Below, one piece after another: positions 1 through 64,000 of a stretch of 64,000 bases of DNA (position 1 is the stretch's first letter; every line of letters starts with the position of its first letter). The notes under the pieces were generated by a model. It had not been told where the DNA came from. It saw nothing but the letters and a program-made list of their open reading frames with translations, and did not search any database. The position numbers and the translations under genes are program-made. Source of the stretch: Chloroflexota bacterium (GTDB lineage: Bacteria > Chloroflexota > Dehalococcoidia > UBA2979); assembly GCA_947479915.1 (NCBI GenBank), contig CANKAU010000001.1, forward strand, positions 89,977 through 153,976, given 5' to 3'.

Positions 1-26
1 CTGGGGTGTTAGGAGCGGAGCCGAGG

Positions 27-221
27 CTACGCGCCGGTCGGCAGGTTGGCCTTGATCATCGCGGCCTGACCGCCCGTGGCGACCACGTTCCGGCCGAGGC
101 CGGTCATCTTGGTGCGGCTGCGCTTGGCGCGCTTCGGGTTGACGTTGCGAATCATCACCTTGCCGGTACCGGTCAGGTGCACGCGCTTCGCGGTCCCCTT
201 GTGGGTCTTCATCTTCGGCAC
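27..221 (-). CDS. rpmI: 50S ribosomal protein L35
   Basis: 64-aa ORF starting MPKMKTHKGTAKR, the typical L35 N-terminus. It lies 60 nt downstream of infC, matching the infC-rpmI order. Confidence 0.9.
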   Translation of the reverse strand: MPKMKTHKGTAKRVHLTGTGKVMIRNVNPKRAKRSRTKMTGLGRNVVATGGQAAMIKANLPTGA

Positions 222-281
222 AGTAGGGAACCCCTCTTCGCCCCGTCACGCGGGGCCTTCGTTTGCGAATTCGCGCGTCGC

Positions 282-854
<573 letters not shown>

Positions 855-963
855 CGGAAACTCCTCAACCCTTGCTCCGCTGTCACCGGAGTCCGACAGG
901 CTTCAATCCTAGCAGAATCGTGATTCTAGCGGGGGGACGGGCTTGGCGGCTCCCGCGGGAGGG

Positions 964-1451
<488 letters not shown>

Positions 1452-1479
<28 letters not shown>

Positions 1480-3014
1480 CCGGACGTGCCTCCTTCGATC
1501 CGCAGCCCGCGCCGCGCGATGCCTCGGGCGCTCTGCACCCAGCGCGTCATGCCGCCGCTGCCGCCACTGGAGGCGGGATCCTTGGCGTTCGTCGCGATGA
1601 TCTGCGCCGCGAGTGCGCCCGCGATCAGCGCGACGTCCAGCCGAGGGTCGTCCTCGGACGCTGCCGGCATGGTGAACGTCGACTCCAGCCAGCCGGTCGA
1701 GACGTCGCCCGACAGGAAGTCGGGGTGCTCGAACAGTGCGAGGTGGAACGGGACGTTCGTCTGCACGCCCGAGATGACGAGGTCACGCAGGGCACGGCGC
1801 ATGCGCTCGATGGCGCGGTCGCGCGTCTCCGCCCACACGATGAGCTTGCCGAGCAGCGAGTCGTAGAAGACCGGCACATCAAGCCCGCTGTAGAGCATGG
1901 TGTCGAAGCGCACCCCCGGCCCCGTGGGGTAGTCGACGAAGTCGATGAGACCGACCGAAGGCGCGAAGTTCGCGTAGGGGTCCTCGCCGTTGATGCGGCA
2001 CTCGATCGCCCAGCCGGTCGGCGTGACGGTTGAGGGGCCCTCAGGGAGCATCTCGCCGTTCGCGACCGCGATCTGCAGCGCGACGAGGTCGACGCCGCCG
2101 CAGACCAGCTCGGTGACGGGGTGCTCCACCTGCAGGCGTGCGTTCACCTCGAGGAAGTAGAACTCGCCGTTGCGGTCGAGGAGGAACTCCACGGTGCCTG
2201 CGTTGCGGTAGCCGCAGGACTTGGCGGCTGCGATCGCCGCCGCGCAGAGGCGTTCGCGGATCTCCGGCGTGACGGCGACGGACGGCGCCTCCTCGAGGAG
2301 CTTCTGGTTGCGCCGCTGGATCGAGCACTCGCGCTCGCCGAAGGCACGGACGTTGCCGTGCGCGTCCGCGACGATCTGCACCTCGATGTGCCGCGCGGGT
2401 GAGACGTATCGTTCGAGGAAGATCGTGGCGTCGCCGAAGGAGGATGCGGCCTCGTTGCCCGAGGCGCGCATAGCGGCCTGGAGATCCTCGGGCCGCTCCA
2501 CGAGGCGGATGCCGCGCCCGCCGCCGCCTGCCGAAGCCTTCACCATCAGCGGGAAGCCGATGCGGGCGGCCTCGCGTTCCGCGGTCGCGAAGTCGTCCGC
2601 GCTGATGTCGTTCGCGCCGGGGACGATCGGGACGCCGGCGGCTTCCATCAGGCGCCGCGCGGATACCTTGCCGCCGAGGGCGCGCATGGCGTCGGCGGTG
2701 GGGCCGATGAACGTGATGCCGGCTTCCTCGCACGCATCGACGAACCGGGCGTTCTCCGACAGGAAGCCGTAACCCGGGTGGATGGCGTCGGCACCCGTTT
2801 GGCGCGCCGCCTCGATGATCCTGTCGATGACGAGGTAGGACTCCAGCGCGGGGCCGGGGCCGATGCGCACGGCGAAGTCGGCGTTGCGGACGTGCAAGGC
2901 GTTGCGGTCGGGGTCGGAGTAGACGGCGACGGTCTCGATGCCGAGTTCGCGGCACGTCCGCTGGATGCGTAGCGCGATCTCACCACGATTGGCGATGAGC
3001 ACCCGCTTGATCAT
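1452..3014 (-). CDS. accC: biotin carboxylase (acetyl/propionyl-CoA carboxylase alpha subunit, BC domain)
   Basis: 520-aa ORF starting MIKRVLIANRGEIALRI, an ATP-grasp biotin carboxylase N-terminus. The BC domain ends near ...PDFLSGDVSTGWLE and is followed by a roughly 70-aa tail. Confidence 0.85.
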
Positions 3015-3108
3015 GTTGCTCCAGGATCCGAGGGAACCGCGCGGTTTCGATGCACGTCAGACTGACATGCAGCGCCGCATGCGGCAACCGCCTACGCAGG
3101 AGGCCTCG

Positions 3109-3720
3109 ATGGTGAATGTGCGCTTCGGGTTGGTCCTGTCCCTGGCGGCGGCGGCCATCGCAACGATCGGATGCTCCGGCGCACCGTCAGCCTCGCCCGG
3201 CGCGACCCCGACCCCGGCGGCGGGGAGTCCGACCGCGACGCCCCCGAGGCCCACGACGACCGTCGTCTCGACGCCAGCCTCACCGACGCCCAGCCCGTCC
3301 GCCGCGCCGACGTCCCCGGCGGGGCGCATCGCGCCAGCTGGGTACGCCCAGTCCTGCGCCAGGGATATTCCGTGGGGCGTGCAGGTGACCAAGCCGTTCA
3401 TCTGCCTCGAAGGGCCGGTGGCAGGAACCCACGTCACCGGCGGTGCGTCGATCATTGTCAGCGGGTACGCGGGCGGGTCGTTCGAGAGCAACGTGGTGAC
3501 TGAGGTACGCGCATTGATCGACCGCGAGCCGGGCGTACGCCTTGCCAGCGTCGCTTCGACCTACAGCGCGCCCGACGTCGGCATGCCGGGCGCGTGGCGG
3601 GTCACCTTGAGCATCCCGGCGAGCGCACCGGTCGGCGCCGCCCGAGTCATCGCGCACTTTGACAACCCCCGCGACGGCAGCGTCGTTGCGCAGGCGATGG
3701 TCGACATCGTGATCGACTAG
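3109..3720 (+). CDS. lipoprotein with Pro/Thr-rich linker, function unknown
   Basis: Start set at MVNVRFGLVLSLAAAAIATIGCSG (signal peptide plus lipobox Cys), with a GGAGG RBS 6 nt upstream. A low-complexity P/T/S linker follows, then a roughly 110-aa C-terminal domain. Confidence 0.6.
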   Translation: MVNVRFGLVLSLAAAAIATIGCSGAPSASPGATPTPAAGSPTATPPRPTTTVVSTPASPTPSPSAAPTSPAGRIAPAGYAQSCARDIPWGVQVTKPFICLEGPVAGTHVTGGASIIVSGYAGGSFESNVVTEVRALIDREPGVRLASVASTYSAPDVGMPGAWRVTLSIPASAPVGAARVIAHFDNPRDGSVVAQAMVDIVID

Positions 3721-4268
3721 CGCGGGCGGTAGCGCAGGAGCACGACGCCATCCGAGAACCGGCGCTCCTCGATCAGATCGAGATCGAGCCGGACATCGTC
3801 AGGGAGGGCGCGGAGCCCGCCGCCGACCACAACCGGAGCGACGGCGAGGAGGTACTCGTCGACCAGGCCCGCGCGGATCGCCTCGGCGGCGATCGTCGGC
3901 CCACCGATGAGGAGATCGCGCGACGCGGCGGCCTTCATCGAGCGGACAGCCTCGGGATCGAATGCCCGCTCGATGCGCGTCCGGGCAGTGGGCGTCGCAG
4001 CGAGCGAGGTCGAGTAGACGACCTTGTCGGAGTCCTGCCACAGGCGACCGAACTCCTGCTCGATCCGCGATGAACCCTCCGGGGGCGCCTCCCAGGACGA
4101 CATCACTTCGTACATCCGCCGCCCGTAGAGGTGCGTGCCCGTGGCGCCAATCAGGTCGTTGAAGACGGCGTGCAACTCGTCCGTCGGAACGCTCCAGTCG
4201 AAGCGCCCCTCCGCGTCGGCGACGTAGCCGTCCACCGACAGGTTGATCCCGTAGACAAGCTTCGCCAA
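3717..4268 (-). CDS. dihydrofolate reductase family protein (RibD C-terminal domain-like)
   Basis: 183-aa ORF starting MAKLVYGINLSVDGYVA...LIGGPTIA, the pattern of the YwjB/RibD-C DHFR-like family. Confidence 0.65.
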   Translation of the reverse strand: MAKLVYGINLSVDGYVADAEGRFDWSVPTDELHAVFNDLIGATGTHLYGRRMYEVMSSWEAPPEGSSRIEQEFGRLWQDSDKVVYSTSLAATPTARTRIERAFDPEAVRSMKAAASRDLLIGGPTIAAEAIRAGLVDEYLLAVAPVVVGGGLRALPDDVRLDLDLIEERRFSDGVVLLRYRPR

Positions 4269-4289
4269 CGCCGCCTCCCTCGCGCTCCG

Positions 4290-6062
4290 CTACGCCTCCG
4301 GTTTACCCGCGTAGATTGCGCGGCTGTCCCGCTCATCCACCATGCGGTCGATGATCTGGAACACCGGCATCGCACCGAGGTCAGCGCCGGTCCCATCGCG
4401 GACCGCGGCCGCCTCGGCCTCCTCTTCGCGATCACCAACGACCAGCATGTACGGCACGCGCTGCAGCTGAGCGCGGCGGATCTTGGCGCCCATGCGCTCG
4501 TTCGACTCATCTACCTCGACGCGCAGGCCCTTCTCGCGCAGCATCGAGCGCACGCGGTGGGCGTAGTCGACGTGGCGGTCGGCGATCGGCACGACGACGG
4601 CCTGCACCGGTGCAAGCCACAGCGGGAAGTGCCCGGCAGTGTGCTCCACGTAGACGCCGATGAAGCGTTCGAGCGATCCGAGGATCGCGCGGTGCAGCAT
4701 CATCGGCGTGTGGTCCTCGCCGTCAGCGCCGACGTACTGCAGGCCGAAGCTGGTGGGCATCGCCTGGTCGATCTGGATCGTGGAGAGCTGCCACGATCGG
4801 CCGATCGCGTCGCGGACGTGGAACTCGACTTTCGGGCCGTAGAACGCGCCCTCGCCGGGGGCGATCTCGTACTCATAGCCCGCGCTGGTGAGCGCCTCGC
4901 CGAGGAGCTTCTCGGACGCATCCCATGCGGGGATCTCGCCGACGAACTTCTCCGGCCGCGTCGCGAGCTTCACGCGTGGCTCGCCGAGACCGAGGTCTGC
5001 GTAGACGCGGCGGCTCATCTCGAAGAACAGGTGCACCTCGCGCTCGAACTGCTCCGGGGTGCAGTAGATGTGCGCGTCGTCCTGCGAGAACGAGCGCACG
5101 CGAGTCATGCCATGCAGCACGCCGGATCGCTCGAAGCGGTGCAGGCGCGTGAACTCTGCGAGGCGCAGCGGGAGGTCGCGGTACGAGTAGTGACCGCTCT
5201 TGAAGAACCAGCAGTGGCCCGGGCAGTTCATGGGCTTGATTCCCATCTCGGACTCGTCCGCCTCGAACATGAACATGTCATCGCGGAAGTTCTGGTAGTG
5301 GCCGGAGATCTTCCACAGGTCGGCGGAGAACAGCTGCGGGGTGATCACCTCGTCGTAGCCGTACTCGCGGTAGAGCTCGCGCATGTAGTCGATCAGCGCG
5401 TGGTAGAGGATCGCGCCCTTCGGGTGGTAGAAGGGCGATCCCGGCGCGATCGAGTCGAGGTGGAACAGGTCCAGCTCCCGCCCGAGCCGGCGGTGGTCGC
5501 GCCTCTCGGCTTCCTCGCGCGTGACCTTGAACGCCTCAAGTTCCTCGTCGGTCGGGAACAGCAGGCCGTACACGCGCTGGAGCATCGCGTTCTTCTCGTC
5601 GCCTCGCCAGTACGCACCGGCGACGCGATCAAGGGTGAACGCGCCGAGCTGGCCGGTGGTCTCGGTGTGGCCGCCGCGGCACAGGTCCTGGAACTCGCCG
5701 TGGCGGAAGTAGCCCACGGTCTCGTCCTGGATGCCGTCAATCAGCTCGAGCTTGTACGGCTGATCCTTGAAGATTTCGCGCGCTTGCGCCTTCGGGATCT
5801 GTTCGCCGCGGATCGGCAGGTTGCGCTCCACCGAGACGCGCATCCGCGCCTCGAGCGCGCCGAGGTCGTCCGGCGTGAGCGGGCGCGGCAGGTCGAAGTC
5901 GTAGTAGAAGCCGTTCTCGACCGGTGGGCCGATGGCGTACTTCGCCTCCGGGAACATCTCCAGGATCGCCTCGGCCAGCACGTGGGCGGCCGAGTGCCGC
6001 TGGCGGAACAGGCGTTCCTCGGCGGGGAGCTGGTCGAACGGGGTCTCGTCGCTCATCGTCAT
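4290..6062 (-). CDS. thrS: threonine--tRNA ligase
   Basis: ThrRS catalytic and anticodon-binding domain motifs are present. The start is set at ATG ATG (MTMSDETP) with GAGAGGA 6 nt upstream. The listed ORF extends to 6119 but would run through the upstream terminator hairpin. Confidence 0.9.
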   Translation of the reverse strand: MTMSDETPFDQLPAEERLFRQRHSAAHVLAEAILEMFPEAKYAIGPPVENGFYYDFDLPRPLTPDDLGALEARMRVSVERNLPIRGEQIPKAQAREIFKDQPYKLELIDGIQDETVGYFRHGEFQDLCRGGHTETTGQLGAFTLDRVAGAYWRGDEKNAMLQRVYGLLFPTDEELEAFKVTREEAERRDHRRLGRELDLFHLDSIAPGSPFYHPKGAILYHALIDYMRELYREYGYDEVITPQLFSADLWKISGHYQNFRDDMFMFEADESEMGIKPMNCPGHCWFFKSGHYSYRDLPLRLAEFTRLHRFERSGVLHGMTRVRSFSQDDAHIYCTPEQFEREVHLFFEMSRRVYADLGLGEPRVKLATRPEKFVGEIPAWDASEKLLGEALTSAGYEYEIAPGEGAFYGPKVEFHVRDAIGRSWQLSTIQIDQAMPTSFGLQYVGADGEDHTPMMLHRAILGSLERFIGVYVEHTAGHFPLWLAPVQAVVVPIADRHVDYAHRVRSMLREKGLRVEVDESNERMGAKIRRAQLQRVPYMLVVGDREEEAEAAAVRDGTGADLGAMPVFQIIDRMVDERDSRAIYAGKPEA

Positions 6063-6103
6063 CAGTCCTCTCGCGGCGAAGGATTCGGTGTCCCGCGCCG
6101 GTA

Positions 6104-6420
6104 TCACAAACACAAGCAAACGCGCCGTTCGGCCATGCGGTGACAGTCCCGCAGGGACGAACGGCGCGTTCGTGGTTCCACCCGGCTTCCCTCGGCGCTC
6201 GCGGTTCCCTCATTGAGGACGCGCGCTGCCGAGGCTCCTGCACCCGTAACGAGGGTGTCGTCGCCGCGGGTTCGCTCGCGGGCTCGGGGGTGGTGTCGGT
6301 CGCGTGCGCGGCGCGGGGCTTGCAGCCTGGCCCCCCGAAGGTGGCCGCGACCCCGCTCTCTTGGTGCCGCGCGGGCGCGGGACGTGTCCCCGTCAGCGCT
6401 CATATGGACGTGCCCGCAGG
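6104..6420 (-). promoter_or_regulatory. predicted T-box riboswitch leader of thrS (T-box motif plus intrinsic terminator)
   Basis: The minus-strand RNA contains GGGUGGAACCACG (plus 6171-6183), one mismatch from the T-box consensus AGGGUGGNACCGCG. It overlaps the 5' arm of a hairpin (6121-6131 / 6158-6168) that is followed by UUUGCUUGUGUUUGUG, roughly 40 nt before the thrS start. Stem I and the specifier loop were not verified. Confidence 0.45.
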
Positions 6421-6544
6421 CACGGCAAATCGGTCTGTGTGCAGTGTACGCGCGGAGCGGGGTGTGGTGAACGGACGCCCTCGCGCGGCGCGGCACCCTC
6501 ATGACGAAGTCACGAGACGGGCGGTGCAGCCGAGGACGGAGGAA

Positions 6545-6622
6545 GTGGTGGGCGGTACTGGATTCGAACCAGTGACCTCAGCGATGTCAACGCTGCGCTC
6601 TAACCAACTGAGCTAACCACCC
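6545..6622 (-). tRNA. tRNA-Val (anticodon GAC)
   Basis: Manual fold: acceptor GGGTGGT/ACCGCCC, anticodon loop TTGACAT, T-arm ACTGG TTCGAAT CCAGT, CCA encoded. Confidence 0.8.
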
Positions 6623-6655
6623 GCGACGCCACCGGTGAACGGTGCGATGTAGGGA

Positions 6656-6684
6656 AGGCTATGCGACCACCGGGTCATCGTCAA
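6656..6684 (-). promoter_or_regulatory. putative sigma70-like promoter for tRNA-Val (TTGACG-17-TAGCCT on minus strand)
   Basis: Read directly on the minus strand; it lies about 33 nt upstream of the tRNA 5' end. Confidence 0.35.
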
Positions 6685-6761
6685 AGGGCAGACCTCGGCG
6701 ATGTCGGACGCATGCATTTGTAGCGTGCGAGAGAACGGATCACTTCGCTGTTCGCTTTTCG

Positions 6762-6790
6762 TTGACACGCGATCGGGCCGCTGCTACCTT
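6762..6790 (+). promoter_or_regulatory. putative sigma70-like promoter for tRNA-Lys (TTGACA-17-TACCTT)
   Basis: Consensus -35 TTGACA, a 17-nt spacer and a TAnnnT -10 that ends about 8 nt before the tRNA 5' end. Confidence 0.45.
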
Positions 6791-6798
6791 CCTGCCGC

Positions 6799-6873
6799 GG
6801 GCCTCTAGCTCAATGGCAGAGCAGCTGACTCTTAATCAGCCGGTTCCCGGTTCAAGTCCGGGGGGGCTCACCA
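6799..6873 (+). tRNA. tRNA-Lys (anticodon CTT)
   Basis: Manual fold: acceptor GGGCCTC/GGGGCTC, anticodon stem GCTGA/TCAGC with loop CTCTTAA, T-arm CCCGG TTCAAGT CCGGG, CCA encoded. Confidence 0.8.
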
Positions 6874-6945
6874 AAACGAACGCGAACCCGTGACAGCGGG
6901 AGTTCGTCGTACCTCGGGGAAGGTACGACGAACGGCCAATCCGAT

Positions 6946-7030
6946 GGGGAAGTGTCGGAACTGGCAGACGAGCGTGACTTAGGATCACGTGCCGCAAGGC
7001 GTAGGAGTTCGAGTCTCCTCTTCCCCACCA
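6946..7030 (+). tRNA. tRNA-Leu (anticodon TAG), long variable arm
   Basis: Acceptor GGGGAAG/CTTCCCC, anticodon loop CTTAGGA, variable arm GTGCCGCAAGGCGT, T-arm AGGAG TTCGAGT CTCCT, CCA encoded. Confidence 0.8.
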
Positions 7031-7116
7031 GTGACCGGTTCGTCGAATTTCGGCGGAACGGCTACCGGTGACGCATCGAGGTTTCGGGGTCGCGTCTGAC
7101 GACGCGAGGGGGATCC

Positions 7117-8133
7117 ATGGCGAAGCTGCTCGAAGTCAAAGACCTCCGCACGTACTTCTTCACGGACGAGGGCGTGGTTCGCGCCGTCGACGGCGTGACG
7201 TGGGACCTCGATGAAGGCGAAACACTCGCCCTCGTCGGTGAGTCCGGGTGCGGCAAGTCCGTGACGGCAATGTCTATCCTGCGACTGATTCCGAACCCGC
7301 CGGGACGCATCGTCTCCGGCGAGATCCTCTACGAGGGTCGAGACCTGCTGAAGATCTCCGACGCGGAAATGCGCTCCATCCGGGGCAACCGCATCGCCAT
7401 GATCTTCCAGGAGCCGATGACCTCGCTGAACCCGGTGCTCACCATCGGCCAGCAGATCAAGGAAGCGATCGTCCTGCACCTCGGCCTCGGCGACGAGGAA
7501 TCCGACGCGCGTGCGATCGAGCTCCTCGAGATGGTCGGCATCCCGGAAGCCGGTCAGCGGCTCAAGGACTACCCGCACCAGTTCTCCGGCGGTATGCGCC
7601 AGCGCGTCATGATCGCCATGGCGCTGGCCTGCAACCCGAAGCTCCTCATCGCTGACGAGCCGACGACCGCGCTGGACGTCACCATCCAGGCGCAGATCCT
7701 TGAGATCATGGCGCGCCTGTCGAAGGAACTCGGCACGGCCGTTCTGGTCATCACGCACAACCTCGGCATCGTCGCCCGATACGCCGACCGCGTGAACGTC
7801 ATGTACGCCGGCGAGATCGTGGAGAGCGGCACTGCGACCGACATCTTCAAGCGCCCGGCGCACCCGTACACCGTCGGCCTGATGGCCTCCGTCCCGCGTC
7901 TGGACGCGACCGAGAAGGTCCGCCTGATGACGATCGAGGGTCAGCCGCCGCTGCTCATCCAGCCTATCCAGGGCTGCCCGTTCCGGCCGCGCTGCGACTG
8001 GGCGATCGACAAGTGTGCGACCGACCACCCCGTGCTCGAGACCAAGCAGCCGAACCACACGGCTCGCTGCTGGCGTGACCCGCAGGTGGACGCTCGCACG
8101 CGCGAGACCACCAGCGCGGCTGCGGCGAACTAA
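7117..8133 (+). CDS. oligopeptide/dipeptide ABC transporter ATP-binding protein (OppD/DppD type)
   Basis: Walker [12 protein letters not shown] signature LSGGQ-like FSGGMRQR and the C-terminal oligopeptide-ABC extension with conserved Cys. An RBS precedes the ATG. Confidence 0.9.
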
Positions 8134-8148
8134 GGCGAGGGAGACATC

Positions 8149-9165
8149 ATGACGACTTCGGCTCCCATGGACACCAAGCGCCAGATCCCCCACGGCGAGA
8201 CCCTCGTCGACGTCAAGGGTCTGCGGATGTACTTCCCGGTCACGGCCGGCCTGCTCATCCAGCGCAAGATCGCTGACGTCCGCGCGGTGGACGGCCTGGA
8301 CTTCCAGGTGAAGTCCGGCGAGACGCTGGGCCTGGTCGGTGAGTCCGGTTGTGGCAAGTCCACCACCGGTCGCGCCGTCCTGCAGCTCTACCGCCCGACC
8401 GCGGGCACGGTGAACTTCGCCGGCACTGAGCTGACCCAGCTCAAGGGCGGCGACCTGCGCCGCTTCCGCCGCCGCATGCAGATGATCTTCCAGGACCCGT
8501 TCTCCAGCCTGAACCCGCGCATGAGCGTGGCGCAGATCATCGGCGAGCCCCTCGCGATCCACGGCCTCTACAAGGGTGCCGAGCGTCGCGACCGCATCCA
8601 GTACATCATGCAGGCCGTCGGTCTGAACCCCGTGTTCGCCCGCCGCTTCCCGCACGAGTTCTCGGGCGGTCAGCGCCAGCGTATCGGCATCGGCCGCGCG
8701 CTGGCGGTTGAGCCGGACTTCATCGTCTGCGACGAGCCGGTCTCCGCGCTCGACGTGTCCATCCAGGCGCAGGTCATCAACCTGCTGGAGGACCTGCAGG
8801 GCGAGTTCGGCCTGACGTACCTGTTCATCGCGCACGACCTCGCGGTCGTTCGCCACATCTCGGACCGCGTCGCGGTCATGTACCTCGGCAAGATGATGGA
8901 ACTCGCGGACTCCAACGAGCTCTACGAGAACCCGCTGCACCCTTACACCAAGGCTCTCCTGTCGGCAGTGCCGATCACGGACCCCGAGGTGGAGCGACAG
9001 CGCGAGCGCATCATCCTGACCGGCGACGTGCCCTCGCCGCTGCGGCCGCCCTCGGGCTGCGTGTTCAACACGCGCTGCCCGATCGCGGTGGACGAGTGCC
9101 GGGAGCGCGTGCCGGACTGGCGCGAGCACATCCCCGGTCACTGGGTGGCCTGCCACCGCGTCTAG
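8149..9165 (+). CDS. oligopeptide/dipeptide ABC transporter ATP-binding protein (OppF/DppF type)
   Basis: Second ABC ATPase: [17 protein letters not shown], a C-terminal Cys motif. It starts 15 nt after the first ATPase gene. Confidence 0.9.
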
Positions 9166-9203
9166 TCTGTCGGGCCTCGGCCCGCCTCGACTGCACTTCA
9201 GCG

Positions 9204-9234
9204 AAGCCCCGCCACACGGCGGGGCTTCGTCTTG
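9204..9234 (+). terminator. putative intrinsic terminator after ABC ATPase genes
   Basis: Hairpin AAGCCCCGCC-ACAC-GGCGGGGCTT followed by CGTCTTG. Confidence 0.45.
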
Positions 9235-9303
9235 TCGAGGCTCGTGGCCGAAGCGAAGCTCCCGTGTCCCGCGCGTAGCCCCCGCTCCGGGTAGGATGGT
9301 CTC

Positions 9304-11124
9304 GTGGAACAGTCGCGCATTCGCAATTTCTCGATCATCGCCCACATCGACCATGGCAAGTCGACGTTGGCTGACCGCATGCTCGAGGTCACCGGGGCCA
9401 TCGAGCTTCGTGACATGCGCGAGCAGGTGCTCGACTCCATGGACCTGGAGCGCGAGAAGGGCATCACGATCAAGGCGCAGGCCGTGCGCATGCCCTTCAC
9501 CGCAGCCGACGGCAACCAGTACGAGATCAACATGGTCGACACGCCCGGCCACGTGGACTTCACCTACGAGGTCTCACGCGCGCTGGCCGCCTGCGAGGGC
9601 GCGATCCTCGTGGTGGACGCGACGCAGGGCATCCAGGCGCAGACGCTCGCGAACGTCTACCTCGCCATGGACCTCAACCTGAAGCTCATCCCGGTCGTGA
9701 ACAAGATCGACCTCCCGTCCGCGGAGCCCGAGCGTGTTGCGCAGGAGTTGATCGACGTCATCGGCTTCGACCCGGACGAGGTCGTCTTCGCCTCGGCCAA
9801 GACGGGTGTCGGCGTCACGGACATCCTGCAGGCGGTCGTGGAGCGCATCCCACCGCCGCAGGGCGACCGCAACGCACCCCTGCGGGCCATGGTGTTCGAC
9901 GCGAAGTACGACGCCTTCAAGGGCGTCTTGGTCTACATCCGCGTGCTGGAAGGCCGCGCGCGGATGGGCGAGCGCATGCGCCTCATGCAGCAGTCAGCGC
10001 GCTTCGAGCCGGTCGAGGTCGGCTACTTCCGCCCGGCACTCCAGAAGAGCGATCTGCTGGAGGCCGGAGAGGTCGGCTATATCGCGACGGGCCTGAAGGG
10101 CGTCTCGCAGAGCCGCGTCGGCGACACGCTCACCATCGACGGCCCCGGCGGCGCGACCGAACCGCTGCCGGGCTACCAGCCCGCGAAGGCGATGGTGTTC
10201 GCGGGTATCTACCCGACGGACTCCGACTCGTACGCCGCCCTCCGCGACGCCCTCGAACGGCTGACGCTCAACGATGCGGCGCTCCAGTGGGAGCCCGAGA
10301 GCAGCGCGGCGCTCGGCTTCGGCTTCCGCTGCGGTTTCCTCGGGCTGCTGCACATGGAGATCGTGCAGGAGCGCCTCGAGCGCGAGTTCGACCTCGACCT
10401 CGTCGCCACGGCACCGTCCGTGGAGTACGAACTGACGACGACGGGCGGCGAGGAGATCCGGATCGACTCGCCCGCGGAGCTGCTCTCCCCGGACAAGATC
10501 GCCGAGATCCGAGAGCCGTGGGTGCGCGTCACCATTTCCATGCCCGCGCGGTACATCGGCACGCTGATGCAGCTGGTGACGGAGCGCCGCGGCGAATTCG
10601 ACCGGGTCGAGTACCTCGACCACGCGGAGGACGAGAGCGAATCGCGCGTCCTGGGCACGTACCACCTGCCCCTGTCCGAGATCCTGGTGGAGTTCTACGA
10701 CCAGCTGAAGTCGCGCACCTCGGGCTACGCGGCGATGGACTACGCGATCGAGGGATACCGGCGCGCGCACGTCTCGCGCCTCGACATCCTCGTCAACGGC
10801 GAGTCAGTGGACGCGTTGTCGGCGATCGTGCCGACGGGGGACGCCGGCCCTTCGGGACGCAAGCTCGCACTCAAGCTCAAGGAACTGATTCCTCGGCAGA
10901 TGTTCGATGTGCCGATCCAGGCCGCGATCGGCGGCAAGGTCGTCGCGCGCGAGACCGTGAAGGCGCTGCGCAAGAACGTCCTGGCGAAGTGCTACGGCGG
11001 CGACATCACGCGTAAGCGGAAGTTGCTGGAGAAGCAGAAGAAGGGCAAGAAGCGCATGAAGATGATCGGCTCCGTGGAGGTGCCGCAGGAGGCCTTCATG
11101 GCCGTCCTGAAGATGCGCGACTAG
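9304..11124 (+). CDS. lepA: elongation factor 4 (LepA)
   Basis: N-terminus [19 protein letters not shown] (GTPase) and full LepA-length similarity. The start is GTG. Confidence 0.92.
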
Positions 11125-11151
11125 CCCCGGCGCGACGCCGCGCCCGCGGCG

Positions 11152-12057
11152 CTACTTCCGCGCGAGCCCCTCGAGGTGGTGCGCGAAGCGACCAAGCACC
11201 TCCGCGGTCTCCAGCGGGATCACCGAGTTCGGCGAGTGGTCGATACCGTGGAACACGTGCAGGTGCCGGATGTCCGAGGGCAGCATCAGGTAGCCCTCTG
11301 CCGACAGCCCCGGCGACACGGTGTGGTCGTCATCACCGAACATCACCAGCGTCGGGACCTGCATCGCACGCAGCGTCGGCTCCAGGTCGGGCGCGCCGGG
11401 CACCTCGGCGCGGGCGCCGCGCTGCCGCTGCTTCGAGACGTGCTGCCAGTCCAGCCACAGCCGGTCGCGGATCTCCTGCGACAGCCCGACGTGTTCGCGC
11501 TCCCAGTACGGGCGGTCGATGTTGCCAGGGTAGGCATCGATTTGCGCGAGCCACTCGGCGCGTTCCGCCTCGGTGCGGGACTGGCGCGGACGCATGATCC
11601 CGCCGGACATGAACACGAGGCCTGAGACGCGATCCGGGTGCTCACGCGTGTAGTGACCGACCGTGGTCGCACCGAGCGAGTGCCCGACGAGGTAGAAGCG
11701 GTCAGCGAGCCCCAGTGCCTCGACCGCCGCGTGGATGTCGCGCGCAAAGCTCGGCGGGGCATAGTCCTCGTCGTTCGGGGTGCCGTCGGAGCCGCCCGCA
11801 CCGCGCATGGAGAGCGCGATGGTGCGATCGCCCGTTGCGGCGAGGTGCGACTGCATCGCGTCCCAGATCAGGGCGGATGAGCGGAAGCCGTGAATGAGCA
11901 GCCACGTGCGTGGCCCCGCTCCCTGCTCGAAGTACTCCAGCTTGACGGGGCCGGCCTGCACAAACGCCATGCTGCGCTCCTGACGTACGTTATCGAGCGA
12001 GCCGATTGTACCCCCGGCGACGCCTCCCGCTACCTGCGATAGAGTGGCGCGAGGCAA
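11152..12057 (-). CDS. alpha/beta hydrolase fold protein
   Basis: HGF...VGHSLG nucleophile elbow within an alpha/beta hydrolase pattern. The true start may be internal (MAFVQAGP...). Confidence 0.7.
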   Translation of the reverse strand: MPRATLSQVAGGVAGGTIGSLDNVRQERSMAFVQAGPVKLEYFEQGAGPRTWLLIHGFRSSALIWDAMQSHLAATGDRTIALSMRGAGGSDGTPNDEDYAPPSFARDIHAAVEALGLADRFYLVGHSLGATTVGHYTREHPDRVSGLVFMSGGIMRPRQSRTEAERAEWLAQIDAYPGNIDRPYWEREHVGLSQEIRDRLWLDWQHVSKQRQRGARAEVPGAPDLEPTLRAMQVPTLVMFGDDDHTVSPGLSAEGYLMLPSDIRHLHVFHGIDHSPNSVIPLETAEVLGRFAHHLEGLARK

Positions 12058-12077
12058 CGGTCAGACGGGGAGGGTGC

Positions 12078-13265
12078 ATGTCGCTGCAGGTGATCGAACC
12101 GCGGATCCGTGGGTTTATCTCGCTCACGGCGCACCCTGAGGGCTGCGCAGTCAATGTCCGCGAGCAGCGCGAGGTCGTCCGGCAGGCCGGCATCACGGGC
12201 CACATCGGCACCGCACTCGTGATCGGCTCGTCCACGGGCTACGGGCTCGCCAGCGCGCTCGTCTCGTGCTTCGGCTACGGGGCGGAGACGCTGGGCGTCT
12301 GCTTCGAGAAGGAGCCCGAGGAGTCCAAGCCCGGCACCGCCGGCTGGTACAACCTCGCCGAGGCGCACCGCCTCGCCCGCGAGGAGGGCCGCGTCTTCGA
12401 GACGATCAACGGCGACGCCTTCTCCACCGAGGTGAAGCAGCAGGTCGTCGATGCCCTGCGCCGCCTCGGCCCCGTCGACCTCGTCATCTACTCGCTCGCC
12501 GCGCCGCGCCGTCGGGACGCGACGGGGACGATCTGGAACAGCACCCTGAAGCCGATCGGCCGCCCGTACACCGGGAAGGCGTTCGACCTGCGCGGCGAAG
12601 CGGTGACGGAAGCCTCGATCGAGGCGGCGAACGACGAGGAAATCGCCAGCACCGTGAAGGTGATGGGCGGCGAGGACTGGTCCGACTGGCTCGAGCTGCT
12701 CCTCGCCGAGGGCCTGCTCGCGCCCGGTGCCCGCAGCGTCGCCTACTCCTACATCGGCCCCGAACTGACCGCAGCGATCTACCGCGACGGCACGATCGGT
12801 CACGCCAAGGAGCACCTTGAAGAGACGGGGCACACGCTGGACGCGCGGCTGAAGGCGGCCGTCGGCGGGGACGCGTGGGTCAGCGTGAACAAGGCCGTCG
12901 TGACGCAGGCCTCGGCCGCGATCCCTGCCGTGCCGCTGTACCTGAGCGTGCTGATGAAGCTCATGAAGGAGCGGGGCACGCACGAGGGCCCGATCGAGCA
13001 GATCGTGCGGATGTTCCGTGACCACACCGGCCCGGGCGCGATGCCCACGCTCGACGCGAAGGGGCGCATCCGCCTCGACGACCTCGAGATGCAACCCGAC
13101 ATCCAGGCGGAGATCGCGGGGATCTGGGAAGACCTGACGACCGAGAACTTCCGTGCGCAGTCCGACTACGCCGGCTACCAGTCCGACTTCCACCGGCTCT
13201 TCGGCTTCGACGTCCCCGGCGTGGACTACACCGCCGCGACCGAGGTCAACCGACCGCTGGTGTAG
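12078..13265 (+). CDS. fabV: trans-2-enoyl-CoA/ACP reductase (FabV/TER family)
   Basis: MSLQVIEPRIRGFISLTAHPEGCAVNV...VIGSSTGYGLASAL is the characteristic FabV N-terminus. GGAGGG RBS. Confidence 0.85.
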   Translation: MSLQVIEPRIRGFISLTAHPEGCAVNVREQREVVRQAGITGHIGTALVIGSSTGYGLASALVSCFGYGAETLGVCFEKEPEESKPGTAGWYNLAEAHRLAREEGRVFETINGDAFSTEVKQQVVDALRRLGPVDLVIYSLAAPRRRDATGTIWNSTLKPIGRPYTGKAFDLRGEAVTEASIEAANDEEIASTVKVMGGEDWSDWLELLLAEGLLAPGARSVAYSYIGPELTAAIYRDGTIGHAKEHLEETGHTLDARLKAAVGGDAWVSVNKAVVTQASAAIPAVPLYLSVLMKLMKERGTHEGPIEQIVRMFRDHTGPGAMPTLDAKGRIRLDDLEMQPDIQAEIAGIWEDLTTENFRAQSDYAGYQSDFHRLFGFDVPGVDYTAATEVNRPLV

Positions 13266-13278
13266 CCCCGCTCGCCGG

Positions 13279-14652
13279 CTACACCGTCGGCGTCTCGTCC
13301 TCGGCGGCAGTCTCGGTAGGCTCCGCGAGTGATGGCACAAGGTCGCCGAGCGTAACGACGCCCTCAGTGCCCAGAATGCGTGCCCGGATCGCCGCGAGGC
13401 TCTCGTCCGAGGCGCCTTCCAGCGCCGTCACTGCGGCCGCGAAGAGCGCGCGCGCCGGGAGCACCGCATAGCGGGTGGCCTCGGCGGCGACGCGGAGCGA
13501 GTCTTCGATCTCGCGCTGGCGCTCGGCGGGGCTCGACATGGACTGGCCGTTCACGATGAGCAGTCCACGCGGTGCGACTGCTCGCTGCGCGATCACCCCG
13601 TCCAACCGCTGCCGCAGCCGATAGTGCGCCGACATGCCGACTGCCTCGGTCGAGGCGGCCGCGACGAGGTGCACCTGCGTCTCGCCGTCGAGCAGCACGG
13701 CATGGCCCTCCGGTGTTAGTCCGCGCTCGAAGCCGATCGCCTCCGCGCACGTGAGCGCCGCCGCGAGCAGGGTGGCGTCACCCTGCGCCCAGACGACGTC
13801 GCGCACGGCCGCCCGCTCGGTCAGCGCCGCCTGAGCCTCGTCGAGGGCCGTCTCCGCCTGCTCGACGGCGCTGCGTGCCCGCTCAACCGCGTCCTGGCGC
13901 TCTTCGAGGCCCGGGACGGCGAGGTCGCTCGCCCAGTACGGCGCGCTCGCGGATGACGTGCCCAGCAGCGCCTCGACGGCGCGGCCGATGGCGGCGCCCT
14001 CGTCCGAGGCGAACCAGTCCTCACCGGCGTGGCGCGGGGGCGGCATGAAGACCACCCGGCCGTTCAGTACCGGGAACTCAACACCGATCGGCGCGCCGCC
14101 GGCGGAGCGGAGGAACACCTTCGCGTGGCGGGCGAAGCCCGGTGCACGGTCATCGAAGTACAGCCGGTACAGCAGGTCGCGCTGGTAGGTCTCGTAGACC
14201 GCGACGAACGGATGGTCGTGGTCCACGACCGCCGCCTGCACGCCCTCGCCGGCGGGCATCGTCGCCGCGTCCCATGCGAGGCCCGCCGGGGCCGGGATCG
14301 CCCAGTACGAGTCTAGGCCCGTGAACCCGGCGACGCCCGAGAAGTGCGTGGGCGGAAACGCGTAGACGACGAGCGTGGCGCCGCGCTCCAGCGCACGCTG
14401 CACCTCGTCGCGGCGACGCTGGAGGAGCGCTGCGAGGCCCGCCGCACCCTCGACGTTGGCGCCGTTGACGACCGAGCGGTCGGCGAAGGTCAGGAACTCG
14501 CCCTCGCCCCGCGCGGCCTGTCGGATCGTGGCCATCACGCCGCCGACGTCCCAGACGATGGTGTCGTAGTCGAACAGCGCAGGGGCGTTGAGGATGGTGT
14601 GGTTGTCGATCAGGATGCCGGGCAGGCGGTGGCTCAGGGACAGGACGCGCAC
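13279..14652 (-). CDS. hypothetical protein, two domains joined by coiled-coil linker
   Basis: Long ORF with codon-usage-consistent composition. No motif was recognised. A central Ala/Glu-rich coiled-coil segment (ERQDAVERARSAVEQAETALDEAQAALTERAA) is present. Confidence 0.6.
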   Translation of the reverse strand: MRVLSLSHRLPGILIDNHTILNAPALFDYDTIVWDVGGVMATIRQAARGEGEFLTFADRSVVNGANVEGAAGLAALLQRRRDEVQRALERGATLVVYAFPPTHFSGVAGFTGLDSYWAIPAPAGLAWDAATMPAGEGVQAAVVDHDHPFVAVYETYQRDLLYRLYFDDRAPGFARHAKVFLRSAGGAPIGVEFPVLNGRVVFMPPPRHAGEDWFASDEGAAIGRAVEALLGTSSASAPYWASDLAVPGLEERQDAVERARSAVEQAETALDEAQAALTERAAVRDVVWAQGDATLLAAALTCAEAIGFERGLTPEGHAVLLDGETQVHLVAAASTEAVGMSAHYRLRQRLDGVIAQRAVAPRGLLIVNGQSMSSPAERQREIEDSLRVAAEATRYAVLPARALFAAAVTALEGASDESLAAIRARILGTEGVVTLGDLVPSLAEPTETAAEDETPTV

Positions 14653-14797
14653 GCGGGCCTCCTCGTGGGCGATTCGTCGGCGATGGGACGCGGTGGGTCC
14701 GGGTTTGCGGGATTGTATCGCCGCGCCCCCGCTGGCGGGATGCGGCAGGCTCTTCGCACGCCACTACCCGGTGCCGGGGGCCGCTGCTACGCTGATT

Positions 14798-15067
14798 GTG
14801 GTCGTGCTAGGCGGGGAGTTAGCGGTGCCCTGAACCCGCAATCCGCTTTAGCGGGGTTGAATGCCCGTCCGAGATCGATGTCTGAAGGGACTGCAAACGC
14901 CAGGCGGTGTTGAGAGCCTGGTCCTGTGCGGCAACGCCCGGCCAACCCCGTCAGGGCCGGAAGGCAGCAGCGGTACGTCGAACGCGTTGGGTGCCACGGG
15001 ATCGCCGGGTTTGAGCAGGCCAGCGGGCGCAAGCCGGCAGCGTCGAACAATGGCGGGGCACGACCAC
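14798..15067 (+). ncRNA. ffs: signal recognition particle RNA, long (Bacillus-type, Alu domain-containing) form
   Basis: The 5' part GTGCTAGGCGGGGAGTTAGCGGTGCCCTGAACCCGCAATCCGCTTTAGCGGGG closely matches the B. subtilis scRNA Alu domain. The domain IV motif GTCAGGGCCGGAAGGCAGCAGC is at 14950-14972. The terminal helix pairs GGTCGTGC (14800-07) with GCACGACC (15058-65). Confidence 0.75.
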
Positions 15068-15165
15068 CTTCGCCACACACTCGGGCGATGGCCGGGACCA
15101 CCGGCCCGCCCGAGCAGATCACCCGTCATGCCGAGGATGTCCTCCGCCGGGAAGCTAGGGGAACC

Positions 15166-16236
15166 ATGAGCCCCAGGCGAACCAATCCTCGGCCCGCGCG
15201 GCGGCAGACCTCGCGCGCCCGGAGGCTCGGCCTGTCCTCCAAGCCCAAGGCGCCGATCGCGCGCCCGGAGGACATGCCGGACTACCTCCGCCGCCTCGGC
15301 GTGGTGCCGAGGAAGGCGCTGGGCCAGCACTGGCTCGTCGACCAGATCATTCTCGACGACATCGCGGTCGCCGCTGCGCTGACGCCGGACGACGTCGTGC
15401 TTGAGATCGGTGCAGGCCCCGGCGGGCTGACCGAGGAGCTCGCCAAGCGCGGCGCGACCGTGGTCGCCGTCGAGATCGACGAAGAACTCGCTGGCTCCAC
15501 CCGCGCCCGACTCTCGCAGTACGCGCGGCTGCACGTGCTGGCGGCGGACGTCCTCGACTTCGCGCCCGGCGAACTGCTGGCCGAGGCGGGCGTCGAGCCG
15601 CCCTACGTCGCCGTGGGCAATCTGCCGTACTACATCACCCAGCCGATCGTCCGACGCCTGCTGGAGTCCGACCCCGCCCCGACGCGCATCGTCGTCCTCG
15701 TTCAGCGCGAGGTGGCGCAGCGCATGGTCGGCGGCCCGGGACGCGAGTCGTTGCTGTCGCTGTCGGTGAAGGTGTACGGCGTCCCGCGCATGCTCTTCGA
15801 CGTGCCCGCGACGGCGTTCTGGCCGCCGCCGCGCGTGCAGTCCGCCGTAGTGGAGATCACGCGCCTCGATCGGCCTGCGGTCGACCTGACGCCCGAAGAT
15901 CTCGTTGTGTTCTTCCACCTGCTGCGCGCGGGCTTCGCCCAGCCGCGCAAGCAGATCCACAACGTCTTCGGTGAAGAGCTGGGGCTGGAGCCGATCCGGC
16001 TCCGCCGCGTGCTGGACGCGGCTGGAGTTGATCCGGCTGCCCGCGCACAGCACCTCGACCTCGCGGCGTGGGAGCGGCTGTACCACGCCTTCGTCACGCA
16101 CTACCCCGAGGCGATCGAGATGGACGAGGCCGCGATCGCCGCGGCCCTCGGCGGCGACGACGAAGACGAGGACGGCGACGGGCCCGAGGTGTGGGACGAC
16201 GACGACGCCCCGGAAGTGCACGATGACGACGAGTAG
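15166..16236 (+). CDS. rsmA: 16S rRNA (adenine1518-N6/adenine1519-N6)-dimethyltransferase RsmA/KsgA with acidic C-terminal tail
   Basis: KALGQHWL, SAM-binding EIGAGPGGLT and NLPYYIT motifs. The start is set at ATG with AGGGGA 6 nt upstream. A shorter start at MPDYLRR (15274) is possible. Confidence 0.85.
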   Translation: MSPRRTNPRPARRQTSRARRLGLSSKPKAPIARPEDMPDYLRRLGVVPRKALGQHWLVDQIILDDIAVAAALTPDDVVLEIGAGPGGLTEELAKRGATVVAVEIDEELAGSTRARLSQYARLHVLAADVLDFAPGELLAEAGVEPPYVAVGNLPYYITQPIVRRLLESDPAPTRIVVLVQREVAQRMVGGPGRESLLSLSVKVYGVPRMLFDVPATAFWPPPRVQSAVVEITRLDRPAVDLTPEDLVVFFHLLRAGFAQPRKQIHNVFGEELGLEPIRLRRVLDAAGVDPAARAQHLDLAAWERLYHAFVTHYPEAIEMDEAAIAAALGGDDEDEDGDGPEVWDDDDAPEVHDDDE

Positions 16237-17179
16237 CCCTGCCACGGGCGCCGGCGTGCGCCTGATCGCGCCCGCGAAGATCAACCTCGCGTTGGAGGTT
16301 CTGCACCGGCGCCCGGACGGGTACCACGAGGTCGACACCGTCATGACGACGCTCGACCTCGCCGACCGCGTGACGATCACCCAACGCGCAGCGGGCGCGG
16401 GCCTCGAGGTCGTGCTGACAGGCCCCTACGCCGCAGGCATCGACGCGGCGGACGATCTCGCTGGGCGTGCGGCACGGCTGCTGGCCGAGCGACACGACCG
16501 CGCGCCGGACGTGCGCATCGAGGTGGAGAAGCGCATCCCGTCGCCCGCGGGCCTCGGCGGGGGATCCTCCGACGCCGCCGCCGTGCTGCGCGGGCTGAAC
16601 GAGCTCTGGTCCCTCGGCCTCGACGCCGACGCTCTCGCGGCAATGGGCGCGCAGATTGGATCGGACGTCGCGTTCTTCGCGCACGGCGGCACAGCGCGCT
16701 GCACGGGTCGGGGTGACCGCGTGGAGCCACTGCGCGACATGCGCCCGCTCCGGATGCTGATCCTCGTGCCCCCGGTGCCTGCAGGCGAGGCGAAGACCGC
16801 GCGCCGCTACGCCGCGCTCACGCCGCACGACTTCGGACACGGGCACATCTCGCAGCGGCTCGCGCATCGCATCGCGCGCAACGCGCCGCCGCCGACGAAC
16901 GACCTGGTCAACACCTTTGAGCGTGTCATCGAGCGGACGCAGCCGGAGCTGGTGGCGCACTACGCGTCGTACAGCGCCGCGGGCGCGCCGAGGCTGCATC
17001 TCTGCGGCGCCGGGCCGGCCGTCTTCCTGCTGGTGACCGAGGGGGCCAAGATCGCCGAACTGCGGCGCGACTTCGGCATGACCGGCGCCACGGTGATCGA
17101 GGCGCACACGCTGCCTCGACCGGCCGCGCTCAAGATCGAGCGGATCGCTGCCCCCGTGGCCATCGAGGAGCAGGCGTGA
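16223..17179 (+). CDS. ispE: 4-diphosphocytidyl-2-C-methyl-D-erythritol kinase
   Basis: GHMP kinase motif PSPAGLGGGSSDAAA and an AKINL N-terminus. It has the classic ksgA-ispE adjacency and overlaps the ksgA stop by 14 nt. Confidence 0.88.
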   Translation: MTTSSPATGAGVRLIAPAKINLALEVLHRRPDGYHEVDTVMTTLDLADRVTITQRAAGAGLEVVLTGPYAAGIDAADDLAGRAARLLAERHDRAPDVRIEVEKRIPSPAGLGGGSSDAAAVLRGLNELWSLGLDADALAAMGAQIGSDVAFFAHGGTARCTGRGDRVEPLRDMRPLRMLILVPPVPAGEAKTARRYAALTPHDFGHGHISQRLAHRIARNAPPPTNDLVNTFERVIERTQPELVAHYASYSAAGAPRLHLCGAGPAVFLLVTEGAKIAELRRDFGMTGATVIEAHTLPRPAALKIERIAAPVAIEEQA

Positions 17180-17598
17180 ATGGCTTTGGACTGTTCGACC
17201 CTGCGATCGCACAGCCGTTGCTTGCGGGCTGGATCATCGGCGCGGTCGTCGGACTCATCGACACGGCGGTCGTGGTGATCGCGGTCGCGCGCGCGCCGCG
17301 CTGGCCGGAGCAGTTCAGCCAGTTCCATGTCAGCCTTCCGGCCCTCGCGATCGCGGCCGCGAACGGGATGGTGATCGGCTGGACACTGATCGGGCTCGTG
17401 ATCGGCGCGCTATCGATCATCGTGCCGATGCCGAAGTTCGCGATCGGCACGGCCGCGGTGGTGCTCGGCATCCTCGGCCTGTACGTGTACATCCGTGGGC
17501 TCTCCCATCGCGGCGAGGCGCAGGTCGTTGTGGGCACCGGGCTGGTCGCCGGCATCGGGTTTGCAGTGGTGCTGCCGCTGCTGGCGGCGTGGCGTTAG
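17176..17598 (+). CDS. small hydrophobic membrane protein, hypothetical
   Basis: 140 aa with about 4 predicted TM segments. ATGA overlap with the ispE stop suggests translational coupling. Confidence 0.5.
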   Translation: MNGFGLFDPAIAQPLLAGWIIGAVVGLIDTAVVVIAVARAPRWPEQFSQFHVSLPALAIAAANGMVIGWTLIGLVIGALSIIVPMPKFAIGTAAVVLGILGLYVYIRGLSHRGEAQVVVGTGLVAGIGFAVVLPLLAAWR

Positions 17599-18350
17599 TG
17601 GGCGGCAGCGTGCTGAACCCGGGGCTGTGCACCTCGATCGTGGACATGCACGTCCACACGAGTCCCACGTCCTCCGACAGCATGCTCGACCCGCACGACC
17701 TCGTCCGTGTCGCGGCTGAGAACGGCCTGACCGGCGTCAATATCAGCGACCACGACCAGATGCTGGAGCGCCACGCGATCGCCGCGTTCCGTGATCAGTA
17801 CCCGGACGCGTTCATCAACTTCGGCATGGAGGTCTCCACCGACCTCGGCCACATGATCGCGGTCGGGCTGCGCGAATATCTGCCCGGCATCCGACGCGCC
17901 GCGCAGCTGCGACTGGAGCTCGAGCGCGTGGGCGGCTTCCTGATCGTGGCGCACCCGTTCCGCCACCTGTTCGAGCCGGTGACCGCCATGCGTACCGGCA
18001 AGACCTTCGACATGACGCCGTCGGAGGCCGCCGAGACGATGCCCGTCTTCCAGGTGGTGCACGGCATCGAGGTCGCGAATGGCGCGAACACGTCGCGCGA
18101 GAACGAGTTCGCCGCCGAGGTGGCGCGGATGCGCGGGCTGGTCGCGACCGGCGGCAGCGACGCGCACTCGACCAGCGGTGTCGGCGCGTTCTCGACGGGC
18201 TTCGAGCGTGCGGTCGCCTCGGAGGCTGCGCTGCTCGAAGAACTGCACGCCGGCCGCTGCGAGGCGGTCCACCGCACGCGCGCGGGTCGCTGGGTGCGCT
18301 TCGGAGCCGGATCTACGGCCGCTGCCGCCCTCGACGCCGCGGAGGCGTAA
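17589..18350 (+). CDS. PHP domain metal-dependent phosphoesterase
   Basis: DMHVHT, ISDHD and GGSDAHS motifs of the PHP family. The start is uncertain; several GTG/ATG candidates lie between 17589 and 17646. Confidence 0.75.
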   Translation: MALVGGSVLNPGLCTSIVDMHVHTSPTSSDSMLDPHDLVRVAAENGLTGVNISDHDQMLERHAIAAFRDQYPDAFINFGMEVSTDLGHMIAVGLREYLPGIRRAAQLRLELERVGGFLIVAHPFRHLFEPVTAMRTGKTFDMTPSEAAETMPVFQVVHGIEVANGANTSRENEFAAEVARMRGLVATGGSDAHSTSGVGAFSTGFERAVASEAALLEELHAGRCEAVHRTRAGRWVRFGAGSTAAAALDAAEA

Positions 18351-18363
18351 CCTTCGCCCTACC

Positions 18364-21219
18364 GTGCGCGCGCGCACCCACGCCGGAAGGGCGGATCGCT
18401 TGCTGGATGCCTTCGTCTCGCTGGACCTCGAAACGACCGGTCTCAACATGGAGACCGATCAGATCATCGAGATCGGGGCCACGCGCTTCGACCGCTCCGG
18501 CGCGTTCGAGAACTTCTCCACGTTCGTCGACCCCGGGCGCGGCATCCCGCGCGAGGTGCGGGAGCTCACGGGCATCGCGGACGCCGACCTGAAGGGCGCC
18601 CCCCGGTTCATCGAGGTTCGCGAGGCGCTCGCGGAGTTCATCGGTGACCGTGCGATCGTCGGGCAGAACATCGCGTTCGACCTGGCGTTCCTGCGCGCGG
18701 AGCAGGTGATCCCTGTCGGCCCTTCCTTCGACACGTGGGAGCTCGCGTCGGTGCTGCTGCCCACGGCGACGCGCCTCAACCTCGCCTCGCTCGCCGCCGC
18801 GGTGGGCGTGCACATGCCCGTCGCGCATCGTGCGCTCGCCGACGCCGAGGCGACGCGCGACATCTTCCTTGCACTGCTCGACAAGCTCGAGGCGCTGCCG
18901 CGCACGCTGCTGCTGGAACTTCGCGCGTTCGCCTCGCGCGCCGACTGGGCGTTCGCCTCGCTGATCGACGACGCGCTCGCGCGCACCGGAGGACACGAGA
19001 ACCTCGACGTCGCGGGAGCGCGCTCGATCTTCTCGGCGCTGCCGCTCCCGCCGGTGCGAATCCAGTACGCGCCGCTGATCCCCCGCGATCCGATCCTGCC
19101 GACGCTGCCCGCCGAGGTCGACGGCCTGTTCACGGCCGCCGCCGCGCGCACTGACCTCCTGCCGCACTACGAGCGCCGCCCGGGGCAGGAGACGATGGCG
19201 CACGCCGTCGCACGCCTCCTCGACGAGGGCGGTACCACGGCGATCGAGGCGGGGACGGGCACCGGCAAGTCGCTGGCCTACCTGCTGCCCGCGCTGCTGC
19301 ACGCGCTGCGCAACGACGACCGTGTCGTGGTGTCCACGCACACGCTCAACCTGCAGGAACAGCTCGCGAACAAAGATCTCCCGGTCGCCTCTGCCCTGGT
19401 CGAGGAACTCGCGGGCGTGGAGCCGGGGACGTTGCGGGCGACCGTGCTCAAGGGCCGCAGCAACTACCTCTGCCTGGAGCGCTGGGCGGGCGTCCGCATG
19501 GATCCTTCGCCGCGCACCGAGCCCGAGGTGCGCCTGTTCGGACGCGTGGCGGCGTGGCTGCCGGAGACGGAGACAGGCGACCTCGCCGAGCTCTACATGA
19601 CCTCGCAGGAGCGCCCCGCCTGGGAACAGCTCAACGCCGAGGGCACCGACTGCCTCCAGCGCCGCTGTGCCTACGTCCGCGACGGATCGTGCTTCCTGCT
19701 GCGAGCGAGGACGCGTGCGGCCTCGGCGCACGTCGTCGTCGTGAACCACTCGCTGCTGCTGGCGAACGCCGCCCGCGCGGATCAGGTGCTGCCGCCGTAT
19801 CGCCACCTCGTCATCGACGAGGCGCACCGCCTGGAGGACGTCGCGACGCAGCACTACGGCGCGTCCTTCTCCGCGCGTGATGTGCGCGATCTGATCGACC
19901 GCCTCGGCCAGACCGACCGCCATGGCGAGGCCGGGTTCGTGCGCCGTCTCCAGGGCATCGGGAGCGGCGAGGCGCTCGCACTGTCACCGCTCGCCGGCCT
20001 CGCGCCGCTCGCGGACCGGCTGGAGATCGCGGTGACGGCGGCGCGCGAGCACGTGCGCCCGCTGGCGGACGCGCTCCGTGCGTTCGCCGACGAGCACGCG
20101 GAGGAGAACGGCGGGCCACGCCGCGAAATCTCGCTGACGGCCGCGCGCCGCGCGCAGCCCGCGTGGGAGGAGGCGGCCGAGGCCGCCCTCAACCTCGACA
20201 TGGCGCTGCAGGTCGTCGGTGAGCGCGTGACGCAGGTGCGGGATGCCGCCGGCGCGCTGCCCGAGGGCATCAGCGAACTCGCCGAGGCCATGCGCGTGGA
20301 GGCCGCGCAGGCCGCGGACGCGCTTGCGGCGGCCCGCGAGACGCTCCGTCGCACCGCGCTTCAGCCTCGGCGCGAGGACATCGCGTGGCTCGCGGTGGGG
20401 GAGGGGGATCAGCGGCTGCACCTCGCGCCGCTGGACGTCTCCGAGCGGCTCGACCACGACCTGTACCGCGATCGCACCTCGATCCTGCTGACGAGCGCCA
20501 CGCTCTCCGCCGCCGGCTCGTTCGACTTCACGCTGGACCGCCTCGGGCTGCGCGAGGCCGACACCCTGGAGGTGCCGTCACCGTTCGACTACCGCAAGGC
20601 GGTCCTGTCGGTGCTGGTCGACGACCTGCCTGAGCCCGGCATGCCCGGCCATGAGCGCGCGCTGCACGAGACGATCGCGGGCGCGGCACGCGCTGCCGGG
20701 GGACGCACGCTGGCGCTATTCACCTCGCACGCCGCGGTGCGCGCCGCCTCCAACGCGCTGCGCGATCTGCTGTCGCGCGACGACATCGTCGTGCTGGCGC
20801 AGGGCATCGATGGCTCACCGGGGCGGCTGCTGCGCCTGCTGGTCGAGCGCCCTCGGACGATCCTCCTGGGTACGGCGGCGTTCTGGGAGGGGATCGACGT
20901 GCAGGGCGACGCGCTGTCGCAGATCCTCGTCACGCGGCTACCGTTCCCCGTGCCGAACGACCCGATTTACGCCGGCCGCGCCGAGCAGTTCAACGACCCC
21001 TTCGGCGAGTTCGCCGTGCCGCAGTCGGTGCTGCGCTTCCGCCAGGGCTTCGGTCGGCTGATCCGTGGGACCACCGACCGCGGTGTGTTCGTGGTCCTCG
21101 ACAGTCGCATCGTGCGACGCAGTTACGGCGAGGTCTTCGTGGACTCGCTGCCCGACTGTGAGGTGCGTCGCCTCCGCGCGGACAACGTGCCGCGTGCAGT
21201 GGAGGACTGGCTGGCGTGA
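18364..21219 (+). CDS. dinG: DinG-family ATP-dependent helicase with N-terminal DnaQ-like 3'-5' exonuclease domain
   Basis: Exonuclease motifs DLETTGL, GQNIAFDLAFL and HRALADA. Helicase motifs GTGTGKSLAYLLPA (Walker A) and VIDEAH. A conserved C-terminal helicase domain is present. The start is probably GTG 18364 or TTG 18400. Confidence 0.85.
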   Translation: MRARTHAGRADRLLDAFVSLDLETTGLNMETDQIIEIGATRFDRSGAFENFSTFVDPGRGIPREVRELTGIADADLKGAPRFIEVREALAEFIGDRAIVGQNIAFDLAFLRAEQVIPVGPSFDTWELASVLLPTATRLNLASLAAAVGVHMPVAHRALADAEATRDIFLALLDKLEALPRTLLLELRAFASRADWAFASLIDDALARTGGHENLDVAGARSIFSALPLPPVRIQYAPLIPRDPILPTLPAEVDGLFTAAAARTDLLPHYERRPGQETMAHAVARLLDEGGTTAIEAGTGTGKSLAYLLPALLHALRNDDRVVVSTHTLNLQEQLANKDLPVASALVEELAGVEPGTLRATVLKGRSNYLCLERWAGVRMDPSPRTEPEVRLFGRVAAWLPETETGDLAELYMTSQERPAWEQLNAEGTDCLQRRCAYVRDGSCFLLRARTRAASAHVVVVNHSLLLANAARADQVLPPYRHLVIDEAHRLEDVATQHYGASFSARDVRDLIDRLGQTDRHGEAGFVRRLQGIGSGEALALSPLAGLAPLADRLEIAVTAAREHVRPLADALRAFADEHAEENGGPRREISLTAARRAQPAWEEAAEAALNLDMALQVVGERVTQVRDAAGALPEGISELAEAMRVEAAQAADALAAARETLRRTALQPRREDIAWLAVGEGDQRLHLAPLDVSERLDHDLYRDRTSILLTSATLSAAGSFDFTLDRLGLREADTLEVPSPFDYRKAVLSVLVDDLPEPGMPGHERALHETIAGAARAAGGRTLALFTSHAAVRAASNALRDLLSRDDIVVLAQGIDGSPGRLLRLLVERPRTILLGTAAFWEGIDVQGDALSQILVTRLPFPVPNDPIYAGRAEQFNDPFGEFAVPQSVLRFRQGFGRLIRGTTDRGVFVVLDSRIVRRSYGEVFVDSLPDCEVRRLRADNVPRAVEDWLA

Positions 21220-21247
21220 GCCTGCGTCTGATCGAGGATGCCGGCGC

Positions 21248-21721
21248 ATGAGCACGTGGGCGCGTGGCCTCGGCATCTCGCTCGTCGCCTCGGATCCATC
21301 GAGCGTCCTCGCGGACGCCTCGCTGCACCGTGCGCTTGCGGACGGCATCGAGCACGCGCACGAGGGCCCACTGCACGAGTTCCCGACAGGCGCCGAGTGG
21401 TACGTGATCCGCGAAGGCGGCGCGGACGTCGGCGTGGCGATCCTCGAGCGGGACGCGCCGAAGACCGGCGAGGCCTCGTTGTGGGCGGTCGCGATCGCGC
21501 CGGAGCATCGCGGTCGCGCGACCGCGACGAAGGCGATTCTCGTGATCGAGCGGCGGCTGAAACGCGACGGCATCAGGCCCGTGATCGCGCGCGTGCCAAG
21601 GACGAACGGGCGCGGTCTCTACTTCATGCTGCGCGTCGGCTACACCCCGCTACCGACCGAGGAGACACCCGTCAACGAGACCGGCGACGTGACGTGGTTC
21701 GCGCGGGGCGGCCGAACCTAG
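21248..21721 (+). CDS. small GNAT-like acetyltransferase family protein (tentative)
   Basis: 157-aa ORF starting 29 nt after dinG. The C-terminal half (AVAIAPEHRGRATATKAIL...GRGLYFMLRVGY) resembles a GNAT acetyl-CoA binding core. Confidence 0.45.
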   Translation: MSTWARGLGISLVASDPSSVLADASLHRALADGIEHAHEGPLHEFPTGAEWYVIREGGADVGVAILERDAPKTGEASLWAVAIAPEHRGRATATKAILVIERRLKRDGIRPVIARVPRTNGRGLYFMLRVGYTPLPTEETPVNETGDVTWFARGGRT

Positions 21722-22062
21722 GTCGTGAGGGTGTCGTCCCCGACGTCCTCGGTCTCTTCGACGCCGCGCCGTTGGCGCGCGCGGAGGCGCCGACGATCCT
21801 CGACCGTGCGGCGCACGAAGCGCCGGTACGCAATCGCGACCGAGATCGCGATCCCCGCGTAGATGACGAGGTCGAAGGCACTCGTGAAGAACGGCGGCAG
21901 CGCCCCGGCGACCAGCTTCATTGCCAGCGCGCCGATGCAGAAGAAGAACAGCCCGCCGAATGCGCCGCGCGCCGTCATCGGCTGCACGAGCGTTGGCGCC
22001 TCGACCCGTGGAGTGGTCGAGGCGCGCCTCCGGCGACGCGTGGGCCGGGGTTCGCTAGTCAA
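21718..22062 (-). CDS. small membrane protein, hypothetical
   Basis: Arg-rich N-terminus, then two hydrophobic helices (LFFFCIGALAMKLVAGALPPFF, LVIYAGIAISVAIAY). It overlaps the upstream Cys-rich ORF by 8 nt. Confidence 0.45.
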   Translation of the reverse strand: MTSEPRPTRRRRRASTTPRVEAPTLVQPMTARGAFGGLFFFCIGALAMKLVAGALPPFFTSAFDLVIYAGIAISVAIAYRRFVRRTVEDRRRLRARQRRGVEETEDVGDDTLTT

Positions 22063-22435
22063 TGCGGCGGAAGCGGCGTCGGGCGGGAGCGCCAGCGGGG
22101 CGCGGCGGCCTCGGGGCGTCGCTCGTGGCGGCGGGTGCGGGCGCTGCGGGCGACATCGGCGGGGTCGCGGTCCAGCCGGGGGTCCGCTGGACCTCCAGCG
22201 CCTGCGACTCCTGCAGCACCAGCGCGTTGATCTCGTCGTTGATCGCGACGAGGCAAGGCGAGCAGTAGTAGTAGACGCCCAGCTCTGGCCCGATGATCGC
22301 GTCGCCGCAGTCGATCCCCTCTCGGTTGGAGTAGGGGTTCAGGTGGTACTGCACGTCGCAGCGAAAGCACATCTGGAGCAGGACCGGCTCGGCATCCAGT
22401 CCGCAGATCCCGCAGTTCTCCAGGTCGTCAGCCAT
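22055..22435 (-). CDS. Cys-rich zinc-ribbon-like small protein, hypothetical
   Basis: Cys pairs CGIC, CFRC and CSPC within the first 62 aa. The ORF starts 6 nt downstream of the cca stop. Confidence 0.5.
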   Translation of the reverse strand: MADDLENCGICGLDAEPVLLQMCFRCDVQYHLNPYSNREGIDCGDAIIGPELGVYYYCSPCLVAINDEINALVLQESQALEVQRTPGWTATPPMSPAAPAPAATSDAPRPPRPAGAPARRRFRRID

Positions 22436-22441
22436 CTCGCC

Positions 22442-23722
22442 TCACCATCCGGCGTCGCCGCCCGCGGCGATCACTCGCCGCACTTCACGTTCTGCCTCGG
22501 CGCGCGTCACCAGCGTGCCGAGATACCGCGCGCGGCGCAAGCCATCGAGCGCAGCCCCCAGCGGCGGCCCCTGCGGTACGCCCAGCCGCATGAGCGCGGC
22601 GGCGTCCAGTATCGGTCGCGTGCGCTCCCAGCGCGCCAGGTCGCGTTGCAGCGCCGGTTGCGACTCGGGGCCGAGCCAGCGCGCCGCCGTGCGCGCCGCC
22701 TCGGACGTGCCGGCGAGGGTGGCGAGGACGCCCGGTGAGGTCGCCCCGCCGACCGCTGACGCAAGCAGCCGTGCGGTCTGCTCGACGGTCGTGGCGATGA
22801 CACGCGACACGGCCAACCGCTGGAGGATCCCGGCACGCTCCGGGAGTGGGGCGAGGAGGACGGCCATGAACACCTCGACGGGCAGGGGGCCGGGGCGGTG
22901 GCGGAGGGCGCGCACGGTGGCGGCGTCGAGGCGGAGCGCCGGGTGGGTGCCCCGAAGCACGCCCCACGTCTCAGCGAGCGCCAGGGTGCGGCCGGCTCGA
23001 CCACGGCGGGCGGTGAAGCTCATCTCCGCGCTGATGCGCTCGCCGGAGATGGTGTCGAGGTATCCCGTCCCGTCGGCGATCAGCCGAGCGGTCGCCGCGT
23101 CTGGCGCGAGGTCGAAGACGGCGGCGGTGCGGGCGCCGCGCCAGAGTCGCGTGGCGTCGTCCTCGAAGGAGCGGGCGTGGAGCACGCGCAGGCGCTGGGC
23201 GCCGAGGTCCACGAGCCCCTCGAACGGGTCGACGAGAACGTCCGCAACACCCCCCGCGAGGCCCAGCGCCATGGCGTTCACCGAGAAGTCACGGCGCGCG
23301 AGGTCGGCGCCGAGGTCGTTCGTGAACTCGACGGTCGGGAGGGCTCCCGGTGCGACATAACGTTCGCTTCGGAGTCGGGCAAGGTCGAGCCGGACGAGCG
23401 CGCTGCCCACGGAGAGCCGGACAGAGGCGGTGCCGAACCGTGGTTCCACGTCGGCCTCGACGTCTCCGTACCCGACACCGCGCAGTCGTGCGACGACGCG
23501 GGCGGCGAACCGAGCGGTGTCCTCCGCGAGCGCGAGATCCAGGTCGTGAGCGGTGCGACCGAGGGCGAGGTCGCGGACGGCGCCGCCGACGAGCCAGAGC
23601 GGAACGGCGGCCTCGTCAGATTCGTTGGAGGCAGCGTCGAGGAGTGCGCGTGCGGGGGCCGTCAACAGCTCTCGGAGTTGTGGAAGGCTAGGCCGCATAG
23701 GCGCATGAGCCATTCTTGACAC
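22442..23722 (-). CDS. cca: CCA-adding enzyme / tRNA nucleotidyltransferase (polyA polymerase head domain)
   Basis: LWLVGGAVRDLALGRTAHDLDLA nucleotidyltransferase motif followed by a tRNA-NT body. Confidence 0.8.
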   Translation of the reverse strand: MSRMAHAPMRPSLPQLRELLTAPARALLDAASNESDEAAVPLWLVGGAVRDLALGRTAHDLDLALAEDTARFAARVVARLRGVGYGDVEADVEPRFGTASVRLSVGSALVRLDLARLRSERYVAPGALPTVEFTNDLGADLARRDFSVNAMALGLAGGVADVLVDPFEGLVDLGAQRLRVLHARSFEDDATRLWRGARTAAVFDLAPDAATARLIADGTGYLDTISGERISAEMSFTARRGRAGRTLALAETWGVLRGTHPALRLDAATVRALRHRPGPLPVEVFMAVLLAPLPERAGILQRLAVSRVIATTVEQTARLLASAVGGATSPGVLATLAGTSEAARTAARWLGPESQPALQRDLARWERTRPILDAAALMRLGVPQGPPLGAALDGLRRARYLGTLVTRAEAEREVRRVIAAGGDAGW

Positions 23723-23841
23723 TGTGGAAGGCGCTCCCTACGATCGCTCGACCCGGCTGACTCTCCCCAAGTGTCATGCCGTCGGGCTGGGCGTTGCACA
23801 TCGTACGCGCGCGGGGCGCGGGCGGTGGGAAAGGCTCAGGC

Positions 23842-24669
23842 GTGGTCGTTGTGTCCGCACACCCCGCCGCTGCTTCGCCGGGATCAAGCGAACTCGCCGC
23901 GCTCGAGGCGCAGGTGGGTGTGACCTTCCATAACGTCGCGCTGCTCCGCGAGGCCCTGACCCACCCGTCCTACGCCAACGAGCATCAGGACGACCCCACA
24001 CCCACGAACGAGCGCCTCGAGTTCCTCGGCGACGCCACGCTCGGCCTCGTCGTCGCGCAGGCGCTCTACGCCCGCTTCCCCGAGGTCCAAGAGGGGCGTC
24101 TCACCGAGTGGCGCTCGCAGCTCGTCTGCGGTCCGACGCTCTCCCGCATCGCCGTCGATGAACTCGACCTCGGGCCGTGGCTCCGCCTCGGGCGGGGCGA
24201 GGAGCAGACCGGCGGCCGAGAGCGCGAGGGCAACCTGGAACGCGCCTACGAGGCGATCGTGGGGGCGGTGTACCTCGACCAGGGGCTGGAGGTGGTGCGC
24301 GACTTCGTGACGCGCACGCTGGCCGACGACCTGGAGGCGCTGACCCGCGACCCGGACATCCTCAACCCGAAGGGGGCGCTGCAGCAGATCGCGCAGGACC
24401 GCTTCGGACGCCCCGAGTACGTGCTGGTGACGGCCGACGGGCCGGAGCACGAGCGCCACTTCAACGTCGAGGTTCGCATCGGCGGCGAGACGCTGGGCCA
24501 CGGCAGCGGGACCAGCAAGCAGGAAGCGGAGAAGGAGGCGGCGCGCGAGGCGCTGCCCACTCTTCGTGCACGCCTGGTCGCAGACGCGGCCGGCGGGCAA
24601 GCCCCACCGGGCGCACAGGCTAACGACAACCGACCCGATGGCGGGCACCGACCTGAAAGCGGGGCATAG
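23842..24669 (+). CDS. rnc: ribonuclease III
   Basis: RNase III signature ERLEFLGDATL, followed by a dsRBD (PKGALQQ...GSGTSKQEAEKEAA). There is no ATG; the start is placed at GTG 23842. Confidence 0.85.
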   Translation: MVVVSAHPAAASPGSSELAALEAQVGVTFHNVALLREALTHPSYANEHQDDPTPTNERLEFLGDATLGLVVAQALYARFPEVQEGRLTEWRSQLVCGPTLSRIAVDELDLGPWLRLGRGEEQTGGREREGNLERAYEAIVGAVYLDQGLEVVRDFVTRTLADDLEALTRDPDILNPKGALQQIAQDRFGRPEYVLVTADGPEHERHFNVEVRIGGETLGHGSGTSKQEAEKEAAREALPTLRARLVADAAGGQAPPGAQANDNRPDGGHRPESGA

Positions 24670-27600
24670 GTGTACCTGAGGCGACTCGAGGTTCACGGCT
24701 TCAAGGCGTTCGCGGACCGTCAGCGGTTCGAGTTCGGGCCGGGCATGACCGTCATCGCGGGGCCGAACGGCTCCGGCAAGTCGAACGTCGCCGATGCGCT
24801 CCGCTGGGCGCTCGGTGAGCAGTCGGCGAAGCAGATCCGCGCCCGCAAGACCGAGGACGTGATCTTCTCGGGCTCGGACAAGCGCCGTCAGATGGGCCTC
24901 GCGGAGGTCACGCTCTACCTCGACAACTCGGACGGCTGGATGCCGATCGACTTCGCCGAGGTTGCCGTGACGCGCCGGGCGCACCGCTCGGGCGAGAACG
25001 AATACCTGATCAACAACCAGCACGTTCGCCTGTCGGACGTGCTGGATCTGTTCCGACGCGCGCAGGTCGGCCAGAACTCCTACGCGCACATGTCGCAGGG
25101 CCTCGTCGACGAGGTCCTGGCGCTGCGCCCGCAGGATCGCCGTGAGTTGATCGAGGAAGCCGCGGACGTCCGCCGCCACCGCCACCAACTCACGCTCTCG
25201 GAACGCCGCCTCGTGGAGACGCGCGACAATCTGGGCCACGTCCGCATGCTGATCCGCGAGGTGGAGCCGCGCCTGCGCGCCCTCGCACGACAGTCGCGCC
25301 GTGCCGCTCGCTACCAGGAGCTCGCCGCCGACCTCTCGGACGCGCTGCAGGTGGTGCTCGAAGCCGAGCTGCGCGAAGCGCTCGAGGTGCGGACGGCGTC
25401 ACAGGCTACGCACGACCAGCAGGCGCAGGCGTTCAACGCCGCCCGCGCTGAGCTCCAGAAGACTGAGGCCCGTCTGAAGACGGTCGAAGAGAGCCTCCTC
25501 GCCCGTCGCACGGCCCTCGAGGCGGCGCAGGCGCGCGAGCGCGAGCTGGCCGAAGAAGGCCTGCGACTCGAGCAGGCCGTCGCGCTGGCCGCACAGCGAC
25601 TCGAGCTGCTCGCGGTGCGCCGCGCGGAACTCGAGGCGGCGATCGCCGTTGAGGACGTCCCGGCCGACGACGCGAGCAGCATCGACGCTGTGATCGCGGA
25701 GCTGGAAGGCGCGCTGACCGCCGCTCAGACGGAGCTCGCCCGCACCCGAGAGGCGCTGACGTCCGCCGACGAGGCGACGCGCACGGTGCTGCGTGACCTG
25801 AACGAGGCCGAGGCGCGCCGCGCCCGCCTTGAGATGGAGATCGAGGACGGCGAGCGCCGCATCCGCGAGGCGCAGGAACGTGCCGATGCCGACGCGAAGG
25901 CGCGCGAGCAGGCCGCTGCGCAGCGGATCGACCTGCTCCGGCTGATCGAGGAGCAGAACGCGCTCGCCGAGGAGCACGCCCGCGCCGGCGCTGCGTTTGC
26001 GGAGGCCTCGCGCCTCGCCCGCGAGCGTCGCGAGTCGGCCGAGCGCCGGCTCGAAGAGGAAGTGCGCGCGGAGCAGGCGGCCGTCGAGGCACTGCGCGCC
26101 GCGCAGCAGCAGGTGAAGCAGCTCGAAGAGCGCCAGCAGTTGATCGCCATGCTGCGCGACTCCGTGCCGAGCGGGAACGCCGGTGCGCAGGCCCTGGTCG
26201 AGGCGAGCAAGCAGCCGGCGACAGAGGAGACCGAGCCGCTCACCGGCATCGTGGACGCTGTGAGCCGTCTCATTCACGTCCCGGACGGCCTCGAGATCGC
26301 GATCGAGGCGGCGCTGGCGGAGCACCTCTCCGCGGTGGTCGTGGAGCACCGCGAGGAGGCGCTTGCCGCGCTCGCGTACCTGCGCGACCACGCTTCAGGC
26401 ACCGTTACGGTGTACCCGCTCGATGCGATCGAGCACCGCTACCCGCTGAACCTCTTCAACGAGCGCGGCGTCGTCGGCATCGCATCGAAGCTTGTGCGTT
26501 GCGACCAGAAGTACCGCCCGCTCGTGGACACGCTGCTCGGCCGCGTGATCATCGTCGAAGACCTGAAGGTCGCCGAGCAGATGGTGACGCGCGGCCTCGG
26601 CTCCGTGGTCACGCGTGACGGCACGCTGCTGCGACCGGGCGGATCCATGTACGGCGGTCGCACCGGTGGCGCGGCGGAGCAGTTCTCGCTCGCCCGCGAA
26701 CTTGAGGGTCTGCCCGAGCAGATCGAGGCGGCACAGGCGGCGATCGCCCCCGCGCAGGCACGGGTGGAGCAGACGCGCGCCGTGGTGCTCGACGCACGCG
26801 AGGCGGTCACCGCCGCGCGCAAGGGCGTGGACGAGGCCGAGGAGAAGCGCCGGACCCACGAGGGCACGCGCAACGCGATCGAACGGCGTCACGCGCAGCT
26901 CGAGTCCGAGCTGAAGGCGATCGACCGCCGCCTGGAGCAGGCGCAGGCGGACGGCGCCGCGGCCGGTGCCGAGTGGCGGCAGCGCGTCGAGACGGCGCGC
27001 ACGAACCTCGACGAGGTCACCCAGCGCATCGGTGCGCTCCGCGATCGCTCGGCCGCTGTCGGCGGCGAGCGCGACGCGGCGGCGGAGCAGGTGACGCTCG
27101 CCACGCAGAAGCACGCCTCGGTCGAGGCGGAGCGGCGGTCGCTGATCGCGCAGCGCGATGAGCGTGTGGCGACGCGGAAGGCCGCGCTCGAACGGCTCGA
27201 GGGGCAGCGCGCTCAGCTCGAGGCGCTCGTCCGCGAGCAGGAGGATCTCGACCTCACGCTCCGCGACCGACGCGAGCACCTCGCGAACAACCGCACGGCG
27301 CGCGCCGAGGCGCAGGCCGCGGTCGGCCCGGCCCACGCGGCCACCGCCGACCTCGCCTCCGAGGAGCGCGAACTGGCGGCCGCACGCGGCGACGTGCAGC
27401 GCGCGCTGCTGTCTGCGGAGCGCGAGATGCTGGAGAGCGAGAACCGCCTCCGACAGGCCGCCGAGCGTGTGCAGCGCCTCCACGCAGAGATCGTCGAAGA
27501 GAACATGGTCATCCAGGAGGACGGCACGATCGTCCCCGAGAAGCCGATCGTGCGCCCGCTCGCGGGCCTCGGTGACGACGGCGATGCCGAGGGCGACGAG

Positions 27601-28329
27601 GACGGCGAGTTCGCCGCCGCGGGTGCGATGCCCGTACGCGGTGGCGCCGAGGTCGACGTGCCGGAGCTGCGCGGACGGATCACGGAGCTGCGCGCACAGA
27701 TCCGCTCGCTCGGTCCCGTGAACGTCGAGGCGATGGAAGACCTCACCGCGGAGCAGGAGCGCCACGACTTCCTCGTCGCGCAGGTCGGTGACCTTGAGGC
27801 CGCCGAGGTGGAGCTGCGAGACGCGATCCGCGACCTCAAGAAGCTGATCCGCACGAAGTTCGTGGAGACGTTCCACGTGGTGAACGAGCGCTTCGGCGAG
27901 TACTTCACGCGCTTCTTCGGTGGCGGCCAGGCGGAGCTGCGGCTCGTCGAATCCGACGCGGACGACGAGGACTCGGAGGCGGGCGTCGACATCTTCGCCC
28001 AGCCGCCGGGCAAGCGGATCAGCAACCTCACGGTGCTCTCCGGCGGCGAACGCTCGATGACCTCGGTCGCGCTGCTGTTCGCGCTGCTGTCGGTCAACCC
28101 GGCCCCGGTCGTGGTGCTGGACGAGGTCGACGCGGCGCTGGACGAGGCGAACGTCACGCGATTCGTGGGCACGCTCCTGGAGTTGCGCGAGCGGACCCAG
28201 TTCGTCGTCATCTCGCACAACCGCCGCACGATCGAGGCGGCCGACGCGATCTACGGCGTGTCGATGGGCGACGACTCCGCCAGCCGTGTGCTGTCGCTCA
28301 AGCTGGCCGACCTGCCTCGCACCGCCTAG
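24670..28329 (+). CDS. smc: chromosome segregation protein SMC
   Basis: N-terminal Walker A GPNGSGKSN, long coiled coils, a hinge, and C-terminal LSGGERS and D-loop. 1219 aa. Confidence 0.92.
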   Translation: MYLRRLEVHGFKAFADRQRFEFGPGMTVIAGPNGSGKSNVADALRWALGEQSAKQIRARKTEDVIFSGSDKRRQMGLAEVTLYLDNSDGWMPIDFAEVAVTRRAHRSGENEYLINNQHVRLSDVLDLFRRAQVGQNSYAHMSQGLVDEVLALRPQDRRELIEEAADVRRHRHQLTLSERRLVETRDNLGHVRMLIREVEPRLRALARQSRRAARYQELAADLSDALQVVLEAELREALEVRTASQATHDQQAQAFNAARAELQKTEARLKTVEESLLARRTALEAAQARERELAEEGLRLEQAVALAAQRLELLAVRRAELEAAIAVEDVPADDASSIDAVIAELEGALTAAQTELARTREALTSADEATRTVLRDLNEAEARRARLEMEIEDGERRIREAQERADADAKAREQAAAQRIDLLRLIEEQNALAEEHARAGAAFAEASRLARERRESAERRLEEEVRAEQAAVEALRAAQQQVKQLEERQQLIAMLRDSVPSGNAGAQALVEASKQPATEETEPLTGIVDAVSRLIHVPDGLEIAIEAALAEHLSAVVVEHREEALAALAYLRDHASGTVTVYPLDAIEHRYPLNLFNERGVVGIASKLVRCDQKYRPLVDTLLGRVIIVEDLKVAEQMVTRGLGSVVTRDGTLLRPGGSMYGGRTGGAAEQFSLARELEGLPEQIEAAQAAIAPAQARVEQTRAVVLDAREAVTAARKGVDEAEEKRRTHEGTRNAIERRHAQLESELKAIDRRLEQAQADGAAAGAEWRQRVETARTNLDEVTQRIGALRDRSAAVGGERDAAAEQVTLATQKHASVEAERRSLIAQRDERVATRKAALERLEGQRAQLEALVREQEDLDLTLRDRREHLANNRTARAEAQAAVGPAHAATADLASEERELAAARGDVQRALLSAEREMLESENRLRQAAERVQRLHAEIVEENMVIQEDGTIVPEKPIVRPLAGLGDDGDAEGDEDGEFAAAGAMPVRGGAEVDVPELRGRITELRAQIRSLGPVNVEAMEDLTAEQERHDFLVAQVGDLEAAEVELRDAIRDLKKLIRTKFVETFHVVNERFGEYFTRFFGGGQAELRLVESDADDEDSEAGVDIFAQPPGKRISNLTVLSGGERSMTSVALLFALLSVNPAPVVVLDEVDAALDEANVTRFVGTLLELRERTQFVVISHNRRTIEAADAIYGVSMGDDSASRVLSLKLADLPRTA

Positions 28330-28445
28330 CCACACGAAACGGGGCGTTCCGTTAGGATCGAACGAGGGCGTCCACCCGGGCGCCCTCGCTGTGTCAGGCC
28401 AGTGCCCAGCACGGCGGGCACGATGTCAGCGCCGAGGGAGATCTT

Positions 28446-29423
28446 GTGAGGCTGTTCGGACGCGGGAAGCAGGCCGAGGAGGAACGCGACCAGGCGACCG
28501 AGCAGGCGCTTGAGCGCACGCGGCGCTCGTTCTTCGGGCGCGTGGCCGGCCTCTTCACCAGCAGCGACATCACTGACGAGACGTGGGAGTCGCTCGAAGA
28601 GGTGCTGATCGGCGCCGACGCTGGCGTGCAGACCGCAATCGAGGTGCTGGACGCTGTCCGCGCCCGCAAGCCGCGTCGCACCGAAGAGCTCCGCGCGATG
28701 CTCGCTGAAGAGCTGACCCGCATCCTCGAGTCCGCGGCCGAGCCGCGCGGCCGCCTCTGGGGGCTGCCCGAAGGCACCGAGGAGCCGTCGAAGCCCTTCG
28801 TGGTGCTCGTCGTCGGCGTGAACGGCAGCGGCAAGACGACCGCGATCGGCCGCCTCGCGTACGCCTACCAGCAGGAGGGTCGTCGTGTGATGGCCGCGGC
28901 CGGTGACACGTTCCGCGCCGCCGCGATCGAACAATTGCAGGAGTGGGGCCGGCGACTCGACTTCGATGTCGTCGCACAGGGGACGGGCGCCGACCCGGCC
29001 GCCGTCGCCTACGACGCGATTGAGGCAGCGCGGGCCCGTGGCCACGACGTGGTGCTGATCGACACGGCGGGCCGCCTGCAAAACAAGCAGAACCTCATGG
29101 ATGAGCTCTCGAAGGTGCGCCGCGTCATCGAACGACACGTCGAGCGCGGCCCCGACGAGGTGCTGCTGGTCCTCGACGCATCGACCGGCCAGAACGGGCT
29201 GTCGCAGGCTCGGGCCTTCGCCGACTCTGCGCAGGTCACCAGCGTGATGCTCACCAAGCTCGACGGCACGGCGAAGGGCGGCATCGTGTTCGCGATCGCG
29301 CGCGAGTTCGGGCTGCCGGTTCGCTTCGTGGGCACCGGCCAGCGCGAGGGCGACCTCGCGCCGTTCGACCCGCGCTCCTTCGTGCAGTCACTCCTCGGCG
29401 ACCCCGCCGCCACCGAGGCCTGA
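28446..29423 (+). CDS. ftsY: signal recognition particle receptor FtsY (short form)
   Basis: SRP GTPase motifs GVNGSGKTT, DTAGR and TKLDGTAKGG. It follows the conserved rnc-smc-ftsY order. Confidence 0.9.
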   Translation: MRLFGRGKQAEEERDQATEQALERTRRSFFGRVAGLFTSSDITDETWESLEEVLIGADAGVQTAIEVLDAVRARKPRRTEELRAMLAEELTRILESAAEPRGRLWGLPEGTEEPSKPFVVLVVGVNGSGKTTAIGRLAYAYQQEGRRVMAAAGDTFRAAAIEQLQEWGRRLDFDVVAQGTGADPAAVAYDAIEAARARGHDVVLIDTAGRLQNKQNLMDELSKVRRVIERHVERGPDEVLLVLDASTGQNGLSQARAFADSAQVTSVMLTKLDGTAKGGIVFAIAREFGLPVRFVGTGQREGDLAPFDPRSFVQSLLGDPAATEA

Positions 29424-29436
29424 GTCCGGCGGCGCG

Positions 29437-31737
29437 ATGACCGACGCCGCGATCCACCTCCTCGCCTGGTACGCGATCCTCGCGCTGGTCGGCCTGTGCG
29501 CGCTGCTGCCAGCGGCGGTGCTGTGCGACCGACTCGCGACGCGCGGCGTGCTGCTCGCCCGGCCGCTCGGCCTCGCCGTCATCGCGGTGGCGTGCTGGGT
29601 GGTCGCATGGTTCGGCTGGCTACCGTACGGCACGCCACTTGCCGCGGGCGCGCTGGTGGCGCTGGGCGCGTGGAGCGTTGTCATTGCGCGACGCCGGCCC
29701 GAGGTCCTCGCCGCAGTCCGCGCCGGCCGCTCCACGATCCTCGCCGGCGAGGTGCTGTGCGCGGTCGTGTTTGCGCTCGTGCTGATCGCGCGCGTGCAGG
29801 CGCCCGACGCGGTCGGCACCGAGAAGCCCATGGATCTGATGATGATCACCGCGGTGCACGAGGCGCGACGGATGCCGCCGCCCGATCCGTGGCTCTCTGG
29901 TCATACGCTCTCCTACTACTACCTCGGGCATCTCGGGGCGGACGTCCTCGGACGGCTCTCCGGCAATGCTCCCGATGTCGCATTCAACCTCGCGACGGCA
30001 ACGGCGGGCGCACTCGCCGCGGTCGCGATGGCGGGACTCGCCATCGATGTGCTCGCGCTCGGCCGCAGCGGGGCGCGTGTGGCGCCTCGGGCGAAGCTCG
30101 TCGCGTCGGGCGTGGCGATCGGCACGCTGCTGCTTGTGACGCCGCTGGTCGGGCTCGTGAACCTCGCGGCGGCGAACGGGATCGGGGATCCTGCGTGGTG
30201 GGCGGCGCTCGGTGTGCAGGACGTGCCGGTGGCCCCGGGCGCGCTGAGCGGCGTGCCGACCACATTCTGGTGGTGGTGGACAAACACCCGCGTGCTGCCC
30301 GAGACGATCAACGAGTTCCCCGCGTTCACGCTGATCCTCGGCGACCCGCACGCGCACCTGCTCGCGTTGCCGATCGACCTCGTCGCAGTCGCTCTCGCAG
30401 TCGGGACGTTCGAGGGCGGCACACCGCTGACGTGGCGTCGCTGGACGCGCGACCCCGAGCGCCTCGCGCTCACCGGCGTGGTCTTCGCCGCGATCGTCAT
30501 GACGAACGCGTGGGACATCTTCATCTACGGCGCCCTGTGGGGCGCCGCCGGGACGATCGCGTTCCTGCGTACCGGCTGGTCGGCGCTCCCGGCGGTGATG
30601 GGCGTCGTACGGTGGGCGATGGCCCCGGTCGGCGTCGCCGCGGTGCTGGCGCTCGGCTTCCTCGAGTCCCTCGACGCGCCGCGACTCGGGCTGGCGCCGG
30701 TGATCGGCGAGCACTCCGATCCGCTGCGCTGGCTGCTCGTCTGGCTGCCGCCGCTGCTGCCGGTCCTCGCCGCGCTTGCGCTGCTCCGTCCACGCATCGA
30801 ACGGGGTGCCGCGGTGCGCGTGCTCTCGCTGGTTCTCGCGCCGATCGCCGGGTGGATCGGGCTGGTGCTGAACGCGACAGGCCCCGCCGAGTTCATGGCG
30901 CGCGGCACCGGGTGGGCGGTCATGCTTGGGCTCGTCGCGGCGATCACGCTGGTTGCGAGCGCCGCGATCACGGCGGACGGGCGGCTCGACCGGGCGCTCG
31001 CGACGGCGCTCGCGCTGCTGGGTGCGGCGCTGGTCGTGTTGCTGGCGACGGAGTTGTTCCGCGTCGCGGACGCCTTCCCCGGGCGGTTCAACACCGTGTT
31101 CAAGTTCTGGTTCAACACCTGGGCGCTGGTCGCGCTGGCCGCGGGAGCACTCGCCGGCCTCGCCGCGGAGCGCGCGAGGCTCCCCGTGCACGCGCTTGGA
31201 CAGGAGGCGGTGCGCCTCGGCGTGCCGGTCGCGGGGGCGGTGGCGCTGCTGACCGCGCTGTACCTGCCGGCGATGGCGGTCAGCCGGGCGCGCGAGGGTC
31301 AGTCGCCCAGCATGAGCGGTGTGGCACATCTGCAACGCAGCGATCCCGGACTCTATGCGACGATCGCCTGGGCGCGCGGGCGTCTCGACCCGACGCATGA
31401 TGTGGTGGCACAGGCCGTCTCGGAAAGTTACACCACGGGCAATATGCTGGCGGTCGCGACGGGCGTGCCGACGCTGCTGGGCTGGCCGAACCACGAGCGC
31501 CAGTGGCGGCGCGCGATCCCTGAGGCGGAGCGGCGCGAGGCGGTGCAGGCGATCTACGCTGGTGGCCCCGGGGCCGCCTCGACGGCGCGGCGCTTCGGCG
31601 TGACGTACGTGTACGTCGGACGCGAGGAGCGGGCGGCGTTCGGTCGCGAGGTGGCCGACCGCTTTGTGGGCTGGCCGGTGGTAGTGAATGAGCAGGGGGC
31701 GCTGCTGCTGCAGGTGCCCGCCGTGGAGGCCCGATGA
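29437..31737 (+). CDS. DUF2298 / Chlor_Arch_YYY (TIGR03662-like) polytopic membrane protein
   Basis: 766 aa and highly hydrophobic. It carries the diagnostic motif SGHTLSYYYLGH. Confidence 0.8.
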   Translation: MTDAAIHLLAWYAILALVGLCALLPAAVLCDRLATRGVLLARPLGLAVIAVACWVVAWFGWLPYGTPLAAGALVALGAWSVVIARRRPEVLAAVRAGRSTILAGEVLCAVVFALVLIARVQAPDAVGTEKPMDLMMITAVHEARRMPPPDPWLSGHTLSYYYLGHLGADVLGRLSGNAPDVAFNLATATAGALAAVAMAGLAIDVLALGRSGARVAPRAKLVASGVAIGTLLLVTPLVGLVNLAAANGIGDPAWWAALGVQDVPVAPGALSGVPTTFWWWWTNTRVLPETINEFPAFTLILGDPHAHLLALPIDLVAVALAVGTFEGGTPLTWRRWTRDPERLALTGVVFAAIVMTNAWDIFIYGALWGAAGTIAFLRTGWSALPAVMGVVRWAMAPVGVAAVLALGFLESLDAPRLGLAPVIGEHSDPLRWLLVWLPPLLPVLAALALLRPRIERGAAVRVLSLVLAPIAGWIGLVLNATGPAEFMARGTGWAVMLGLVAAITLVASAAITADGRLDRALATALALLGAALVVLLATELFRVADAFPGRFNTVFKFWFNTWALVALAAGALAGLAAERARLPVHALGQEAVRLGVPVAGAVALLTALYLPAMAVSRAREGQSPSMSGVAHLQRSDPGLYATIAWARGRLDPTHDVVAQAVSESYTTGNMLAVATGVPTLLGWPNHERQWRRAIPEAERREAVQAIYAGGPGAASTARRFGVTYVYVGREERAAFGREVADRFVGWPVVVNEQGALLLQVPAVEAR

Positions 31738-33698
31738 GCGAAGCGATCGCCGACGCACCGCCCGACGAGGATCAGCGGTTCACGCTCATCGACCGCCTGC
31801 GCGCGATCGACGCTGTCGAATGGGGCGTGATCGCGTTGTTCGCGATCTCGCTGGTGCTGCACCTGTGGAACGTGGGGCCGCGCGCGTATCACCACGACGA
31901 GTCGCAGCACGCCGCCTTCTCGTACTACTTCTTCTCGGGCGCAGGGTACCGGCACGATCCGCTACTGCACGGACCGCTGCAGTTCCACGTGCTCGCGCTG
32001 ATCTTCAAGATCTTCGGTGATACCGACTTCACCGCGCGCGTCTTCCACGGGCTGATGGGCTCGCTGCTGGTGCTGACGCCACTGTGGTTCCGCCGCACGC
32101 TGAGCGGGCCGGGCGTCGTGCTGGCCGCGCTCTTCTTCGTGATCTCGCCGTCGATCCTCTACTACTCGAGGTTCGCGCGAAACGACGTCCCGGTGATCCT
32201 GTTCACGACGATGATGATCGCCGGGACGTGGCGCTATCGGACCGATCAGCGCCTCCGCTGGCTGCTGCTGGTCGCCGCGGGCCTCGCGTTGTCATTCGCC
32301 TCGAAGGAGACGACCTACATCGCGGCCGTGGTCCTGCTGCTGTACCTCAACGGTGCGCTGGCCCACAGCCTGTTCCAGCAGCAGCGTCGAGGCACCCGGG
32401 CCACGCTCCTCGACCGCGTCGCCGACGGCGTGTGGCTGTTCCCCACCGCGTGGCTGTTCGCGGCGCTGTGGCGTCCGCTGGCGCCGCTCCGCGCCCGACT
32501 CCGCCTCGAGGAACGACCGCCCGAGGCTGACGTGCTGGTGGTGGTGGGCACGCTCGTCCTCGGCGAGCTGTCCGCGCTGTCGCGGCTGCCACTCCATGTC
32601 GTGGGCGTCGAGGCAAGCGGCCCCCAGCACACGATGATCGCGACGGCCGTGGTGCTCGTCCTGCTCGCGGCCGCCGCGGGTGTCGGAGCGCTGTGGCGCT
32701 GGGACTGGTGGGTCGCCTGCGCCGCGGTGTTCTTCGCGATCACGGTGCCGCTGTACATGTCGATGGGCACGAACCTGCCCGGCGTCGGCGGGCTGTTCTG
32801 GAACTCACTGAGCTACTGGCTCGATCAGCAGGAGGTCCGCCGCGGCACGCAGCCGTGGTTCTACTACCTGATGATGGTGCCGCTCTACGAAATGCTGATC
32901 CTCATCCCTGGTGCGATCGGCGGCGCATGGCTGGCGATCCGCCGAGGCGACCACTTCGCCGCGATGCTGCTGTGGTGGATGGCGGGCACGCTGCTCGCAC
33001 TGTCCGTGGCCGGCGAGAAGATGCCGTGGCTCACCGTGCATATCGCACTGCCGCTGGTGCTACTCGCCGCGTACGTCCTCGGCCGCGTCTGGCCACGTGT
33101 CGCGAGCCGGATGCGCGAGGGCAGCGGGTCGCTGATGGCGTGGGCGGCGGGCGGCCTCGTGCTGGCGGTGCTCGCGCTGGCGCTGCTCATCACCGTGCGG
33201 ACGGACATCGGCCTGAACATCGGGCATCCGGACACGCCCGTGGAGCCGCTGATCTACGTGCAGACGACGCCGGAACTCCCGCGCCGCGCCACCGAGATCC
33301 AGCGCTGGATCGCCGAGGGCCGTGCGAGCTCGGTGGTGCTGGACGACTCGGACGGCACGGGCATCACCTGGCCGTGGGCGTGGTACCTGCGGCACGAGGG
33401 CATCACGTACCTCGGGGCAGACCAGGTCCAGCAGGGCGTCGACCCGCGGGCGATCGTGATCCGGGCGCGCGGGGATCGCCCGGCACCGAGGTCGCTCATC
33501 GATCGTTCGAGTGACGTGGTCGTCTATCGTCACCGGTGGTGGTTCCCCGAGGAGGGGTACCGCGGCGTGACGTGGACCGACCTGCGCGAAGGCGTCCTGG
33601 ACGGCTCGATGCTGCGGACGTGGGCGGCGTTCGCGTGGAACCGCGGCGACCCGGCGGCAATCGCGTCGCTGGACGGGGAGATCTACTTCCCGCGCTGA
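31734..33698 (+). CDS. TIGR03663-like membrane protein with PMT/ArnT-like (GT-C) N-terminal region
   Basis: 654 aa with the DE dipeptide (HHDESQHA) and HGP tripeptide (LLHGPLQFH) near the N-terminus, and multiple TM segments. ATGA overlap with the upstream gene. Confidence 0.75.
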   Translation: MSEAIADAPPDEDQRFTLIDRLRAIDAVEWGVIALFAISLVLHLWNVGPRAYHHDESQHAAFSYYFFSGAGYRHDPLLHGPLQFHVLALIFKIFGDTDFTARVFHGLMGSLLVLTPLWFRRTLSGPGVVLAALFFVISPSILYYSRFARNDVPVILFTTMMIAGTWRYRTDQRLRWLLLVAAGLALSFASKETTYIAAVVLLLYLNGALAHSLFQQQRRGTRATLLDRVADGVWLFPTAWLFAALWRPLAPLRARLRLEERPPEADVLVVVGTLVLGELSALSRLPLHVVGVEASGPQHTMIATAVVLVLLAAAAGVGALWRWDWWVACAAVFFAITVPLYMSMGTNLPGVGGLFWNSLSYWLDQQEVRRGTQPWFYYLMMVPLYEMLILIPGAIGGAWLAIRRGDHFAAMLLWWMAGTLLALSVAGEKMPWLTVHIALPLVLLAAYVLGRVWPRVASRMREGSGSLMAWAAGGLVLAVLALALLITVRTDIGLNIGHPDTPVEPLIYVQTTPELPRRATEIQRWIAEGRASSVVLDDSDGTGITWPWAWYLRHEGITYLGADQVQQGVDPRAIVIRARGDRPAPRSLIDRSSDVVVYRHRWWFPEEGYRGVTWTDLREGVLDGSMLRTWAAFAWNRGDPAAIASLDGEIYFPR

Positions 33699-33795
33699 AC
33701 GGCGCGCTGGGGACCACGGCGGCAGCCGTGACGCAGCACACGAGGATCGCAGACACTGGACGGGCCGTCCGGAAGCAGCGCGGCAGGGAGTCCCG

Positions 33796-34806
33796 ATGCG
33801 CCAACTCCGGATCTGGCTGGGCAGCGCGATCAGCCTGGCGTTTCTCGTACTCCTGCTCTGGCGCGTGGATCGCGTGGAGCTGTGGGCGGCGCTGCGTCAG
33901 GTGAATGCGTGGTGGCTGCTGCCGGCGCTGGGCGCCTTCGCCCTCTCGATCGCGGTGCGGGTGGTGCGCTGGCGGATCATCCTCGACCGCGTGCAGCCGG
34001 TTCCGACGAGCGATGCGGCGGAGCTGCTGCTGATCGGCGCGGCGGCGAACAACATCCTCCCCGCGCGCACCGGCGAGATCGTGCGCGCCGTGCTGCTGCA
34101 ACGACGACACGGTGGCTCGATGGTCACAGCGCTCGGCACCATCGTCGTCGAGCGGATCTTCGACGGACTGATCCTCGCGCTGATGCTCGCAGCGACGCTC
34201 GCGGTCCTCGGCAGCAACACCGTGCTGCGCAACGTCGCGCTCGTCGCGGGCGCGGCGTTCACCGCGATCGCGCTCGTTCTCGTCGCCCTCGCCCTGCTGC
34301 CGGTGCTGACGCGGCGGCTCATCGATGCGGTGCTCACGGTCCCACCGGCCGCGATCGGCGGCCCGCTGCGCGCGCTGGCGAACCGCTTCCTCGACGGACT
34401 GACCTCGCTGGGCGGACCGGGCACGTGGGCGCTCGTCGCCACCGCGTCGGCGGCGACGTGGATGCTCGAAGGTGCCTCGTACTGGCTGGTCGGCATCGGC
34501 TTTGGGCTGCCGCTCTCCCCGATCGTCTACCTCGCGGTCTGCGGCGCAGCGAACCTCACGGTGGCCGTCCCCAGCACCTCTGGCGCGATCGGGCCGTACG
34601 AGTTCCTCGCCCGCGAGGTCGTGGTGTACTTCGGTGCGAGCGCGGCAGCGGGCACGGCCTACGCGATCGGCGTGCACGCGTTCGTGCTGCTGCCGGTGAC
34701 GCTGGTCGGGCTGCTGCTGCTCTGGCGGCGCGACCTCGGCCTCGGCGACCTCGCGCGTGCCGAGGGCATCGAGGCGGGGAGCGATCGAGCGGAGGTGCCG
34801 CGGTGA
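33796..34806 (+). CDS. flippase-like domain (MprF C-terminal/UPF0104-like) membrane protein
   Basis: 336 aa and polytopic, containing LIGAAANNILPARTGEIVRAVLL, the pattern of flippase-like/lysylphosphatidylglycerol synthase TM-region proteins. Confidence 0.65.
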   Translation: MRQLRIWLGSAISLAFLVLLLWRVDRVELWAALRQVNAWWLLPALGAFALSIAVRVVRWRIILDRVQPVPTSDAAELLLIGAAANNILPARTGEIVRAVLLQRRHGGSMVTALGTIVVERIFDGLILALMLAATLAVLGSNTVLRNVALVAGAAFTAIALVLVALALLPVLTRRLIDAVLTVPPAAIGGPLRALANRFLDGLTSLGGPGTWALVATASAATWMLEGASYWLVGIGFGLPLSPIVYLAVCGAANLTVAVPSTSGAIGPYEFLAREVVVYFGASAAAGTAYAIGVHAFVLLPVTLVGLLLLWRRDLGLGDLARAEGIEAGSDRAEVPR

Positions 34807-36191
34807 AGGTGATCGTGATCGGTGCGGGCGTCGCCGGGCTCGCCGCCGCTTACGACCTGGCCAAGCGCGGCCACGAGGTCGCGGTGTACGAAGCGAGCGA
34901 CCGTCCCGGCGGGCAGGTGCGCACGTTCCTCGTCGGCGGTGGCCGCGTGGAGATCTTCTACCACCACCTGTTCCGCTCCGACACGGACATCGTCGCGCTG
35001 ATCGATGAACTGGGGCTGGGCGACGACCTCCAGTGGATCGACTCGAACGTGGGGCTGCACGCCGGGGGGAGGAACTACCCCTTCGTCGGCCCGATCGACC
35101 TGCTGCGCTTCGACCGCGTCTCGCTGCTCACGCGCGTGCGCCTCGGCCTGGGCGCGCTGTACCTGCGCCGCTACACGCAGTGGCACAACTTCGAGGGCAA
35201 GCGCGCTGCCGAGTGGATCCGCCGCTGGGTCGGGCGCGAGGGCTACGACGCCGTATGGGGGCCGCTGCTGCGCGCCAAGTTCCGCAGCCACGCGGAGGAC
35301 GTGAGCCTGGTCTGGTTCTGGGGCAAGCTGCACCTCCGCTTCGCCTCGCGGCAGGCGAAGGGCGGCCTCGCGGGGCTCTTTGCGAAGGAGCAGCTCGGCT
35401 ACCTGCGCGGATCCTTCGGTCGGCTGATCGACGCGCTCGTCGCAGCGACGGCGGTGCGCGGCGGCACGCTGCACCTCGGCGCGCCCGTGGAGCGCGTGCT
35501 GATCGAGACCACGCCGTCCGGGGAGAGCCGCGCCACCGGCGTCCGCCTCGCCGACGGCACCGAGGCGCGCGCGGACGCCGTCCTCGCGACCGTGCCGTCC
35601 GAGTGGTTCGCGCGGATGGTGCCGGACCTCGCGGAGCGGGATGCGCGCTACGCGGAGATGCTGCGGTCGGTGCAGTACCAGTGGGCCACCGTCCTCGCGA
35701 TCACGCTCGATCGCCCGCTGTCGCCCATCTACTGGCTGACCATGACCGACCCGGACTGCCCGTTCGTGGTCGCCGTGGAGCAGACGAACTTCATGCCGCC
35801 CTCGGACTACGGCGGGGAGCACCTGCTGTACCTGTCGAACTACGTCGATCCCGGCGACCCGACCACCGAGCAGACGGCGGACGAAGTCTTCGATCGGCAC
35901 GAGCCGTACCTGAAGCGCATCAACCCCGCGTTCGATCGGTCGTGGGTGCACGAGAAATGGCTGTTCACGGACCGCGCGGGGCAGCCGGTGGTGAATGCCC
36001 GCTACCACGAGACCATCCCGCCGCACCGGACGCCGGTGCCCGGCCTGTACCTCGCGAACACGACGCAGATCTACCCGGAGGACCGGGGCCAGAACTACTC
36101 GATCCGCATGGGCGTCCGCGTCGCGCGCCTCCTCGAGCAGGACATGACGTCGAGGCTGCCGGTTCCGGAGCCGGAGGCGCCTTCGGCGTAG
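34803..36191 (+). CDS. FAD-dependent oxidoreductase (amine oxidase/phytoene desaturase-like family)
   Basis: N-terminal dinucleotide fold VIVIGAGVAGLAAAYDLAKRGHEVAVYEASDRPGG. GTGA start/stop overlap with the flippase-like gene. Confidence 0.8.
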   Translation: MKVIVIGAGVAGLAAAYDLAKRGHEVAVYEASDRPGGQVRTFLVGGGRVEIFYHHLFRSDTDIVALIDELGLGDDLQWIDSNVGLHAGGRNYPFVGPIDLLRFDRVSLLTRVRLGLGALYLRRYTQWHNFEGKRAAEWIRRWVGREGYDAVWGPLLRAKFRSHAEDVSLVWFWGKLHLRFASRQAKGGLAGLFAKEQLGYLRGSFGRLIDALVAATAVRGGTLHLGAPVERVLIETTPSGESRATGVRLADGTEARADAVLATVPSEWFARMVPDLAERDARYAEMLRSVQYQWATVLAITLDRPLSPIYWLTMTDPDCPFVVAVEQTNFMPPSDYGGEHLLYLSNYVDPGDPTTEQTADEVFDRHEPYLKRINPAFDRSWVHEKWLFTDRAGQPVVNARYHETIPPHRTPVPGLYLANTTQIYPEDRGQNYSIRMGVRVARLLEQDMTSRLPVPEPEAPSA

Positions 36192-36215
36192 GGCGGTGCC
36201 CGGGGCTGGGCCGCC

Positions 36216-36244
36216 TTGAGCGCCCTGTGGGGCGCCCGTATAGT
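36216..36244 (+). promoter_or_regulatory. putative sigma70-like promoter (TTGAGC-17-TATAGT) upstream of nuoE-like gene
   Basis: A near-consensus -35/-10 pair with a 17-nt spacer, 70 nt upstream of the nuoE-like ATG. Confidence 0.4.
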
Positions 36245-36314
36245 GACCTGGTCGGACTGTGAATTCGCGCACGAGCCGCGCAGAACGGCCACTGGCCGTG
36301 GTGAGAGGCGCCCG

Positions 36315-36833
36315 ATGCCGCTGGAAACCGAGTCCCGCGCGCAGATCCGCGCGCTGATCGCCGAATTCCGCCCGAACCACGGCGATCTCCTCGCCACGCT
36401 CCACCGGATCCAGCACGAGTACGGCTACCTCTCCCGCGAGGCCCTCGAGGTCGTCGCGGAGCAGTTGCACCTGTTCGCCGCGCAGGTCTACGGCGCGGCC
36501 TCGTATTACGAGGAGTTCCGCTTCGAGCCGCCCGCCGCGGTCGACATCCGCTGGTGTTCCGGCCCCGCGTGCCGCGCCCGCAACGGCGGCGGCATCCGCG
36601 ACGCGCTCCTCGCGACGCTCGCCGTGCAGATGAACGGGCAGACCGAGGACGGGCGCGTCGGCGTGCGCCTCGGGCAGTGCATCGGCACCTGCGAGCTCGC
36701 GCCGCAGGTCTGGATCGAGGAGCGCGCGTCCCACACCAACGAGGTCGTCGGCAACCTGAACGCCGCGAAGGCCGTGCGCCTCGCGCGCGCGCTGCGTGAT
36801 GGGGCAACGGCCCAGGAGGTGCTCCGTGGCTAG
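36315..36833 (+). CDS. nuoE: NuoE-like thioredoxin-fold [2Fe-2S] ferredoxin (NADH dehydrogenase 24 kDa subunit family)
   Basis: Four Cys in CSGPAC...CIGTC. GAGAGG RBS 5 nt upstream. Confidence 0.8.
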   Translation: MPLETESRAQIRALIAEFRPNHGDLLATLHRIQHEYGYLSREALEVVAEQLHLFAAQVYGAASYYEEFRFEPPAAVDIRWCSGPACRARNGGGIRDALLATLAVQMNGQTEDGRVGVRLGQCIGTCELAPQVWIEERASHTNEVVGNLNAAKAVRLARALRDGATAQEVLRG

Positions 36834-38730
36834 CCCCCTCGAGCGATACGCCGAGCTGAAGACCGCCGCGGACGCCACCTACGCCGGCTGGCGGACCCCG
36901 CAGCGCCCGCGCATCGACGTCGCCATCGACACCTCATCGCTCGCCAACGGCGCGCGCGCCACGCGGGACGCGATCGAGGCGAACATCTCCGAGCGCAACG
37001 CCGTCGTGGATCTCGGCCGCGTGCACGGCTACGGGATGCAGTGGCTGCACCCGCTCGTCACGATCACCTTCCCGGACGGCGCGTCCGTGGTGTACGGCCC
37101 CGTGCGCGCCGAGCACGCCGCGCTGATCGTCGATATCGCCACCGGCGCGAAGCCGGCCACCTCGACGCTCGCGATCGGCACCATCGCCGGGGAGCGCGCG
37201 GGGATCCCGAGCCTGCGCGAGCACCCGTTCTTCGCGCTGGAGCCGAAGACCGGTCGCCGCCTGATCCATCGCCTCGGCTTCACCGACCCTGAGAACCTGG
37301 ACCACTACATCGCGACGGGTGGCTACCACGCAGCGGCGCGCATGTTGGATCGTCACCAGTCGCCTGCACAGGTGCGCCAGGAGTTGATCGACTCCGCCCT
37401 CGGCGGGCGCGGCGGCGGCAACTTCCCAGCGGGCACGAAGTGGAACTTCCTCGCGACCGCGCCGGGCGAGGAGCACTACGTCATCTGCAACGCCGATGAG
37501 GGCGACCCGGGCGCGTGGGTGAACCGCGTGATCATGGAGGGCGACCCCCACCTGCTGATCGAGGGCCTGATCATCGCCGCCTACGCGACGGGCTCGAAGG
37601 GCGGGTTCATCTACATCCGCGACGAGTACCCGCTGGCGATCGCGCGCATGGAGCAGGCCGTCCGCCAGGCGCAGGAGGCGGGCCTCCTCGGCGAAGGCGT
37701 CTTCGGCACCGAGATGAACTTCGAACTGCGCGTGATCCGCGGCGCGGGCGCGTACGTCTGCGGCGAGGAGACCGGGCTCATCTCCTCGATCCAGGACAGC
37801 CGTGGCATGCCGCGCGTGAAGCCGCCGTTCCCGGCGGGCGCGGGCGTCTTCATGAAGCCGTCCAACGTGAACAACGTGGAGACCTACGCCAACGCGCCCA
37901 TGGTGATCGAGCACGGCGCGCAGTGGTACCTCGAGTACGGTACGGAGCGCATGCGCGGCACGCGCCTGTTCTCGTTCTCCGGCGACATCCAGCGCGTCGG
38001 GTTCATGGAGATCCCGTTCGGCGTGCCGCTGGGCGGGGTGATCGAGGCCTGCGGCGGGATGCTGCCCGGGCTCCAGCTGAAGGCGATTCAGTCGGGCGGC
38101 CCGCTGGGCTCGATGCTCCCGGCGCGCGAGGTGCCCAACCTGTCGATGGAGAACGCGCCGTTCTCCGCGCTCGACGCGCTGATGGGCGGCGGCGGCATCG
38201 TCTTCCTGTCGGATCGCATCTGCACGATCCACATGGCGGAGATGTTCACGCAGTTCGTCGAGGAGGAGTCCTGCGGCCGCTGCACGACCTGCCACGGCGG
38301 CAACCAGCGCCAGACGGAGATCATCCGCCGCACGATTGCCGGCGAAGGCCGCCACGAGGACCGCCACAACCTCGCGCTGATCGATCGCACGCTGCAGTTC
38401 TCGAACTGCGTGCACGGCCAGTTCAGCCCGAAGATCGTGCGCAACACGCTGCGCTTCTTCTCTGACGAGTACGAGCGCCACAGCGCCGGCCGCACCTGCG
38501 ACGCGCTGGAGTGCGAAGGCCTGATCCGCTTCCGGATCACCAACCAGGGCGATCCACGGCTCGCCGAGGCGCAGGACATCTGTCCGGTCGCCGCGATCAC
38601 CGGCACGCCCGGCCGCCGGACGCTGGACGAGGCCGCCTGCATCCGGTGCGGCGCCTGCACGGACGTCGCCCCGAACGCGATCGTGCGCGAGGCGAAGCCC
38701 GCGACGCCGCGCCTCGTCGCCCTCAGCTAG
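36796..38730 (+). CDS. nuoF: NuoF-like NAD(H)-binding FMN/[4Fe-4S] subunit with N-terminal Trx-like extension and C-terminal ferredoxin-like Cys clusters
   Basis: GGRGGGNFPAGTKW (FMN), the NADH-binding glycine-rich segment and ESCGRCTTCHGG (4Fe-4S). A C-terminal extra domain carries CxxC and CxxCxxC motifs. The start is either 36796 or GTG near 36827. Confidence 0.8.
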   Translation: MMGQRPRRCSVASPLERYAELKTAADATYAGWRTPQRPRIDVAIDTSSLANGARATRDAIEANISERNAVVDLGRVHGYGMQWLHPLVTITFPDGASVVYGPVRAEHAALIVDIATGAKPATSTLAIGTIAGERAGIPSLREHPFFALEPKTGRRLIHRLGFTDPENLDHYIATGGYHAAARMLDRHQSPAQVRQELIDSALGGRGGGNFPAGTKWNFLATAPGEEHYVICNADEGDPGAWVNRVIMEGDPHLLIEGLIIAAYATGSKGGFIYIRDEYPLAIARMEQAVRQAQEAGLLGEGVFGTEMNFELRVIRGAGAYVCGEETGLISSIQDSRGMPRVKPPFPAGAGVFMKPSNVNNVETYANAPMVIEHGAQWYLEYGTERMRGTRLFSFSGDIQRVGFMEIPFGVPLGGVIEACGGMLPGLQLKAIQSGGPLGSMLPAREVPNLSMENAPFSALDALMGGGGIVFLSDRICTIHMAEMFTQFVEEESCGRCTTCHGGNQRQTEIIRRTIAGEGRHEDRHNLALIDRTLQFSNCVHGQFSPKIVRNTLRFFSDEYERHSAGRTCDALECEGLIRFRITNQGDPRLAEAQDICPVAAITGTPGRRTLDEAACIRCGACTDVAPNAIVREAKPATPRLVALS

Positions 38731-38800
38731 CGAGCAGACGCGACAGGATGCAGTTCCGGCGTCTCAGCCGGAACGGGTACGGCGATCCGGTCCAGGTGCC

Positions 38801-39382
38801 CTAGAAGTCGGAGATGTCCCGGCGCACGGGATACACGTAGCCGACGAACGGGTGCCACAGACGCTGGCGCACCTCGTCCCACGGCAGGAACGCGTGGCCG
38901 ACCCGGCCCCACGCTGACGTGCGGAAGCGCGTTGACCAGGAGCACATCTGCTGGCTCCAGTTCATCTCGCTGACGTGGATGCCCTCGGCGGTCACATCCT
39001 CGATGTACGCGACGTGGCCCGCGCCGCCACTCCACACCACGACCGCACCGACGCGCGCGGCATAGAGGTCGCGGCCGACGACCCAGCCGGCGGCCTCCGC
39101 GTTGTCGTACCAGTACGCCGCGTTGTCGCGCCAGTTCACGCCTGGGTCTGGTGCCACCGTGTCAAAGCGTCGGGCGGCGTGCGTGGTGCACTGCCCCCCG
39201 CTGCCGGGACGGGTGCTCGCGAAGCCCTTGTGCGGGTCGAGGTCGCGGCCCTCCATCGAGCACTCATCAGCGGCCTCGGTCTCGCCCCGGAGGACGAGCG
39301 CGAGCGGCGCGGCCGCGGCCACGAGGGCCAGCGAGCCGAGGAAGCGACGGCGGGGCAGGGGATCGGTCCGGCGATCGGTCAT
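38801..39382 (-). CDS. secreted CHAP domain protein (putative peptidoglycan amidase/peptidase)
   Basis: Tat-like signal RRRFLGSLALVAAAAP. CHAP-like Cys...His (GQCTTHAAR ... GHVAYIEDV). The start is set at MTDRRTD. Confidence 0.6.
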   Translation of the reverse strand: MTDRRTDPLPRRRFLGSLALVAAAAPLALVLRGETEAADECSMEGRDLDPHKGFASTRPGSGGQCTTHAARRFDTVAPDPGVNWRDNAAYWYDNAEAAGWVVGRDLYAARVGAVVVWSGGAGHVAYIEDVTAEGIHVSEMNWSQQMCSWSTRFRTSAWGRVGHAFLPWDEVRQRLWHPFVGYVYPVRRDISDF

Positions 39383-39555
39383 GCGTCCTCCACGCGCCGC
39401 AGGGTATCGCACCATCAGGCGAGGCGTCTCCCCTCGTCGTGCCCGGGACCTGAGAGGTCCCGGCGCGGCTTCCTGCCTTGAGCGGGGTCCCGGGGGGCGC
39501 GTAGACTCAGGCATCGGCGATCCATCCCGCGTCTCCCCGCGGAAGTCGGCAGCAC

Positions 39556-42192
39556 CTGGCCACGCCCGCCCGGCAGCAGTACCTCGACCTGAAGGCCCAG
39601 CATCCCGACGCGCTCATGCTCGTCCGGATGGGCGACTTCTACGAGACGTTCGACGAGGACGCCGAGGTCGCTGCGCGTGTCCTCGGAATCGTGCTGACCT
39701 CGCGCCCGATGGGCGGGGACGAGGGGCGCATCCCGCTCGCGGGCATCCCGTACCACCAGCTCGATCGCTACCTCGACCAGCTCGTCGCCGCGGGCTACCG
39801 CGTCGCGATCGCCGACCAGACCAGCCTGCCGCCGTCGAGGGGTGGCGCGGCGGGCCTCGTGGAGCGCCGGATCACACGTGTCGTCACGCCGGGCACGGTG
39901 GACCGCGGCGAGCTGCTGACGGAACGCGGCAACAATTGGCTTGCGGCTGTCGTGCGCGCGCCGTCCGGGGCAATCCCCGAGACCGGCGGCGAACGCTGGG
40001 GCCTCGCGGCCTGCGACGTCACCACGGGCGAGATCGAGCTGCAGATCGTTCCGGCCGACGCACTGCCCGGTGAGTGGGCGCGTCTCCAGCCGCGCGAGGT
40101 GCTCACGGCGGAGGGTGTGCCGCCGCCCGCGCTCCCCGAGGGCACGCTCCGCACCGAGCGACCCGCGCGCGACTTCCGCCCCGAACGCGCGCGCGAGGTG
40201 CTCGCGGAGCGGCTGGGCGTCGCGAGCCTCGACGGCTACGGCCTCGAGGGGTTCGAGGCGGCCGTGGGCGCCGCGGGCGCGATCGTCGGCTACCTCGCCA
40301 GCACGTGGCCTGCCGCGCTCGGCCACCTGCGCGCGCCCCGTGCGGTGCGCGGCGCGGAGGTCGTATACCTCGACCCGCAGACGCGCCGCAGCCTGGAGAT
40401 CTTCGCGGGCGGACGCACGGCGGGCGCGGGCGGCGAAGGATCGCTGATCGAGACGCTGGACCGCACGCAGACGGCGATGGGCGCGCGGCTGCTCCGGCAC
40501 CGCCTCGGGCAGCCGCTGCGGCAGGCGGCGGCAGCAGACGCGCGACTGGACGAGGTGCAGGCGTTCGCAGACGCCCCGCGGCCACGTGAGGCGCTCCGGA
40601 ACGCGCTGCGCGGACTCCCTGACCTCGAGCGACTCCTGGGACGGGTGCGGGCCGGCACGGCGGGTGCGCGCCACCTGGTGCAGCTGCGCGGCGGGATCGA
40701 GGCGCTGCCGGTGCTGCGCGCGCGTGCGGCGGAGGCCGGCGAGGTCGCCGAGCGCATCGCGACGGGGCTGGCGGGCGCCGAGGAGGCTGCGGCGGCGATC
40801 GCGGCGGCGCTGACCGACGACCCGCCCGCCGAGGTCGGCGGTGACGGTGAGACGGTGCGCGGCGGCTTCGACGCCGAGGTCGACCGGCTGCGCGCGCTCG
40901 CGACCGGCGCACGCAGCGCCCTTGCCGACCTCGAGTCACGCGAGCGCGAACGGACCGGGATCGCCTCGCTGAAGGTGGGGTACCACCGCGTCTTTGGCTA
41001 CTACCTGGAGTGCACGCGGGCACAGGCGGATCGGGCGCCCGCTGACTACGAGCCGCGCCAGACGCTCGCCAACCAGCAGCGCTTCCGCTTCGCACCGCTT
41101 GCTGAGCTGGAGACCGAGATCCTCGGCGCGAAGGACGCGCTGCTCGACGCGGAGCGAGGGATCGTGGACCGCGTCCGCGCGCAGACGGCCGCCGCGGGCG
41201 TGGCGATCGAGCGGGCCGCCGAGGCGGTCGCGCGGCTCGACGTCGCCGCGGCGCTGGCCTCGGTTGCCGCGGATCACGGCTACGTGCGGCCCGAGCTGGC
41301 GGAGTCGGGGGCGCTGGAGATCGAGGACGGCCGTCACCCGGTGGTGGAGCGCCGGCTGCCGTCCGGGGAGTTCGTCCCGAACGACGTCCACCTGGGCGGG
41401 GGGCACGCCGACGTCATCGTGCTGACGGGCCCGAACATGGCCGGCAAGTCGACGTACCTGCGCCAGACCGCACTGATCGTGCTGCTCGCGCAATGCGGCT
41501 CGTTCGTCCCGGCGAAACGCGCGCGCATCGCCGTCGCTGACCGGATCTTTTCCCGGGTGGGCGCGCAGGATGACATCGCGGCGGGGCAGTCGACGTTCAT
41601 GGTCGAGATGCTCGAGACGGCGACGATCCTACATAACGCTACAGCGCGGTCGCTCGTGATCCTCGACGAGGTCGGGCGGGGCACTTCGACCTACGACGGA
41701 CTCGCGATCGCGCGGGCGATCGTCGAGCACCTCCACCACCGGCCGGGGGGCGCACCTCGGACGCTGTTCGCCACGCACTACCACGAGCTCACCGCGCTCG
41801 CCGGGACGCTGCCGCGCGTCGCCAACCGCAGCGTCGCCGTGCGCGAGGAGGGGCACGAGGTGGTCTTCCTCCACCGCATCGTCGACGGCGGTGCGGATCG
41901 CTCGTACGGCGTGCACGTCGCCGCGCTCGCGGGGCTGCCCGCCGCCGTCGTGGCGCGCGCCCGCGAGCTCCTCGTCGAGCTCGAGGGACAGCCGACGACC
42001 TCGATCGCAGGGGCGATCGCCGCGACGACACGCGACGTGGGGGCGCAGCTGCCGCTGCTCGGCGCTCCCGAGGAGGCCCTACTGCGCGAGCTCGCGGAGA
42101 TCGATCCGGACGGGCTGACACCGCTCGCCGCGCTCCAGCGGCTGTACGAGCTGCGCAGTGCCGCGCGCCGCCGCCTCGCGATCGAGGGCTAG
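39556..42192 (+). CDS. mutS: DNA mismatch repair protein MutS
   Basis: MGDFYE, Walker A GPNMAGKSTY and the DE box ILDEVGRGTST. N-terminal homology (TPARQQYLDLKAQHPDAL) extends upstream of the first ATG (39616) with no canonical start before the in-frame stop at 39502-39504. CTG at 39556 is a candidate start. Confidence 0.85.
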   Translation: MATPARQQYLDLKAQHPDALMLVRMGDFYETFDEDAEVAARVLGIVLTSRPMGGDEGRIPLAGIPYHQLDRYLDQLVAAGYRVAIADQTSLPPSRGGAAGLVERRITRVVTPGTVDRGELLTERGNNWLAAVVRAPSGAIPETGGERWGLAACDVTTGEIELQIVPADALPGEWARLQPREVLTAEGVPPPALPEGTLRTERPARDFRPERAREVLAERLGVASLDGYGLEGFEAAVGAAGAIVGYLASTWPAALGHLRAPRAVRGAEVVYLDPQTRRSLEIFAGGRTAGAGGEGSLIETLDRTQTAMGARLLRHRLGQPLRQAAAADARLDEVQAFADAPRPREALRNALRGLPDLERLLGRVRAGTAGARHLVQLRGGIEALPVLRARAAEAGEVAERIATGLAGAEEAAAAIAAALTDDPPAEVGGDGETVRGGFDAEVDRLRALATGARSALADLESRERERTGIASLKVGYHRVFGYYLECTRAQADRAPADYEPRQTLANQQRFRFAPLAELETEILGAKDALLDAERGIVDRVRAQTAAAGVAIERAAEAVARLDVAAALASVAADHGYVRPELAESGALEIEDGRHPVVERRLPSGEFVPNDVHLGGGHADVIVLTGPNMAGKSTYLRQTALIVLLAQCGSFVPAKRARIAVADRIFSRVGAQDDIAAGQSTFMVEMLETATILHNATARSLVILDEVGRGTSTYDGLAIARAIVEHLHHRPGGAPRTLFATHYHELTALAGTLPRVANRSVAVREEGHEVVFLHRIVDGGADRSYGVHVAALAGLPAAVVARARELLVELEGQPTTSIAGAIAATTRDVGAQLPLLGAPEEALLRELAEIDPDGLTPLAALQRLYELRSAARRRLAIEG

Positions 42193-42220
42193 CGTGTCGC
42201 CGCGCATGACCTCGACGGGG

Positions 42221-43663
42221 CTAGTCGACGGGCGCGCTCTTTGCGTCGCCCGCGCTCGCGCGGCTGACGCCGGGCGCGGGCTCGCGGTAGACGGGCCGCT
42301 CTGCGGCTGCGCCGACGTCAATGATGCCGGGGTCGTTGGGACCGCTGCCGGGCTGGCGCGTGTCGAAGATCAGCGCGCGGATCATCGCGGCCGACAGGTC
42401 GGGGTGAAGCGACTGGAGCAACGCGACCGCGCCGGCGACGATCGGCGTGGCGAACGAGGAGCCGCTGGCGGACGCGTAGGGGCCATCGAGGCAGACCCAG
42501 CCACGATTGCCGCAGGCGGCCTGCGGGATGGTGCTGAGCACGTTCACGCCCGGGGCCATGACGTCCACGCCACCGAAGTTCGTGAATGTCGCGAGCGCTC
42601 GGTAGTCGATGCCCTGCGCGGTGAGGCGGCCACTCGCAGCGACCGAGATCACACCGGGGTACGCGGCCGGGTACGTAATGGCGCGCTGCGACTCGTTCCC
42701 CGCGGAGGCCACGATGATCGAGCCGCGCGCCTGGGCCTCCTCGACCGCCTCGCGCAGCACGAGCGAGTCCGTGGTGGCGCCGAAGGACACGTTGATGACC
42801 TGCGCGCCCATCCGCGCGGCGTAGCGGATGCCCGCGGCGGCGTCGGCGATGCGTCCCGTCGCGGTGCAGTCGAGCACCTTCACCGGGAGGATGCGCGCGT
42901 TCCACGCGACGCCGGTCACGCCGATCGCGTTGTTCCCCGCGGCGGCAGCGAGGCCGGCGACGAAGGTGCCGTGGCCCTCGTCGTCGTTCGTCAGCCAGTT
43001 GGGCGGCGCGAGCGTGTACCCGCACGAGGGATCGGCGGTGGTCAGGCTCACGAAGTTGCAGCCGACGATGTCGCCGACGCAGCCGTTGCCATCGGCGTCC
43101 ACGCTGCTCAGCGGCGTCTCGCGCGTGTTGTAGAAGATGCGGCCTTCCAGGTCCGGATGGTCCCACGCGATGCCGCTGTCGATCACCGCGATCAGCACCT
43201 CGCCGCCGGTGGCGCGCTCCCAGGCGCGTGGCGCGCCGATCAGTTCGAGGTAGCGCGCCTGCCCGCTCGCATACAGCGCGTCATCCGGTGTGCGCATCGC
43301 ACGGACAATGCCATCGCCTTCGATGCTGCGCACCGCGACGGAGCCTGCGATCTTCCGCGCGAGGTCATCGACGCGCACGCCGACGGGCACGCGCACCACG
43401 GCGAAGGCGTCGTCGCCGGTCTGTGGGACGACGTCGAAGTGGTGCGCGGCGAGCGCCCCGCGCAGCGCATCGCCATCCATGCCGGGGACAGGCGCGACGA
43501 GGACGCGGTCGGCCTGCGAGGCGATCGAGGTCGCCGCGAGTGGGGCGGCGTGAGGCGGCGGCCGGACGGCCCATGCGAGCGCGAGCGCACAGAGTGCGAG
43601 CGTTGCGGCGGCCCGGGTCCAGATGTGTGCCAGAGAGACATCCCCGTTTCGCCCCGCAGCCAA
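42221..43663 (-). CDS. S8 family subtilisin-like serine peptidase, secreted
   Basis: Catalytic triad motifs VIDSGI (Asp), HGTFVAG (His) and GSSFATP (Ser). N-terminal signal peptide. Confidence 0.85.
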   Translation of the reverse strand: MAAGRNGDVSLAHIWTRAAATLALCALALAWAVRPPPHAAPLAATSIASQADRVLVAPVPGMDGDALRGALAAHHFDVVPQTGDDAFAVVRVPVGVRVDDLARKIAGSVAVRSIEGDGIVRAMRTPDDALYASGQARYLELIGAPRAWERATGGEVLIAVIDSGIAWDHPDLEGRIFYNTRETPLSSVDADGNGCVGDIVGCNFVSLTTADPSCGYTLAPPNWLTNDDEGHGTFVAGLAAAAGNNAIGVTGVAWNARILPVKVLDCTATGRIADAAAGIRYAARMGAQVINVSFGATTDSLVLREAVEEAQARGSIIVASAGNESQRAITYPAAYPGVISVAASGRLTAQGIDYRALATFTNFGGVDVMAPGVNVLSTIPQAACGNRGWVCLDGPYASASGSSFATPIVAGAVALLQSLHPDLSAAMIRALIFDTRQPGSGPNDPGIIDVGAAAERPVYREPAPGVSRASAGDAKSAPVD

Positions 43664-43713
43664 ATCATGCTAGCCAGCGCCGGATCGCGGGGCAACCGCG
43701 GCGACAGTGCGAC

Positions 43714-45522
43714 ATGACCAATTCTGACCGACCACGCATCACCGTGCTGTCACCGGAGGTTGCCGCGCGGATCGCCGCCGGAGAGGTGATCGAGCGTCCC
43801 GCGAGCGTGGTGAAGGAGCTCGTCGAGAACGCCCTCGACGCGGGGGCCTCGCACATCGAGGTCGAAGTCGACGGCGGCGGGATCGACCGCATCCGCGTGC
43901 GGGACGACGGGCACGGCATCCCGCCCGAGCAGGTCGCTGACGCGTTCGAGCGCCACGCGACCTCGAAGCTGCGCAGCGAGCACGACCTGTTCGCCGTGCG
44001 CACGCTCGGCTTCCGCGGCGAGGCGCTCGCCTCGATCGCGGCCGCCGCGGACGTCGACCTCACGTCGCGCACGGACGGACAGCAAGCGGCCGCGGTGGCA
44101 CGGCTGCGCGACGGCCGCCTCGATCGGCTCGGGAGCGCCGCGGCCGCCCCCGGGACCACCGTGGAGGCGCGTGACCTGTTCGCGGCGCTGCCGGCACGGC
44201 GCCGTTTCCTCCGCACGCCGCGCGCCGAGGCGCGCGCCGTCACGGATTCGATCGCCGCGCTCGCGCTGGCGTACCCGGAAGTGGCATTCCGCGTGGTGAC
44301 GGACGGGCGCGTCGCGCTCGCCTCGCCCGGTACCGGCGACCCGGGTGACGCGATCGCGGCTGTGCACGGCGCGGACGTCGCGGCGGCGCTCGTGCCGGTG
44401 TCGGCCACTCGGCGCGACGAGGAGACCGGCGCGGCGGCCGAGGTCGCCGGTCTCGCAGGCCCGCCCTCGCTGCACCGCGGCAGCCGCGCGTACCTCCACC
44501 TCGTCGCGAACGGCCGCACGATCTCCTCGCGCACGATCGCCTACGCGATCGAGCAGGCCTACGCGGGGCTGATCCCGGCGGGCCGGCACCCGGTCGCACT
44601 GGTGCGGATCACGGTGCCGCCCGACCAGATCGACGTCAACGTGCACCCAACGAAGGCGGAGGTGCGCTTCCGCCACGAGCGCCTCGTATACGCGACGGTG
44701 GCCGACGCCGTACGGCAGGCGCTGGCTGGATCCGGTGTCCCCCTCGCGCCCACGCCGCTCGCGCTCCCCGGTTCACTCGACGGCTGGCGCGGCGCGGACG
44801 AGGCACCTCGTGCACTCGATGGGCGAGGCGTGATCGCAGGGGCACGACCGGCGCCGATGATCGTCGTGCCGTCGGAGGCCGCTCACGAACCCTCTTCGAC
44901 CGTCGGCTCGGAGGCCACCTCGGGCGAGCAGCCGGAGATGTCGATCGGCGCGCGCCTGCCGATGCTGCGCACCCTCGGGCAGGTCGACCGCGCATACCTC
45001 GTCGCCGAGGCGCCCGACGGGCTGTACCTCGTCGATCAGCACGCCGCGCACGAGCGCGTCCTGTACGAGCAGGTGCTCGCTGCGAAGCGGTCCGGGACAC
45101 CCGCGTCCCAGCCGCTTCTGGAGGCGGTCGTGACGCCGCTCTCGGCGGCACAGGCCTCGCTCGCGCTCGCGGAGTCGGCGGTGCTCGTCGACCTCGGCTG
45201 GGGCATCGACCCGACGGACGGCGCGGCGGTGATCCTGCGCGCGGTCCCCGCCGCACTCGCCGGCCGCGACGCCCCCGCCGCGCTGCGCGACCACCTCGAC
45301 CGCATGGACGCCGAAGAGCGCCTCACCGGCCCCGACCGCGCAGCCGCGTCGCTCGCCTGCCGGGCCGCGGTGATGGCAGGCGACCGCCTCGACGAAGAGC
45401 AACAGCGCGCGCTCCTCCGGGCGCTCGAAGGCTGCGAGACGCCGCACACGTGCCCTCACGGCCGCCCGACGATGCTGCACCTGAGCCGGGACGCCCTCGA
45501 TCGGTCGTTCGGGCGGCGCTAG
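43714..45522 (+). CDS. mutL: DNA mismatch repair protein MutL
   Basis: GHKL ATPase N-terminus (ELVENALDAGA, DDGHGI), LGFRGEAL, and a C-terminal dimerisation domain. Confidence 0.88.
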   Translation: MTNSDRPRITVLSPEVAARIAAGEVIERPASVVKELVENALDAGASHIEVEVDGGGIDRIRVRDDGHGIPPEQVADAFERHATSKLRSEHDLFAVRTLGFRGEALASIAAAADVDLTSRTDGQQAAAVARLRDGRLDRLGSAAAAPGTTVEARDLFAALPARRRFLRTPRAEARAVTDSIAALALAYPEVAFRVVTDGRVALASPGTGDPGDAIAAVHGADVAAALVPVSATRRDEETGAAAEVAGLAGPPSLHRGSRAYLHLVANGRTISSRTIAYAIEQAYAGLIPAGRHPVALVRITVPPDQIDVNVHPTKAEVRFRHERLVYATVADAVRQALAGSGVPLAPTPLALPGSLDGWRGADEAPRALDGRGVIAGARPAPMIVVPSEAAHEPSSTVGSEATSGEQPEMSIGARLPMLRTLGQVDRAYLVAEAPDGLYLVDQHAAHERVLYEQVLAAKRSGTPASQPLLEAVVTPLSAAQASLALAESAVLVDLGWGIDPTDGAAVILRAVPAALAGRDAPAALRDHLDRMDAEERLTGPDRAAASLACRAAVMAGDRLDEEQQRALLRALEGCETPHTCPHGRPTMLHLSRDALDRSFGRR

Positions 45523-46523
45523 CCGCCGAAGACGAGGCGCGCGGCCTCCTCGTAGCCCTCAGGGGCGCCCGCCGGACGCTGGTGGAGGCGCGCCGCGAGG
45601 GCGACCTCCGCGAACCAGAGATCTTCGTCTGTCGCCGGCTCCAGCTCGGCCGAGGCGATGCGCACGGCCCGGAGCGTCGTCGCCTCCTCGACCGGGAGGA
45701 TCAGCGCCCGGGCGCCGGCCCCCGTGGCCGCAGCGGCGTAGACCGCGCGCAGCGCCGCAGCGAGCGGCCGCGCCGCGCCGTAGCCGACGTTCCCGACCGC
45801 CACCAGTGCCTCCGCGTCCTCGACGGTGCGCCACGCCCGCAGCACGGCGAGCGAGCGAGCACAGCGGACCGCATCGGACAGCGGCGGGAACGCGAGCGCG
45901 TCGAGGTACCACGGACCGCCGACACCGGCGTCGCGCGCCCCCTGCAGCGCCCGCAGCCCGGCCGCGGCGATGACCGCGGCGCTGGCGGCGTCGCCTGCGC
46001 CGCGGTGGTCCGCACCGTGCGGCGACAGCACGACGCCCGCACCCGCGAGGATCGCCGCATCGACCGCCGTCCGCGTGTCCGCGTCGAAGCGGCCGGCCGC
46101 ATCAGCGACAAACGAGTTCGCGACGAGGGGGCCGATGATCCCGGTACGACGACAGGCCTCGAGCGTCTGCGCGATCAGCAGGGGCGAGGCGGTGTCCATG
46201 AACAGCGGCACGCCGGGGAGCGCGTCCCAGATCACGCGCGCGCACCAGGCGAGGTCGTCGGCGTCCGCGTGCACGCCGCCATTGAGGTCGATCACGCCCG
46301 CGCCGGCCTCGACCTGCCGTCGTACCGCATCCACGACCGGGCCCGGCTCGCGACGTCGCATCGGGCGGAGGACGCGCGCGCGGCTCAACTCCAGCGACTG
46401 GCCGATGAGGATCACAGGATGTCGGGCAGGCCTTCCCGACGGGACCGCCACTGGCGGATCCGTGAGACGGCCCGCGCCGCGCGTGCCACGCTGGGGTACA
46501 CCGCGACGCCGCGCTCGTAGCAC
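45519..46523 (-). CDS. pterin-binding domain protein (dihydropteroate synthase-like / methyltetrahydrofolate methyltransferase-like)
   Basis: Weak DHPS-like pterin-binding (TIM-barrel) signature. It overlaps the upstream gene by about 110 nt if the full ORF is used; the true start may be internal (about 46361). Confidence 0.5.
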   Translation of the reverse strand: MLRARRRGVPQRGTRGAGRLTDPPVAVPSGRPARHPVILIGQSLELSRARVLRPMRRREPGPVVDAVRRQVEAGAGVIDLNGGVHADADDLAWCARVIWDALPGVPLFMDTASPLLIAQTLEACRRTGIIGPLVANSFVADAAGRFDADTRTAVDAAILAGAGVVLSPHGADHRGAGDAASAAVIAAAGLRALQGARDAGVGGPWYLDALAFPPLSDAVRCARSLAVLRAWRTVEDAEALVAVGNVGYGAARPLAAALRAVYAAAATGAGARALILPVEEATTLRAVRIASAELEPATDEDLWFAEVALAARLHQRPAGAPEGYEEAARLVFGG

Positions 46524-47884
46524 TGCTGGAGGAACACCTCGGTGCCCGGCGGGGGCGCGCCGCGGTCACGGGTGATGACGGCGAACGCCGTGCCGGTCTG
46601 CCGTTGGAGGCGTTCCAGCATCTGCGCGTTCTCGGCGGCCGCCTCGTTCGCACGGCGCTCCAGCTCATCGAGCGTGGTCCCGGGATCGGCGGGGCGCGTG
46701 CCCATGGGGCCGTTGAAGATCGGATTCACGAAGACGGCGTCGATGACGTCGGCCTGCGCGACGATCTTCAACAGACGCTCCATCTCGTCCGCCTTGCGGG
46801 TCATCGTATCGATCGGGTTGTTCACGCTGGTGCCGGCGACCGGGATGAACTCGTGCATCTCGTCCTGCGACGCCTGCGGCATCTGCGGCACGTCGAGGCC
46901 CTCGAGCGCGATCGCGTCCGACGCGAGGACGCCATAGCCGCCGCCGATGCTCACCAGCGCGATCCCGGTGCCGCGGACGCGCCGAACGGAGGTGTTGCAC
47001 GCGACGATCAGGTCGTGCAGCTCGTCCATGTCAGCGGCACGGACGGCACCCGCCTGCCGCGCCATCGCGTCGAAGATCTGGATGTCGCCAGCCAGCGAGC
47101 CGGTGTGTGAGTGCGCTGCGCGGGCACCCGCGCTGGTGAGGCCGCCCTTCAGCAGGATCACCGGCTTCACCGCAGCGCAGCGCTTCACGGCCTCGAAGAA
47201 CTTGCGCCCGTCCTGGACACCCTCGATGTACGCGGTGACCACCTCGGTCTGCTCGTCGTGCATCGCGTAGTCGAAGAAGTCGTAAGAGCGGAGGTCGGCT
47301 CCGTTGCCGAAGGAGATCACCTTCGAGAAACGCACCCCACGCCGCGCGAGGCTCTGCACGACGTCGCCCGCATTCGCGCCGGACTGCGAGATCAGCATGA
47401 CGTTCCCCGCCTCGCGCGGGAACCCGTTCATGAACGCGAGGCCGTTGTCGGGGACGTACAGCCCCATGCAGTTCGGGCCGATGGTGCGGACGCCCGCGGC
47501 ACGCAGCCGGGCGATCATCTCCGCCTCCACGTTCGCCATCTCAGAATCGCCGGTCTCCGAGAAGCCCGCTGTGAAGAAGTGCAGCGACCGCACCTTCTTC
47601 TGGATGACCTGGTCCACCAGCCCCGGAGCCGCGCGCGCAGGCACCAGCGAGATGACGTGGTCGACGGGATCCGGCGTGTCGAGGAGCGTCGGATAGCACT
47701 TCAGCCCCTCGACCTCGTCCATCTTCGGGTTGACGGGGTAGAGGTCGTGACGTTCGTGGAACTTCTGCTCCAGGAGGGACGTCAGGAAGCCCCACCCACC
47801 GCCTCCCGCGGCTCCCGTGGACGGCACGCCGACGAGGGCGACCGCGCGAGGGTGGAAGATCGGGTCGAGCGGATGGTCGGTCAT
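46412..47884 (-). CDS. acetate/acyl--CoA ligase (ADP-forming) alpha-type subunit, CoA-binding + ATP-grasp
   Basis: CoA-binding AVALVGVPSTG, succinyl-CoA synthetase-like HSHTGSLAG phosphohistidine loop and ligase-CoA domain. The start is set at MTDHPLDP. Confidence 0.75.
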   Translation of the reverse strand: MTDHPLDPIFHPRAVALVGVPSTGAAGGGGWGFLTSLLEQKFHERHDLYPVNPKMDEVEGLKCYPTLLDTPDPVDHVISLVPARAAPGLVDQVIQKKVRSLHFFTAGFSETGDSEMANVEAEMIARLRAAGVRTIGPNCMGLYVPDNGLAFMNGFPREAGNVMLISQSGANAGDVVQSLARRGVRFSKVISFGNGADLRSYDFFDYAMHDEQTEVVTAYIEGVQDGRKFFEAVKRCAAVKPVILLKGGLTSAGARAAHSHTGSLAGDIQIFDAMARQAGAVRAADMDELHDLIVACNTSVRRVRGTGIALVSIGGGYGVLASDAIALEGLDVPQMPQASQDEMHEFIPVAGTSVNNPIDTMTRKADEMERLLKIVAQADVIDAVFVNPIFNGPMGTRPADPGTTLDELERRANEAAAENAQMLERLQRQTGTAFAVITRDRGAPPPGTEVFLQQCYERGVAVYPSVARAARAVSRIRQWRSRREGLPDIL

Positions 47885-47946
47885 GGGCAGCCTCGTGCGG
47901 TCGGGACGGTGATGGGGCGATTGTAGCCGCCCCATCACACCTGTCG

Positions 47947-49179
47947 TTAGCCCTCGACCGGCCCGGCGGCGACGCGGTACTGCTCCGGGACGTTGCCGTC
48001 CTTCGCGACCTTCGCGATCAGCTCCGCGACGGTCTCGACCTCCGCCTCCGTGTTGTAGACGTGCATCGAGAGCCGCACGGAGCCGGCCTGCTTCACGGAG
48101 CGGCACACGACGTGCGCCTCCCCCTGCAGGTAGCCGGTGATGAAGGCGGGGTCGACACCCGGCACCGAGAAGAAGAACAGCCCGCTGCGCGTCGAGTCCG
48201 TGCGCCCACCGGTCAGCTCGACGCCCGCAATGCCGCCGATGCGATCCTCGCCGTAGTGAGTGAGCTCGCGCACGCGATCCCAGACGGCGTCCGGCCCGGA
48301 CTCCAGGTACTGCTCAACGGCCTGGAGCGTGCCCGCGACCACCGGCGTCGAGTTCGTCGACACCTCGAACTTCGTGACGTCGCCCTGCTTCGCCTCGAAG
48401 TGGCCGGCGAAGTCGTACGAGGCCGCCGCGCGCCCGCTGACCTTCACGGGGTCGAGGTCGGCGATGCGGTCGCGGCGCACGTAGAGCATGCCGAGGCCCT
48501 CCGGCCCGCAGAGCCACTTGTGCGCGGGGATGGCGTAGACATCCACGCCCAGCGCGTGCGCATCGATCGGGATGTGCCCGCCGGTCTGCGCGCCGTCCAC
48601 GACCACGGTGGCGCCGCGAGCGTGCGCGAGGCGCACGATCTCCGCGAGGGGCAGCGTCTGCCCGGTGGCGTAGGAGATCTCGGACAGGATGACGAGCTTC
48701 GTCTTGTCGTCGATCGCCTGGTCGAAGCGCTCCACCATCTCGCCCGAGCCGTTGCCGTGCTCGATCGGGACGATCGTGACCTCGGTGCCGTACTTGCGGC
48801 GCGTCCAGTAGGCGGGGATCATGCCGCCGCCGTGCTCGATGTTCGTCGTGACGACACGATCGCCCGCCTGCAGCGCGACGCCGTTGACGCCGATGTTCAC
48901 GCCCTCGGTCGTGTTGCCGGTGATCGCGATCTCGTCGACGTCTGCGCCCATCATCTGCGCGGTCGCGATGCGCAGACGCTTCGTGAGGTCGGCGCGATCG
49001 TCCATCGACTCCTTGGTCGTGGGGCCGATCTCCATCTCCAGGTCAATGCGCCGCTTCATCGCGTCGGAGACCTCGATGGTGCGCGCGCCGCAGAAGCCAG
49101 CGTTCAGGTAAACGTAGCGCTTGGTCGCGGGCGTGTGCTCACGCATCCATGCCCAGCGCGCCGCGTGATCCGTTGCCAT
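47947..49179 (-). CDS. class V aminotransferase (cysteine desulfurase-like)
   Basis: PLP-dependent fold type I. The probable PLP-lysine context is AIPAHKWLCGPEG. The start is set at MATDHAARW. Confidence 0.75.
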   Translation of the reverse strand: MATDHAARWAWMREHTPATKRYVYLNAGFCGARTIEVSDAMKRRIDLEMEIGPTTKESMDDRADLTKRLRIATAQMMGADVDEIAITGNTTEGVNIGVNGVALQAGDRVVTTNIEHGGGMIPAYWTRRKYGTEVTIVPIEHGNGSGEMVERFDQAIDDKTKLVILSEISYATGQTLPLAEIVRLAHARGATVVVDGAQTGGHIPIDAHALGVDVYAIPAHKWLCGPEGLGMLYVRRDRIADLDPVKVSGRAAASYDFAGHFEAKQGDVTKFEVSTNSTPVVAGTLQAVEQYLESGPDAVWDRVRELTHYGEDRIGGIAGVELTGGRTDSTRSGLFFFSVPGVDPAFITGYLQGEAHVVCRSVKQAGSVRLSMHVYNTEAEVETVAELIAKVAKDGNVPEQYRVAAGPVEG

Positions 49180-49374
49180 GCCCGGCCTCCCACTCGTCCT
49201 CGGTCGCCCGATCATTCTGTCGCTGCGGAGCATCCTATACCTGCCCTGTGACCGCGCGATGTCGAGGCGGCTTCGGCCGGATGGCCCGCCCTCGCGCGCT
49301 GACGTACCCTGTCCCGGCCGCGCCCCCTTCCGGCGCGGCGCCGGCCCACGGATCGCAGACGAGGAGCGCGCAGC

Positions 49375-50181
49375 ATGGTCGAGCAGTCGGTGAGCCGCGG
49401 GACGGGCTGGCAGCCCGGGCAGTACGCCCGCTACAGCGACGAGCGCAGCATGCCTTTCTATGACCTCGCGGGGATGGTGCAGCCGGCCCCCGGCATGCGC
49501 ATCGCTGATCTGGGCTGCGGCACGGGCGAACTGACGAAGTGGCTGCACACCGAGCTGGAGGCCAGCGAGACGGTCGGCTTCGACTCGTCTCCCACGATGC
49601 TTGCCGAGAGCCAGAAGCACACGCTCCCCGGCATGCGCTACGAGCAGATCGACATCCTGGATGCGGCCGAGCAGTACAGAGAGCAGTTCGACCTCGTCTT
49701 CTCGAACGCGGCGCTCCAGTGGATCCTGGGCCACGACACGCTGTTCCCGAAGATCGCGGGGATGGTGAAGCCGGGCGGCCAACTCGCCGTGCAGATCCCG
49801 CACAACGGTTGGCACATCGGCCACCAGCTCCCGGCGATCATCGCGCGGGAGGAGCCGTTCGCGAGCGCCCTCGGCGGGTGGACGCGCGCCGACCCGGTGC
49901 GCGAGCCGGAGTTCTACATGGACATGCTGTACACGCAGCTGGGCTTCCGCCCGCAGCGCGTGCGCACCGAGTGGTACACGTTCGAGATGGAGTCCCCGCG
50001 CGGGATCGTGGAGTGGGTGAAGGGCTCCGTGCTCTCGTCCTACCGCGAGCACCTGCCGGCCGATCTCTACCCGAAGTATGTCGAGGCGTACGAGCAGCGG
50101 CTGCTGCAGGAGATGGGCGACACCGGCCCGTTCCTGTACCCGTTCAAGCGCATCCTGTTCTGGGGCCGCAAGCCCGAGTAG
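49375..50181 (+). CDS. tam: trans-aconitate 2-methyltransferase (class I SAM-dependent methyltransferase)
   Basis: Matches Tam over its full length: DLGCGTGELT, DLVFSNAALQW, VQIPHN. Confidence 0.8.
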   Translation: MVEQSVSRGTGWQPGQYARYSDERSMPFYDLAGMVQPAPGMRIADLGCGTGELTKWLHTELEASETVGFDSSPTMLAESQKHTLPGMRYEQIDILDAAEQYREQFDLVFSNAALQWILGHDTLFPKIAGMVKPGGQLAVQIPHNGWHIGHQLPAIIAREEPFASALGGWTRADPVREPEFYMDMLYTQLGFRPQRVRTEWYTFEMESPRGIVEWVKGSVLSSYREHLPADLYPKYVEAYEQRLLQEMGDTGPFLYPFKRILFWGRKPE

Positions 50182-50196
50182 GCAGCGGCATCGCCG

Positions 50197-50955
50197 CTAC
50201 TCGAAGAGCCAGCGGCGACGGGCGGGACGGCGGTGGCCGTAGGTGAGCCCGAACTTGTCGAGGGCCGCGGCGCGGATCAGCGTCACGGCCTCCTCGGTCG
50301 AGTCGGTCAGCGTGAGCCGGTCGAGATCCTCCTGCCGGATCTTGCCCTCGGCGAGCATGCTGCGCTTCAGGAAGTCCACCAGCGGCGCCCAGAACTCCGT
50401 GCCCATCAGCACGATCGGGAAGTCGCGGATCTTGCCGGTCTGGATCAGCGTCGCCGTCTCGAACACCTCGTCGAGGGTACCGAAGCCGCCCGGCAGGACG
50501 ACGAATGCGTACGAGTACTTTACGAGCATGACCTTGCGCACGAAGAAGTAGTGGAACTGCACGAAGGTGTCCAGGTAGCGGTTCGGCTCCTGTTCGTCCG
50601 GCAGGTCGATATTGCAGCCGACTGACAGTCCGCCTGCCTCGCGCGCGCCGCGGTTCGCAGCCTCCATCACCCCGGGGCCGCCACCCGTCATCACGGTGAA
50701 CCCCGCGCGAGCGAGGGCGGCGCCGATGCGCCGGCCCAGCGCGTAGTGCGGGTCATCCTCGACCACCCGCGCTGAGCCGAAGACCGTGACACAGGGTCCG
50801 AGGAAGTGCAGACGACGGAAGCCGCGCAGAAACTCCCAGCCGATGCGAAGGACGCGGATCAGCTCCCACCAGCGTTCCTGCGGCCCCTCGAGGAACAGCC
50901 GCTCGCCGTCGTCCGGCTCAACGGCCTGCGGTTGCCAGTCCGGTCCCTGCGTCAC
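50197..50955 (-). CDS. LOG family protein (cytokinin riboside 5'-monophosphate phosphoribohydrolase-like, TIGR00730)
   Basis: Motifs VFGSAR, GGGPGVMEAANRGA and PGGFGTLDE. Confidence 0.85.
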   Translation of the reverse strand: MTQGPDWQPQAVEPDDGERLFLEGPQERWWELIRVLRIGWEFLRGFRRLHFLGPCVTVFGSARVVEDDPHYALGRRIGAALARAGFTVMTGGGPGVMEAANRGAREAGGLSVGCNIDLPDEQEPNRYLDTFVQFHYFFVRKVMLVKYSYAFVVLPGGFGTLDEVFETATLIQTGKIRDFPIVLMGTEFWAPLVDFLKRSMLAEGKIRQEDLDRLTLTDSTEEAVTLIRAAALDKFGLTYGHRRPARRRWLFE

Positions 50956-51066
50956 TGTCGCCGCCCTCCCGCGCCTCGCTCAGCCTGTAGCGTGACGCGC
51001 GACCGGGGCAGCGACAACCGAGTGTGCCCTGTGTGCCGACTGCTGCGTTGTTTGAGCTGCGCGAAG

Positions 51067-52104
51067 CTAGACGACGGGCGAGAGGCGCGCGGCGGTGCGG
51101 ATCACCTGCCGCAGGTCGGCCTCGTTCGCCTCTACGGTGATAGCCTCGTCGACGACGGCGAGCGCGCGTTCGTCGAGGGCCGCAGCGGACTGCGCGGCGG
51201 CGAGGGCACTCGCCGTGCGGCGGAGCATCAGCGCGGCCATGACGACAGGCACCAGGTCGGCCTCCTGCTCGGTGAGCGGCGGCTTCGCATGCGCGGAATA
51301 GCCAGCAACCCAGCGGATGATCCGCCAGCCGATGCTCCTCGAGTCGGCCAGCAGGCTCTGCGCGATGTCCACGGCGCGCGCATCCGCACGTGACTCGTCG
51401 AAGTCGATGAGCCCGGTGACGTCGTTGCCATCGAACAGCACATGCTCCGAGGTGCACGCGCCCCACAGCGGAAGCGGTGACAGGTCGGCGTAGCCGTAGG
51501 CCTCCAGTTGCTCCTCGACGCGCATGCGCAGCACCGCGAGCATGTTCGCGCGCATCGGGTCGACCGCGTGGACGCGGGCGAGCAGCGCTTCAAACGAGGC
51601 GAGGCCGTGCGGACGCACCGCCGCGTCGAAGTCGTCCACGCGGCCGCGGCGCAGGGTGCCGCCCCAGTCTGCGAGGTCGGCATGCACCAGCGCGAGCAGC
51701 GCGCCTCGCCGCTGGAGGAAGATCGATTCATCGGGCGGCGGCTCGCCGGGGAGCAGCGGAAACACCGCCCAGCGACCGTCCTGTGCCTCGACGGAAGTGG
51801 CCCCCTCGGCGGTCGCGACGGGCACCGCCACGGGCCACGAGCGGTCCGCGAGGAACGCGAGCAGATCATGCTCGTAGGCGATTGAGTCCGCCGTGCGCGC
51901 CGCCTCGTAGCGCCGCAGCAACAGCGGCTCGCCGTCGCGGTCGAGGGCCTCGACCCGCCAGCGGTCGGATGCACCCTCGAGCGGCGTGACACGCGCGGCG
52001 CCAAGGCCCCATGCATTGAGGACGACGTTCAGATCAGGGGACGGGCCCGTTGGGGCGGTCATCGCGGCTCCTCGATCGCGTCCCGCAGTCACCGGCACGC
52101 GCAC
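51067..52104 (-). CDS. phosphotransferase (APH/choline kinase family)
   Basis: Brenner motif HVLFDGNDVTGLIDFDE. The start is probably internal (MTAPTGPS, about 52062). Confidence 0.65.
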   Translation of the reverse strand: MRVPVTAGRDRGAAMTAPTGPSPDLNVVLNAWGLGAARVTPLEGASDRWRVEALDRDGEPLLLRRYEAARTADSIAYEHDLLAFLADRSWPVAVPVATAEGATSVEAQDGRWAVFPLLPGEPPPDESIFLQRRGALLALVHADLADWGGTLRRGRVDDFDAAVRPHGLASFEALLARVHAVDPMRANMLAVLRMRVEEQLEAYGYADLSPLPLWGACTSEHVLFDGNDVTGLIDFDESRADARAVDIAQSLLADSRSIGWRIIRWVAGYSAHAKPPLTEQEADLVPVVMAALMLRRTASALAAAQSAAALDERALAVVDEAITVEANEADLRQVIRTAARLSPVV

Positions 52105-52175
52105 CTACGAGGGTACCCCGACGCGCCGGGACGCGCGTCCCTGGAGCGCGCCCCACATGCGAGGGATGCGGGGGT

Positions 52176-53178
52176 CTAGCGAATCCCGCTGTCGTACATG
52201 ACGTTCGCGACCACCCAGTCACCCGCCGAGACGTCGATGTCACGCGGCGCGCCGCGCGGCAGCGTGGCTCCGCCCGGCGTGAACGGGACGACCGTGTAGT
52301 GGCCGGGCGGCAGCGCCACGGAGTAGAAGCCGGTTGCGTCGGAGAGCGCACGGGCGACCTCGACGCCGGCGGCGTTGCGGAAGAGCAGTGTCGCGGCGAG
52401 CGGGCGGTCGGGACACGGAACGCCTTCGCGCTGGACGGGACACGAGGGACCGACGGTGACGCCACCCAGCGCGCCGGACGACGCCGTGCCTGGATCGAGG
52501 ACCACCGTCACCACGTAGTCGGCAGCGGTCAGCGTGCGCCCGCTCGTGGGTGTCGGAGTCAGCTCGAGGGCGCGGAGCGTGACGCCGCCGGGCAGCTCGG
52601 TCGATCCTCGCGTGGGCGAGACCACCACCGGGACGCGCTGCGTGGTGCCCGGGCGCGTCCACTCGAACACGAGGTTCGCCTCGCCGGCCCAGATGCATTG
52701 CACATCAGTGGGGCAGCGGGAGTCCGCGGTCACGTCGACCAGCGCGAGCGTCCGGCCGCCCGGTAGATCCGCCACGACCCCCTGTGCGAGCCGGACCGCC
52801 ACGCCCGTCAGCACCGTGACATGCGCGACCACCGGCGGGGGCGCCGTCGGCGGCGGCGTGGCCGATGGGACGGGGGTGGCGGCGGGCGTACCGGTCGGGC
52901 GAGGCGTGTCGGGCGGCGGCGCGGGGGTCGAAACGGGGGGACGGGGGGGGCGTGCCACTCGCTGCGGGGGTGCCGGAGGCAGACGGCGCCGCCGAGGGCG
53001 TGCCGCCGGATGGCACGAGCGTTGCGGTGGGGGCGGCTGGGCTGCTCGACGGGTTCGCCGCCGACGCAGTCGCAGCGGGCGTCGCCGTCGATGCGCGCGG
53101 CGCGCTACGGTCGCACGCCGCGAGGAGCACGGTGAGCGCCAACAGTGCAAGGATGAACCCGGTCGTGCGTCGCCTCAT
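52176..53178 (-). CDS. lipoprotein with Pro/Thr-rich linker and Cna-B/carboxypeptidase-regulatory-like C-terminal domain; apparent frameshift in poly-G tract
   Basis: The N-terminal frame (from 53178) gives the lipoprotein signal MRRRTTGFILALLALTVLLAAC. The C-terminal domain lies in another frame (52176-53150). The frames meet at the G6/G8 homopolymers near 52925-52960. Confidence 0.5.
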
Positions 53179-53273
53179 GCCACTGTGACGTTACACGAGA
53201 CGGGATGGTTCCCCCCTCACGCGCGTGCGCTATCGTTCCCGCCGAGGGCAGGCGCCACAGCAGGGAGCGAACC

Positions 53274-54269
53274 ATGCGCGCGTATCGAATCACCACAGGC
53301 GGCGGAGTCGAGGGCCTCGCGCGGGTCGAGTTGCCCGACCCCCAGCCCGCGGACGACGAGGTGCTGATCCGCGTGCGGGCGACCTCGCTGAACTACCGCG
53401 ACCTGATGATGGCGCGCGCATCCCGCGACGAGATCATCCCGCTGTCGGACGGGGCGGGAGAGGTGGTCGCGGTCGGGGCGGGCGCGTCCCGCTTCGCGGT
53501 CGGCGACCGGGTCACCAGTTGCTTCTTCCCGAACTGGATCGATGGCGGCGTTGCCCCGGAGTACATCGCGGAAGCCCTCGGTGGCGCACAGCGCGATGGG
53601 ATGCTCGCCGAGCTCGTCGCGCTGCCGGAGCGCGCCGTCGTCGCCACGCCCGTGCACATGAGCGACGAGGAGGCCGCCACGCTGCCGTGCGCCGCCCTGA
53701 CCGCGTGGCAAGCGATCTTCGAACAGGCGTGGCTGCGGCCGGGCCAGACGGTCGTCTTCCTCGGAACCGGCGGCGTCTCGATCGCCGGGCTGCAGCTCGC
53801 GCACCTCGCGGGGCTGCGCACGATCATCACATCGAGCAGCGACGAGAAGCTGCGGCGCGCACGCGCGCTGGGCGCGGACGAGACCATCAACTACCGCACG
53901 CAGCCGGACTGGGACCGCGCGGTGTTGGATCTCACAGGTGGGCGCGGCGCCGACCTGGTGTTGGAGGTCGGCGGCGAGGGCACGTTCGCGAAGTCGAACG
54001 CGTGCGTGCGTCCCGGCGGTGCGGTGGTGATCATCGGCGGCCTCGCGCGGGACGGCGCGGGAGCGGGCGTGCCGCTGGTGGCGCGCAACGTGCACGCGAC
54101 GCGCATCTACGTCGGCAGCCGACGGATGTTCGAGGACATGAACCGCGCGCTCACGCTGCACCAGGTGCACCCCGTCGTCGATCGCACCTTCGCTTTCGAC
54201 GACGCGATCGAGGCGTACCAGTGCCTCGCGTCGCAGTCGCACTTCGGCAAGGTCGTGATCCGGGTCTAG
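53274..54269 (+). CDS. zinc-type alcohol dehydrogenase-like / quinone oxidoreductase (MDR family)
   Basis: Rossmann FLGTGGVSIAGLQLAHLAG and MDR-family layout. ATG with GGGAG RBS. Confidence 0.8.
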   Translation: MRAYRITTGGGVEGLARVELPDPQPADDEVLIRVRATSLNYRDLMMARASRDEIIPLSDGAGEVVAVGAGASRFAVGDRVTSCFFPNWIDGGVAPEYIAEALGGAQRDGMLAELVALPERAVVATPVHMSDEEAATLPCAALTAWQAIFEQAWLRPGQTVVFLGTGGVSIAGLQLAHLAGLRTIITSSSDEKLRRARALGADETINYRTQPDWDRAVLDLTGGRGADLVLEVGGEGTFAKSNACVRPGGAVVIIGGLARDGAGAGVPLVARNVHATRIYVGSRRMFEDMNRALTLHQVHPVVDRTFAFDDAIEAYQCLASQSHFGKVVIRV

Positions 54270-54282
54270 CGCGCCGCGAGCG

Positions 54283-56547
54283 CTACTGCGTCGGGAGCGG
54301 GGCGGGCGACTTGAGCGTGCGCAAGTAGTTCACCAGGTTCCACATCTGCTCCTCGGTCAGCGTGCCGCGGAACGCGGGCATCGCCGTGCCGGGGAAGCCA
54401 CCTTCGATGAACGCGAAGATGTCGCCGTCGCCGTGCAGCGGGACGTGGAGCGGCAACTTCGCGGGCGGAGGGTTCAGCGTCGCCGCATCCGGCCCGTCGC
54501 CGAGGCCGCCGATGCCGTGACAGCCGACACAGCGCTGCTGGTAGAGCTCGCGCCCAAGGGCGATCGACTCGCCCGTGCTCAGCACCGGGTTCGCACGTCC
54601 GCCGACCGCAGGGGCTACGGCGCCCTGGTGGAAGTGGCCCACGCCGTACACCATCATGATCCCGACCACGACCAGCGCGGTGCCGCCCCAGTTGGCCGTG
54701 CGCGCCGTGCGCGTTCCCTTCCAGTACGCCTCGGAGACCACGAGGACGGCAAGCGCGAGCAGCACCACCTGCCAGCCCGCTGCAAGCAGCGCGGTCACCT
54801 GTGCGGGCGGTGTGATGCCTTCGGTCCCGGCCGGGGTGACGGGTAGGCGCACCGACACCGTGGTGTCGAACGCGCCGGGGCTGGTCACCGCGACATCCAT
54901 CTGCCAGTCGCCCACCAGGCTCAGCACCACGTGCTCGGCGACGTACACACCGGAAGCGTCGCGCTGCAGTGGGACGTCGCGCACGCCCAGGTCCGCGCCC
55001 GCGTACTTCAACTGCAACGTCACGCTGCTGGTGGCCTCCGGGAGCGGGCGCCCCCGGGCGTCAACGTGCACCTCGATGCGATTCGCGCCGATGCTGCCGG
55101 GCGCGACCGCGACGCGCGCCGTGATCGGGCCGGAGGCAGCGGTGGCCGTCTTCGCGCCACGCCCGGCGGCCTCGCGCGCGGGCTCGAGGCTCGTGAGCAC
55201 GCCTGCAGCGAGCAGCGCCGCCAGCACCAGCACGACCTCGACGCCGACGGTCACCGCAAGCAGCCGGGGTGCGCGCGCATCGCCGGTGAGCCGGCGCGTC
55301 ACCCACAGCAGATTGACCGCCGCGACCAGGATCAGCGCGCCGTAGGCGACCACCTTCGCGATCACGGCGTATCCGTACGAGGTATCGAACGCGGCCCACG
55401 CGGCGACCTGCAGCCAGGTTGCGTAGACGCCCGTGATCAGCAGCGCCGCCGTGACCAGCAGCGCCAGCGGTGAGAACCGTGCCGTCACATCGCGGAGCAG
55501 CACGCCGCGGCGTGCGCTCGGCAGACCTCGCGATGCGCGGATGACCGCAAGCAGTCCGATCAACCCGCCGACCCAGAGCCCCGACGCCAGCGTGTGCACG
55601 ATGTCGTTCGCGACCGCCGTCACCTCGAGATCGCGCGTGGCAGCGGCGTGGCTCGCGAACGCGAGCGTGGTCGCGGCGCCCGCGAGGAGACCGACGACGA
55701 CCAGGTGTGCACGACGCGCCTCGGCCGCTCGCAGCCACACGAGCGCGGCAAGCGCGACGAGTACGAGGCGGAGCAGCCACATCTGGCCCCAGCGTGTGCC
55801 GGTCACGACCTCGACCAGCCCGCCATCGCCCTGCGGCTGCACGAGCAGGTGCGCCAGCGCACCGACGAGGAACACGGCGAGCGCGATGCCCACGATGCGT
55901 GGGTCGACGCGGAGCGACGCCCCACGCACCTCGCGCGCTGCGAGCGCCGGAGCGAGCACCATGAGCGCGAACCACTCGACGCCGAGCGCCACGAGGAGTC
56001 CGCCAAAGACCAGCCAGCGCGCGAACGGGTCGAGGCGGGACACCTCGCTGGTGGCAGATGCGGCCGCGCTCGCGGGTGCCGGGGTCGAGACGCCGACGCT
56101 GAACGCGTACGTGCCGCGCAGCGGGTGCCCGTCCACCGCGGAGGTGTTGTGCCACGCCACGGTGTAGGTGCCGGTGGGGATCGTGCCGAGCGTGACGCTC
56201 ATCAGGGACGCATTGCCGGGATCCACGCGGCTCGTGCCCGCGTCGACCCGGCGGCCCGCGGTGTCGAGGACCTCGATGCCGGAGGCATTCGGCGCGACCG
56301 GCTCCGTGAACCAGATGCGGATCGCCGTCGGCGCTGTCGCGAGCGTGCTGTCAGGTGCCGGCTCAGCGCGGTCGATGTTGGCGTGCGCCGTGGCCCGCCC
56401 CGCGGCAATCAGGAGTGCCAGGCACGCGATCGCGCACGCCGCCGCCAGCAGGGCGGCGAGATGCCGCAGGGGCGAGTGGGGCAGCGGATGACGGTGCGCG
56501 GGCAGCATCAATCGAGTATCCGCCGGGTCGGCAACGCGGGACACCAC
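54283..56547 (-). CDS. copper resistance/uptake CopC-CopD fusion protein with C-terminal cytochrome c domain
   Basis: Signal peptide, then the CopC mature start HANIDR... A multi-TM CopD region and C-terminal CVGCHG heme-binding motif follow. The start is possibly internal (MLPAHRH, about 56508). Confidence 0.75.
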   Translation of the reverse strand: MVSRVADPADTRLMLPAHRHPLPHSPLRHLAALLAAACAIACLALLIAAGRATAHANIDRAEPAPDSTLATAPTAIRIWFTEPVAPNASGIEVLDTAGRRVDAGTSRVDPGNASLMSVTLGTIPTGTYTVAWHNTSAVDGHPLRGTYAFSVGVSTPAPASAAASATSEVSRLDPFARWLVFGGLLVALGVEWFALMVLAPALAAREVRGASLRVDPRIVGIALAVFLVGALAHLLVQPQGDGGLVEVVTGTRWGQMWLLRLVLVALAALVWLRAAEARRAHLVVVGLLAGAATTLAFASHAAATRDLEVTAVANDIVHTLASGLWVGGLIGLLAVIRASRGLPSARRGVLLRDVTARFSPLALLVTAALLITGVYATWLQVAAWAAFDTSYGYAVIAKVVAYGALILVAAVNLLWVTRRLTGDARAPRLLAVTVGVEVVLVLAALLAAGVLTSLEPAREAAGRGAKTATAASGPITARVAVAPGSIGANRIEVHVDARGRPLPEATSSVTLQLKYAGADLGVRDVPLQRDASGVYVAEHVVLSLVGDWQMDVAVTSPGAFDTTVSVRLPVTPAGTEGITPPAQVTALLAAGWQVVLLALAVLVVSEAYWKGTRTARTANWGGTALVVVGIMMVYGVGHFHQGAVAPAVGGRANPVLSTGESIALGRELYQQRCVGCHGIGGLGDGPDAATLNPPPAKLPLHVPLHGDGDIFAFIEGGFPGTAMPAFRGTLTEEQMWNLVNYLRTLKSPAPLPTQ

Positions 56548-56582
56548 ACCCGTGGCGCCCGCGTTGCCGCCCTGCGAGTCAA

Positions 56583-57221
56583 CTAGGCGCGAGGCCGCCG
56601 CGCGGCGAGCAGGCCCGCCAGCCCGACGACCAGCCCGGCGGCGCCGACGCCGAGCCCGGCCATCGCCATCGTGCGGGCCGACTTCGCCGCGTCCACGGCC
56701 GCCCGCGCCTCATCGGCAGCACCGCGCACGGCGCCCTCGAGCTCGCGTGGCTGCGCCGGCTCCACAGGGAACAGGAGTTCCTTGACCGGCTCCACATTGT
56801 TGAAGGTCCCCGGGCCGGACTCGAAGGTCGCGTCGATCGTCGCGCCGTTGATGGTCCCGGTGAACCGGAAGCGGTACTGGCCGGACAGCGTGGGGATCAC
56901 GTCCGAGGTGTAGCTGCCCGGCGTGTTGAAGACGGCCCGGATCGGGTACGACTTCGACGCCTTGCTCTGGATGTGGGTGATCTCCCACTTCAGCGTCTTC
57001 TCGACGCCTTCCACGGGCTTCCCATCCTTCGAGACCCGCAGCGATAGCCCGTTCTTCTCACCCTCCAGCGCAGGCTCAGCGGCGAATCCGACGACGAAGT
57101 CGTAGCCGGCGACGGTACGACGCTCGTGTGCGAGCGCACGCGACGGGATGACGATCGACAGTGCCACGAGGGCGAGCACGGCGGCAGCCGCGAAGCGGCG
57201 CGCGCTGACAATAAGAGACAT
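56583..57221 (-). CDS. YcnI-like (DUF1775) secreted copper-binding protein with C-terminal membrane anchor
   Basis: Signal peptide MSLIVSARRFAAAAVLALVALSIV, with the mature N-terminus starting with His, and a C-terminal TM helix. It is 35 nt upstream of the CopCD gene. Confidence 0.55.
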   Translation of the reverse strand: MSLIVSARRFAAAAVLALVALSIVIPSRALAHERRTVAGYDFVVGFAAEPALEGEKNGLSLRVSKDGKPVEGVEKTLKWEITHIQSKASKSYPIRAVFNTPGSYTSDVIPTLSGQYRFRFTGTINGATIDATFESGPGTFNNVEPVKELLFPVEPAQPRELEGAVRGAADEARAAVDAAKSARTMAMAGLGVGAAGLVVGLAGLLAARRPRA

Positions 57222-57277
57222 AAGTAGTCCTCCAGCGGTCACAGGTTGCAGTAGGCGGGCGCGCGTGGCGCGCTGCG

Positions 57278-57769
57278 CTACGCCTGCGGCGGGGGGACGA
57301 GCGGTTGGAAGTCGGTGGCGGTGAAGGTGGCTCGTGCGGCGTGAATCACTAGAGAGCGCCAGCTGATCGCGACCATCAGCGCGAAGGCGGGCAGCGCGAT
57401 CATCGCGAGGGCGCTTGCCACGTCGAGGTCGCCGAACGTGAACAGGACATCGGCCGCGGCGTCTGCGGTGGGGGCGTGGCGATCGCCGGCCGCGCCGGCC
57501 TCGGCATCCCAGGGGTGGCGATGGGGGTGGCTCGCCGCCTCGGCGGTGAGGAAGATGTGGCCGTGGCCGGGGAACCACGCCGGACCGTCCGGCCCCGCGA
57601 CGCGCGCCACGGACGGCGCGAGCAGCGCGAACGCGGCAAGCAGCGCCAGCGCGCGGGGGCCGACCCGCGGAGCGATCCGTGCACGCGGCACGGCGAACCA
57701 TCGCGCTGGTGTAGGCGCCATGCAGCGATGGTACGCGGCGCCGATATGGTGTGCACGCCCCACGGTCAC
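57278..57769 (-). CDS. hypothetical His-rich protein (possible metal-binding)
   Basis: The ORF contains HGHIFLTAEAASHPHRHPW and hydrophobic segments. Confidence 0.3.
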   Translation of the reverse strand: MTVGRAHHIGAAYHRCMAPTPARWFAVPRARIAPRVGPRALALLAAFALLAPSVARVAGPDGPAWFPGHGHIFLTAEAASHPHRHPWDAEAGAAGDRHAPTADAAADVLFTFGDLDVASALAMIALPAFALMVAISWRSLVIHAARATFTATDFQPLVPPPQA

Positions 57770-57883
57770 GACCGCTCCGGGACGATTGACCTCCTCCGGC
57801 CCGCCCCGACGATCAAGCGCCCGGACGTGCAGAGGCCCCGCTTCGCAGCGGGGCCTCGCGATCAGACCAGAACGCCGGCGCGA

Positions 57884-58357
57884 CTATTTCGCGGGGCGGA
57901 ACTGCGGCAGCGTCACGGTCTCGTTGACGTCCTCGAACACGACCTCGACGTCCATGCCGATCTTCACGTCCTCAAGCGCGCACTCGCGCATGTTCGTGGT
58001 GATGCGGACGGTGTCGCTCTTCGCCTCCACCGGGTTCACCTGCAGCACGGCGTACGGCTCGTCGAACCCCGGCGTCATGAGCCGACGGTCGATGATGAAC
58101 GAGTAGATCTTGCCCTTACCGCTGACGTCCCGCCACTCCAGGCTCGTACCGCCGCACTTGCGGCAGGTCGCGAACGGGGGGTGCTGGAAGTCGCTGCACG
58201 CGGTGCAGAACTGCAACGTGAGCTTGTGCTGCTTCGTCCCGGCCCAGTACGGGCCGGTGACCTCGTCCGGTACGGGGACGGGCTTGATGCCCATCGCCTT
58301 GAGCTGGGCCTGGCCCTCGGTCGTCTGGATGTTCGGGACGCTGTTTCCTGACGTCAT
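57884..58357 (-). CDS. Zn-ribbon/OB-fold protein (DUF35), partner of SCP-x-type thiolase
   Basis: CTAC...CRKCGG rubredoxin-like zinc ribbon followed by an OB fold. It is adjacent to a thiolase-like gene. Confidence 0.75.
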   Translation of the reverse strand: MTSGNSVPNIQTTEGQAQLKAMGIKPVPVPDEVTGPYWAGTKQHKLTLQFCTACSDFQHPPFATCRKCGGTSLEWRDVSGKGKIYSFIIDRRLMTPGFDEPYAVLQVNPVEAKSDTVRITTNMRECALEDVKIGMDVEVVFEDVNETVTLPQFRPAK

Positions 58358-58382
58358 GTGATGTGCTCCAGAGTCTCGTCGG

Positions 58383-59567
58383 CTACTCGACGCTCAGGAT
58401 GCCCGCGGCGCCCGTGTGCGGGAACACCGAGGAGATGATGGCGGTGTTGTTGTACTTCGACTGCCGAGGCCCGGCGTTGCCGCGCAGCTGCTGGATCGCC
58501 TCCAGCACGTGGCCGTGGCCGTGCAGTCGCCCTTCGGACAGCTGTCCACCGTGGGTGTTCACGGGGTGACGGCCGTCGAAGCGAATGTTCGTGCCGCCCT
58601 GGACGTAGTTGCCCGCCTCACCGCGCGGCACCAGACCCAGGTTCTCCATCCACATCGGCACGAAGTAGGAGAAACCGTCGTACATGAACCAGAGGTCCAT
58701 CTCCTCCGGCTTCATCCCGGCGTCGCGGTAGATCTCCTCGGCGATCGGGGAGACACCGGCCAGCGGCTCCGCCCAGAGGTGATCCTGCAGGCCGATGTTC
58801 TGCTTGTTGCCAGCCCACGACTTCAGGTAGACGGGCTTCCACTTGAGGTCCTTCGCAATGTCCTCGCGCGCGAGGAGGAAGGCGAAGGCGCCGTTCACCG
58901 GCATGTCGCAGTCGAAGAGGTTCACCGGCTCGGCGATCCAGCGGGCGTTCATGTAGTCCTCCATGGTGAGAGGGTTCTTCATGACGGCCCACGGGTTCAT
59001 CAGCGCGTGCTGGCGCTCCGTGATCGGCACCCACGCGAGCTGCTCGCGCGTGATGCCGTAGCGGTGCATGTACGCGCGTGCCTGCAGACCGACGCGCTGC
59101 ATCGAGTAGCCGAGGCCGTACGGGACCTCGAACTGCGTCGGGCCAGCGACGCCGCCGGAGGTCGGGTCGATCTGCGGCGTGGAGACCGGGGCGATCGTGT
59201 TCATCACCTTGATGACGAGGATGCAGTTCGCTTCGCCGTTGTCGATCGCGTCCGCGGCGATGCCGGCGGGCAGGATGCCGAGGCCGCCGTCACGGTTCCA
59301 GCGGACGTTCGTCATGCCGGCGCCCGCAGCGATCGTGGGAGTGTCGGGGGGCGGGTAGTGGTGCACCTGCACGTTGATGCCGTCCACGAGCGCGGGGTCG
59401 ATGCCCGCATCGGCGATCGCCATTCGAGCGGCCTCGATCGCGATCTCGGTCTCGGGGCGCTCCAACTTGCGCGTGGCATTCGTGTAGCCCGCGCCTACAA
59501 AGGCGACCTTCGTCTTGCTGGTTTTGGCCACAGCAACCCTCCCGGTTTCAATCGTGACTCGCGGCAC
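58383..59567 (-). CDS. thiolase-like lipid-transfer protein (SCP-x type, non-canonical thiolase)
   Basis: 394 aa with a thiolase fold (VAFVGAGYT..., C-terminal HGHGHVLEAI..GNAG). It is paired with DUF35. Confidence 0.75.
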   Translation of the reverse strand: MPRVTIETGRVAVAKTSKTKVAFVGAGYTNATRKLERPETEIAIEAARMAIADAGIDPALVDGINVQVHHYPPPDTPTIAAGAGMTNVRWNRDGGLGILPAGIAADAIDNGEANCILVIKVMNTIAPVSTPQIDPTSGGVAGPTQFEVPYGLGYSMQRVGLQARAYMHRYGITREQLAWVPITERQHALMNPWAVMKNPLTMEDYMNARWIAEPVNLFDCDMPVNGAFAFLLAREDIAKDLKWKPVYLKSWAGNKQNIGLQDHLWAEPLAGVSPIAEEIYRDAGMKPEEMDLWFMYDGFSYFVPMWMENLGLVPRGEAGNYVQGGTNIRFDGRHPVNTHGGQLSEGRLHGHGHVLEAIQQLRGNAGPRQSKYNNTAIISSVFPHTGAAGILSVE

Positions 59568-59656
59568 ATGCGCGCGCGGTGTCAGGCGTTTGGAGTATAG
59601 GAACGCCGCCCAATCACCATTTTGGTCGGAGGCTGCTGGACCGCGAGCCGCAGGCC

Positions 59657-60883
59657 CTACATCAGCATGTACGGACGCGCGAGCAGCTCCGCGACACGGC
59701 CGAGGAAGCGCGCGGCGGGAGCGCCGTCCAGCAGGCGATGATCGAACGTGAGGCTGAGCACGGCGACGCGTCCTGCGCGCACCGCGCCGTCCTCGATCAC
59801 CGCGACCTCACGCACGCGGCCGACGCCGAGGATCGCGGCCTGCGGCGGGTTGATCACGGGCGTGAAGGCGTCCAAAACCGTGCCGTCCAGCGCGGTCACG
59901 GTGAACGTGCCGCCGCTCAACTCGTCCGGCGTGACGCGGTGCTCCTTCGTGCGTTCCACGAGGTCCGCGACGGTGCCCGCGACCTCCTGCAGCGACAGCC
60001 GATCAGCGTGGCGGACGACCGGGACAACGAGCCCCGCCTCGTCGTCGACGGCCAGGCCGATGTGCACCTCGTCCGCGACGACGATCTCCGCACCGCTCGC
60101 GGACACCTCGAGGCGCGCGTTCAGGCGCGGGTGCTCGCGCAGCGCCAGCGCGCAGGCACGCACCACAAGCGCCGGGAGCGTGACGACGATGCGCTGGGCG
60201 CGCCACTCACGGTTCAGGCCGTGCAGCATCTCCATCGCGGCGTCCACGCGCGTTTCCGAGGACAGCGTGAGCTGCGCCATGGACGACAGGCTCTCGTGCA
60301 TGCGTTCGCCGATGATCTTGCGACGCCCCGCGTACGCCTCGCGCATCCCGTCCGCGGACGGCGTCGCAGGAGCAGCGATCGGTGCCGCGACGGCAGCAGC
60401 CGGCGCGACGGCCGCCGCGCGGATGTCGGCCTCGACGATGCGGCCGCCGGGGCCGCTGCCTGCGAGGCGATCGAGGTCGACGCCCAGTTCGCGCGCGAGA
60501 CGGCGTGCGGCGGGGCTGGCGACGGCGCGACCGCTCGGGTCACCGGCCACGGGCGCGCTCACCGTAGGCGCCTCGACGGGAGCCGGGGCGACAGCAGCGG
60601 ACGCACCCGGCACTTGCGCGAGGATCTCCGCGGGCACCTCGGACTCACCGGCAGCGAGCAGCGCGCCGATCACCCGACCGGGCTCGAGCGTGGTCCCGGC
60701 GGGGACGAGCTGCCGCAGGGTGCCGGCACCGTCCGCCTCGACCTCGACGATCGCCTTCGCGGTCTCAAGCTCGAAGATCGGCTGGCCCGAGGTGACCGGC
60801 GCGCCCTCCGGCAGCAGCCAGCGGGCGATCGTGCCCTCTTCCATCGTCATGCCGATCTTCGGCAAGTGGATCGGACGGGCCAT
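59657..60883 (-). CDS. 2-oxoacid dehydrogenase complex E2 dihydrolipoamide acyltransferase
   Basis: Lipoyl domain ETAKAIVEVEA, an E3-binding domain and the catalytic DHRLLDGA motif. Confidence 0.88.
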   Translation of the reverse strand: MARPIHLPKIGMTMEEGTIARWLLPEGAPVTSGQPIFELETAKAIVEVEADGAGTLRQLVPAGTTLEPGRVIGALLAAGESEVPAEILAQVPGASAAVAPAPVEAPTVSAPVAGDPSGRAVASPAARRLARELGVDLDRLAGSGPGGRIVEADIRAAAVAPAAAVAAPIAAPATPSADGMREAYAGRRKIIGERMHESLSSMAQLTLSSETRVDAAMEMLHGLNREWRAQRIVVTLPALVVRACALALREHPRLNARLEVSASGAEIVVADEVHIGLAVDDEAGLVVPVVRHADRLSLQEVAGTVADLVERTKEHRVTPDELSGGTFTVTALDGTVLDAFTPVINPPQAAILGVGRVREVAVIEDGAVRAGRVAVLSLTFDHRLLDGAPAARFLGRVAELLARPYMLM

Positions 60884-60886
60884 GTG

Positions 60887-61888
60887 CTACCCCTCGACCA
60901 GCGACACCACGGCATCGTGGATCTTGTCGGCGTTGATCAGCCACTCGCGCTCCAGCACCGGGCTGTAGGGCACCGGGCTGAACGGTGCCCCCAGGCGCAT
61001 CGGCGGCGCGTCGAGGTAGTCGAACGCCTTCGCGGCAATCTGCGCCGTGATCTCGCCGCCGAAGCCGCCGAACTCCACGGCCTCGTGCACGGTCAGCACG
61101 CGATGCGTCTTCTGGACGGAGGCGACCAGCGTGTCGGTGTCCAACGGGGACAGGGTGCGGGGATCGACGACCTCGATCTCGATGCCGCGCTCCGCGAGGC
61201 GTTCCGCGGCGCGCATCGCCTCGTGCACCATGTACGCCGTTGCGATGACGGTGGCGTCGCGTCCCTCACGCACGACGCGTGCCTTGCCGAGCGGCACGAT
61301 GTACTCGCCCTCGGGGACAAGGGTGGTGAGACGCGCGCAGCGCTTGTGCAGCACCACGAACACCGGGTTGTTGTCGCGCATGGCCGCGGTCATCAGGCCC
61401 TTCGCGTCGTCCGCGCTGCTGGGCATGACGACCTTCAGGCCGGGGATGTGGCACAACAGCGCCTCGAGGGATTGGGAGTGCTGGGCGGCCATGCTCGACC
61501 CGGCGCCCGCGTTCACCAGCACCGTGAGCGGCAGCGTGACCTTGCCGCCGAACATGTACTTCATCTTCGCCATCTGGTTCATGATCTGGTCGAAGCACAC
61601 GCCGATGAAGTCCATGAACATCAGCGACACCACGGGACGGAGTCCTCGGGACGCCGCGCCGATCGCGAGGCCCGCGATCGCGTTCTCCGAGATCGGCGTG
61701 TCGATGATCCGCTCCGGGCCGAACTTCGGCAGGATGCCCGCCGTGGTGCCGAAGACGTCCCCGCGAGCGGCGAGGTCGATGCCGGCGACGAAGACGGAGG
61801 AGTCGCGCTCCATCTCCAGCATGATCGCCTCGTTGATCGCGCGGAGGTAACTCAGTTCACGGGTGCCGGTGGGGGCAGTGGTGGTCAT
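60887..61888 (-). CDS. 2-oxoacid dehydrogenase E1 component beta subunit
   Basis: Transketolase-like pyrimidine-binding and C-terminal domains. Starts 3 nt after the E1 alpha gene. Confidence 0.88.
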   Translation of the reverse strand: MTTTAPTGTRELSYLRAINEAIMLEMERDSSVFVAGIDLAARGDVFGTTAGILPKFGPERIIDTPISENAIAGLAIGAASRGLRPVVSLMFMDFIGVCFDQIMNQMAKMKYMFGGKVTLPLTVLVNAGAGSSMAAQHSQSLEALLCHIPGLKVVMPSSADDAKGLMTAAMRDNNPVFVVLHKRCARLTTLVPEGEYIVPLGKARVVREGRDATVIATAYMVHEAMRAAERLAERGIEIEVVDPRTLSPLDTDTLVASVQKTHRVLTVHEAVEFGGFGGEITAQIAAKAFDYLDAPPMRLGAPFSPVPYSPVLEREWLINADKIHDAVVSLVEG

Positions 61889-61923
61889 GTCGATGTCCTT
61901 CGGGTGAGCCGGGATGCGGGGCG

Positions 61924-62925
61924 CTAGACGGTGTAGACGTCGGTCAGCAGATCCGCGGGATCCGGCTCGGGCGAGGCCTCGGCGAACCGCACGGCCTCCT
62001 CGATCTCCTTGCGCACGTCGTCGACGACGCGGTCTGCGCCGGTGCCCGAGAGGATCGCGCGCTGCTCCAGCACGCCGCGCAGGATCGTCAGCGGGTCACG
62101 CGCGCGCCAGTGCTCTCGCTCCTCACGCGGGCGGGCGTCGCCCTCGGACATGCCGGTGTGGTTGTAGAAGCGGTACGTGTCGCACTCGATGAGAGACGGG
62201 CCCTCGCCACGGCGCGCGCGGTCGATCGCCTCGCGCGCGGCGGCGTTCACCGCGACCACGTCCTGGCCGTCGACCGTGATGCCGGGCATGCCGTACGAGG
62301 CCGCGCGCAGCGATAGCTGCGGGATCGCGCCCTGCGCTTCCTGGCGCGTATACTCGCCCCAGTGGTTGTTCTCCACAATGAAGATCGCCGGCAGCTTCAT
62401 CAGCGCCGCCATGTTCATCGCCTCGTGCCAGGTGCCCTCGTTGGTAGAGCCGTCGCCGGAGAAGCAGACGGCGACGCCGCCGTTCTTCTGGTACTTCGCC
62501 GCGAACGCCGCGCCGATCGCGATCGGCGGACCGCCGCCCACGATCCCGTTCGCACCGAGGATGCCGATGTCGACATCGGCGATGTGCATCGAGCCGCCCT
62601 TGCCGTGGTTGTAGCCCGTGGCCTTGCCCAGCAGCTCCGCGAACATGAGCTTCACGTCACCGCCCTTGGCGATGCAGTGCCCGTGACCGCGGTGGGTGCT
62701 GGTGATCGCGTCGGTCGGGTCGAGGGCGGCGCAGACGCCGACGGCGACGGCTTCCTCGCCGGCGTACAGGTGAACGGCACCGGGGATACGCGCCTGCTCG
62801 GCGAGGCGGCCGGCGGCCTCCTCGAACTCACGGATCGTGACCATCTTCCGGTACATGTAGAGCAGTTGCTCGCTGTCGAGCTGCTCGGCCTGGTCGACCA
62901 TGACGCCACCTTCCCGCGACCTCAC
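61924..62925 (-). CDS. 2-oxoacid dehydrogenase E1 component alpha subunit (TPP-dependent)
   Basis: TPP-binding GDGSTNEG and the HGH...Y motif. The start is possibly MVDQAEQL (about 62901). Confidence 0.85.
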   Translation of the reverse strand: MRSREGGVMVDQAEQLDSEQLLYMYRKMVTIREFEEAAGRLAEQARIPGAVHLYAGEEAVAVGVCAALDPTDAITSTHRGHGHCIAKGGDVKLMFAELLGKATGYNHGKGGSMHIADVDIGILGANGIVGGGPPIAIGAAFAAKYQKNGGVAVCFSGDGSTNEGTWHEAMNMAALMKLPAIFIVENNHWGEYTRQEAQGAIPQLSLRAASYGMPGITVDGQDVVAVNAAAREAIDRARRGEGPSLIECDTYRFYNHTGMSEGDARPREEREHWRARDPLTILRGVLEQRAILSGTGADRVVDDVRKEIEEAVRFAEASPEPDPADLLTDVYTV

Positions 62926-62989
62926 AGGGTCGGTCGCCCCCGCATGATAGTCGCGAGCGCCGGAGAGGGCGTGGTGCGGAAGACGGGGG

Positions 62990-63766
62990 CTAGCCGAAGA
63001 CGCCGAGCTGCTTCAGCAACAGGAACGTGCCCATGAAGAGCCCCCACGCGACGATGATCCCGCGCAGCAGGTTCGCGTTCAGGCGACGGGCAATAGAGAC
63101 GCCGCCGTAGCCCCCGCCGATAGAGCAGACGGCCATGACGCCGGCCGGCAGCAACTCGACCTGCCCCGAGACGAAGAAGACGACCACCGCCGTGAAGTTG
63201 ATCAGCATCCCGAGCACGCCCTTCACGGCGTTCGAATGCTGCAAGTCGTCCGGCGCGAGGATGCTGATGCCAGCGAGCATCAGGATCCCGACGCCCGCGC
63301 CGAAGTAACCGCCGTAGATGCCGATGAAGAACATCGTCACGAACATGCCCACGGGGATGTGAGCCTCGTGCTCCGCCGCGATGCCTGCACGCGCGGCCAG
63401 CTTCGACAGGCGGGCGTTCGACGCGAGGATCAGCGCCGCGAAGATGATGAGGAACGGCACGACCCAGGAGAACACGGCATCCGATGACACCCGGAGCAGA
63501 ACGGCGCCCGCGAGCCCGCCGGCAATGCTCGGCACCGCGAGGAGCTTCAGGCGCGTCGAGCGCTCGCCGATCTCCTTCCGGTACGCCAGCGATCCGCCGA
63601 CGGTGCCGGGCCAGATCGCGACCGTGCTGGTCATGTTGGCGATCTTCGCGGGGTAGAAGGCGTAGAGCGACGGGAAGGTGATGAGCGTGCCACCACCGGC
63701 CACCGCGTTGACGGCGCCCGCCAGGAATGCGGCCAGCCCAAGTCCCAGCAGGTTCAGGAGATCCAC
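62990..63766 (-). CDS. TauE/SafE family sulfite/anion exporter (DUF81)
   Basis: 258 aa with two internal repeats, each with a Gly-rich GGG motif. Confidence 0.75.
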   Translation of the reverse strand: MDLLNLLGLGLAAFLAGAVNAVAGGGTLITFPSLYAFYPAKIANMTSTVAIWPGTVGGSLAYRKEIGERSTRLKLLAVPSIAGGLAGAVLLRVSSDAVFSWVVPFLIIFAALILASNARLSKLAARAGIAAEHEAHIPVGMFVTMFFIGIYGGYFGAGVGILMLAGISILAPDDLQHSNAVKGVLGMLINFTAVVVFFVSGQVELLPAGVMAVCSIGGGYGGVSIARRLNANLLRGIIVAWGLFMGTFLLLKQLGVFG

Positions 63767-64000
63767 GGTGCGCCTCGCCAGGCTGCCCAGCGGGGGCGCC
63801 GGCGCTCATTCAACCACACGAAGGGCTTGGAGGCCTCCCGGCGGTCAGCACTTCCTTAACACACTCGATAGGATCCCGACGGCTAATGGAACGTGGCTAC
63901 GACCGAGCGCCTGACCAGTCGATCAGGTATCGTGTCGCCATTCCGATGAACCGTCCGGCCCGCGCGCCGGCACGATGGAGGCAGGCCGGGTGAACGTCAT

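Follow-up and report, generated by a model that had tools for sequence, protein, structure and literature searches.

The threonine--tRNA ligase gene, thrS, is a classical target of T-box riboswitches in the Firmicutes, with thrS and tyrS of Bacillus subtilis as the archetype of the system. The mechanism of the family is well established, and its architecture is far from uniform: glycine T-boxes do without Stem II, and Stem II regions range from ~10 to 200 nt (PMC7583486). S-turns, too, are typical of the family and not universal, so that their absence does not exclude a leader from membership. In the actinobacterial translational ileS T-boxes of Mycobacterium tuberculosis and Nocardia farcinica, an ultrashort Stem I is combined with a long, S-turn-bearing Stem II and the Shine-Dalgarno sequence is sequestered (PMC7583486). 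Closer to the present organism, Wels et al. (2008, PMC2494555) described T-boxes upstream of ileS, trpE and a trpB-like gene in Dehalococcoides, which establishes the riboswitch in the Chloroflexi lineage; thrS was not among the Dehalococcoides targets in that 2008 survey, which comprised ileS and two trp genes. A literature search found no paper joining the T-box riboswitch with the Dehalococcoidia.

Here we describe a leader upstream of thrS in a 64-kb stretch of Chloroflexota DNA (64,000 nucleotides, analysed whole and called the window below), shared with a clade of uncultured, GC-rich Dehalococcoidia MAGs, which is very probably a transcriptional T-box riboswitch specific for tRNA-Thr(GGU) and in control of thrS. 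In kind it is an ordinary T-box, slightly varied in its architecture. With the Firmicutes thrS T-boxes (for example control loci L051 and L147) it shares the order of elements, the regulated gene, an A as the variable base of the bulge and the opposition of a UGGAACC antiterminator to a terminator. The two nevertheless differ in composition (70-76% GC in the clade, ~35% in the controls) and in detail: the specifier is ACC here and ACU-A in the controls, at the same site; three covarying Watson-Crick pairs stand where the controls have the specifier S-turn (AGUA/GAA); Stem II is reduced to 7 bp and a CGAA loop, with no S-turn; 10 of 12 leaders carry a hairpin inserted in the distal loop, and a conserved hairpin lies 5' of Stem I; and the Rfam model RF00230 awards 16-26 bits here against 95-127 bits in the controls.

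Each of the other described groups resembles the leader in part. In the glyQS-type T-boxes (PMC7583486) most of the tRNA recognition falls to a long Stem I that carries the two distal T-loop motifs, and no Stem II S-turn clamps the codon-anticodon duplex, as would be the case here; but they lack the Stem II hairpin, the IIA/B pseudoknot and the F-box, all of which are present in this leader, and their specificity is for Gly and not Thr. The Dehalococcoides T-boxes belong to the same phylum, class and riboswitch family. The actinobacterial ileS T-boxes are GC-rich and have a IIA/B pseudoknot, as does our leader, with an F-box-like sequence that reads CCGUCA where CGUUA is found here; what sets this leader apart from them is its long Stem I, its minimal Stem II and its use of a terminator.

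The thrS locus and its relatives

The regulated gene and the signals that flank its leader are as follows.

4290-6056, minus strand: thrS (threonine--tRNA ligase), matched by TIGR00418 at 672.8 bits against a cutoff of 383.65
6054-6072, minus strand: Shine-Dalgarno sequence GAGAGGA (6072-6066) and start codon, from alignment with relatives
6409-6426, minus strand: hairpin GCCGUGCC-UGCG-GGCACG, 5' of Stem I and downstream of the predicted transcription start, from alignments
6443-6471, minus strand: predicted sigma-70-type promoter in a conserved block, with -35 TTCACC (6471-6466), a 17-nt spacer and -10 TACACT (6448-6443)

Translation of thrS most likely begins at the ATG at 6056-6054, which homologues favour. 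In the closest relatives (L161, L162 and L165) GAGAGGA is followed after 8-9 nt by a sole ATG that aligns with position 6056 of the window, L163 has GUGAGGA at the same spacing, and the N-terminus read from 6056, MSDETPFDQLP, matches MNEHDTPFDELP in L162. An in-frame ATG at 6062-6060 is possible, with a spacer of only 4 nt. The long TTG start at 6119 is disfavoured because the reading frame would begin inside the 3' arm of the terminator and cross its U-tract. The first-pass annotation had rejected this long start on the same ground, and was right to prefer a short one, although its own choice of 6062 gives way to the ATG six bases downstream.

Upstream of the leader, the TTCACC-N17-TACACT block (6471-6443) is kept in the window, L162, L163 and L165, reads TTCGCC at its -35 in L161, and has the -10 variants TACAAT and TACAGT in L168 and L164; a simple promoter scan made no call for it, and we regard it, from its conservation, as the putative promoter of the thrS leader. 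The hairpin that follows shows compensatory changes, to GCCGCGCC/GGCGCG in L164 and to CACGCC/GGCGUG in L165.

Searches with ThrS returned one Chloroflexi MAG (L001) at 71% identity from a species-level genome collection, everything else there being at most 55% identical, and nothing above 56% from a metagenome collection; the leader is absent from the thrS locus of L001. A large protein collection held many Dehalococcoidia ThrS sequences at 66-89% identity, and contig look-ups supplied 14 relative loci (11 non-redundant), which with the window make up the set of 12 leaders. The same ~300-nt leader lies directly upstream of thrS in all 14, and it moves with the gene, since in L168 and L169, where the gene neighbourhood is rearranged, it is still found upstream of thrS.

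In alignment A4, 90.1% of cells are paired under the antiterminator-state structure, a share that falls to 41-50% once partners are shifted by 1-3 columns, and compensatory changes occur at 13 pairs, where shuffles give 5.5 +/- 1.7 (0/500), figures that, like the permutation results given below, overstate independence because the 12 leaders are related. Column-wise pair counts on the MAFFT alignment have IIB, P2 and P3 out of register, and because of this misregistration per-sequence folds were added together with a register-free strand-swap test, in which the duplex energy that a 5' strand reaches with the 3' strand of its own leader is compared with those reached with the 3' strands of other leaders; its results are given as the number of permutations, of 20000, that do as well as the observed pairing. 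RNAalifold, given the raw alignment, returned the terminator state along with a long-range CCACCC/GGGUGG pairing; the latter was dropped because neither of its strands varies and it is incompatible with both Stem I and the antiterminator.

Structure of the leader

A complete T-box leader runs from 6401 to 6105 on the minus strand, upstream of thrS. Its elements, up to the antiterminator, are:

6282-6401, minus strand: Stem I (K-turn, specifier loop, two middle helices, AG box, helix P4 and distal loop), from constrained folds
6291-6294, minus strand: specifier ACC (Thr codon, 6294-6292) with its 3' purine A (6291), immediately above the CCCC strand at the base of the stem
6356-6361, minus strand: AG box AGAGAG in the distal bulge of Stem I, from conservation and the RF00230 alignment
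6320-6349, minus strand: distal loop, made up of an inserted hairpin (6349-6327) and, 3' of it, the GNUGNRA motif GCUGCAA (6326-6320), from alignment and folds
6264-6281, minus strand: Stem II, 7-bp hairpin CCGCGAG-CGAA-CCCGCGG, from alignment and RF00230
6241-6264, minus strand: Stem IIA/B pseudoknot with F-box CGUUA (6251-6247), from conservation and the RF00230 alignment; IIA pairs GCG (6264-6262) with CGU (6251-6249), G6264 being common to Stem II, and IIB pairs CACCC (6257-6253) with GGGUG (6245-6241)
6190-6234, minus strand: Stem III, CCUCGGC ... GCCGAGG closing an apical part that varies, just 5' of the antiterminator

The architecture of Stem I is identical in 12/12 leaders in per-sequence constrained folds. 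At its base, GC-GCUGAC-GGGG (6399-6388) lies opposite CCCC-CGA-GC (6290-6282), with both GA dinucleotides and both flanking helices invariant, including the basal GGGG/CCCC, and a 3-nt bulge that varies; from this arrangement a K-turn (GA motif) is predicted to be present. Above it the specifier sits in a 4x4 internal loop, 5' ACAC opposite 3' ACCA. The segment ACCACCCC, which holds the specifier ACC-A, is invariant across the 12 non-redundant leaders; the codon matches the amino acid of the gene that is regulated, and its third base is C, as the T-box literature leads one to expect (PMC7583486). The S-turn (AGUA/GAA) is absent above the specifier and Watson-Crick GUC/GAC pairs take its place, in a codon-adjacent 3-bp helix that covaries among the leaders (GUC/GAC, GCC/GGC, AUC/GAU).

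Further up Stem I, the middle helices covary (strand-swap test, 13/20000), with compensatory pairs in helices 3-5, and helix P4, between the AG box and the distal loop, is paired in 98.6% of cells. The AG box, which reads AGAGA, AGAAA or AGUGA, is kept in every leader and aligns to the AGAGA of RF00230. The GNUGNRA motif occurs as GCUGCAA, GCUGGAA, GUUGUGA, GCUGAGA and GCUGUAA, and one base shorter, as GCUGGA, in L173. The hairpin inserted before it is lineage-variable: it is found in 10/12 leaders, the exceptions being L170 and L174 with an ordinary loop of 11 nt. The K-turn, the ACC-A specifier, AGAGAG and GNUGNRA, each invariant or covarying in the 12 leaders, together bear out the proposal of the first-pass annotation that this is a T-box sensing tRNA-Thr, for which it had called for a Stem I, a Thr specifier and the distal motifs to be found.

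Stem II is paired in 98.8% of cells, with a single compensatory change (C-G to U-A, in L171), and has no S-turn, the S-turn segment being deleted in the RF00230 alignment. Of the pseudoknot sequences, CGUUA and GGCG are invariant, and CGUUA and IIA align to their counterparts in RF00230; IIA, of only 2-3 bp and invariant, therefore draws no support from covariation. IIB stays complementary through at least five sequence versions (CACCC/GGGUG, CGCCC/GGGCG, CGGCC/GGCCG, GCCG/CGGC and GCCC/GGGC), with a strand-swap result of 744/20000. Stem III is paired in 92.9% of cells, has 2 compensatory pairs and gives 9/20000 in the same test.

Two mutually exclusive structures upstream of thrS

The 3' part of the leader can form either of two structures.

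6154-6183, minus strand: antiterminator, with helix A1 (GGG/CCC), 7-nt bulge UGGAACC (6180-6174) and helix A2 (ACGAACG/CGUUCGU), from the local match to RF00230
6105-6172, minus strand: intrinsic terminator, with an outer stem of 15 bp (6172-6158 with 6131-6117) around the inner GUCCC-UGC-GGGAC, and tail UUUGCUUGUGUUUGUG; MFE -41.2 kcal/mol

The T-box sequence itself, GGGUGGAACCACG at 6183-6171, is the sole exact match to the degenerate pattern GGGTGGNACCRCG in the 64 kb. When one mismatch is allowed there are 4 matches against 2.2 expected in the window, so that the pattern is not enriched; the motif alone is not significant, and its weight rests on context and conservation. It had been described as one mismatch from the T-box consensus, but two positions separate it from the Rfam consensus GGGUGGUACCGCG, one of them the variable base that pairs with the discriminator and the other a common A/G alternative. 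A1 and the T-box bulge are invariant, and A2 covaries, with 3 compensatory pairs and no permutation of 20000 (0/20000) in the strand-swap test. The canonical antiterminator fold has a free energy of -8.6 kcal/mol.

The terminator, at -40.8 kcal/mol, is far more stable than 500 shuffles of its sequence (-20.4 +/- 3.0 kcal/mol, the best of them -31), and the fold of the 381-nt leader as a whole has z = -3.2. A 15-nt insertion in the window leader lengthens the terminator stem. The arms picked out by the first reading, 6168-6158 (CGCGCCGUUCG) and 6131-6121 (CGAACGGCGCG), do pair, in a helix that in fact extends to 15 pairs; the inner hairpin exists as well, although its loop had been given as GCA, a plus-strand reading, and is UGC in the RNA. 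The tail (6120-6105) has U at 10 of 16 positions, its U tract being broken by G and C. In 12/12 leaders the GC-rich competing hairpin is followed directly by a U-rich tail, with clean tracts of U5-U6 in L173 and L174.

The terminator draws in the whole of A2 as well as the CCC strand of A1, which makes it and the antiterminator mutually exclusive, and the competition between them that had been proposed for the leader holds good. The terminator, like A2, covaries in the clade at 0/20000, which indicates that both exclusive structures are under selection, the signature of a switch. The Shine-Dalgarno sequence GAGAGGA is found 33 nt past the U tract and belongs to neither alternative helix; this position, together with the U-rich tail after the competing helix in every leader, argues that control is exerted on transcription and not on translation.

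Covariance-model search and its controls

A scan with RF00230, the check that the first-pass annotation had advised for the leader, yields no match at the gathering score of 93 bits anywhere in the window. The annotation had added that a leader left unscored by the covariance model would be a plain attenuator or terminator; taken literally, that rule would have wrongly dismissed the T-box call. A permissive search of 6000-6560 gave a local match of 16 bits (E = 0.29) to model positions 188-215, which correspond to the antiterminator GGG-UGGAACC-ACGAACG...CGUUCGU-CCC. In the same 6000-6560 interval neither the gathering threshold nor the looser cutoff of E <= 10 brought up any other Rfam leader, the Thr operon leader included; the microRNA and sRNA families that a permissive search placed on the terminator are artefacts of its generic hairpin shape.

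The relatives score 23-26 bits, again well below the gathering score of 93. The alignment for L161 nevertheless runs end to end (model positions 1-219, 26.4 bits; E = 3e-4 in a 286-nt search and 0.067 in a 64-kb search), with 28.4 bits deducted by RF00230 as composition bias, and its sites agree with our hand map at the K-turn, AG box, codon, Stem II, IIA with CGUUA, Stem III and T-box. The ACC of L161 falls in the codon slot of the model (GAAa-uuc-A in the model, UAAC-ACC-A in the leader). As a control, the model awarded 95-127 bits to 12 low-GC thrS leaders, where the specifier context is GAA-A-ACU-A. Eight other loci with GGGUGGAACC upstream of thrS, several of them GC-rich, are also below the RF00230 threshold (L016, from Chloroflexus, and L064, L089, L123, L130, L141, L151 and L154). 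We read the failure of the model here as a loss of sensitivity on sequence of 70+% GC, because 11 non-redundant relatives share all the elements, along with compensatory changes in Stem I, IIB, Stem III, the antiterminator and the terminator.

Alternative explanations

Might the hairpin be no more than an intrinsic terminator or attenuator that senses no tRNA, lying beside a T-box-like 13-mer that arose by chance? Such an element could stop read-through from a tRNA-Val gene, or act via a protein or a leader peptide, and the surroundings lend the idea some colour: a tRNA-Val(GAC) gene (6546-6622) lies upstream on the same minus strand as thrS, 75 nt from the predicted -35, and a 132-aa ORF (6104-6502, minus strand) overlaps the leader. 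The sub-threshold RF00230 score and the unremarkable frequency of the 13-mer pattern at one mismatch point the same way. Against this, some 300 nt are conserved in the pattern of blocks and compensatory changes that belongs to structured RNA, and single-base indels among close relatives within the range of the 132-aa ORF break any frame; the ORF is spurious, and 6105-6401 is regulatory RNA, not coding sequence. Moreover, all T-box elements are present in canonical order, no Thr-leader or other attenuator family of Rfam was matched, and the antiterminator, for which a plain terminator has no need, covaries (0/20000). We consider a plain terminator highly improbable.

Two further readings would keep the regulation of thrS and change its means. 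A translational T-box that sequesters the Shine-Dalgarno sequence, as the actinobacterial ileS T-boxes do, would suit a GC-rich genome, this class being known from high-GC Actinobacteria (PMC7583486), and would suit the imperfect U tract; but the Shine-Dalgarno sequence at 6072-6066 is part of neither helix, the hairpin and its U-rich tail recur in every leader, and the long Stem I with its distal T-loop motifs contrasts with the short one of that class, all of which makes translational control very unlikely. Less credible still is an operator bound by ThrRS itself, after the manner of the E. coli thrS leader, whose autoregulation depends on tRNA mimicry (PMC9976931). The leader does contain hairpins rich in ACC and GGU; its conserved elements, however, are those that bind tRNA (specifier, double T-loop and UGGN bulge) and not anticodon-arm mimics adjacent to the Shine-Dalgarno sequence, around which, that sequence itself excepted, conservation is poor.

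Predicted mechanism and cognate tRNA

By analogy with characterised members of the family, we infer the following course of events. Transcription would start at ~6436, as placed by the putative TTCACC-N17-TACACT promoter, and Stem I (6401-6282) would then capture tRNA-Thr, with ACC at 6294-6292 pairing with the anticodon and the platform formed by the AG box and distal loop stacking on the tRNA elbow. An uncharged tRNA, through its free 3' end (UCCA by prediction), would pair with UGGA in the T-box bulge and so stabilise an otherwise weak antiterminator (6183-6154, about -9 kcal/mol), allowing RNA polymerase to continue into thrS. With charged tRNA, or with none, the terminator (6172-6117, about -41 kcal/mol) would be expected to form and transcription to stop. 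For thrS in this uncultured Dehalococcoidia lineage, the prediction is induction when the charging of tRNA-Thr falls.

The UGGA bulge predicts a U73 discriminator on the cognate tRNA-Thr. According to TBDB, the variable base of the bulge forms a Watson-Crick pair with the discriminator in most T-boxes. U73 is the minority state in bacterial tRNA-Thr, with 28,854 genes of 160,271, against 131,288 with A73 (PMC6097841). Neither the 64-kb window nor any of the 174 loci contains a tRNA-Thr gene. UGGA was found in 38/38 of the thrS-linked T-box motifs fetched, which span several phyla; this lends indirect support to the U discriminator that the first-pass annotation had proposed, and makes it a reasonable prediction.

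Implications

The want of both S-turns is a modest variation on the known design, and could help to define which T-box elements are dispensable. Taken with the retained IIA/B pseudoknot and the extra distal T-loop hairpin, it raises the possibility, finely poised but to our minds slightly doubtful, that the clade is a distinct architectural subclass of transcriptional T-boxes. Were that so, the codon-anticodon duplex would have to be presented or stabilised otherwise than in the solved structures, for instance by A-minor contacts from the conserved CGAA loop, and catalogues that rely on RF00230 would systematically lack GC-rich T-boxes of the kind.

Whatever the rank of the clade, the leader is a clear false negative of RF00230 at its 93-bit gathering score in high-GC sequence, and surveys that depend on it probably give too low a count of T-boxes for GC-rich Chloroflexi and comparable groups. 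An nhmmer profile made from the leaders of the clade matches the window at the leader site only, at 158.7 bits, and also recovers T-boxes that RF00230 certifies, at L104 (E = 1e-4) and L076.

Retention and detection of the leader

The predicted threonine T-box leader upstream of thrS is retained in L173 and L174, relatives at 66-73% ThrS identity, and is absent from the thrS locus of L001 (1400-1704), the Chloroflexi MAG that is the closest species-level genome relative (ThrS 71% identity) and in which tRNA-Val is inverted. At least one sublineage has thus lost the leader or had it replaced. In the GC-rich leader of the relative L161 (2175-2429), correction for composition bias costs 28.4 bits of the score against RF00230, the Rfam T-box covariance model, and eight further thrS leaders with GGGUGGAACC fall under its 93-bit gathering score (L016 from Chloroflexus, L064, L089, L123, L130, L141, L151 and L154). 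Together, this loss and these sub-threshold leaders suggest that RF00230 systematically under-detects T-boxes, GC-rich ones at least.

Structural elaborations

Features overlapping or upstream of the leader:

6104-6502, minus strand: 132-aa ATG ORF spanning the whole leader
6409-6426, minus strand: conserved hairpin GCCGUGCC-UGCG-GGCACG, downstream of the predicted promoter and ahead of Stem I
6546-6622, minus strand, as the leader: tRNA-Val(GAC), followed after 75 nt by the predicted -35 of the leader

The hairpin at 6409-6426, which shows compensatory changes in the relatives L164 and L165, has no counterpart in the canonical T-box; it may conceivably act as a 5'-end stabiliser. At the other end of the leader, the terminator carries a 15-nt insertion, CUGUCACCGCAUGGC (6132-6146, minus strand), found in none of the relatives, and this insertion, along with neighbouring arm bases, accompanies an outer stem of 15 bp in the window as against some 7 bp in the relatives.

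Between these elements, CCACCC (6288-6293, minus strand), overlapping the ACC specifier codon, is complementary to GGGUGG (6178-6183) of the T-box sequence. RNAalifold predicts that the two pair, both strands being invariant and hence devoid of covariation signal. Such a pairing could serve as an off-state trap, or could be a by-product of the ACC-A-CCCC context.

For the 132-aa ORF, single-base indels between close relatives and an RNA-type pattern of conservation indicate that it is spurious.

Genomic neighbourhood and encoded protein

Among some 174 thrS loci retrieved, 60, from many phyla, have tRNA-Val(GAC) adjacent to thrS; in the close relatives, tRNA-Lys(CUU) and tRNA-Leu(UAG) lie beside tRNA-Val(GAC) in divergent orientation. 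The window ThrS itself (4290-6056, minus strand) is about 590 aa long. Precomputed Pfam annotation gives it the domains tRNA_SAD, tRNA-synt_2b and HGTP_anticodon; it lacks an N-terminal TGS domain, as do its Dehalococcoidia homologues. Elsewhere in the window, a bacterial large SRP RNA is encoded at 14802-15063 on the plus strand (RF01854, 144.7 bits).

Follow-up and report, generated by a model that had tools for sequence, protein, structure and literature searches.

A predicted large, Alu-domain signal recognition particle RNA gene upstream of ksgA in a Dehalococcoidia-like Chloroflexota bacterium

The window, a stretch of 64,000 nucleotides with a GC content of about 71%, contains a gap of 513 nt (14653-15165) between a minus-strand open reading frame, the start codon of which ends at 14652, and the ATG of ksgA at 15166. 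The minus-strand frame (13279-14652, 457 aa) is called in public assemblies, is divergent from the RNA gene described here and gave no match to Pfam or NCBIfam. Search of the window with the Rfam covariance models revealed a match to RF01854 (Bacteria_large_SRP) on the plus strand of the gap, at 14802-15063, with a score of 144.7 bits against a gathering score of 60 bits and an E-value of 6.5e-23. The match is untruncated, covering model positions 1-256 of 256, and is the sole SRP-clan match retained in the window; overlapping matches of the same clan scored lower and were discarded, and the small model RF00169 was out-scored at these positions. The first-pass annotation, made from the letters of the DNA, had read the gap as holding a long-form, Alu-domain SRP RNA of roughly 270 nt, and the covariance model bears this out over the full length, Alu domain included, and not merely over the part shared with 4.5S RNA. 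The size given there for the gap and the coordinates of the motifs were all correct. The core of the gene (ffs) that is common to relatives spans 14800-15065, so that a mature RNA of about 266-270 nt is predicted, with a GC content of 67%. Three other assemblies carry an identical region, two of them from ENA (ERZ27280172 and ERZ27263779) and one an NCBI MAG contig (GCA_947471955.1). Together with the covariation among 32 homologues described below, the match makes it almost certain that 14798-15067 is the gene of a large, Bacillus-type SRP RNA of a Dehalococcoidia-like Chloroflexota bacterium. Open reading frames encoding 100-500 aa do overlap the region (14861-15169 on the plus strand, 14787-15122 and 14848-16380 on the minus strand), as they would if it were protein-coding and the match fortuitous. 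However, such frames are expected in DNA of 70% GC, public gene calls leave the gap around 14798-15067 empty, and the substitutions among homologues track base-pairing and not codon structure; with the E-value above, the probability left to a coding or chance origin is negligible.

Table 1. Positions of the SRP RNA gene, its structural elements and associated genes in the window
Feature	Position	Strand	Remarks
Extended -10 promoter of ffs, TGcTACGCT	14785-14793	+	TG at 14785-14786, hexamer TACGCT at 14788-14793
ffs, large (6S-type, Alu-domain) SRP RNA, predicted	14798-15067	+	RF01854 match and covariation among 32 homologues
Helix 1, 5' strand GUGGUCGUGC	14798-14807	+	pairs with 15058-15067
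Alu 5' domain, helices 2-4	14809-14859	+	covariance-model alignment, high posterior probability throughout
Helix 2	14809-14812 with 14856-14859	+	includes A12 and G62 of the four-base platform
Helix 3	14813-14831	+	Alu 5' domain
Pseudoknot t1, L3 strand AGCGG	14821-14825	+	pairs with CCGCU at 14843-14847
Position of the UGU junction motif, reading UGA	14831-14833	+	U34, G35, A36, then A37
Helix 4	14835-14855	+	one compensatory pair
Pseudoknot t1, L4 strand CCGCU	14843-14847	+	pairs with AGCGG at 14821-14825
Minor-saddle motif, helix 5 strand C73 G74 A75	14870-14872	+	faces A252 A253 U254 at 15049-15051
Domain IV (helix 8) core GUCAGGGCCGGAAGGCAGCAGC	14950-14971	+	matches the invariant covariance-model consensus
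Helix 1, 3' strand GCACGACCAC	15058-15067	+	pairs with 14798-14807
GC-rich hairpin without U-tract	15080-15114	+	in the 98-nt spacer between RNA and ksgA (15068-15165)
ksgA/rsmA, 16S rRNA dimethyladenosine transferase	15166-16236	+	PF00398; TIGR00755, 215.7 bits (cutoff 171)
ispE	16223-17179	+	follows ksgA
rnc	23914-24669		first gene of the rnc-smc-ftsY cluster
smc	24670-28329		between rnc and ftsY in the cluster
ftsY, SRP receptor	28446-29423	+	TIGR00064, 336.5 bits (cutoff 260.7)

The SRP receptor is encoded in the same window, where ftsY is the last gene of an rnc-smc-ftsY cluster located about 9-14 kb downstream of ffs (Table 1); we take the gene order in B. subtilis to be the same. The FtsY protein consists of SRP54_N and SRP54 GTPase domains without an M domain. 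When it was used as query against the 64-kb window, ffh was not found, FtsY itself being the sole match. RNase III, the product of rnc, is an enzyme that helps to mature the B. subtilis scRNA. On the 3' side of ftsY lie genes for a DUF2298 membrane protein (29437-31737), a PMT-family glycosyltransferase (31734-33698) and an LPG_synthase_TM protein (33796-34806), and the AT skew at 30-36 kb, where this run of membrane and glycolipid genes (29437-34806) lies, is strongly negative. Positions 18400-21219 (13235-16054 in locus L043), which follow ispE and the gene of a PHP-domain protein, encode a 939-aa protein in which an RNase_T/DnaQ-like exonuclease is fused with a helicase of the DEAD/Helicase_C_2 (DinG-like) type. 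A tRNA cluster at 6546-7030 comprises one gene on the minus strand (Val-GAC) and two on the plus strand (Lys-CTT and Leu-TAG). The KsgA protein has 356 residues. About 35 of these form an N-terminal extension rich in Arg and Pro, which is kept in its closest relatives (that of locus L004 aligns from residue 1), and the C-terminal tail is highly acidic (DDEDEDGD...DDDDAPEVHDDDE). The extension and the tail are both unusual for RsmA, and an alternative start is possible at Met37 (15274).

The secondary structure was examined by comparison among homologues. A fold of the single sequence had been suggested in the first-pass annotation; the minimum-free-energy structure closes the termini, but its energy is no better than that of shuffled sequences (z = -0.12 for the plus and -0.52 for the minus strand). 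As any sequence of 67% GC folds strongly, the fold energy is uninformative; single-sequence folding was dropped as a structure test and covariation was used in its place. Alignment of 32 SRP RNAs yielded 278 columns with a mean column identity of 82% and without an additional hairpin, and RNAalifold recovered the expected architecture with compensatory change in 32 of 69 pairs. For the pair count, the loop pairs of helix 3 in this structure were swapped for the L3/L4 pseudoknot, resulting in 71 pairs over 32 sequences, and 98.1% of these cells form a standard pair. The 32 compensatory pairs observed compare with 15.7 ± 2.1 in column shuffles, none of which reached 32 in 500 trials, and with 7-11 when the 3' partner was slid by 1-3 columns. 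We regard the covariation across the 32 homologues as decisive support for the predicted fold.

Compensatory changes were seen in helix 1, helix 4, the proximal and distal parts of helix 5 and the apex of helix 8. Pairing of the two ends of the RNA, also noted in the first-pass annotation, forms a helix 1 of 10 bp in the window; its core of 8 pairs (14800-14807 with 15058-15065) is 100% paired in the 32 sequences, two pairs showing compensatory changes, and the two outer pairs are lineage-specific. The apical stem of helix 8 underwent a change from G-C to U-A in 14 of the 32 sequences (pair 163/172). Within domain IV, the strands of the symmetric loop lie on either side of a GCC/GGC stem, capped by a GGAA tetraloop at 14959-14962, and the motif named in the first-pass annotation is present exactly there. 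Helices 2 and 3 and the pseudoknot are nearly invariant, and their support comes from conservation and the covariance model and not from covariation: between 97 and 99% of cells are paired in helices 2-4, the pairs of helices 2 and 3 are invariant or changed on one side only, and A12, G62 and A63 are invariant across the 32 sequences. No other stretch of the RNA is as conserved as the Alu part.

Comparison of the Alu domain with the crystal structure of its B. subtilis counterpart revealed close agreement and a few local differences. The Alu-like segment (GUGCUAGGCGGGG...) begins at 14804, 146 nt upstream of the domain IV motif, and the claim that it is nearly identical to the B. subtilis 5' domain was judged against the Rfam consensus and the residue numbering of PMC4231752. 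With 14798 taken as position 1, the numbering of the 5' domain coincides with that of B. subtilis (A12, G35, A37, G62 and C73-G74-A75). The pseudoknot t1 (24-28 with 46-50) can form five Watson-Crick pairs and is invariant in all 32 sequences, without covariation; a five-base-pair pseudoknot between L3 and L4 is seen in the B. subtilis crystal structure (PMC4231752). The junction motif reads UGU in 27 of the 32 Chloroflexota sequences, UCU in three, and UGA in the window and in locus L034. An assembly error was ruled out as the source of UGA, which is identical in the two ENA assemblies and the NCBI MAG contig. The residues U34, G35 and A37 are kept in the window RNA. In B. subtilis U36 is a single bulged-out base, and the sheared G35/A37 pair bends the loop (PMC4231752); the A36 of UGA falls at the position of this bulged-out base, and the G35/A37 pair is retained. 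The 5' strand of the minor saddle is identical to C73/G74/A75 of B. subtilis. The facing pairs are C/C, G/A and A/G in the Chloroflexota consensus, as in B. subtilis, and C/U, G/A and A/A in the window, so that two positions differ from both while all three pairs are still non-Watson-Crick. Comparable minor-saddle variants are present in other relatives. A minor saddle may form in the window RNA, and UGA and the minor-saddle changes are probably tolerated variants. A separate observation concerns nine relatives (loci L015, L017-L019, L022-L024, L031 and L032), which carry an extra nucleotide after UGU (UGUAA, UGUUA or UGUAG; alignment columns 34-38). This spacing resembles that of archaea and eukaryotes, whose extra junction nucleotide has been linked to a U-turn missing in most bacteria (Kempf et al., PMC4231752).

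The distribution of the long form was examined at 36 ksgA loci scanned with Rfam, of which 32 belong to Chloroflexota; one of these (L028) has just 146 nt of sequence 5' of ksgA. A full-length RF01854 match of 139-195 bits was found upstream of ksgA, on the same strand, in all 31 Chloroflexota loci with enough upstream DNA. These loci span Dehalococcoidia, one Chloroflexia MAG (L034) and unclassified Chloroflexota. Metagenome contigs 166 kb and 330 kb long, as well as the NCBI MAG contig, also encode the exact KsgA protein of the window, and the nearest GTDB species representatives, with KsgA identities of 82-88%, are MAGs from lakes and groundwater that bear the label Chloroflexi or Dehalococcoidia. 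In 28 of the 31 loci the SRP RNA directly adjoins ksgA, while the gap between the RNA and the ksgA match amounts to about 270 nt in L034, 1.7 kb in L033 and 2.7 kb in L031. The long form is thus the norm in the phylum as sampled and no peculiarity of one genome. A further Rfam match in the Dehalococcoidia MAG of locus L018, to the actinobacterial sRNA Ms_AS-4 (1757-1838, minus strand; 72.2 bits, gathering score 50), lies about 1.9 kb upstream of the SRP RNA of that locus.

The idea in the first-pass annotation that a long form is noteworthy outside Firmicutes does not survive this count. Chloroflexota are monoderm. This agrees with the generalisation of a 'Gram-positive type' (PMC4359368). The presence of an Alu domain has been noted to follow neither Gram status nor sporulation (Kempf et al. 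2014, PMC4231752). An Alu-bearing form that is universal in the sampled Chloroflexota fits a wide spread among monoderm, Terrabacteria-like lineages and not a peculiarity of Firmicutes. We consider ffs of the window an ordinary housekeeping RNA gene of a family already known. Standard Rfam-based pipelines detect large SRP RNA, NCBI PGAP labels such matches 'signal recognition particle sRNA large type', and long SRP RNAs of Chloroflexi are believed to be listed already in Rfam and SRPDB. A literature search, with Rosenblad 2009, Regalia 2002 and the SRPDB surveys outside its coverage, returned no statement of an Alu-type SRP RNA in Chloroflexi. Beyond correct annotation the importance of the gene is small and no long-standing question is opened; the two promoter forms, the predicted absence of a 5' leader, the linkage to ksgA and the UGA variant are of minor, local interest.

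Alignment of 32 upstream regions revealed a promoter-like element immediately 5' of the RNA. A TAnnnT box, mostly TACGAT, lies 6-8 nt upstream of the first conserved base of helix 1 in 32 of 32 aligned loci. Fifteen of these, including the window, carry the TGn extension without TTGAC, another 15 carry a TTGAC -35 element without TGn, none carries both, and two carry neither. Such an either-or pattern is expected of a functional promoter of the sigma-70 type, and the two exclusive forms would make a tidy natural experiment across Chloroflexota in compensation between promoter elements. A generic promoter scan of the window found nothing, as it demands a -35 match and so misses a promoter of the extended -10 form. 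From the position of the box, transcription is predicted to start at about 14799-14801. With a start at about 14800 the primary 5' end would be the mature end, and no 5' leader would be present. We propose that ffs is transcribed from its own extended -10 promoter of the sigma-70 type, making removal of a 5' leader unneeded.

The position of this start bears on whether the whole RNA enters the functional particle. The domain IV region alone would suffice for Ffh binding, and the 270-nt form might then be a precursor that loses its Alu part, leaving a 4.5S-like S-domain fragment as the only functional piece. This is very improbable, given that the Alu part is more conserved than any other stretch, that helix 1 covaries and so keeps the 5' and 3' ends paired, that the promoter puts the predicted start exactly at helix 1, and that the large model beats the small one in clan competition over the full length.

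No canonical terminator was found downstream of ffs by a generic terminator scan of the window. The 98-nt spacer folds with an energy of -47.1 kcal/mol (z = -3.25), and its hairpin at 15080-15114 may act as a partial terminator or as a block to 3' exonucleases. As a conserved terminator the hairpin was rejected, the spacers of relatives being much shorter and dissimilar. The first six positions past helix 1 are rich in T (0.30 against a background of 0.15). The 3' end would arise by weak termination or by trimming past helix 1, possibly aided by the hairpin, and read-through transcripts would run on into ksgA-ispE. In the window, ksgA is probably reached by such read-through from the ffs promoter. 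In relatives where an in-frame start past the RNA was found, the first one is mostly 34-49 nt downstream, a spacer too short for a separate ksgA promoter. The tight linkage of ffs and ksgA makes the pair a candidate for co-transcription. Since the genes lie on the same strand, adjoin in 28 of 31 loci and are separated by no canonical terminators, it is possible, and we suggest it tentatively, that in most Chloroflexota the ffs promoter drives a single transcription unit made up of the SRP RNA and ksgA-ispE. If so, the SRP RNA would be the 5' portion of the ksgA mRNA, freed by 3' processing, and its supply would be coupled to that of a 30S-maturation factor and an isoprenoid-pathway kinase.

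Helix 8 of SRP RNA binds the M domain of Ffh, and the RNA scaffolds the Ffh-FtsY GTPase cycle. By analogy, domain IV at 14950-14971 is the predicted binding site of the Ffh M domain, which the S domain would engage through helix 8 and its GGAA tetraloop. HU occurs in nearly all bacteria. A tblastn search of the 64-kb window with approximate query sequences did not find an HU/IHF-like ORF (best E about 1). The first-pass annotation had expected a histone-like Alu-binding protein as the usual partner of the long form. This idea is dated, and such a protein does not define the long form: HBsu as an Alu-binding subunit is disputed, the B. subtilis Alu domain closes protein-free, and a specific SRP role of HBsu/HU1 'could not be established' (PMC4231752). 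HU or HBsu, being nearly universal and without an established role in SRP, is a marker that does not discriminate. The bacterial Alu domain folds to a closed form without protein (PMC4231752), and in the window RNA helices 1-4 and proximal helix 5 would likewise fold to a closed, protein-free conformation, in which helix 1, the L3/L4 pseudoknot of five base pairs and the minor-saddle contact between helices 3 and 5 hold the fold together.

Among bacteria, we know of experimental demonstrations of elongation arrest for B. subtilis only and for no Chloroflexota particle. As summarised in PMC8137916, Beckert et al. (2015) found that the B. subtilis Alu domain docks in the factor-binding site of the ribosome, blocks elongation and contacts the L7/L12 stalk base. 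The Alu domain of the window RNA would dock in the same site and slow elongation during targeting ('dock and block'), and we consider it likely that it has this arrest function; the hint in the first-pass annotation that the particle is capable of arrest is thus a fair deduction from the conserved motifs. The differences between the window RNA and the consensus of the phylum, at U36 and two positions of the minor saddle, leave some room for a genuine large SRP RNA whose Alu domain serves without elongation arrest, in end protection, as an aid to folding or assembly, or in arrest-free binding to the ribosome; in a variant of the same idea, arrest may be weakened by the change from UGU to UGA together with the minor-saddle changes. 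This alternative seems unlikely to us. Over 32 divergent genomes no change is seen in the junction residues or in the L3/L4 pseudoknot, which faces the ribosome, and this implies selection for more than the protection of the RNA ends. The change at U36 affects a base that is bulged out in B. subtilis, with the G35/A37 pair kept (PMC4231752), and similar minor-saddle variants occur in other relatives. A large SRP RNA with its own predicted promoter and an Alu domain that would dock and block as in B. subtilis is very probably the best explanation of the locus as a whole.

Among known systems, the closest is the B. subtilis scRNA, a 6S-type RNA of family RF01854 with the same helix 1, helices 2-4, long helix 5 and helix 8 with a GGAA tetraloop, the same five-base-pair AGCGG/CCGCU pseudoknot and no helix 6. 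In the window RNA helix 6 is likewise absent, the 270 nt containing no insertion with respect to the 256-position bacterial model, and the lengths are close to each other (about 270 nt against 271 nt). The differences lie in the host, a Chloroflexota of about 71% GC compared with a member of the Firmicutes, in the junction motif (UGA against UGU) and in the 3' strand of the minor saddle, which is A-A-U in the window and G-A-C in both B. subtilis and the Chloroflexota consensus. The genomic site also differs, as ffs lies directly 5' of ksgA-ispE, unlike scr of B. subtilis, which is presumably located upstream of dnaX. At the 5' end, the promoter of the window abuts helix 1 and no leader is predicted, whereas the B. 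subtilis scRNA starts as a precursor of 354 nt, which RNase III and RNase J1 cleave and RNase PH trims (PMC1935012). The E. coli-type 4.5S RNA (RF00169) shares the domain IV/helix 8 core (GUCAGG...GGAA...AGCAGC) and the distal segment of helix 5; at about 114 nt it is without helices 1-4, in contrast to the complete Alu domain of the window RNA. The archaeal 7S SRP RNA shares helix 1, the extended pseudoknot between L3 and L4 and an Alu domain that is free of protein (PMC4231752). It has in addition helix 6, SRP19 binding and the extra U-turn nucleotide at the junction, whereas the window RNA has no space for a helix 6 and fits the bacterial large model best.

Follow-up and report, generated by a model that had tools for sequence, protein, structure and literature searches.

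Four co-oriented ORFs (g1-g4), all on the + strand, follow ftsY in the genome of an uncultured Dehalococcoidia (Chloroflexota) bacterium, and bring together a DUF2298 protein, a member of the Agl23 family, a flippase-like protein and a flavoprotein. Which process could unite these four proteins? The cell surface of the Dehalococcoidia is little studied, and the location of g1-g4 beside ftsY, in the conserved genome core of this class, makes them good candidates for a basic envelope function. We analysed a window of 64,000 nucleotides (the whole stretch of DNA considered) together with related loci. The features of the cluster and its flanks, where g1-g4 were assigned by HMM matches, are as follows:

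28446..29423, + strand: ftsY (SRP receptor), directly upstream of g1 (SRP54 247.8 bits, SRP54_N)
29437..31737, + strand: g1, DUF2298/Chlor_Arch_YYY integral membrane protein, 766 aa
31734..33698, + strand: g2, TIGR03663 (Agl23 family) protein, 654 aa
33796..34806, + strand: g3, flippase-like membrane protein (UPF0104), 336 aa
34803..36191, + strand: g4, soluble FAD-dependent oxidoreductase, 462 aa, GTG start
36216..36244, + strand: promoter-like site TTGAGC-17-TATAGT, between g4 and the NuoE-like gene
36216-36833: NuoE-like gene, downstream flank
36796-38730: NuoF-like gene, downstream flank

The co-orientation and the 4-nt overlaps that the initial annotation had reported at 31734 and 34803 are both present and can be read directly: the g2 ATG lies within an ATGA (31734-31737) and shares the g1 stop, while the g4 GTG start, with a GGAGG 8 nt upstream, shares the g3 stop within a GTGA (34803-34806). 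The ftsY stop codon is 13 nt from the g1 start and g3 begins 97 nt after the end of g2; ftsY and g1-g4 are probably co-transcribed. The flanks at 28446-29423 and 36216-38730 agree with the position between ftsY and a NuoEF-like module given earlier. The promoter-like site is a consensus match only. No other such site occurs in the 11.7 kb scanned, for which shuffles predict 0.4, and the site is a possible 3' limit of the operon. An Rfam scan of the cluster detected no RNA element.

Predicted folds of the DUF2298 and Agl23-family proteins

The motif SYYYLGH had suggested that g1 belongs to TIGR03662. Profile searches bear this out, with 370.4 bits (cut-off 300.25) over profile positions 3-703 of 727, in addition to 277 bits against PF10060 (DUF2298; cut-off 27.8). 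The motif occupies g1 residues 159-165 (nt 29911-29931); Y160, Y161 and G164 are invariant across 29 g1 homologues and the third Y position is either Y or H. Other conserved loop motifs are TEKPMD (128-133), PPPDPW (147-152), GDPHAH (302-307), NAWD (357-360) and GWPNHERQW (682-690), and the homologue alignment reveals E129, D150, D303, H305, H307 and D360 as invariant. According to the inferred topology, the acidic and histidine motifs sit in two large outer loops, E129 and D150 within the first. DUF2298 comprises 9,467 representatives at 50% identity, of which 4,726 at E<=1e-30, and the literature searched yielded no study of its function. Searches on DUF2298/PF10060, TIGR03662/3 and PF03706 combined with glycosyltransferase, and on GT-C in Chloroflexi/S-layer and Dehalococcoidia oligosaccharyltransferase, returned nothing relevant.

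The GT-C fold is that of enzymes using lipid-phosphate-linked sugars outside the membrane. Structure modelling predicts such a fold for g1, with an AglB/STT3-like C-terminal globular domain. TM-scores of the predicted model against solved GT-C structures are low (0.3-0.4) and matches of g1 to PDB sequences are insignificant (E 0.5-0.75). A profile comparison by hhalign detected no relationship between g1 and g2 (probability 1.5%).

Membership of g2 in TIGR03663, initially proposed from the DE and HGP signatures, is borne out by a score of 263.3 bits (cut-off 126.25), residues 31-556 aligning to profile positions 3-431 of 435; g2 also matches PMT_2 and PMT. HHDES occupies residues 53-57 and HGP residues 79-81, and all 27 homologues compared have D55, E56, H79, G80, P81, R50, R102 and R120. 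A TIGR03663 member from Halogeometricum (319 bits), encoded on a plasmid, has DE and HGP as well. The suspected GT-C-like nature of the 654-aa protein agrees with its predicted structure, a GT-C fold like that of ArnT and PMT, followed by an alpha/beta domain at the C-terminus (about 510-654). D55/E56 lie 10 residues past TM1, in the first loop of the inferred topology, and the GT-C fold together with the positive-inside rule places this DE/HGP loop outside the cell, as expected by the initial annotation. Some g2 relatives carry C-terminal NHL beta-propellers, consistent with a C-terminus facing outward.

Two earlier suggestions have to be revised. PF09594 (GT87/DUF2029) matched none of the four proteins, g1 and g2 being negative even at E<=5, and TIGR03663 can no longer be called a family without known function: its NCBIfam name is 'flippase activity-associated protein Agl23', and an archaeal member has been studied (PMC11182771). 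Haloarcula hispanica Agl23 has been put forward as a Dol-P-hexose (Glc/Gal-P-Dol) flippase; in purified form it translocates M5GN2-PP-Dol when placed in liposomes, and Agl23 rescues yeast rft1-delta (PMC11182771). By analogy, g2 could be the translocator, or part of it, of a polyprenyl-phosphate sugar or lipid-linked oligosaccharide, which would leave g1 as the sole transferase and g3 to flip another lipid. Besides the liposome and yeast results, this reading draws on the score of g2 above the TIGR03663 cut-off and on an N-terminal core about 32% identical to the haloarchaeal member, over the first ~200 residues only. TIGR03663 is, however, a 'subfamily' model and not an equivalog, and g2 has a complete predicted GT-C fold, in which the invariant acidic pair is predicted to lie where ArnT/PMT/OST carry their catalytic residues. 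Moreover, the Halogeometricum gene shares 4 nt with an overlapping flippase gene of the GtrA family, and g2 is followed by a PF03706 gene; since a dedicated flippase-type gene already follows the TIGR03663 gene in both cases, a second flippase would be redundant. We consider it unlikely that g2 acts as a translocator in this way. Lu et al. 2020 is reportedly another source for the activity of H. hispanica Agl23.

The GT-C-fold proteins could also be something other than glycosyltransferases, serving instead as a scaffold, the part played by PIG-U/GAB1 in GPI transamidase, or in some further lipid-dependent reaction of the envelope. This we regard as highly improbable: the stronger matches are all to active glycosyltransferases, the predicted outer loops of both g1 and g2 contain acidic and histidine residues that do not vary among homologues, and in a Firmicute (Pseudobutyrivibrio) a DUF2298 gene lies inside a surface-polysaccharide cluster. 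DUF2298 is coupled to an Agl23-type GT-C protein genetically and, in some lineages, physically: at three Anaerolineae/Caldilineaceae loci, fusion proteins join a PMT_2-like GT-C domain to a full Chlor_Arch_YYY domain.

Flippase-like protein, flavoprotein and gene order

The flippase-like assignment of g3 withstood the PF03706 (LPG_synthase_TM) search, in which g3 covers the whole profile (1-302 of 302) with 159.2 bits; TIGR00374 is matched with 57.7 bits (cut-off 43.2). g3 is a homologue of the MprF transmembrane/flippase domain (UPF0104), and no solved relative of g3 was detectable among PDB sequences.

For g4, the proposed FAD oxidoreductase is supported by 448.4 bits against NF005560 (PRK07233; cut-off 252), a family named just 'hypothetical protein', by a full-length Amino_oxidase match (133 bits) and by the FAD-binding GxGxxG motif, here GAGVAG at residues 7-12. 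g4 is a soluble member of the amine-oxidase/CrtI/HpnE/PPOX superfamily. It falls far below the cut-offs of the functional families, i.e., HpnE (86 bits vs 283, albeit with a full-length alignment), PPOX (54.6 vs 97.85) and the CrtI family (44.5 vs 238). A UDP-galactopyranose-mutase role was rejected because g4 has no GLF family match.

A neighbourhood comparison substantiates the operon-like organisation and the co-occurrence claimed for the four genes. The order ftsY–g1–g2–g3–g4 is retained at 33 of 57 assessable Chloroflexota loci, with all four genes on the same strand, even where identity has fallen to about 25-30%, and the 4-nt g3/g4 overlap is kept at 27 of 43 loci. ftsY lies immediately 5' of g1 at 42 of 62 assessable loci (gap <=30 nt in 19 of the 35 measured), and g1 and g2 overlap or lie <=30 nt apart at 36 of 62. 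Loci L011, L016 and L055 are without g4. At other loci, g4 and nuoE are 33 to 4480 nt apart; with this variable spacing, nuoEF is a separate unit. The whole block smc-ftsY-...-nuoEF-mutS is syntenic, its housekeeping flanks as much so as g1-g4. Consequently, gene order within the Dehalococcoidia is alone weak evidence of shared function, and may partly reflect inheritance.

Inherited adjacency is the core of another explanation, which posits two independent modules and no common pathway: a g1-g2 glycosylation pair, and a g3-g4 lipid module whose flavoenzyme would desaturate, saturate or oxidise an isoprenoid or other lipid for export by the flippase-like partner. The synteny of the block throughout fits this explanation, as do two Chloroflexia loci (L018, L033) with ftsY-g1-g2 and without adjacent g3-g4. 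The tight g3-g4 coupling also contrasts with a g2-g3 spacing of mostly 5-150 nt in relatives, and the relatives of defined function that stand nearest to g4 (HpnE, CrtI/CrtD, PPOX) act on isoprenoids or tetrapyrroles. Yet g3 is found downstream of g2 at 45 of 69 assessable loci despite deep divergence (g3 identity 27-50%), and the g2-g3 junction of locus L017 is the exact insertion point of a DedA/UptA-like gene. The archaeal GT-C-like/GtrA pair is an independent recurrence of a flippase-type gene 3' of a TIGR03663 gene. In two domains of life, then, a GT-C-like gene precedes a flippase-type gene, GtrA in one and PF03706 in the other. Two unconnected modules appear rather improbable to us.

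At Tepidiformales-type loci, a GT2 gene expected in the ~1-kb g2-g3 gap was ruled out, since g2 extends through the gap with a C-terminal NHL beta-propeller, and the ~1.7-kb g1-g2 gap of the same loci contains a divergent, sub-threshold TIGR03663 paralogue (65-78 bits) instead of a novel component. Solo g2 paralogues (L025, L064, L073) have unrelated neighbours, namely an ABC transporter, a hydrolase and dehydrogenases. No GT2 donor synthase was found in the window or within 10 kb at 84 related loci: the window genes examined gave no GT2 Pfam match, and a GtrB-like query (tblastn, E<=1e-3, a search of limited sensitivity) matched neither the window nor the 84 loci. A candidate GT2::Agl23 fusion, P0018 (584 aa, GT2 Pfam hits, 69% identity to g2), comes from one metagenome contig of 4.7 kb. 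Its GT2-like part is confined to the N-terminal ~130 residues, after which the protein continues as g2 from residue ~225; we set it aside as a likely chimera or assembly error.

Proposed function and likeness to known systems

On balance, we lean slightly towards reading g1-g4 as a conserved Dehalococcoidia operon for outer-face glycosyl transfer from a polyprenyl-phosphate-linked sugar, a variant of the flippase and GT-C scheme. A GT2 enzyme encoded elsewhere would make the lipid-linked sugar at the cytoplasmic face. MprF-type flippase domains are partnered with a cytoplasmic enzyme producing their lipid cargo, and g4 may for this reason modify the lipid or the sugar of the molecule that g3 would translocate. 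Finally, g2 and g1, probably as a complex, would transfer the sugar to an envelope acceptor, be it a surface protein, a glycolipid or a polysaccharide. Protein O-glycosylation, and a polyprenol carrier whose redox state the flavoprotein would alter, are hypothetical points of the initial annotation.

Supporting points are the family matches of all four proteins, the invariant residues of g1 and g2, the NHL beta-propellers of g2 relatives, the synteny with its overlapping genes, the fusions, the Halogeometricum GtrA overlap, the Firmicute cluster, the L017 DedA/UptA-like insertion and the Agl23 biochemistry (PMC11182771). Counted against are the cluster without a GT2 gene, the description of Agl23, the only studied g2 relative, as a flippase, the unrelated sequences of g1 and g2, the absence of g3-g4 beside g1-g2 in Chloroflexia and of g4 at L011, L016 and L055, the low g1 TM-scores, the use of predicted structures and the syntenic housekeeping flanks.

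DUF2298 gains here a concrete assignment, that of a predicted GT-C fold with an OST-like C-terminal domain. A question is also raised on Agl23, which is called a flippase, yet belongs to a family with a complete predicted GT-C fold and an invariant catalytic-type acidic pair; it is sharpened by the two lineages where the family gene precedes a dedicated flippase-type gene. A broader, speculative extension, which we hold to be quite improbable, would make DUF2298/YYY a highly diverged and unrecognised OST-like GT-C branch. Together with the Agl23-type GT-C protein, an MprF-type flippase and a carrier- or sugar-tailoring flavoenzyme, it would form a housekeeping surface-protein/envelope glycosylation system shared by Chloroflexota and Archaea. 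If this were true, Agl23-family proteins would be transferases instead of, or besides, flippases.

Agl23 is among the known proteins closest to g2: the DE, HGP, YYSRF.R.D and KE(S/T) motifs are shared with the haloarchaeal TIGR03663 member, and both are linked to the handling of polyprenol/dolichol-phosphate sugars. g2 differs in being bacterial, in its conserved ~145-aa C-terminal domain and in its partners, which are DUF2298, PF03706 and flavoprotein genes instead of Agl22 (GT2) or GtrA. The published role of Agl23 is that of a flippase, whereas the predicted fold and the motifs of g2 point to a transferase. PMT, ArnT and oligosaccharyltransferases have their catalytic acidic residues where the first outer loop begins, and the invariant Asp-Glu of g2 is predicted to lie in this part of its own first outer loop. 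Unlike ArnT/PMT/ALG-type GT-C enzymes (CAZy GT83, GT39), g2 is without a MIR domain and has a different C-terminal domain, and its profile found no match among PDB sequences. The predicted fold of g1 resembles AglB/STT3/PglB with TM-scores in the low range given above and with a different N-terminal membrane topology; STT3 Pfam PF02516 is not matched at E<=5, and the g1 C-terminal domain was found to hold GWPxHExQW as its invariant motif instead of WWDYG or WWD.

g3 shares with MprF/UPF0104 (YbhN) the end-to-end PF03706 match and the TIGR00374 match, but is a stand-alone protein of 336 aa without the aminoacyl-PG synthase domain of MprF. g4 has in common with HpnE/CrtI/PPOX the FAD Rossmann motif and the full-length Amino_oxidase match, whereas coupling to a flippase-like gene, as seen for g4, is not known as a feature of these enzymes.

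In the GtrA/GtrB/Gtr-type GT-C and CsbB/GtcA/YfhO systems, a flippase and a GT-C transferase act on a polyprenyl-phosphate monosaccharide at the outer face. By analogy, g1-g4 would follow the same flippase and GT-C logic, and the archaeal TIGR03663 gene is itself paired with a GtrA-family gene. The GT2 synthase is absent from the g1-g4 cluster, and the flippase-type part is of the PF03706 (MprF) type and not GtrA. Unlike the three-component systems, the cluster combines two unrelated proteins of predicted GT-C fold with a flavoprotein gene translationally coupled to the flippase-like gene.

The cluster and its flanks in the window

The four co-oriented genes claimed by the initial annotation are all present as ORFs between ftsY and a NuoEF-like module. 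The flanking genes are rnc, smc and ftsY on the 5' side, and on the 3' side NuoE-like and NuoF-like genes, an opposite-strand CHAP-domain ORF, then mutS and mutL. Family calls were based on scores above curated HMM cut-offs, which all four proteins reached.

Genes of the cluster and their profile matches
g1, 29437-31737, +, 766 aa: DUF2298/Chlor_Arch_YYY membrane protein; TIGR03662 Chlor_Arch_YYY, 370 bits (cut-off 300); PF10060 DUF2298, 277 bits
g2, 31734-33698, +, 654 aa: Agl23 family protein; TIGR03663, 263 bits (cut-off 126)
g3, 33796-34806, +, 336 aa: flippase-like membrane protein; PF03706 over the full profile, 159 bits; TIGR00374, 57.7 bits (cut-off 43.2)
g4, 34803-36191, +, 462 aa, GTG start: soluble FAD oxidoreductase; NF005560/PRK07233, 448 bits (cut-off 252), plus Amino_oxidase

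All four fall within existing families as ordinary members, and routine automated annotation would give each a name. The searches bear out the families anticipated for g1, g2 and g3 (TIGR03662, TIGR03663 and PF03706, all above cut-off); PF09594, also suggested, matched none of the cluster proteins. Weaker PMT_2 and PMT matches than that to TIGR03663 cover residues 58-206 of g2, and the functionally named families nearest to g4, namely HpnE, CrtI/CrtD and PPOX, all scored far below their cut-offs. The expected motifs were likewise located, SYYYLGH at residues 159-165 of g1, and HHDES, which holds the DE pair, and HGP at residues 53-57 and 79-81 of g2. Direct reading of the sequence confirmed the reported 4-nt start/stop overlaps, ATGA at 31734-31737 (g1/g2) and GTGA at 34803-34806 (g3/g4), each with GGAGG ahead. 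Third-position G+C of the four genes is 0.86-0.90, high as is typical for genes of this window (overall G+C ~71%). A protein identical to g2 is recorded on a 96-kb ENA metagenome contig, and named g2 relatives come from 'Dehalococcoidia bacterium' MAGs.

Other features of the window
6546-7030: three tRNA genes, Val-GAC (-), Lys-CTT (+) and Leu-TAG (+)
14802-15063 (+): large-type bacterial SRP RNA, full-model match to Rfam RF01854 at 144.7 bits; ftsY follows ~13 kb downstream
18016-21219 (+): 1067-aa protein with an RNase_T-type 3'-5' exonuclease domain and a DinG-type helicase (DEAD, Helicase_C_2)
36216-38730 (+): stand-alone NuoE-like (2Fe-2S thioredoxin-like) and 644-aa NuoF-like pair
38801-39514 (-): CHAP-domain ORF (47 bits) between the NuoF-like gene and mutS
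54283-56709 (-): 808-aa protein in which CopC, CopD and, at the C-terminus, a cytochrome c domain are fused

The SRP RNA overlaps the 5' end of a mechanical ORF (14914-16236) in which the KsgA/RrnaAD match begins only at residue 133; consequently, the true ksgA start is probably further downstream than 14914. Since CHAP domains are typical of peptidoglycan amidases and peptidases, the CHAP-domain ORF hints at murein in this organism.

Gene order and coupling across loci

One genome per GTDB species was pattern-scanned for g2 relatives, which yielded at least 594, and the window proteins were searched by tblastn against the best 80 of these loci, almost all from Chloroflexota. The proposed association of the four genes extends to 33 of 57 assessable loci, with the same order and strand, and this order is retained down to about 25-30% identity of g1 and g2. 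ftsY lies directly upstream in 42/62 assessable loci, g3 is downstream of g2 in 45/69 and g4 downstream in 37/63. No partner gene accompanies the g2 relative in 14 of 57 assessable loci, which are extra g2 paralogues in unrelated contexts.

Gene order alone carries little weight, given that synteny is just as strong for smc, ftsY, nuoEF and mutS. Chloroflexia loci carry ftsY-g1-g2 and lack g3-g4, and g4 is missing from three further loci. That g1-g2 and g3-g4 are independent modules, adjacent through inherited gene order, seems unlikely to us. Evidence for coupling stronger than gene order comes from the g3/g4 overlap, gene fusions, archaeal and Firmicute contexts and a candidate polyprenyl-phosphate link. 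The stop codon of g3 and the start codon of g4 share 4 nt in 27 of 43 loci and 1 nt in five others, and g1 and g2 overlap or lie at most 30 nt apart in 36 of 62. Between g4 and nuoE, by contrast, the spacing ranges from 33 to 4480 nt, and in the window g4 is followed by a promoter-like site (36216-36244). The NuoE/NuoF-like pair, found 3' of the cluster at variable spacing in many Dehalococcoidia, appears independent of g4, since it still follows in one locus where g4 is absent (L011).

Proteins of 1444-1678 aa encoded at three Anaerolineae/Caldilineaceae loci join a PMT_2-like GT-C domain to an entire Chlor_Arch_YYY domain (L078 25-4359; L065 344-5380; L075 1098-5633, in the loci's own coordinates). 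Their N-terminal PMT_2/PMT-like part matches TIGR03663 weakly (19-34 bits) and their Chlor_Arch_YYY part scores 461-530 bits; further DUF2298 and TIGR03663-like genes and large PMT_2-PA14-NHL proteins are encoded 3' of them. On plasmid pNP95 of Pseudobutyrivibrio xylanivorans, a DUF2298 gene (L085 9626-11881) lies inside a surface-polysaccharide cluster, together with two GT2 genes and genes for a glucosyltransferase-domain protein, an O-antigen ligase family protein, a DegT aminotransferase and a CapD-like epimerase/dehydratase. One Dehalococcoidia MAG carries a DedA-family gene between its g2 and g3 orthologues (L017 13117-13788). Its match to the undecaprenyl-phosphate transporter UptA is sub-threshold (60.8 bits, cut-off 250), and this DedA/UptA-like insertion would be the polyprenyl-phosphate link of the cluster.

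Predicted folds and proposed roles

In the predicted structure of g2, D55/E56 open the first loop helix, ~10 residues past transmembrane helix 1, and an RR pair at 120-121 marks the cytoplasmic side for the next loop. Many g2 relatives, of 980-1115 aa, bear a C-terminal NHL-repeat beta-propeller (L029 9983-13111; L064 9914-13261; L073 9899-12832). These features fit the usual GT-C topology, in which both the DE/HGP loop of g2 and its C-terminal domain would lie outside. Between g1 and g2, Tepidiformales-type loci contain an additional TIGR03663-like paralogue of divergent sequence, and at least one of these (L029) carries other residues in place of the DE motif (GGAELAHLSGAW versus HHDESQHAAFSYY in g2).

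No sequence relationship between g1 and g2 is detectable. A Foldseek search with the g1 model ranked AfAglB and human STT3B on top (E about 1e-4), yet with TM-scores of only 0.3-0.4. Membership of the STT3 family by sequence is ruled out for g1, which has no such Pfam match at E<=5 and lacks the WWDYG motif, its invariant C-domain motif being GWPxHExQW. The most far-reaching interpretation, in which DUF2298 would be an OST-like enzyme that has diverged and serves a glycosylation pathway common to Chloroflexota and Archaea, strikes us as quite improbable. The two large outer loops predicted for g1 hold invariant E129, D150, D303, H305 and H307. By computation, g1 and g2 are both membrane proteins with a predicted GT-C fold, and acidic and histidine motifs are conserved in their outer loops; we would give very little credence to a non-catalytic, PIG-U-like use of that fold.

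The claim that neither family has a known function stands for DUF2298, for which literature searches found nothing functional, and falls for TIGR03663, now titled 'flippase activity-associated protein Agl23' in NCBIfam. A DUF2298 profile search gave 9,467 representatives at 50% identity, 4,726 of them at E<=1e-30. Proteins of a second architecture class are 1,700-2,700 aa long; they match the profile in 2-4 stretches and are extended by 700-850 aa at the N-terminus. Agl23 of Haloarcula hispanica is a putative Glc/Gal-P-dolichol flippase; the purified protein translocated Man5GlcNAc2-PP-dolichol in liposomes, and it rescued yeast rft1-delta (PMC11182771). By this published role, g2 would be the flippase and g1 the sole transferase. 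Set against that label are the complete predicted transferase fold of g2 and the dedicated flippase-type gene that follows it. On pHBOR02 of Halogeometricum borinquense, a TIGR03663 gene (319 bits; L084 12031-14402) overlaps a GtrA-family gene (PF04138, 75 bits) by 4 nt, so that in both Bacteria and Archaea a flippase-type gene comes after a TIGR03663 gene, the flippase types belonging to two unrelated families. We consider a flippase role for g2 improbable. Two GH18 chitinase-like and two PKD-domain genes lie upstream of the pHBOR02 gene.

We lean slightly towards a general scheme in which g1-g4 would carry out glycosylation on the outer side of the cytoplasmic membrane from a polyprenyl-phosphate sugar. 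A GT2 encoded at another site would make this lipid-linked sugar, which g4 may modify on the cytoplasmic side and g3 would translocate; g2 and g1, probably as a complex, would then pass it to an envelope acceptor. From its sequence, g3 is an MprF-type flippase-family protein, translationally coupled to the soluble flavoprotein g4. MprF-type flippase domains are paired with the cytoplasmic enzyme that produces their cargo, and lipid-linked sugars are substrates of some FAD enzymes, for example DprE1; a tailoring role for g4 may be drawn solely by analogy with these cases.

Donor synthase and relation to Gtr-type systems

None of the window genes examined encodes a polyprenyl-phosphate glycosyltransferase (GT2), and a tblastn search with a single GtrB-like query, of limited sensitivity, gave no match within 10 kb around 84 related loci. 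The 584-aa predicted protein P0018 (L081 907-2661) has a GT2-like stretch of ~130 residues at its start, the rest being 69% identical to g2 from residue ~225; its sole source is a metagenome contig of 4.7 kb. We rejected it as a true GT2 fusion, chimeric assembly being the probable explanation.

Four things were absent from the literature searched: a description of these four genes as a core operon conserved in Dehalococcoidia; the GT-C fold predicted here for DUF2298, together with its OST-like C-terminal domain; natural PMT_2::DUF2298 fusions; and any mention that the 'flippase' name of Agl23 sits uneasily with a complete predicted transferase fold and with a dedicated flippase-type gene next in line. 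Unlike the cluster described here, Gtr-type three-component systems include a GT2. They use GtrA where this cluster has a PF03706 protein, to which it adds a second, unrelated GT-C-fold protein, as predicted, and a flavoprotein.
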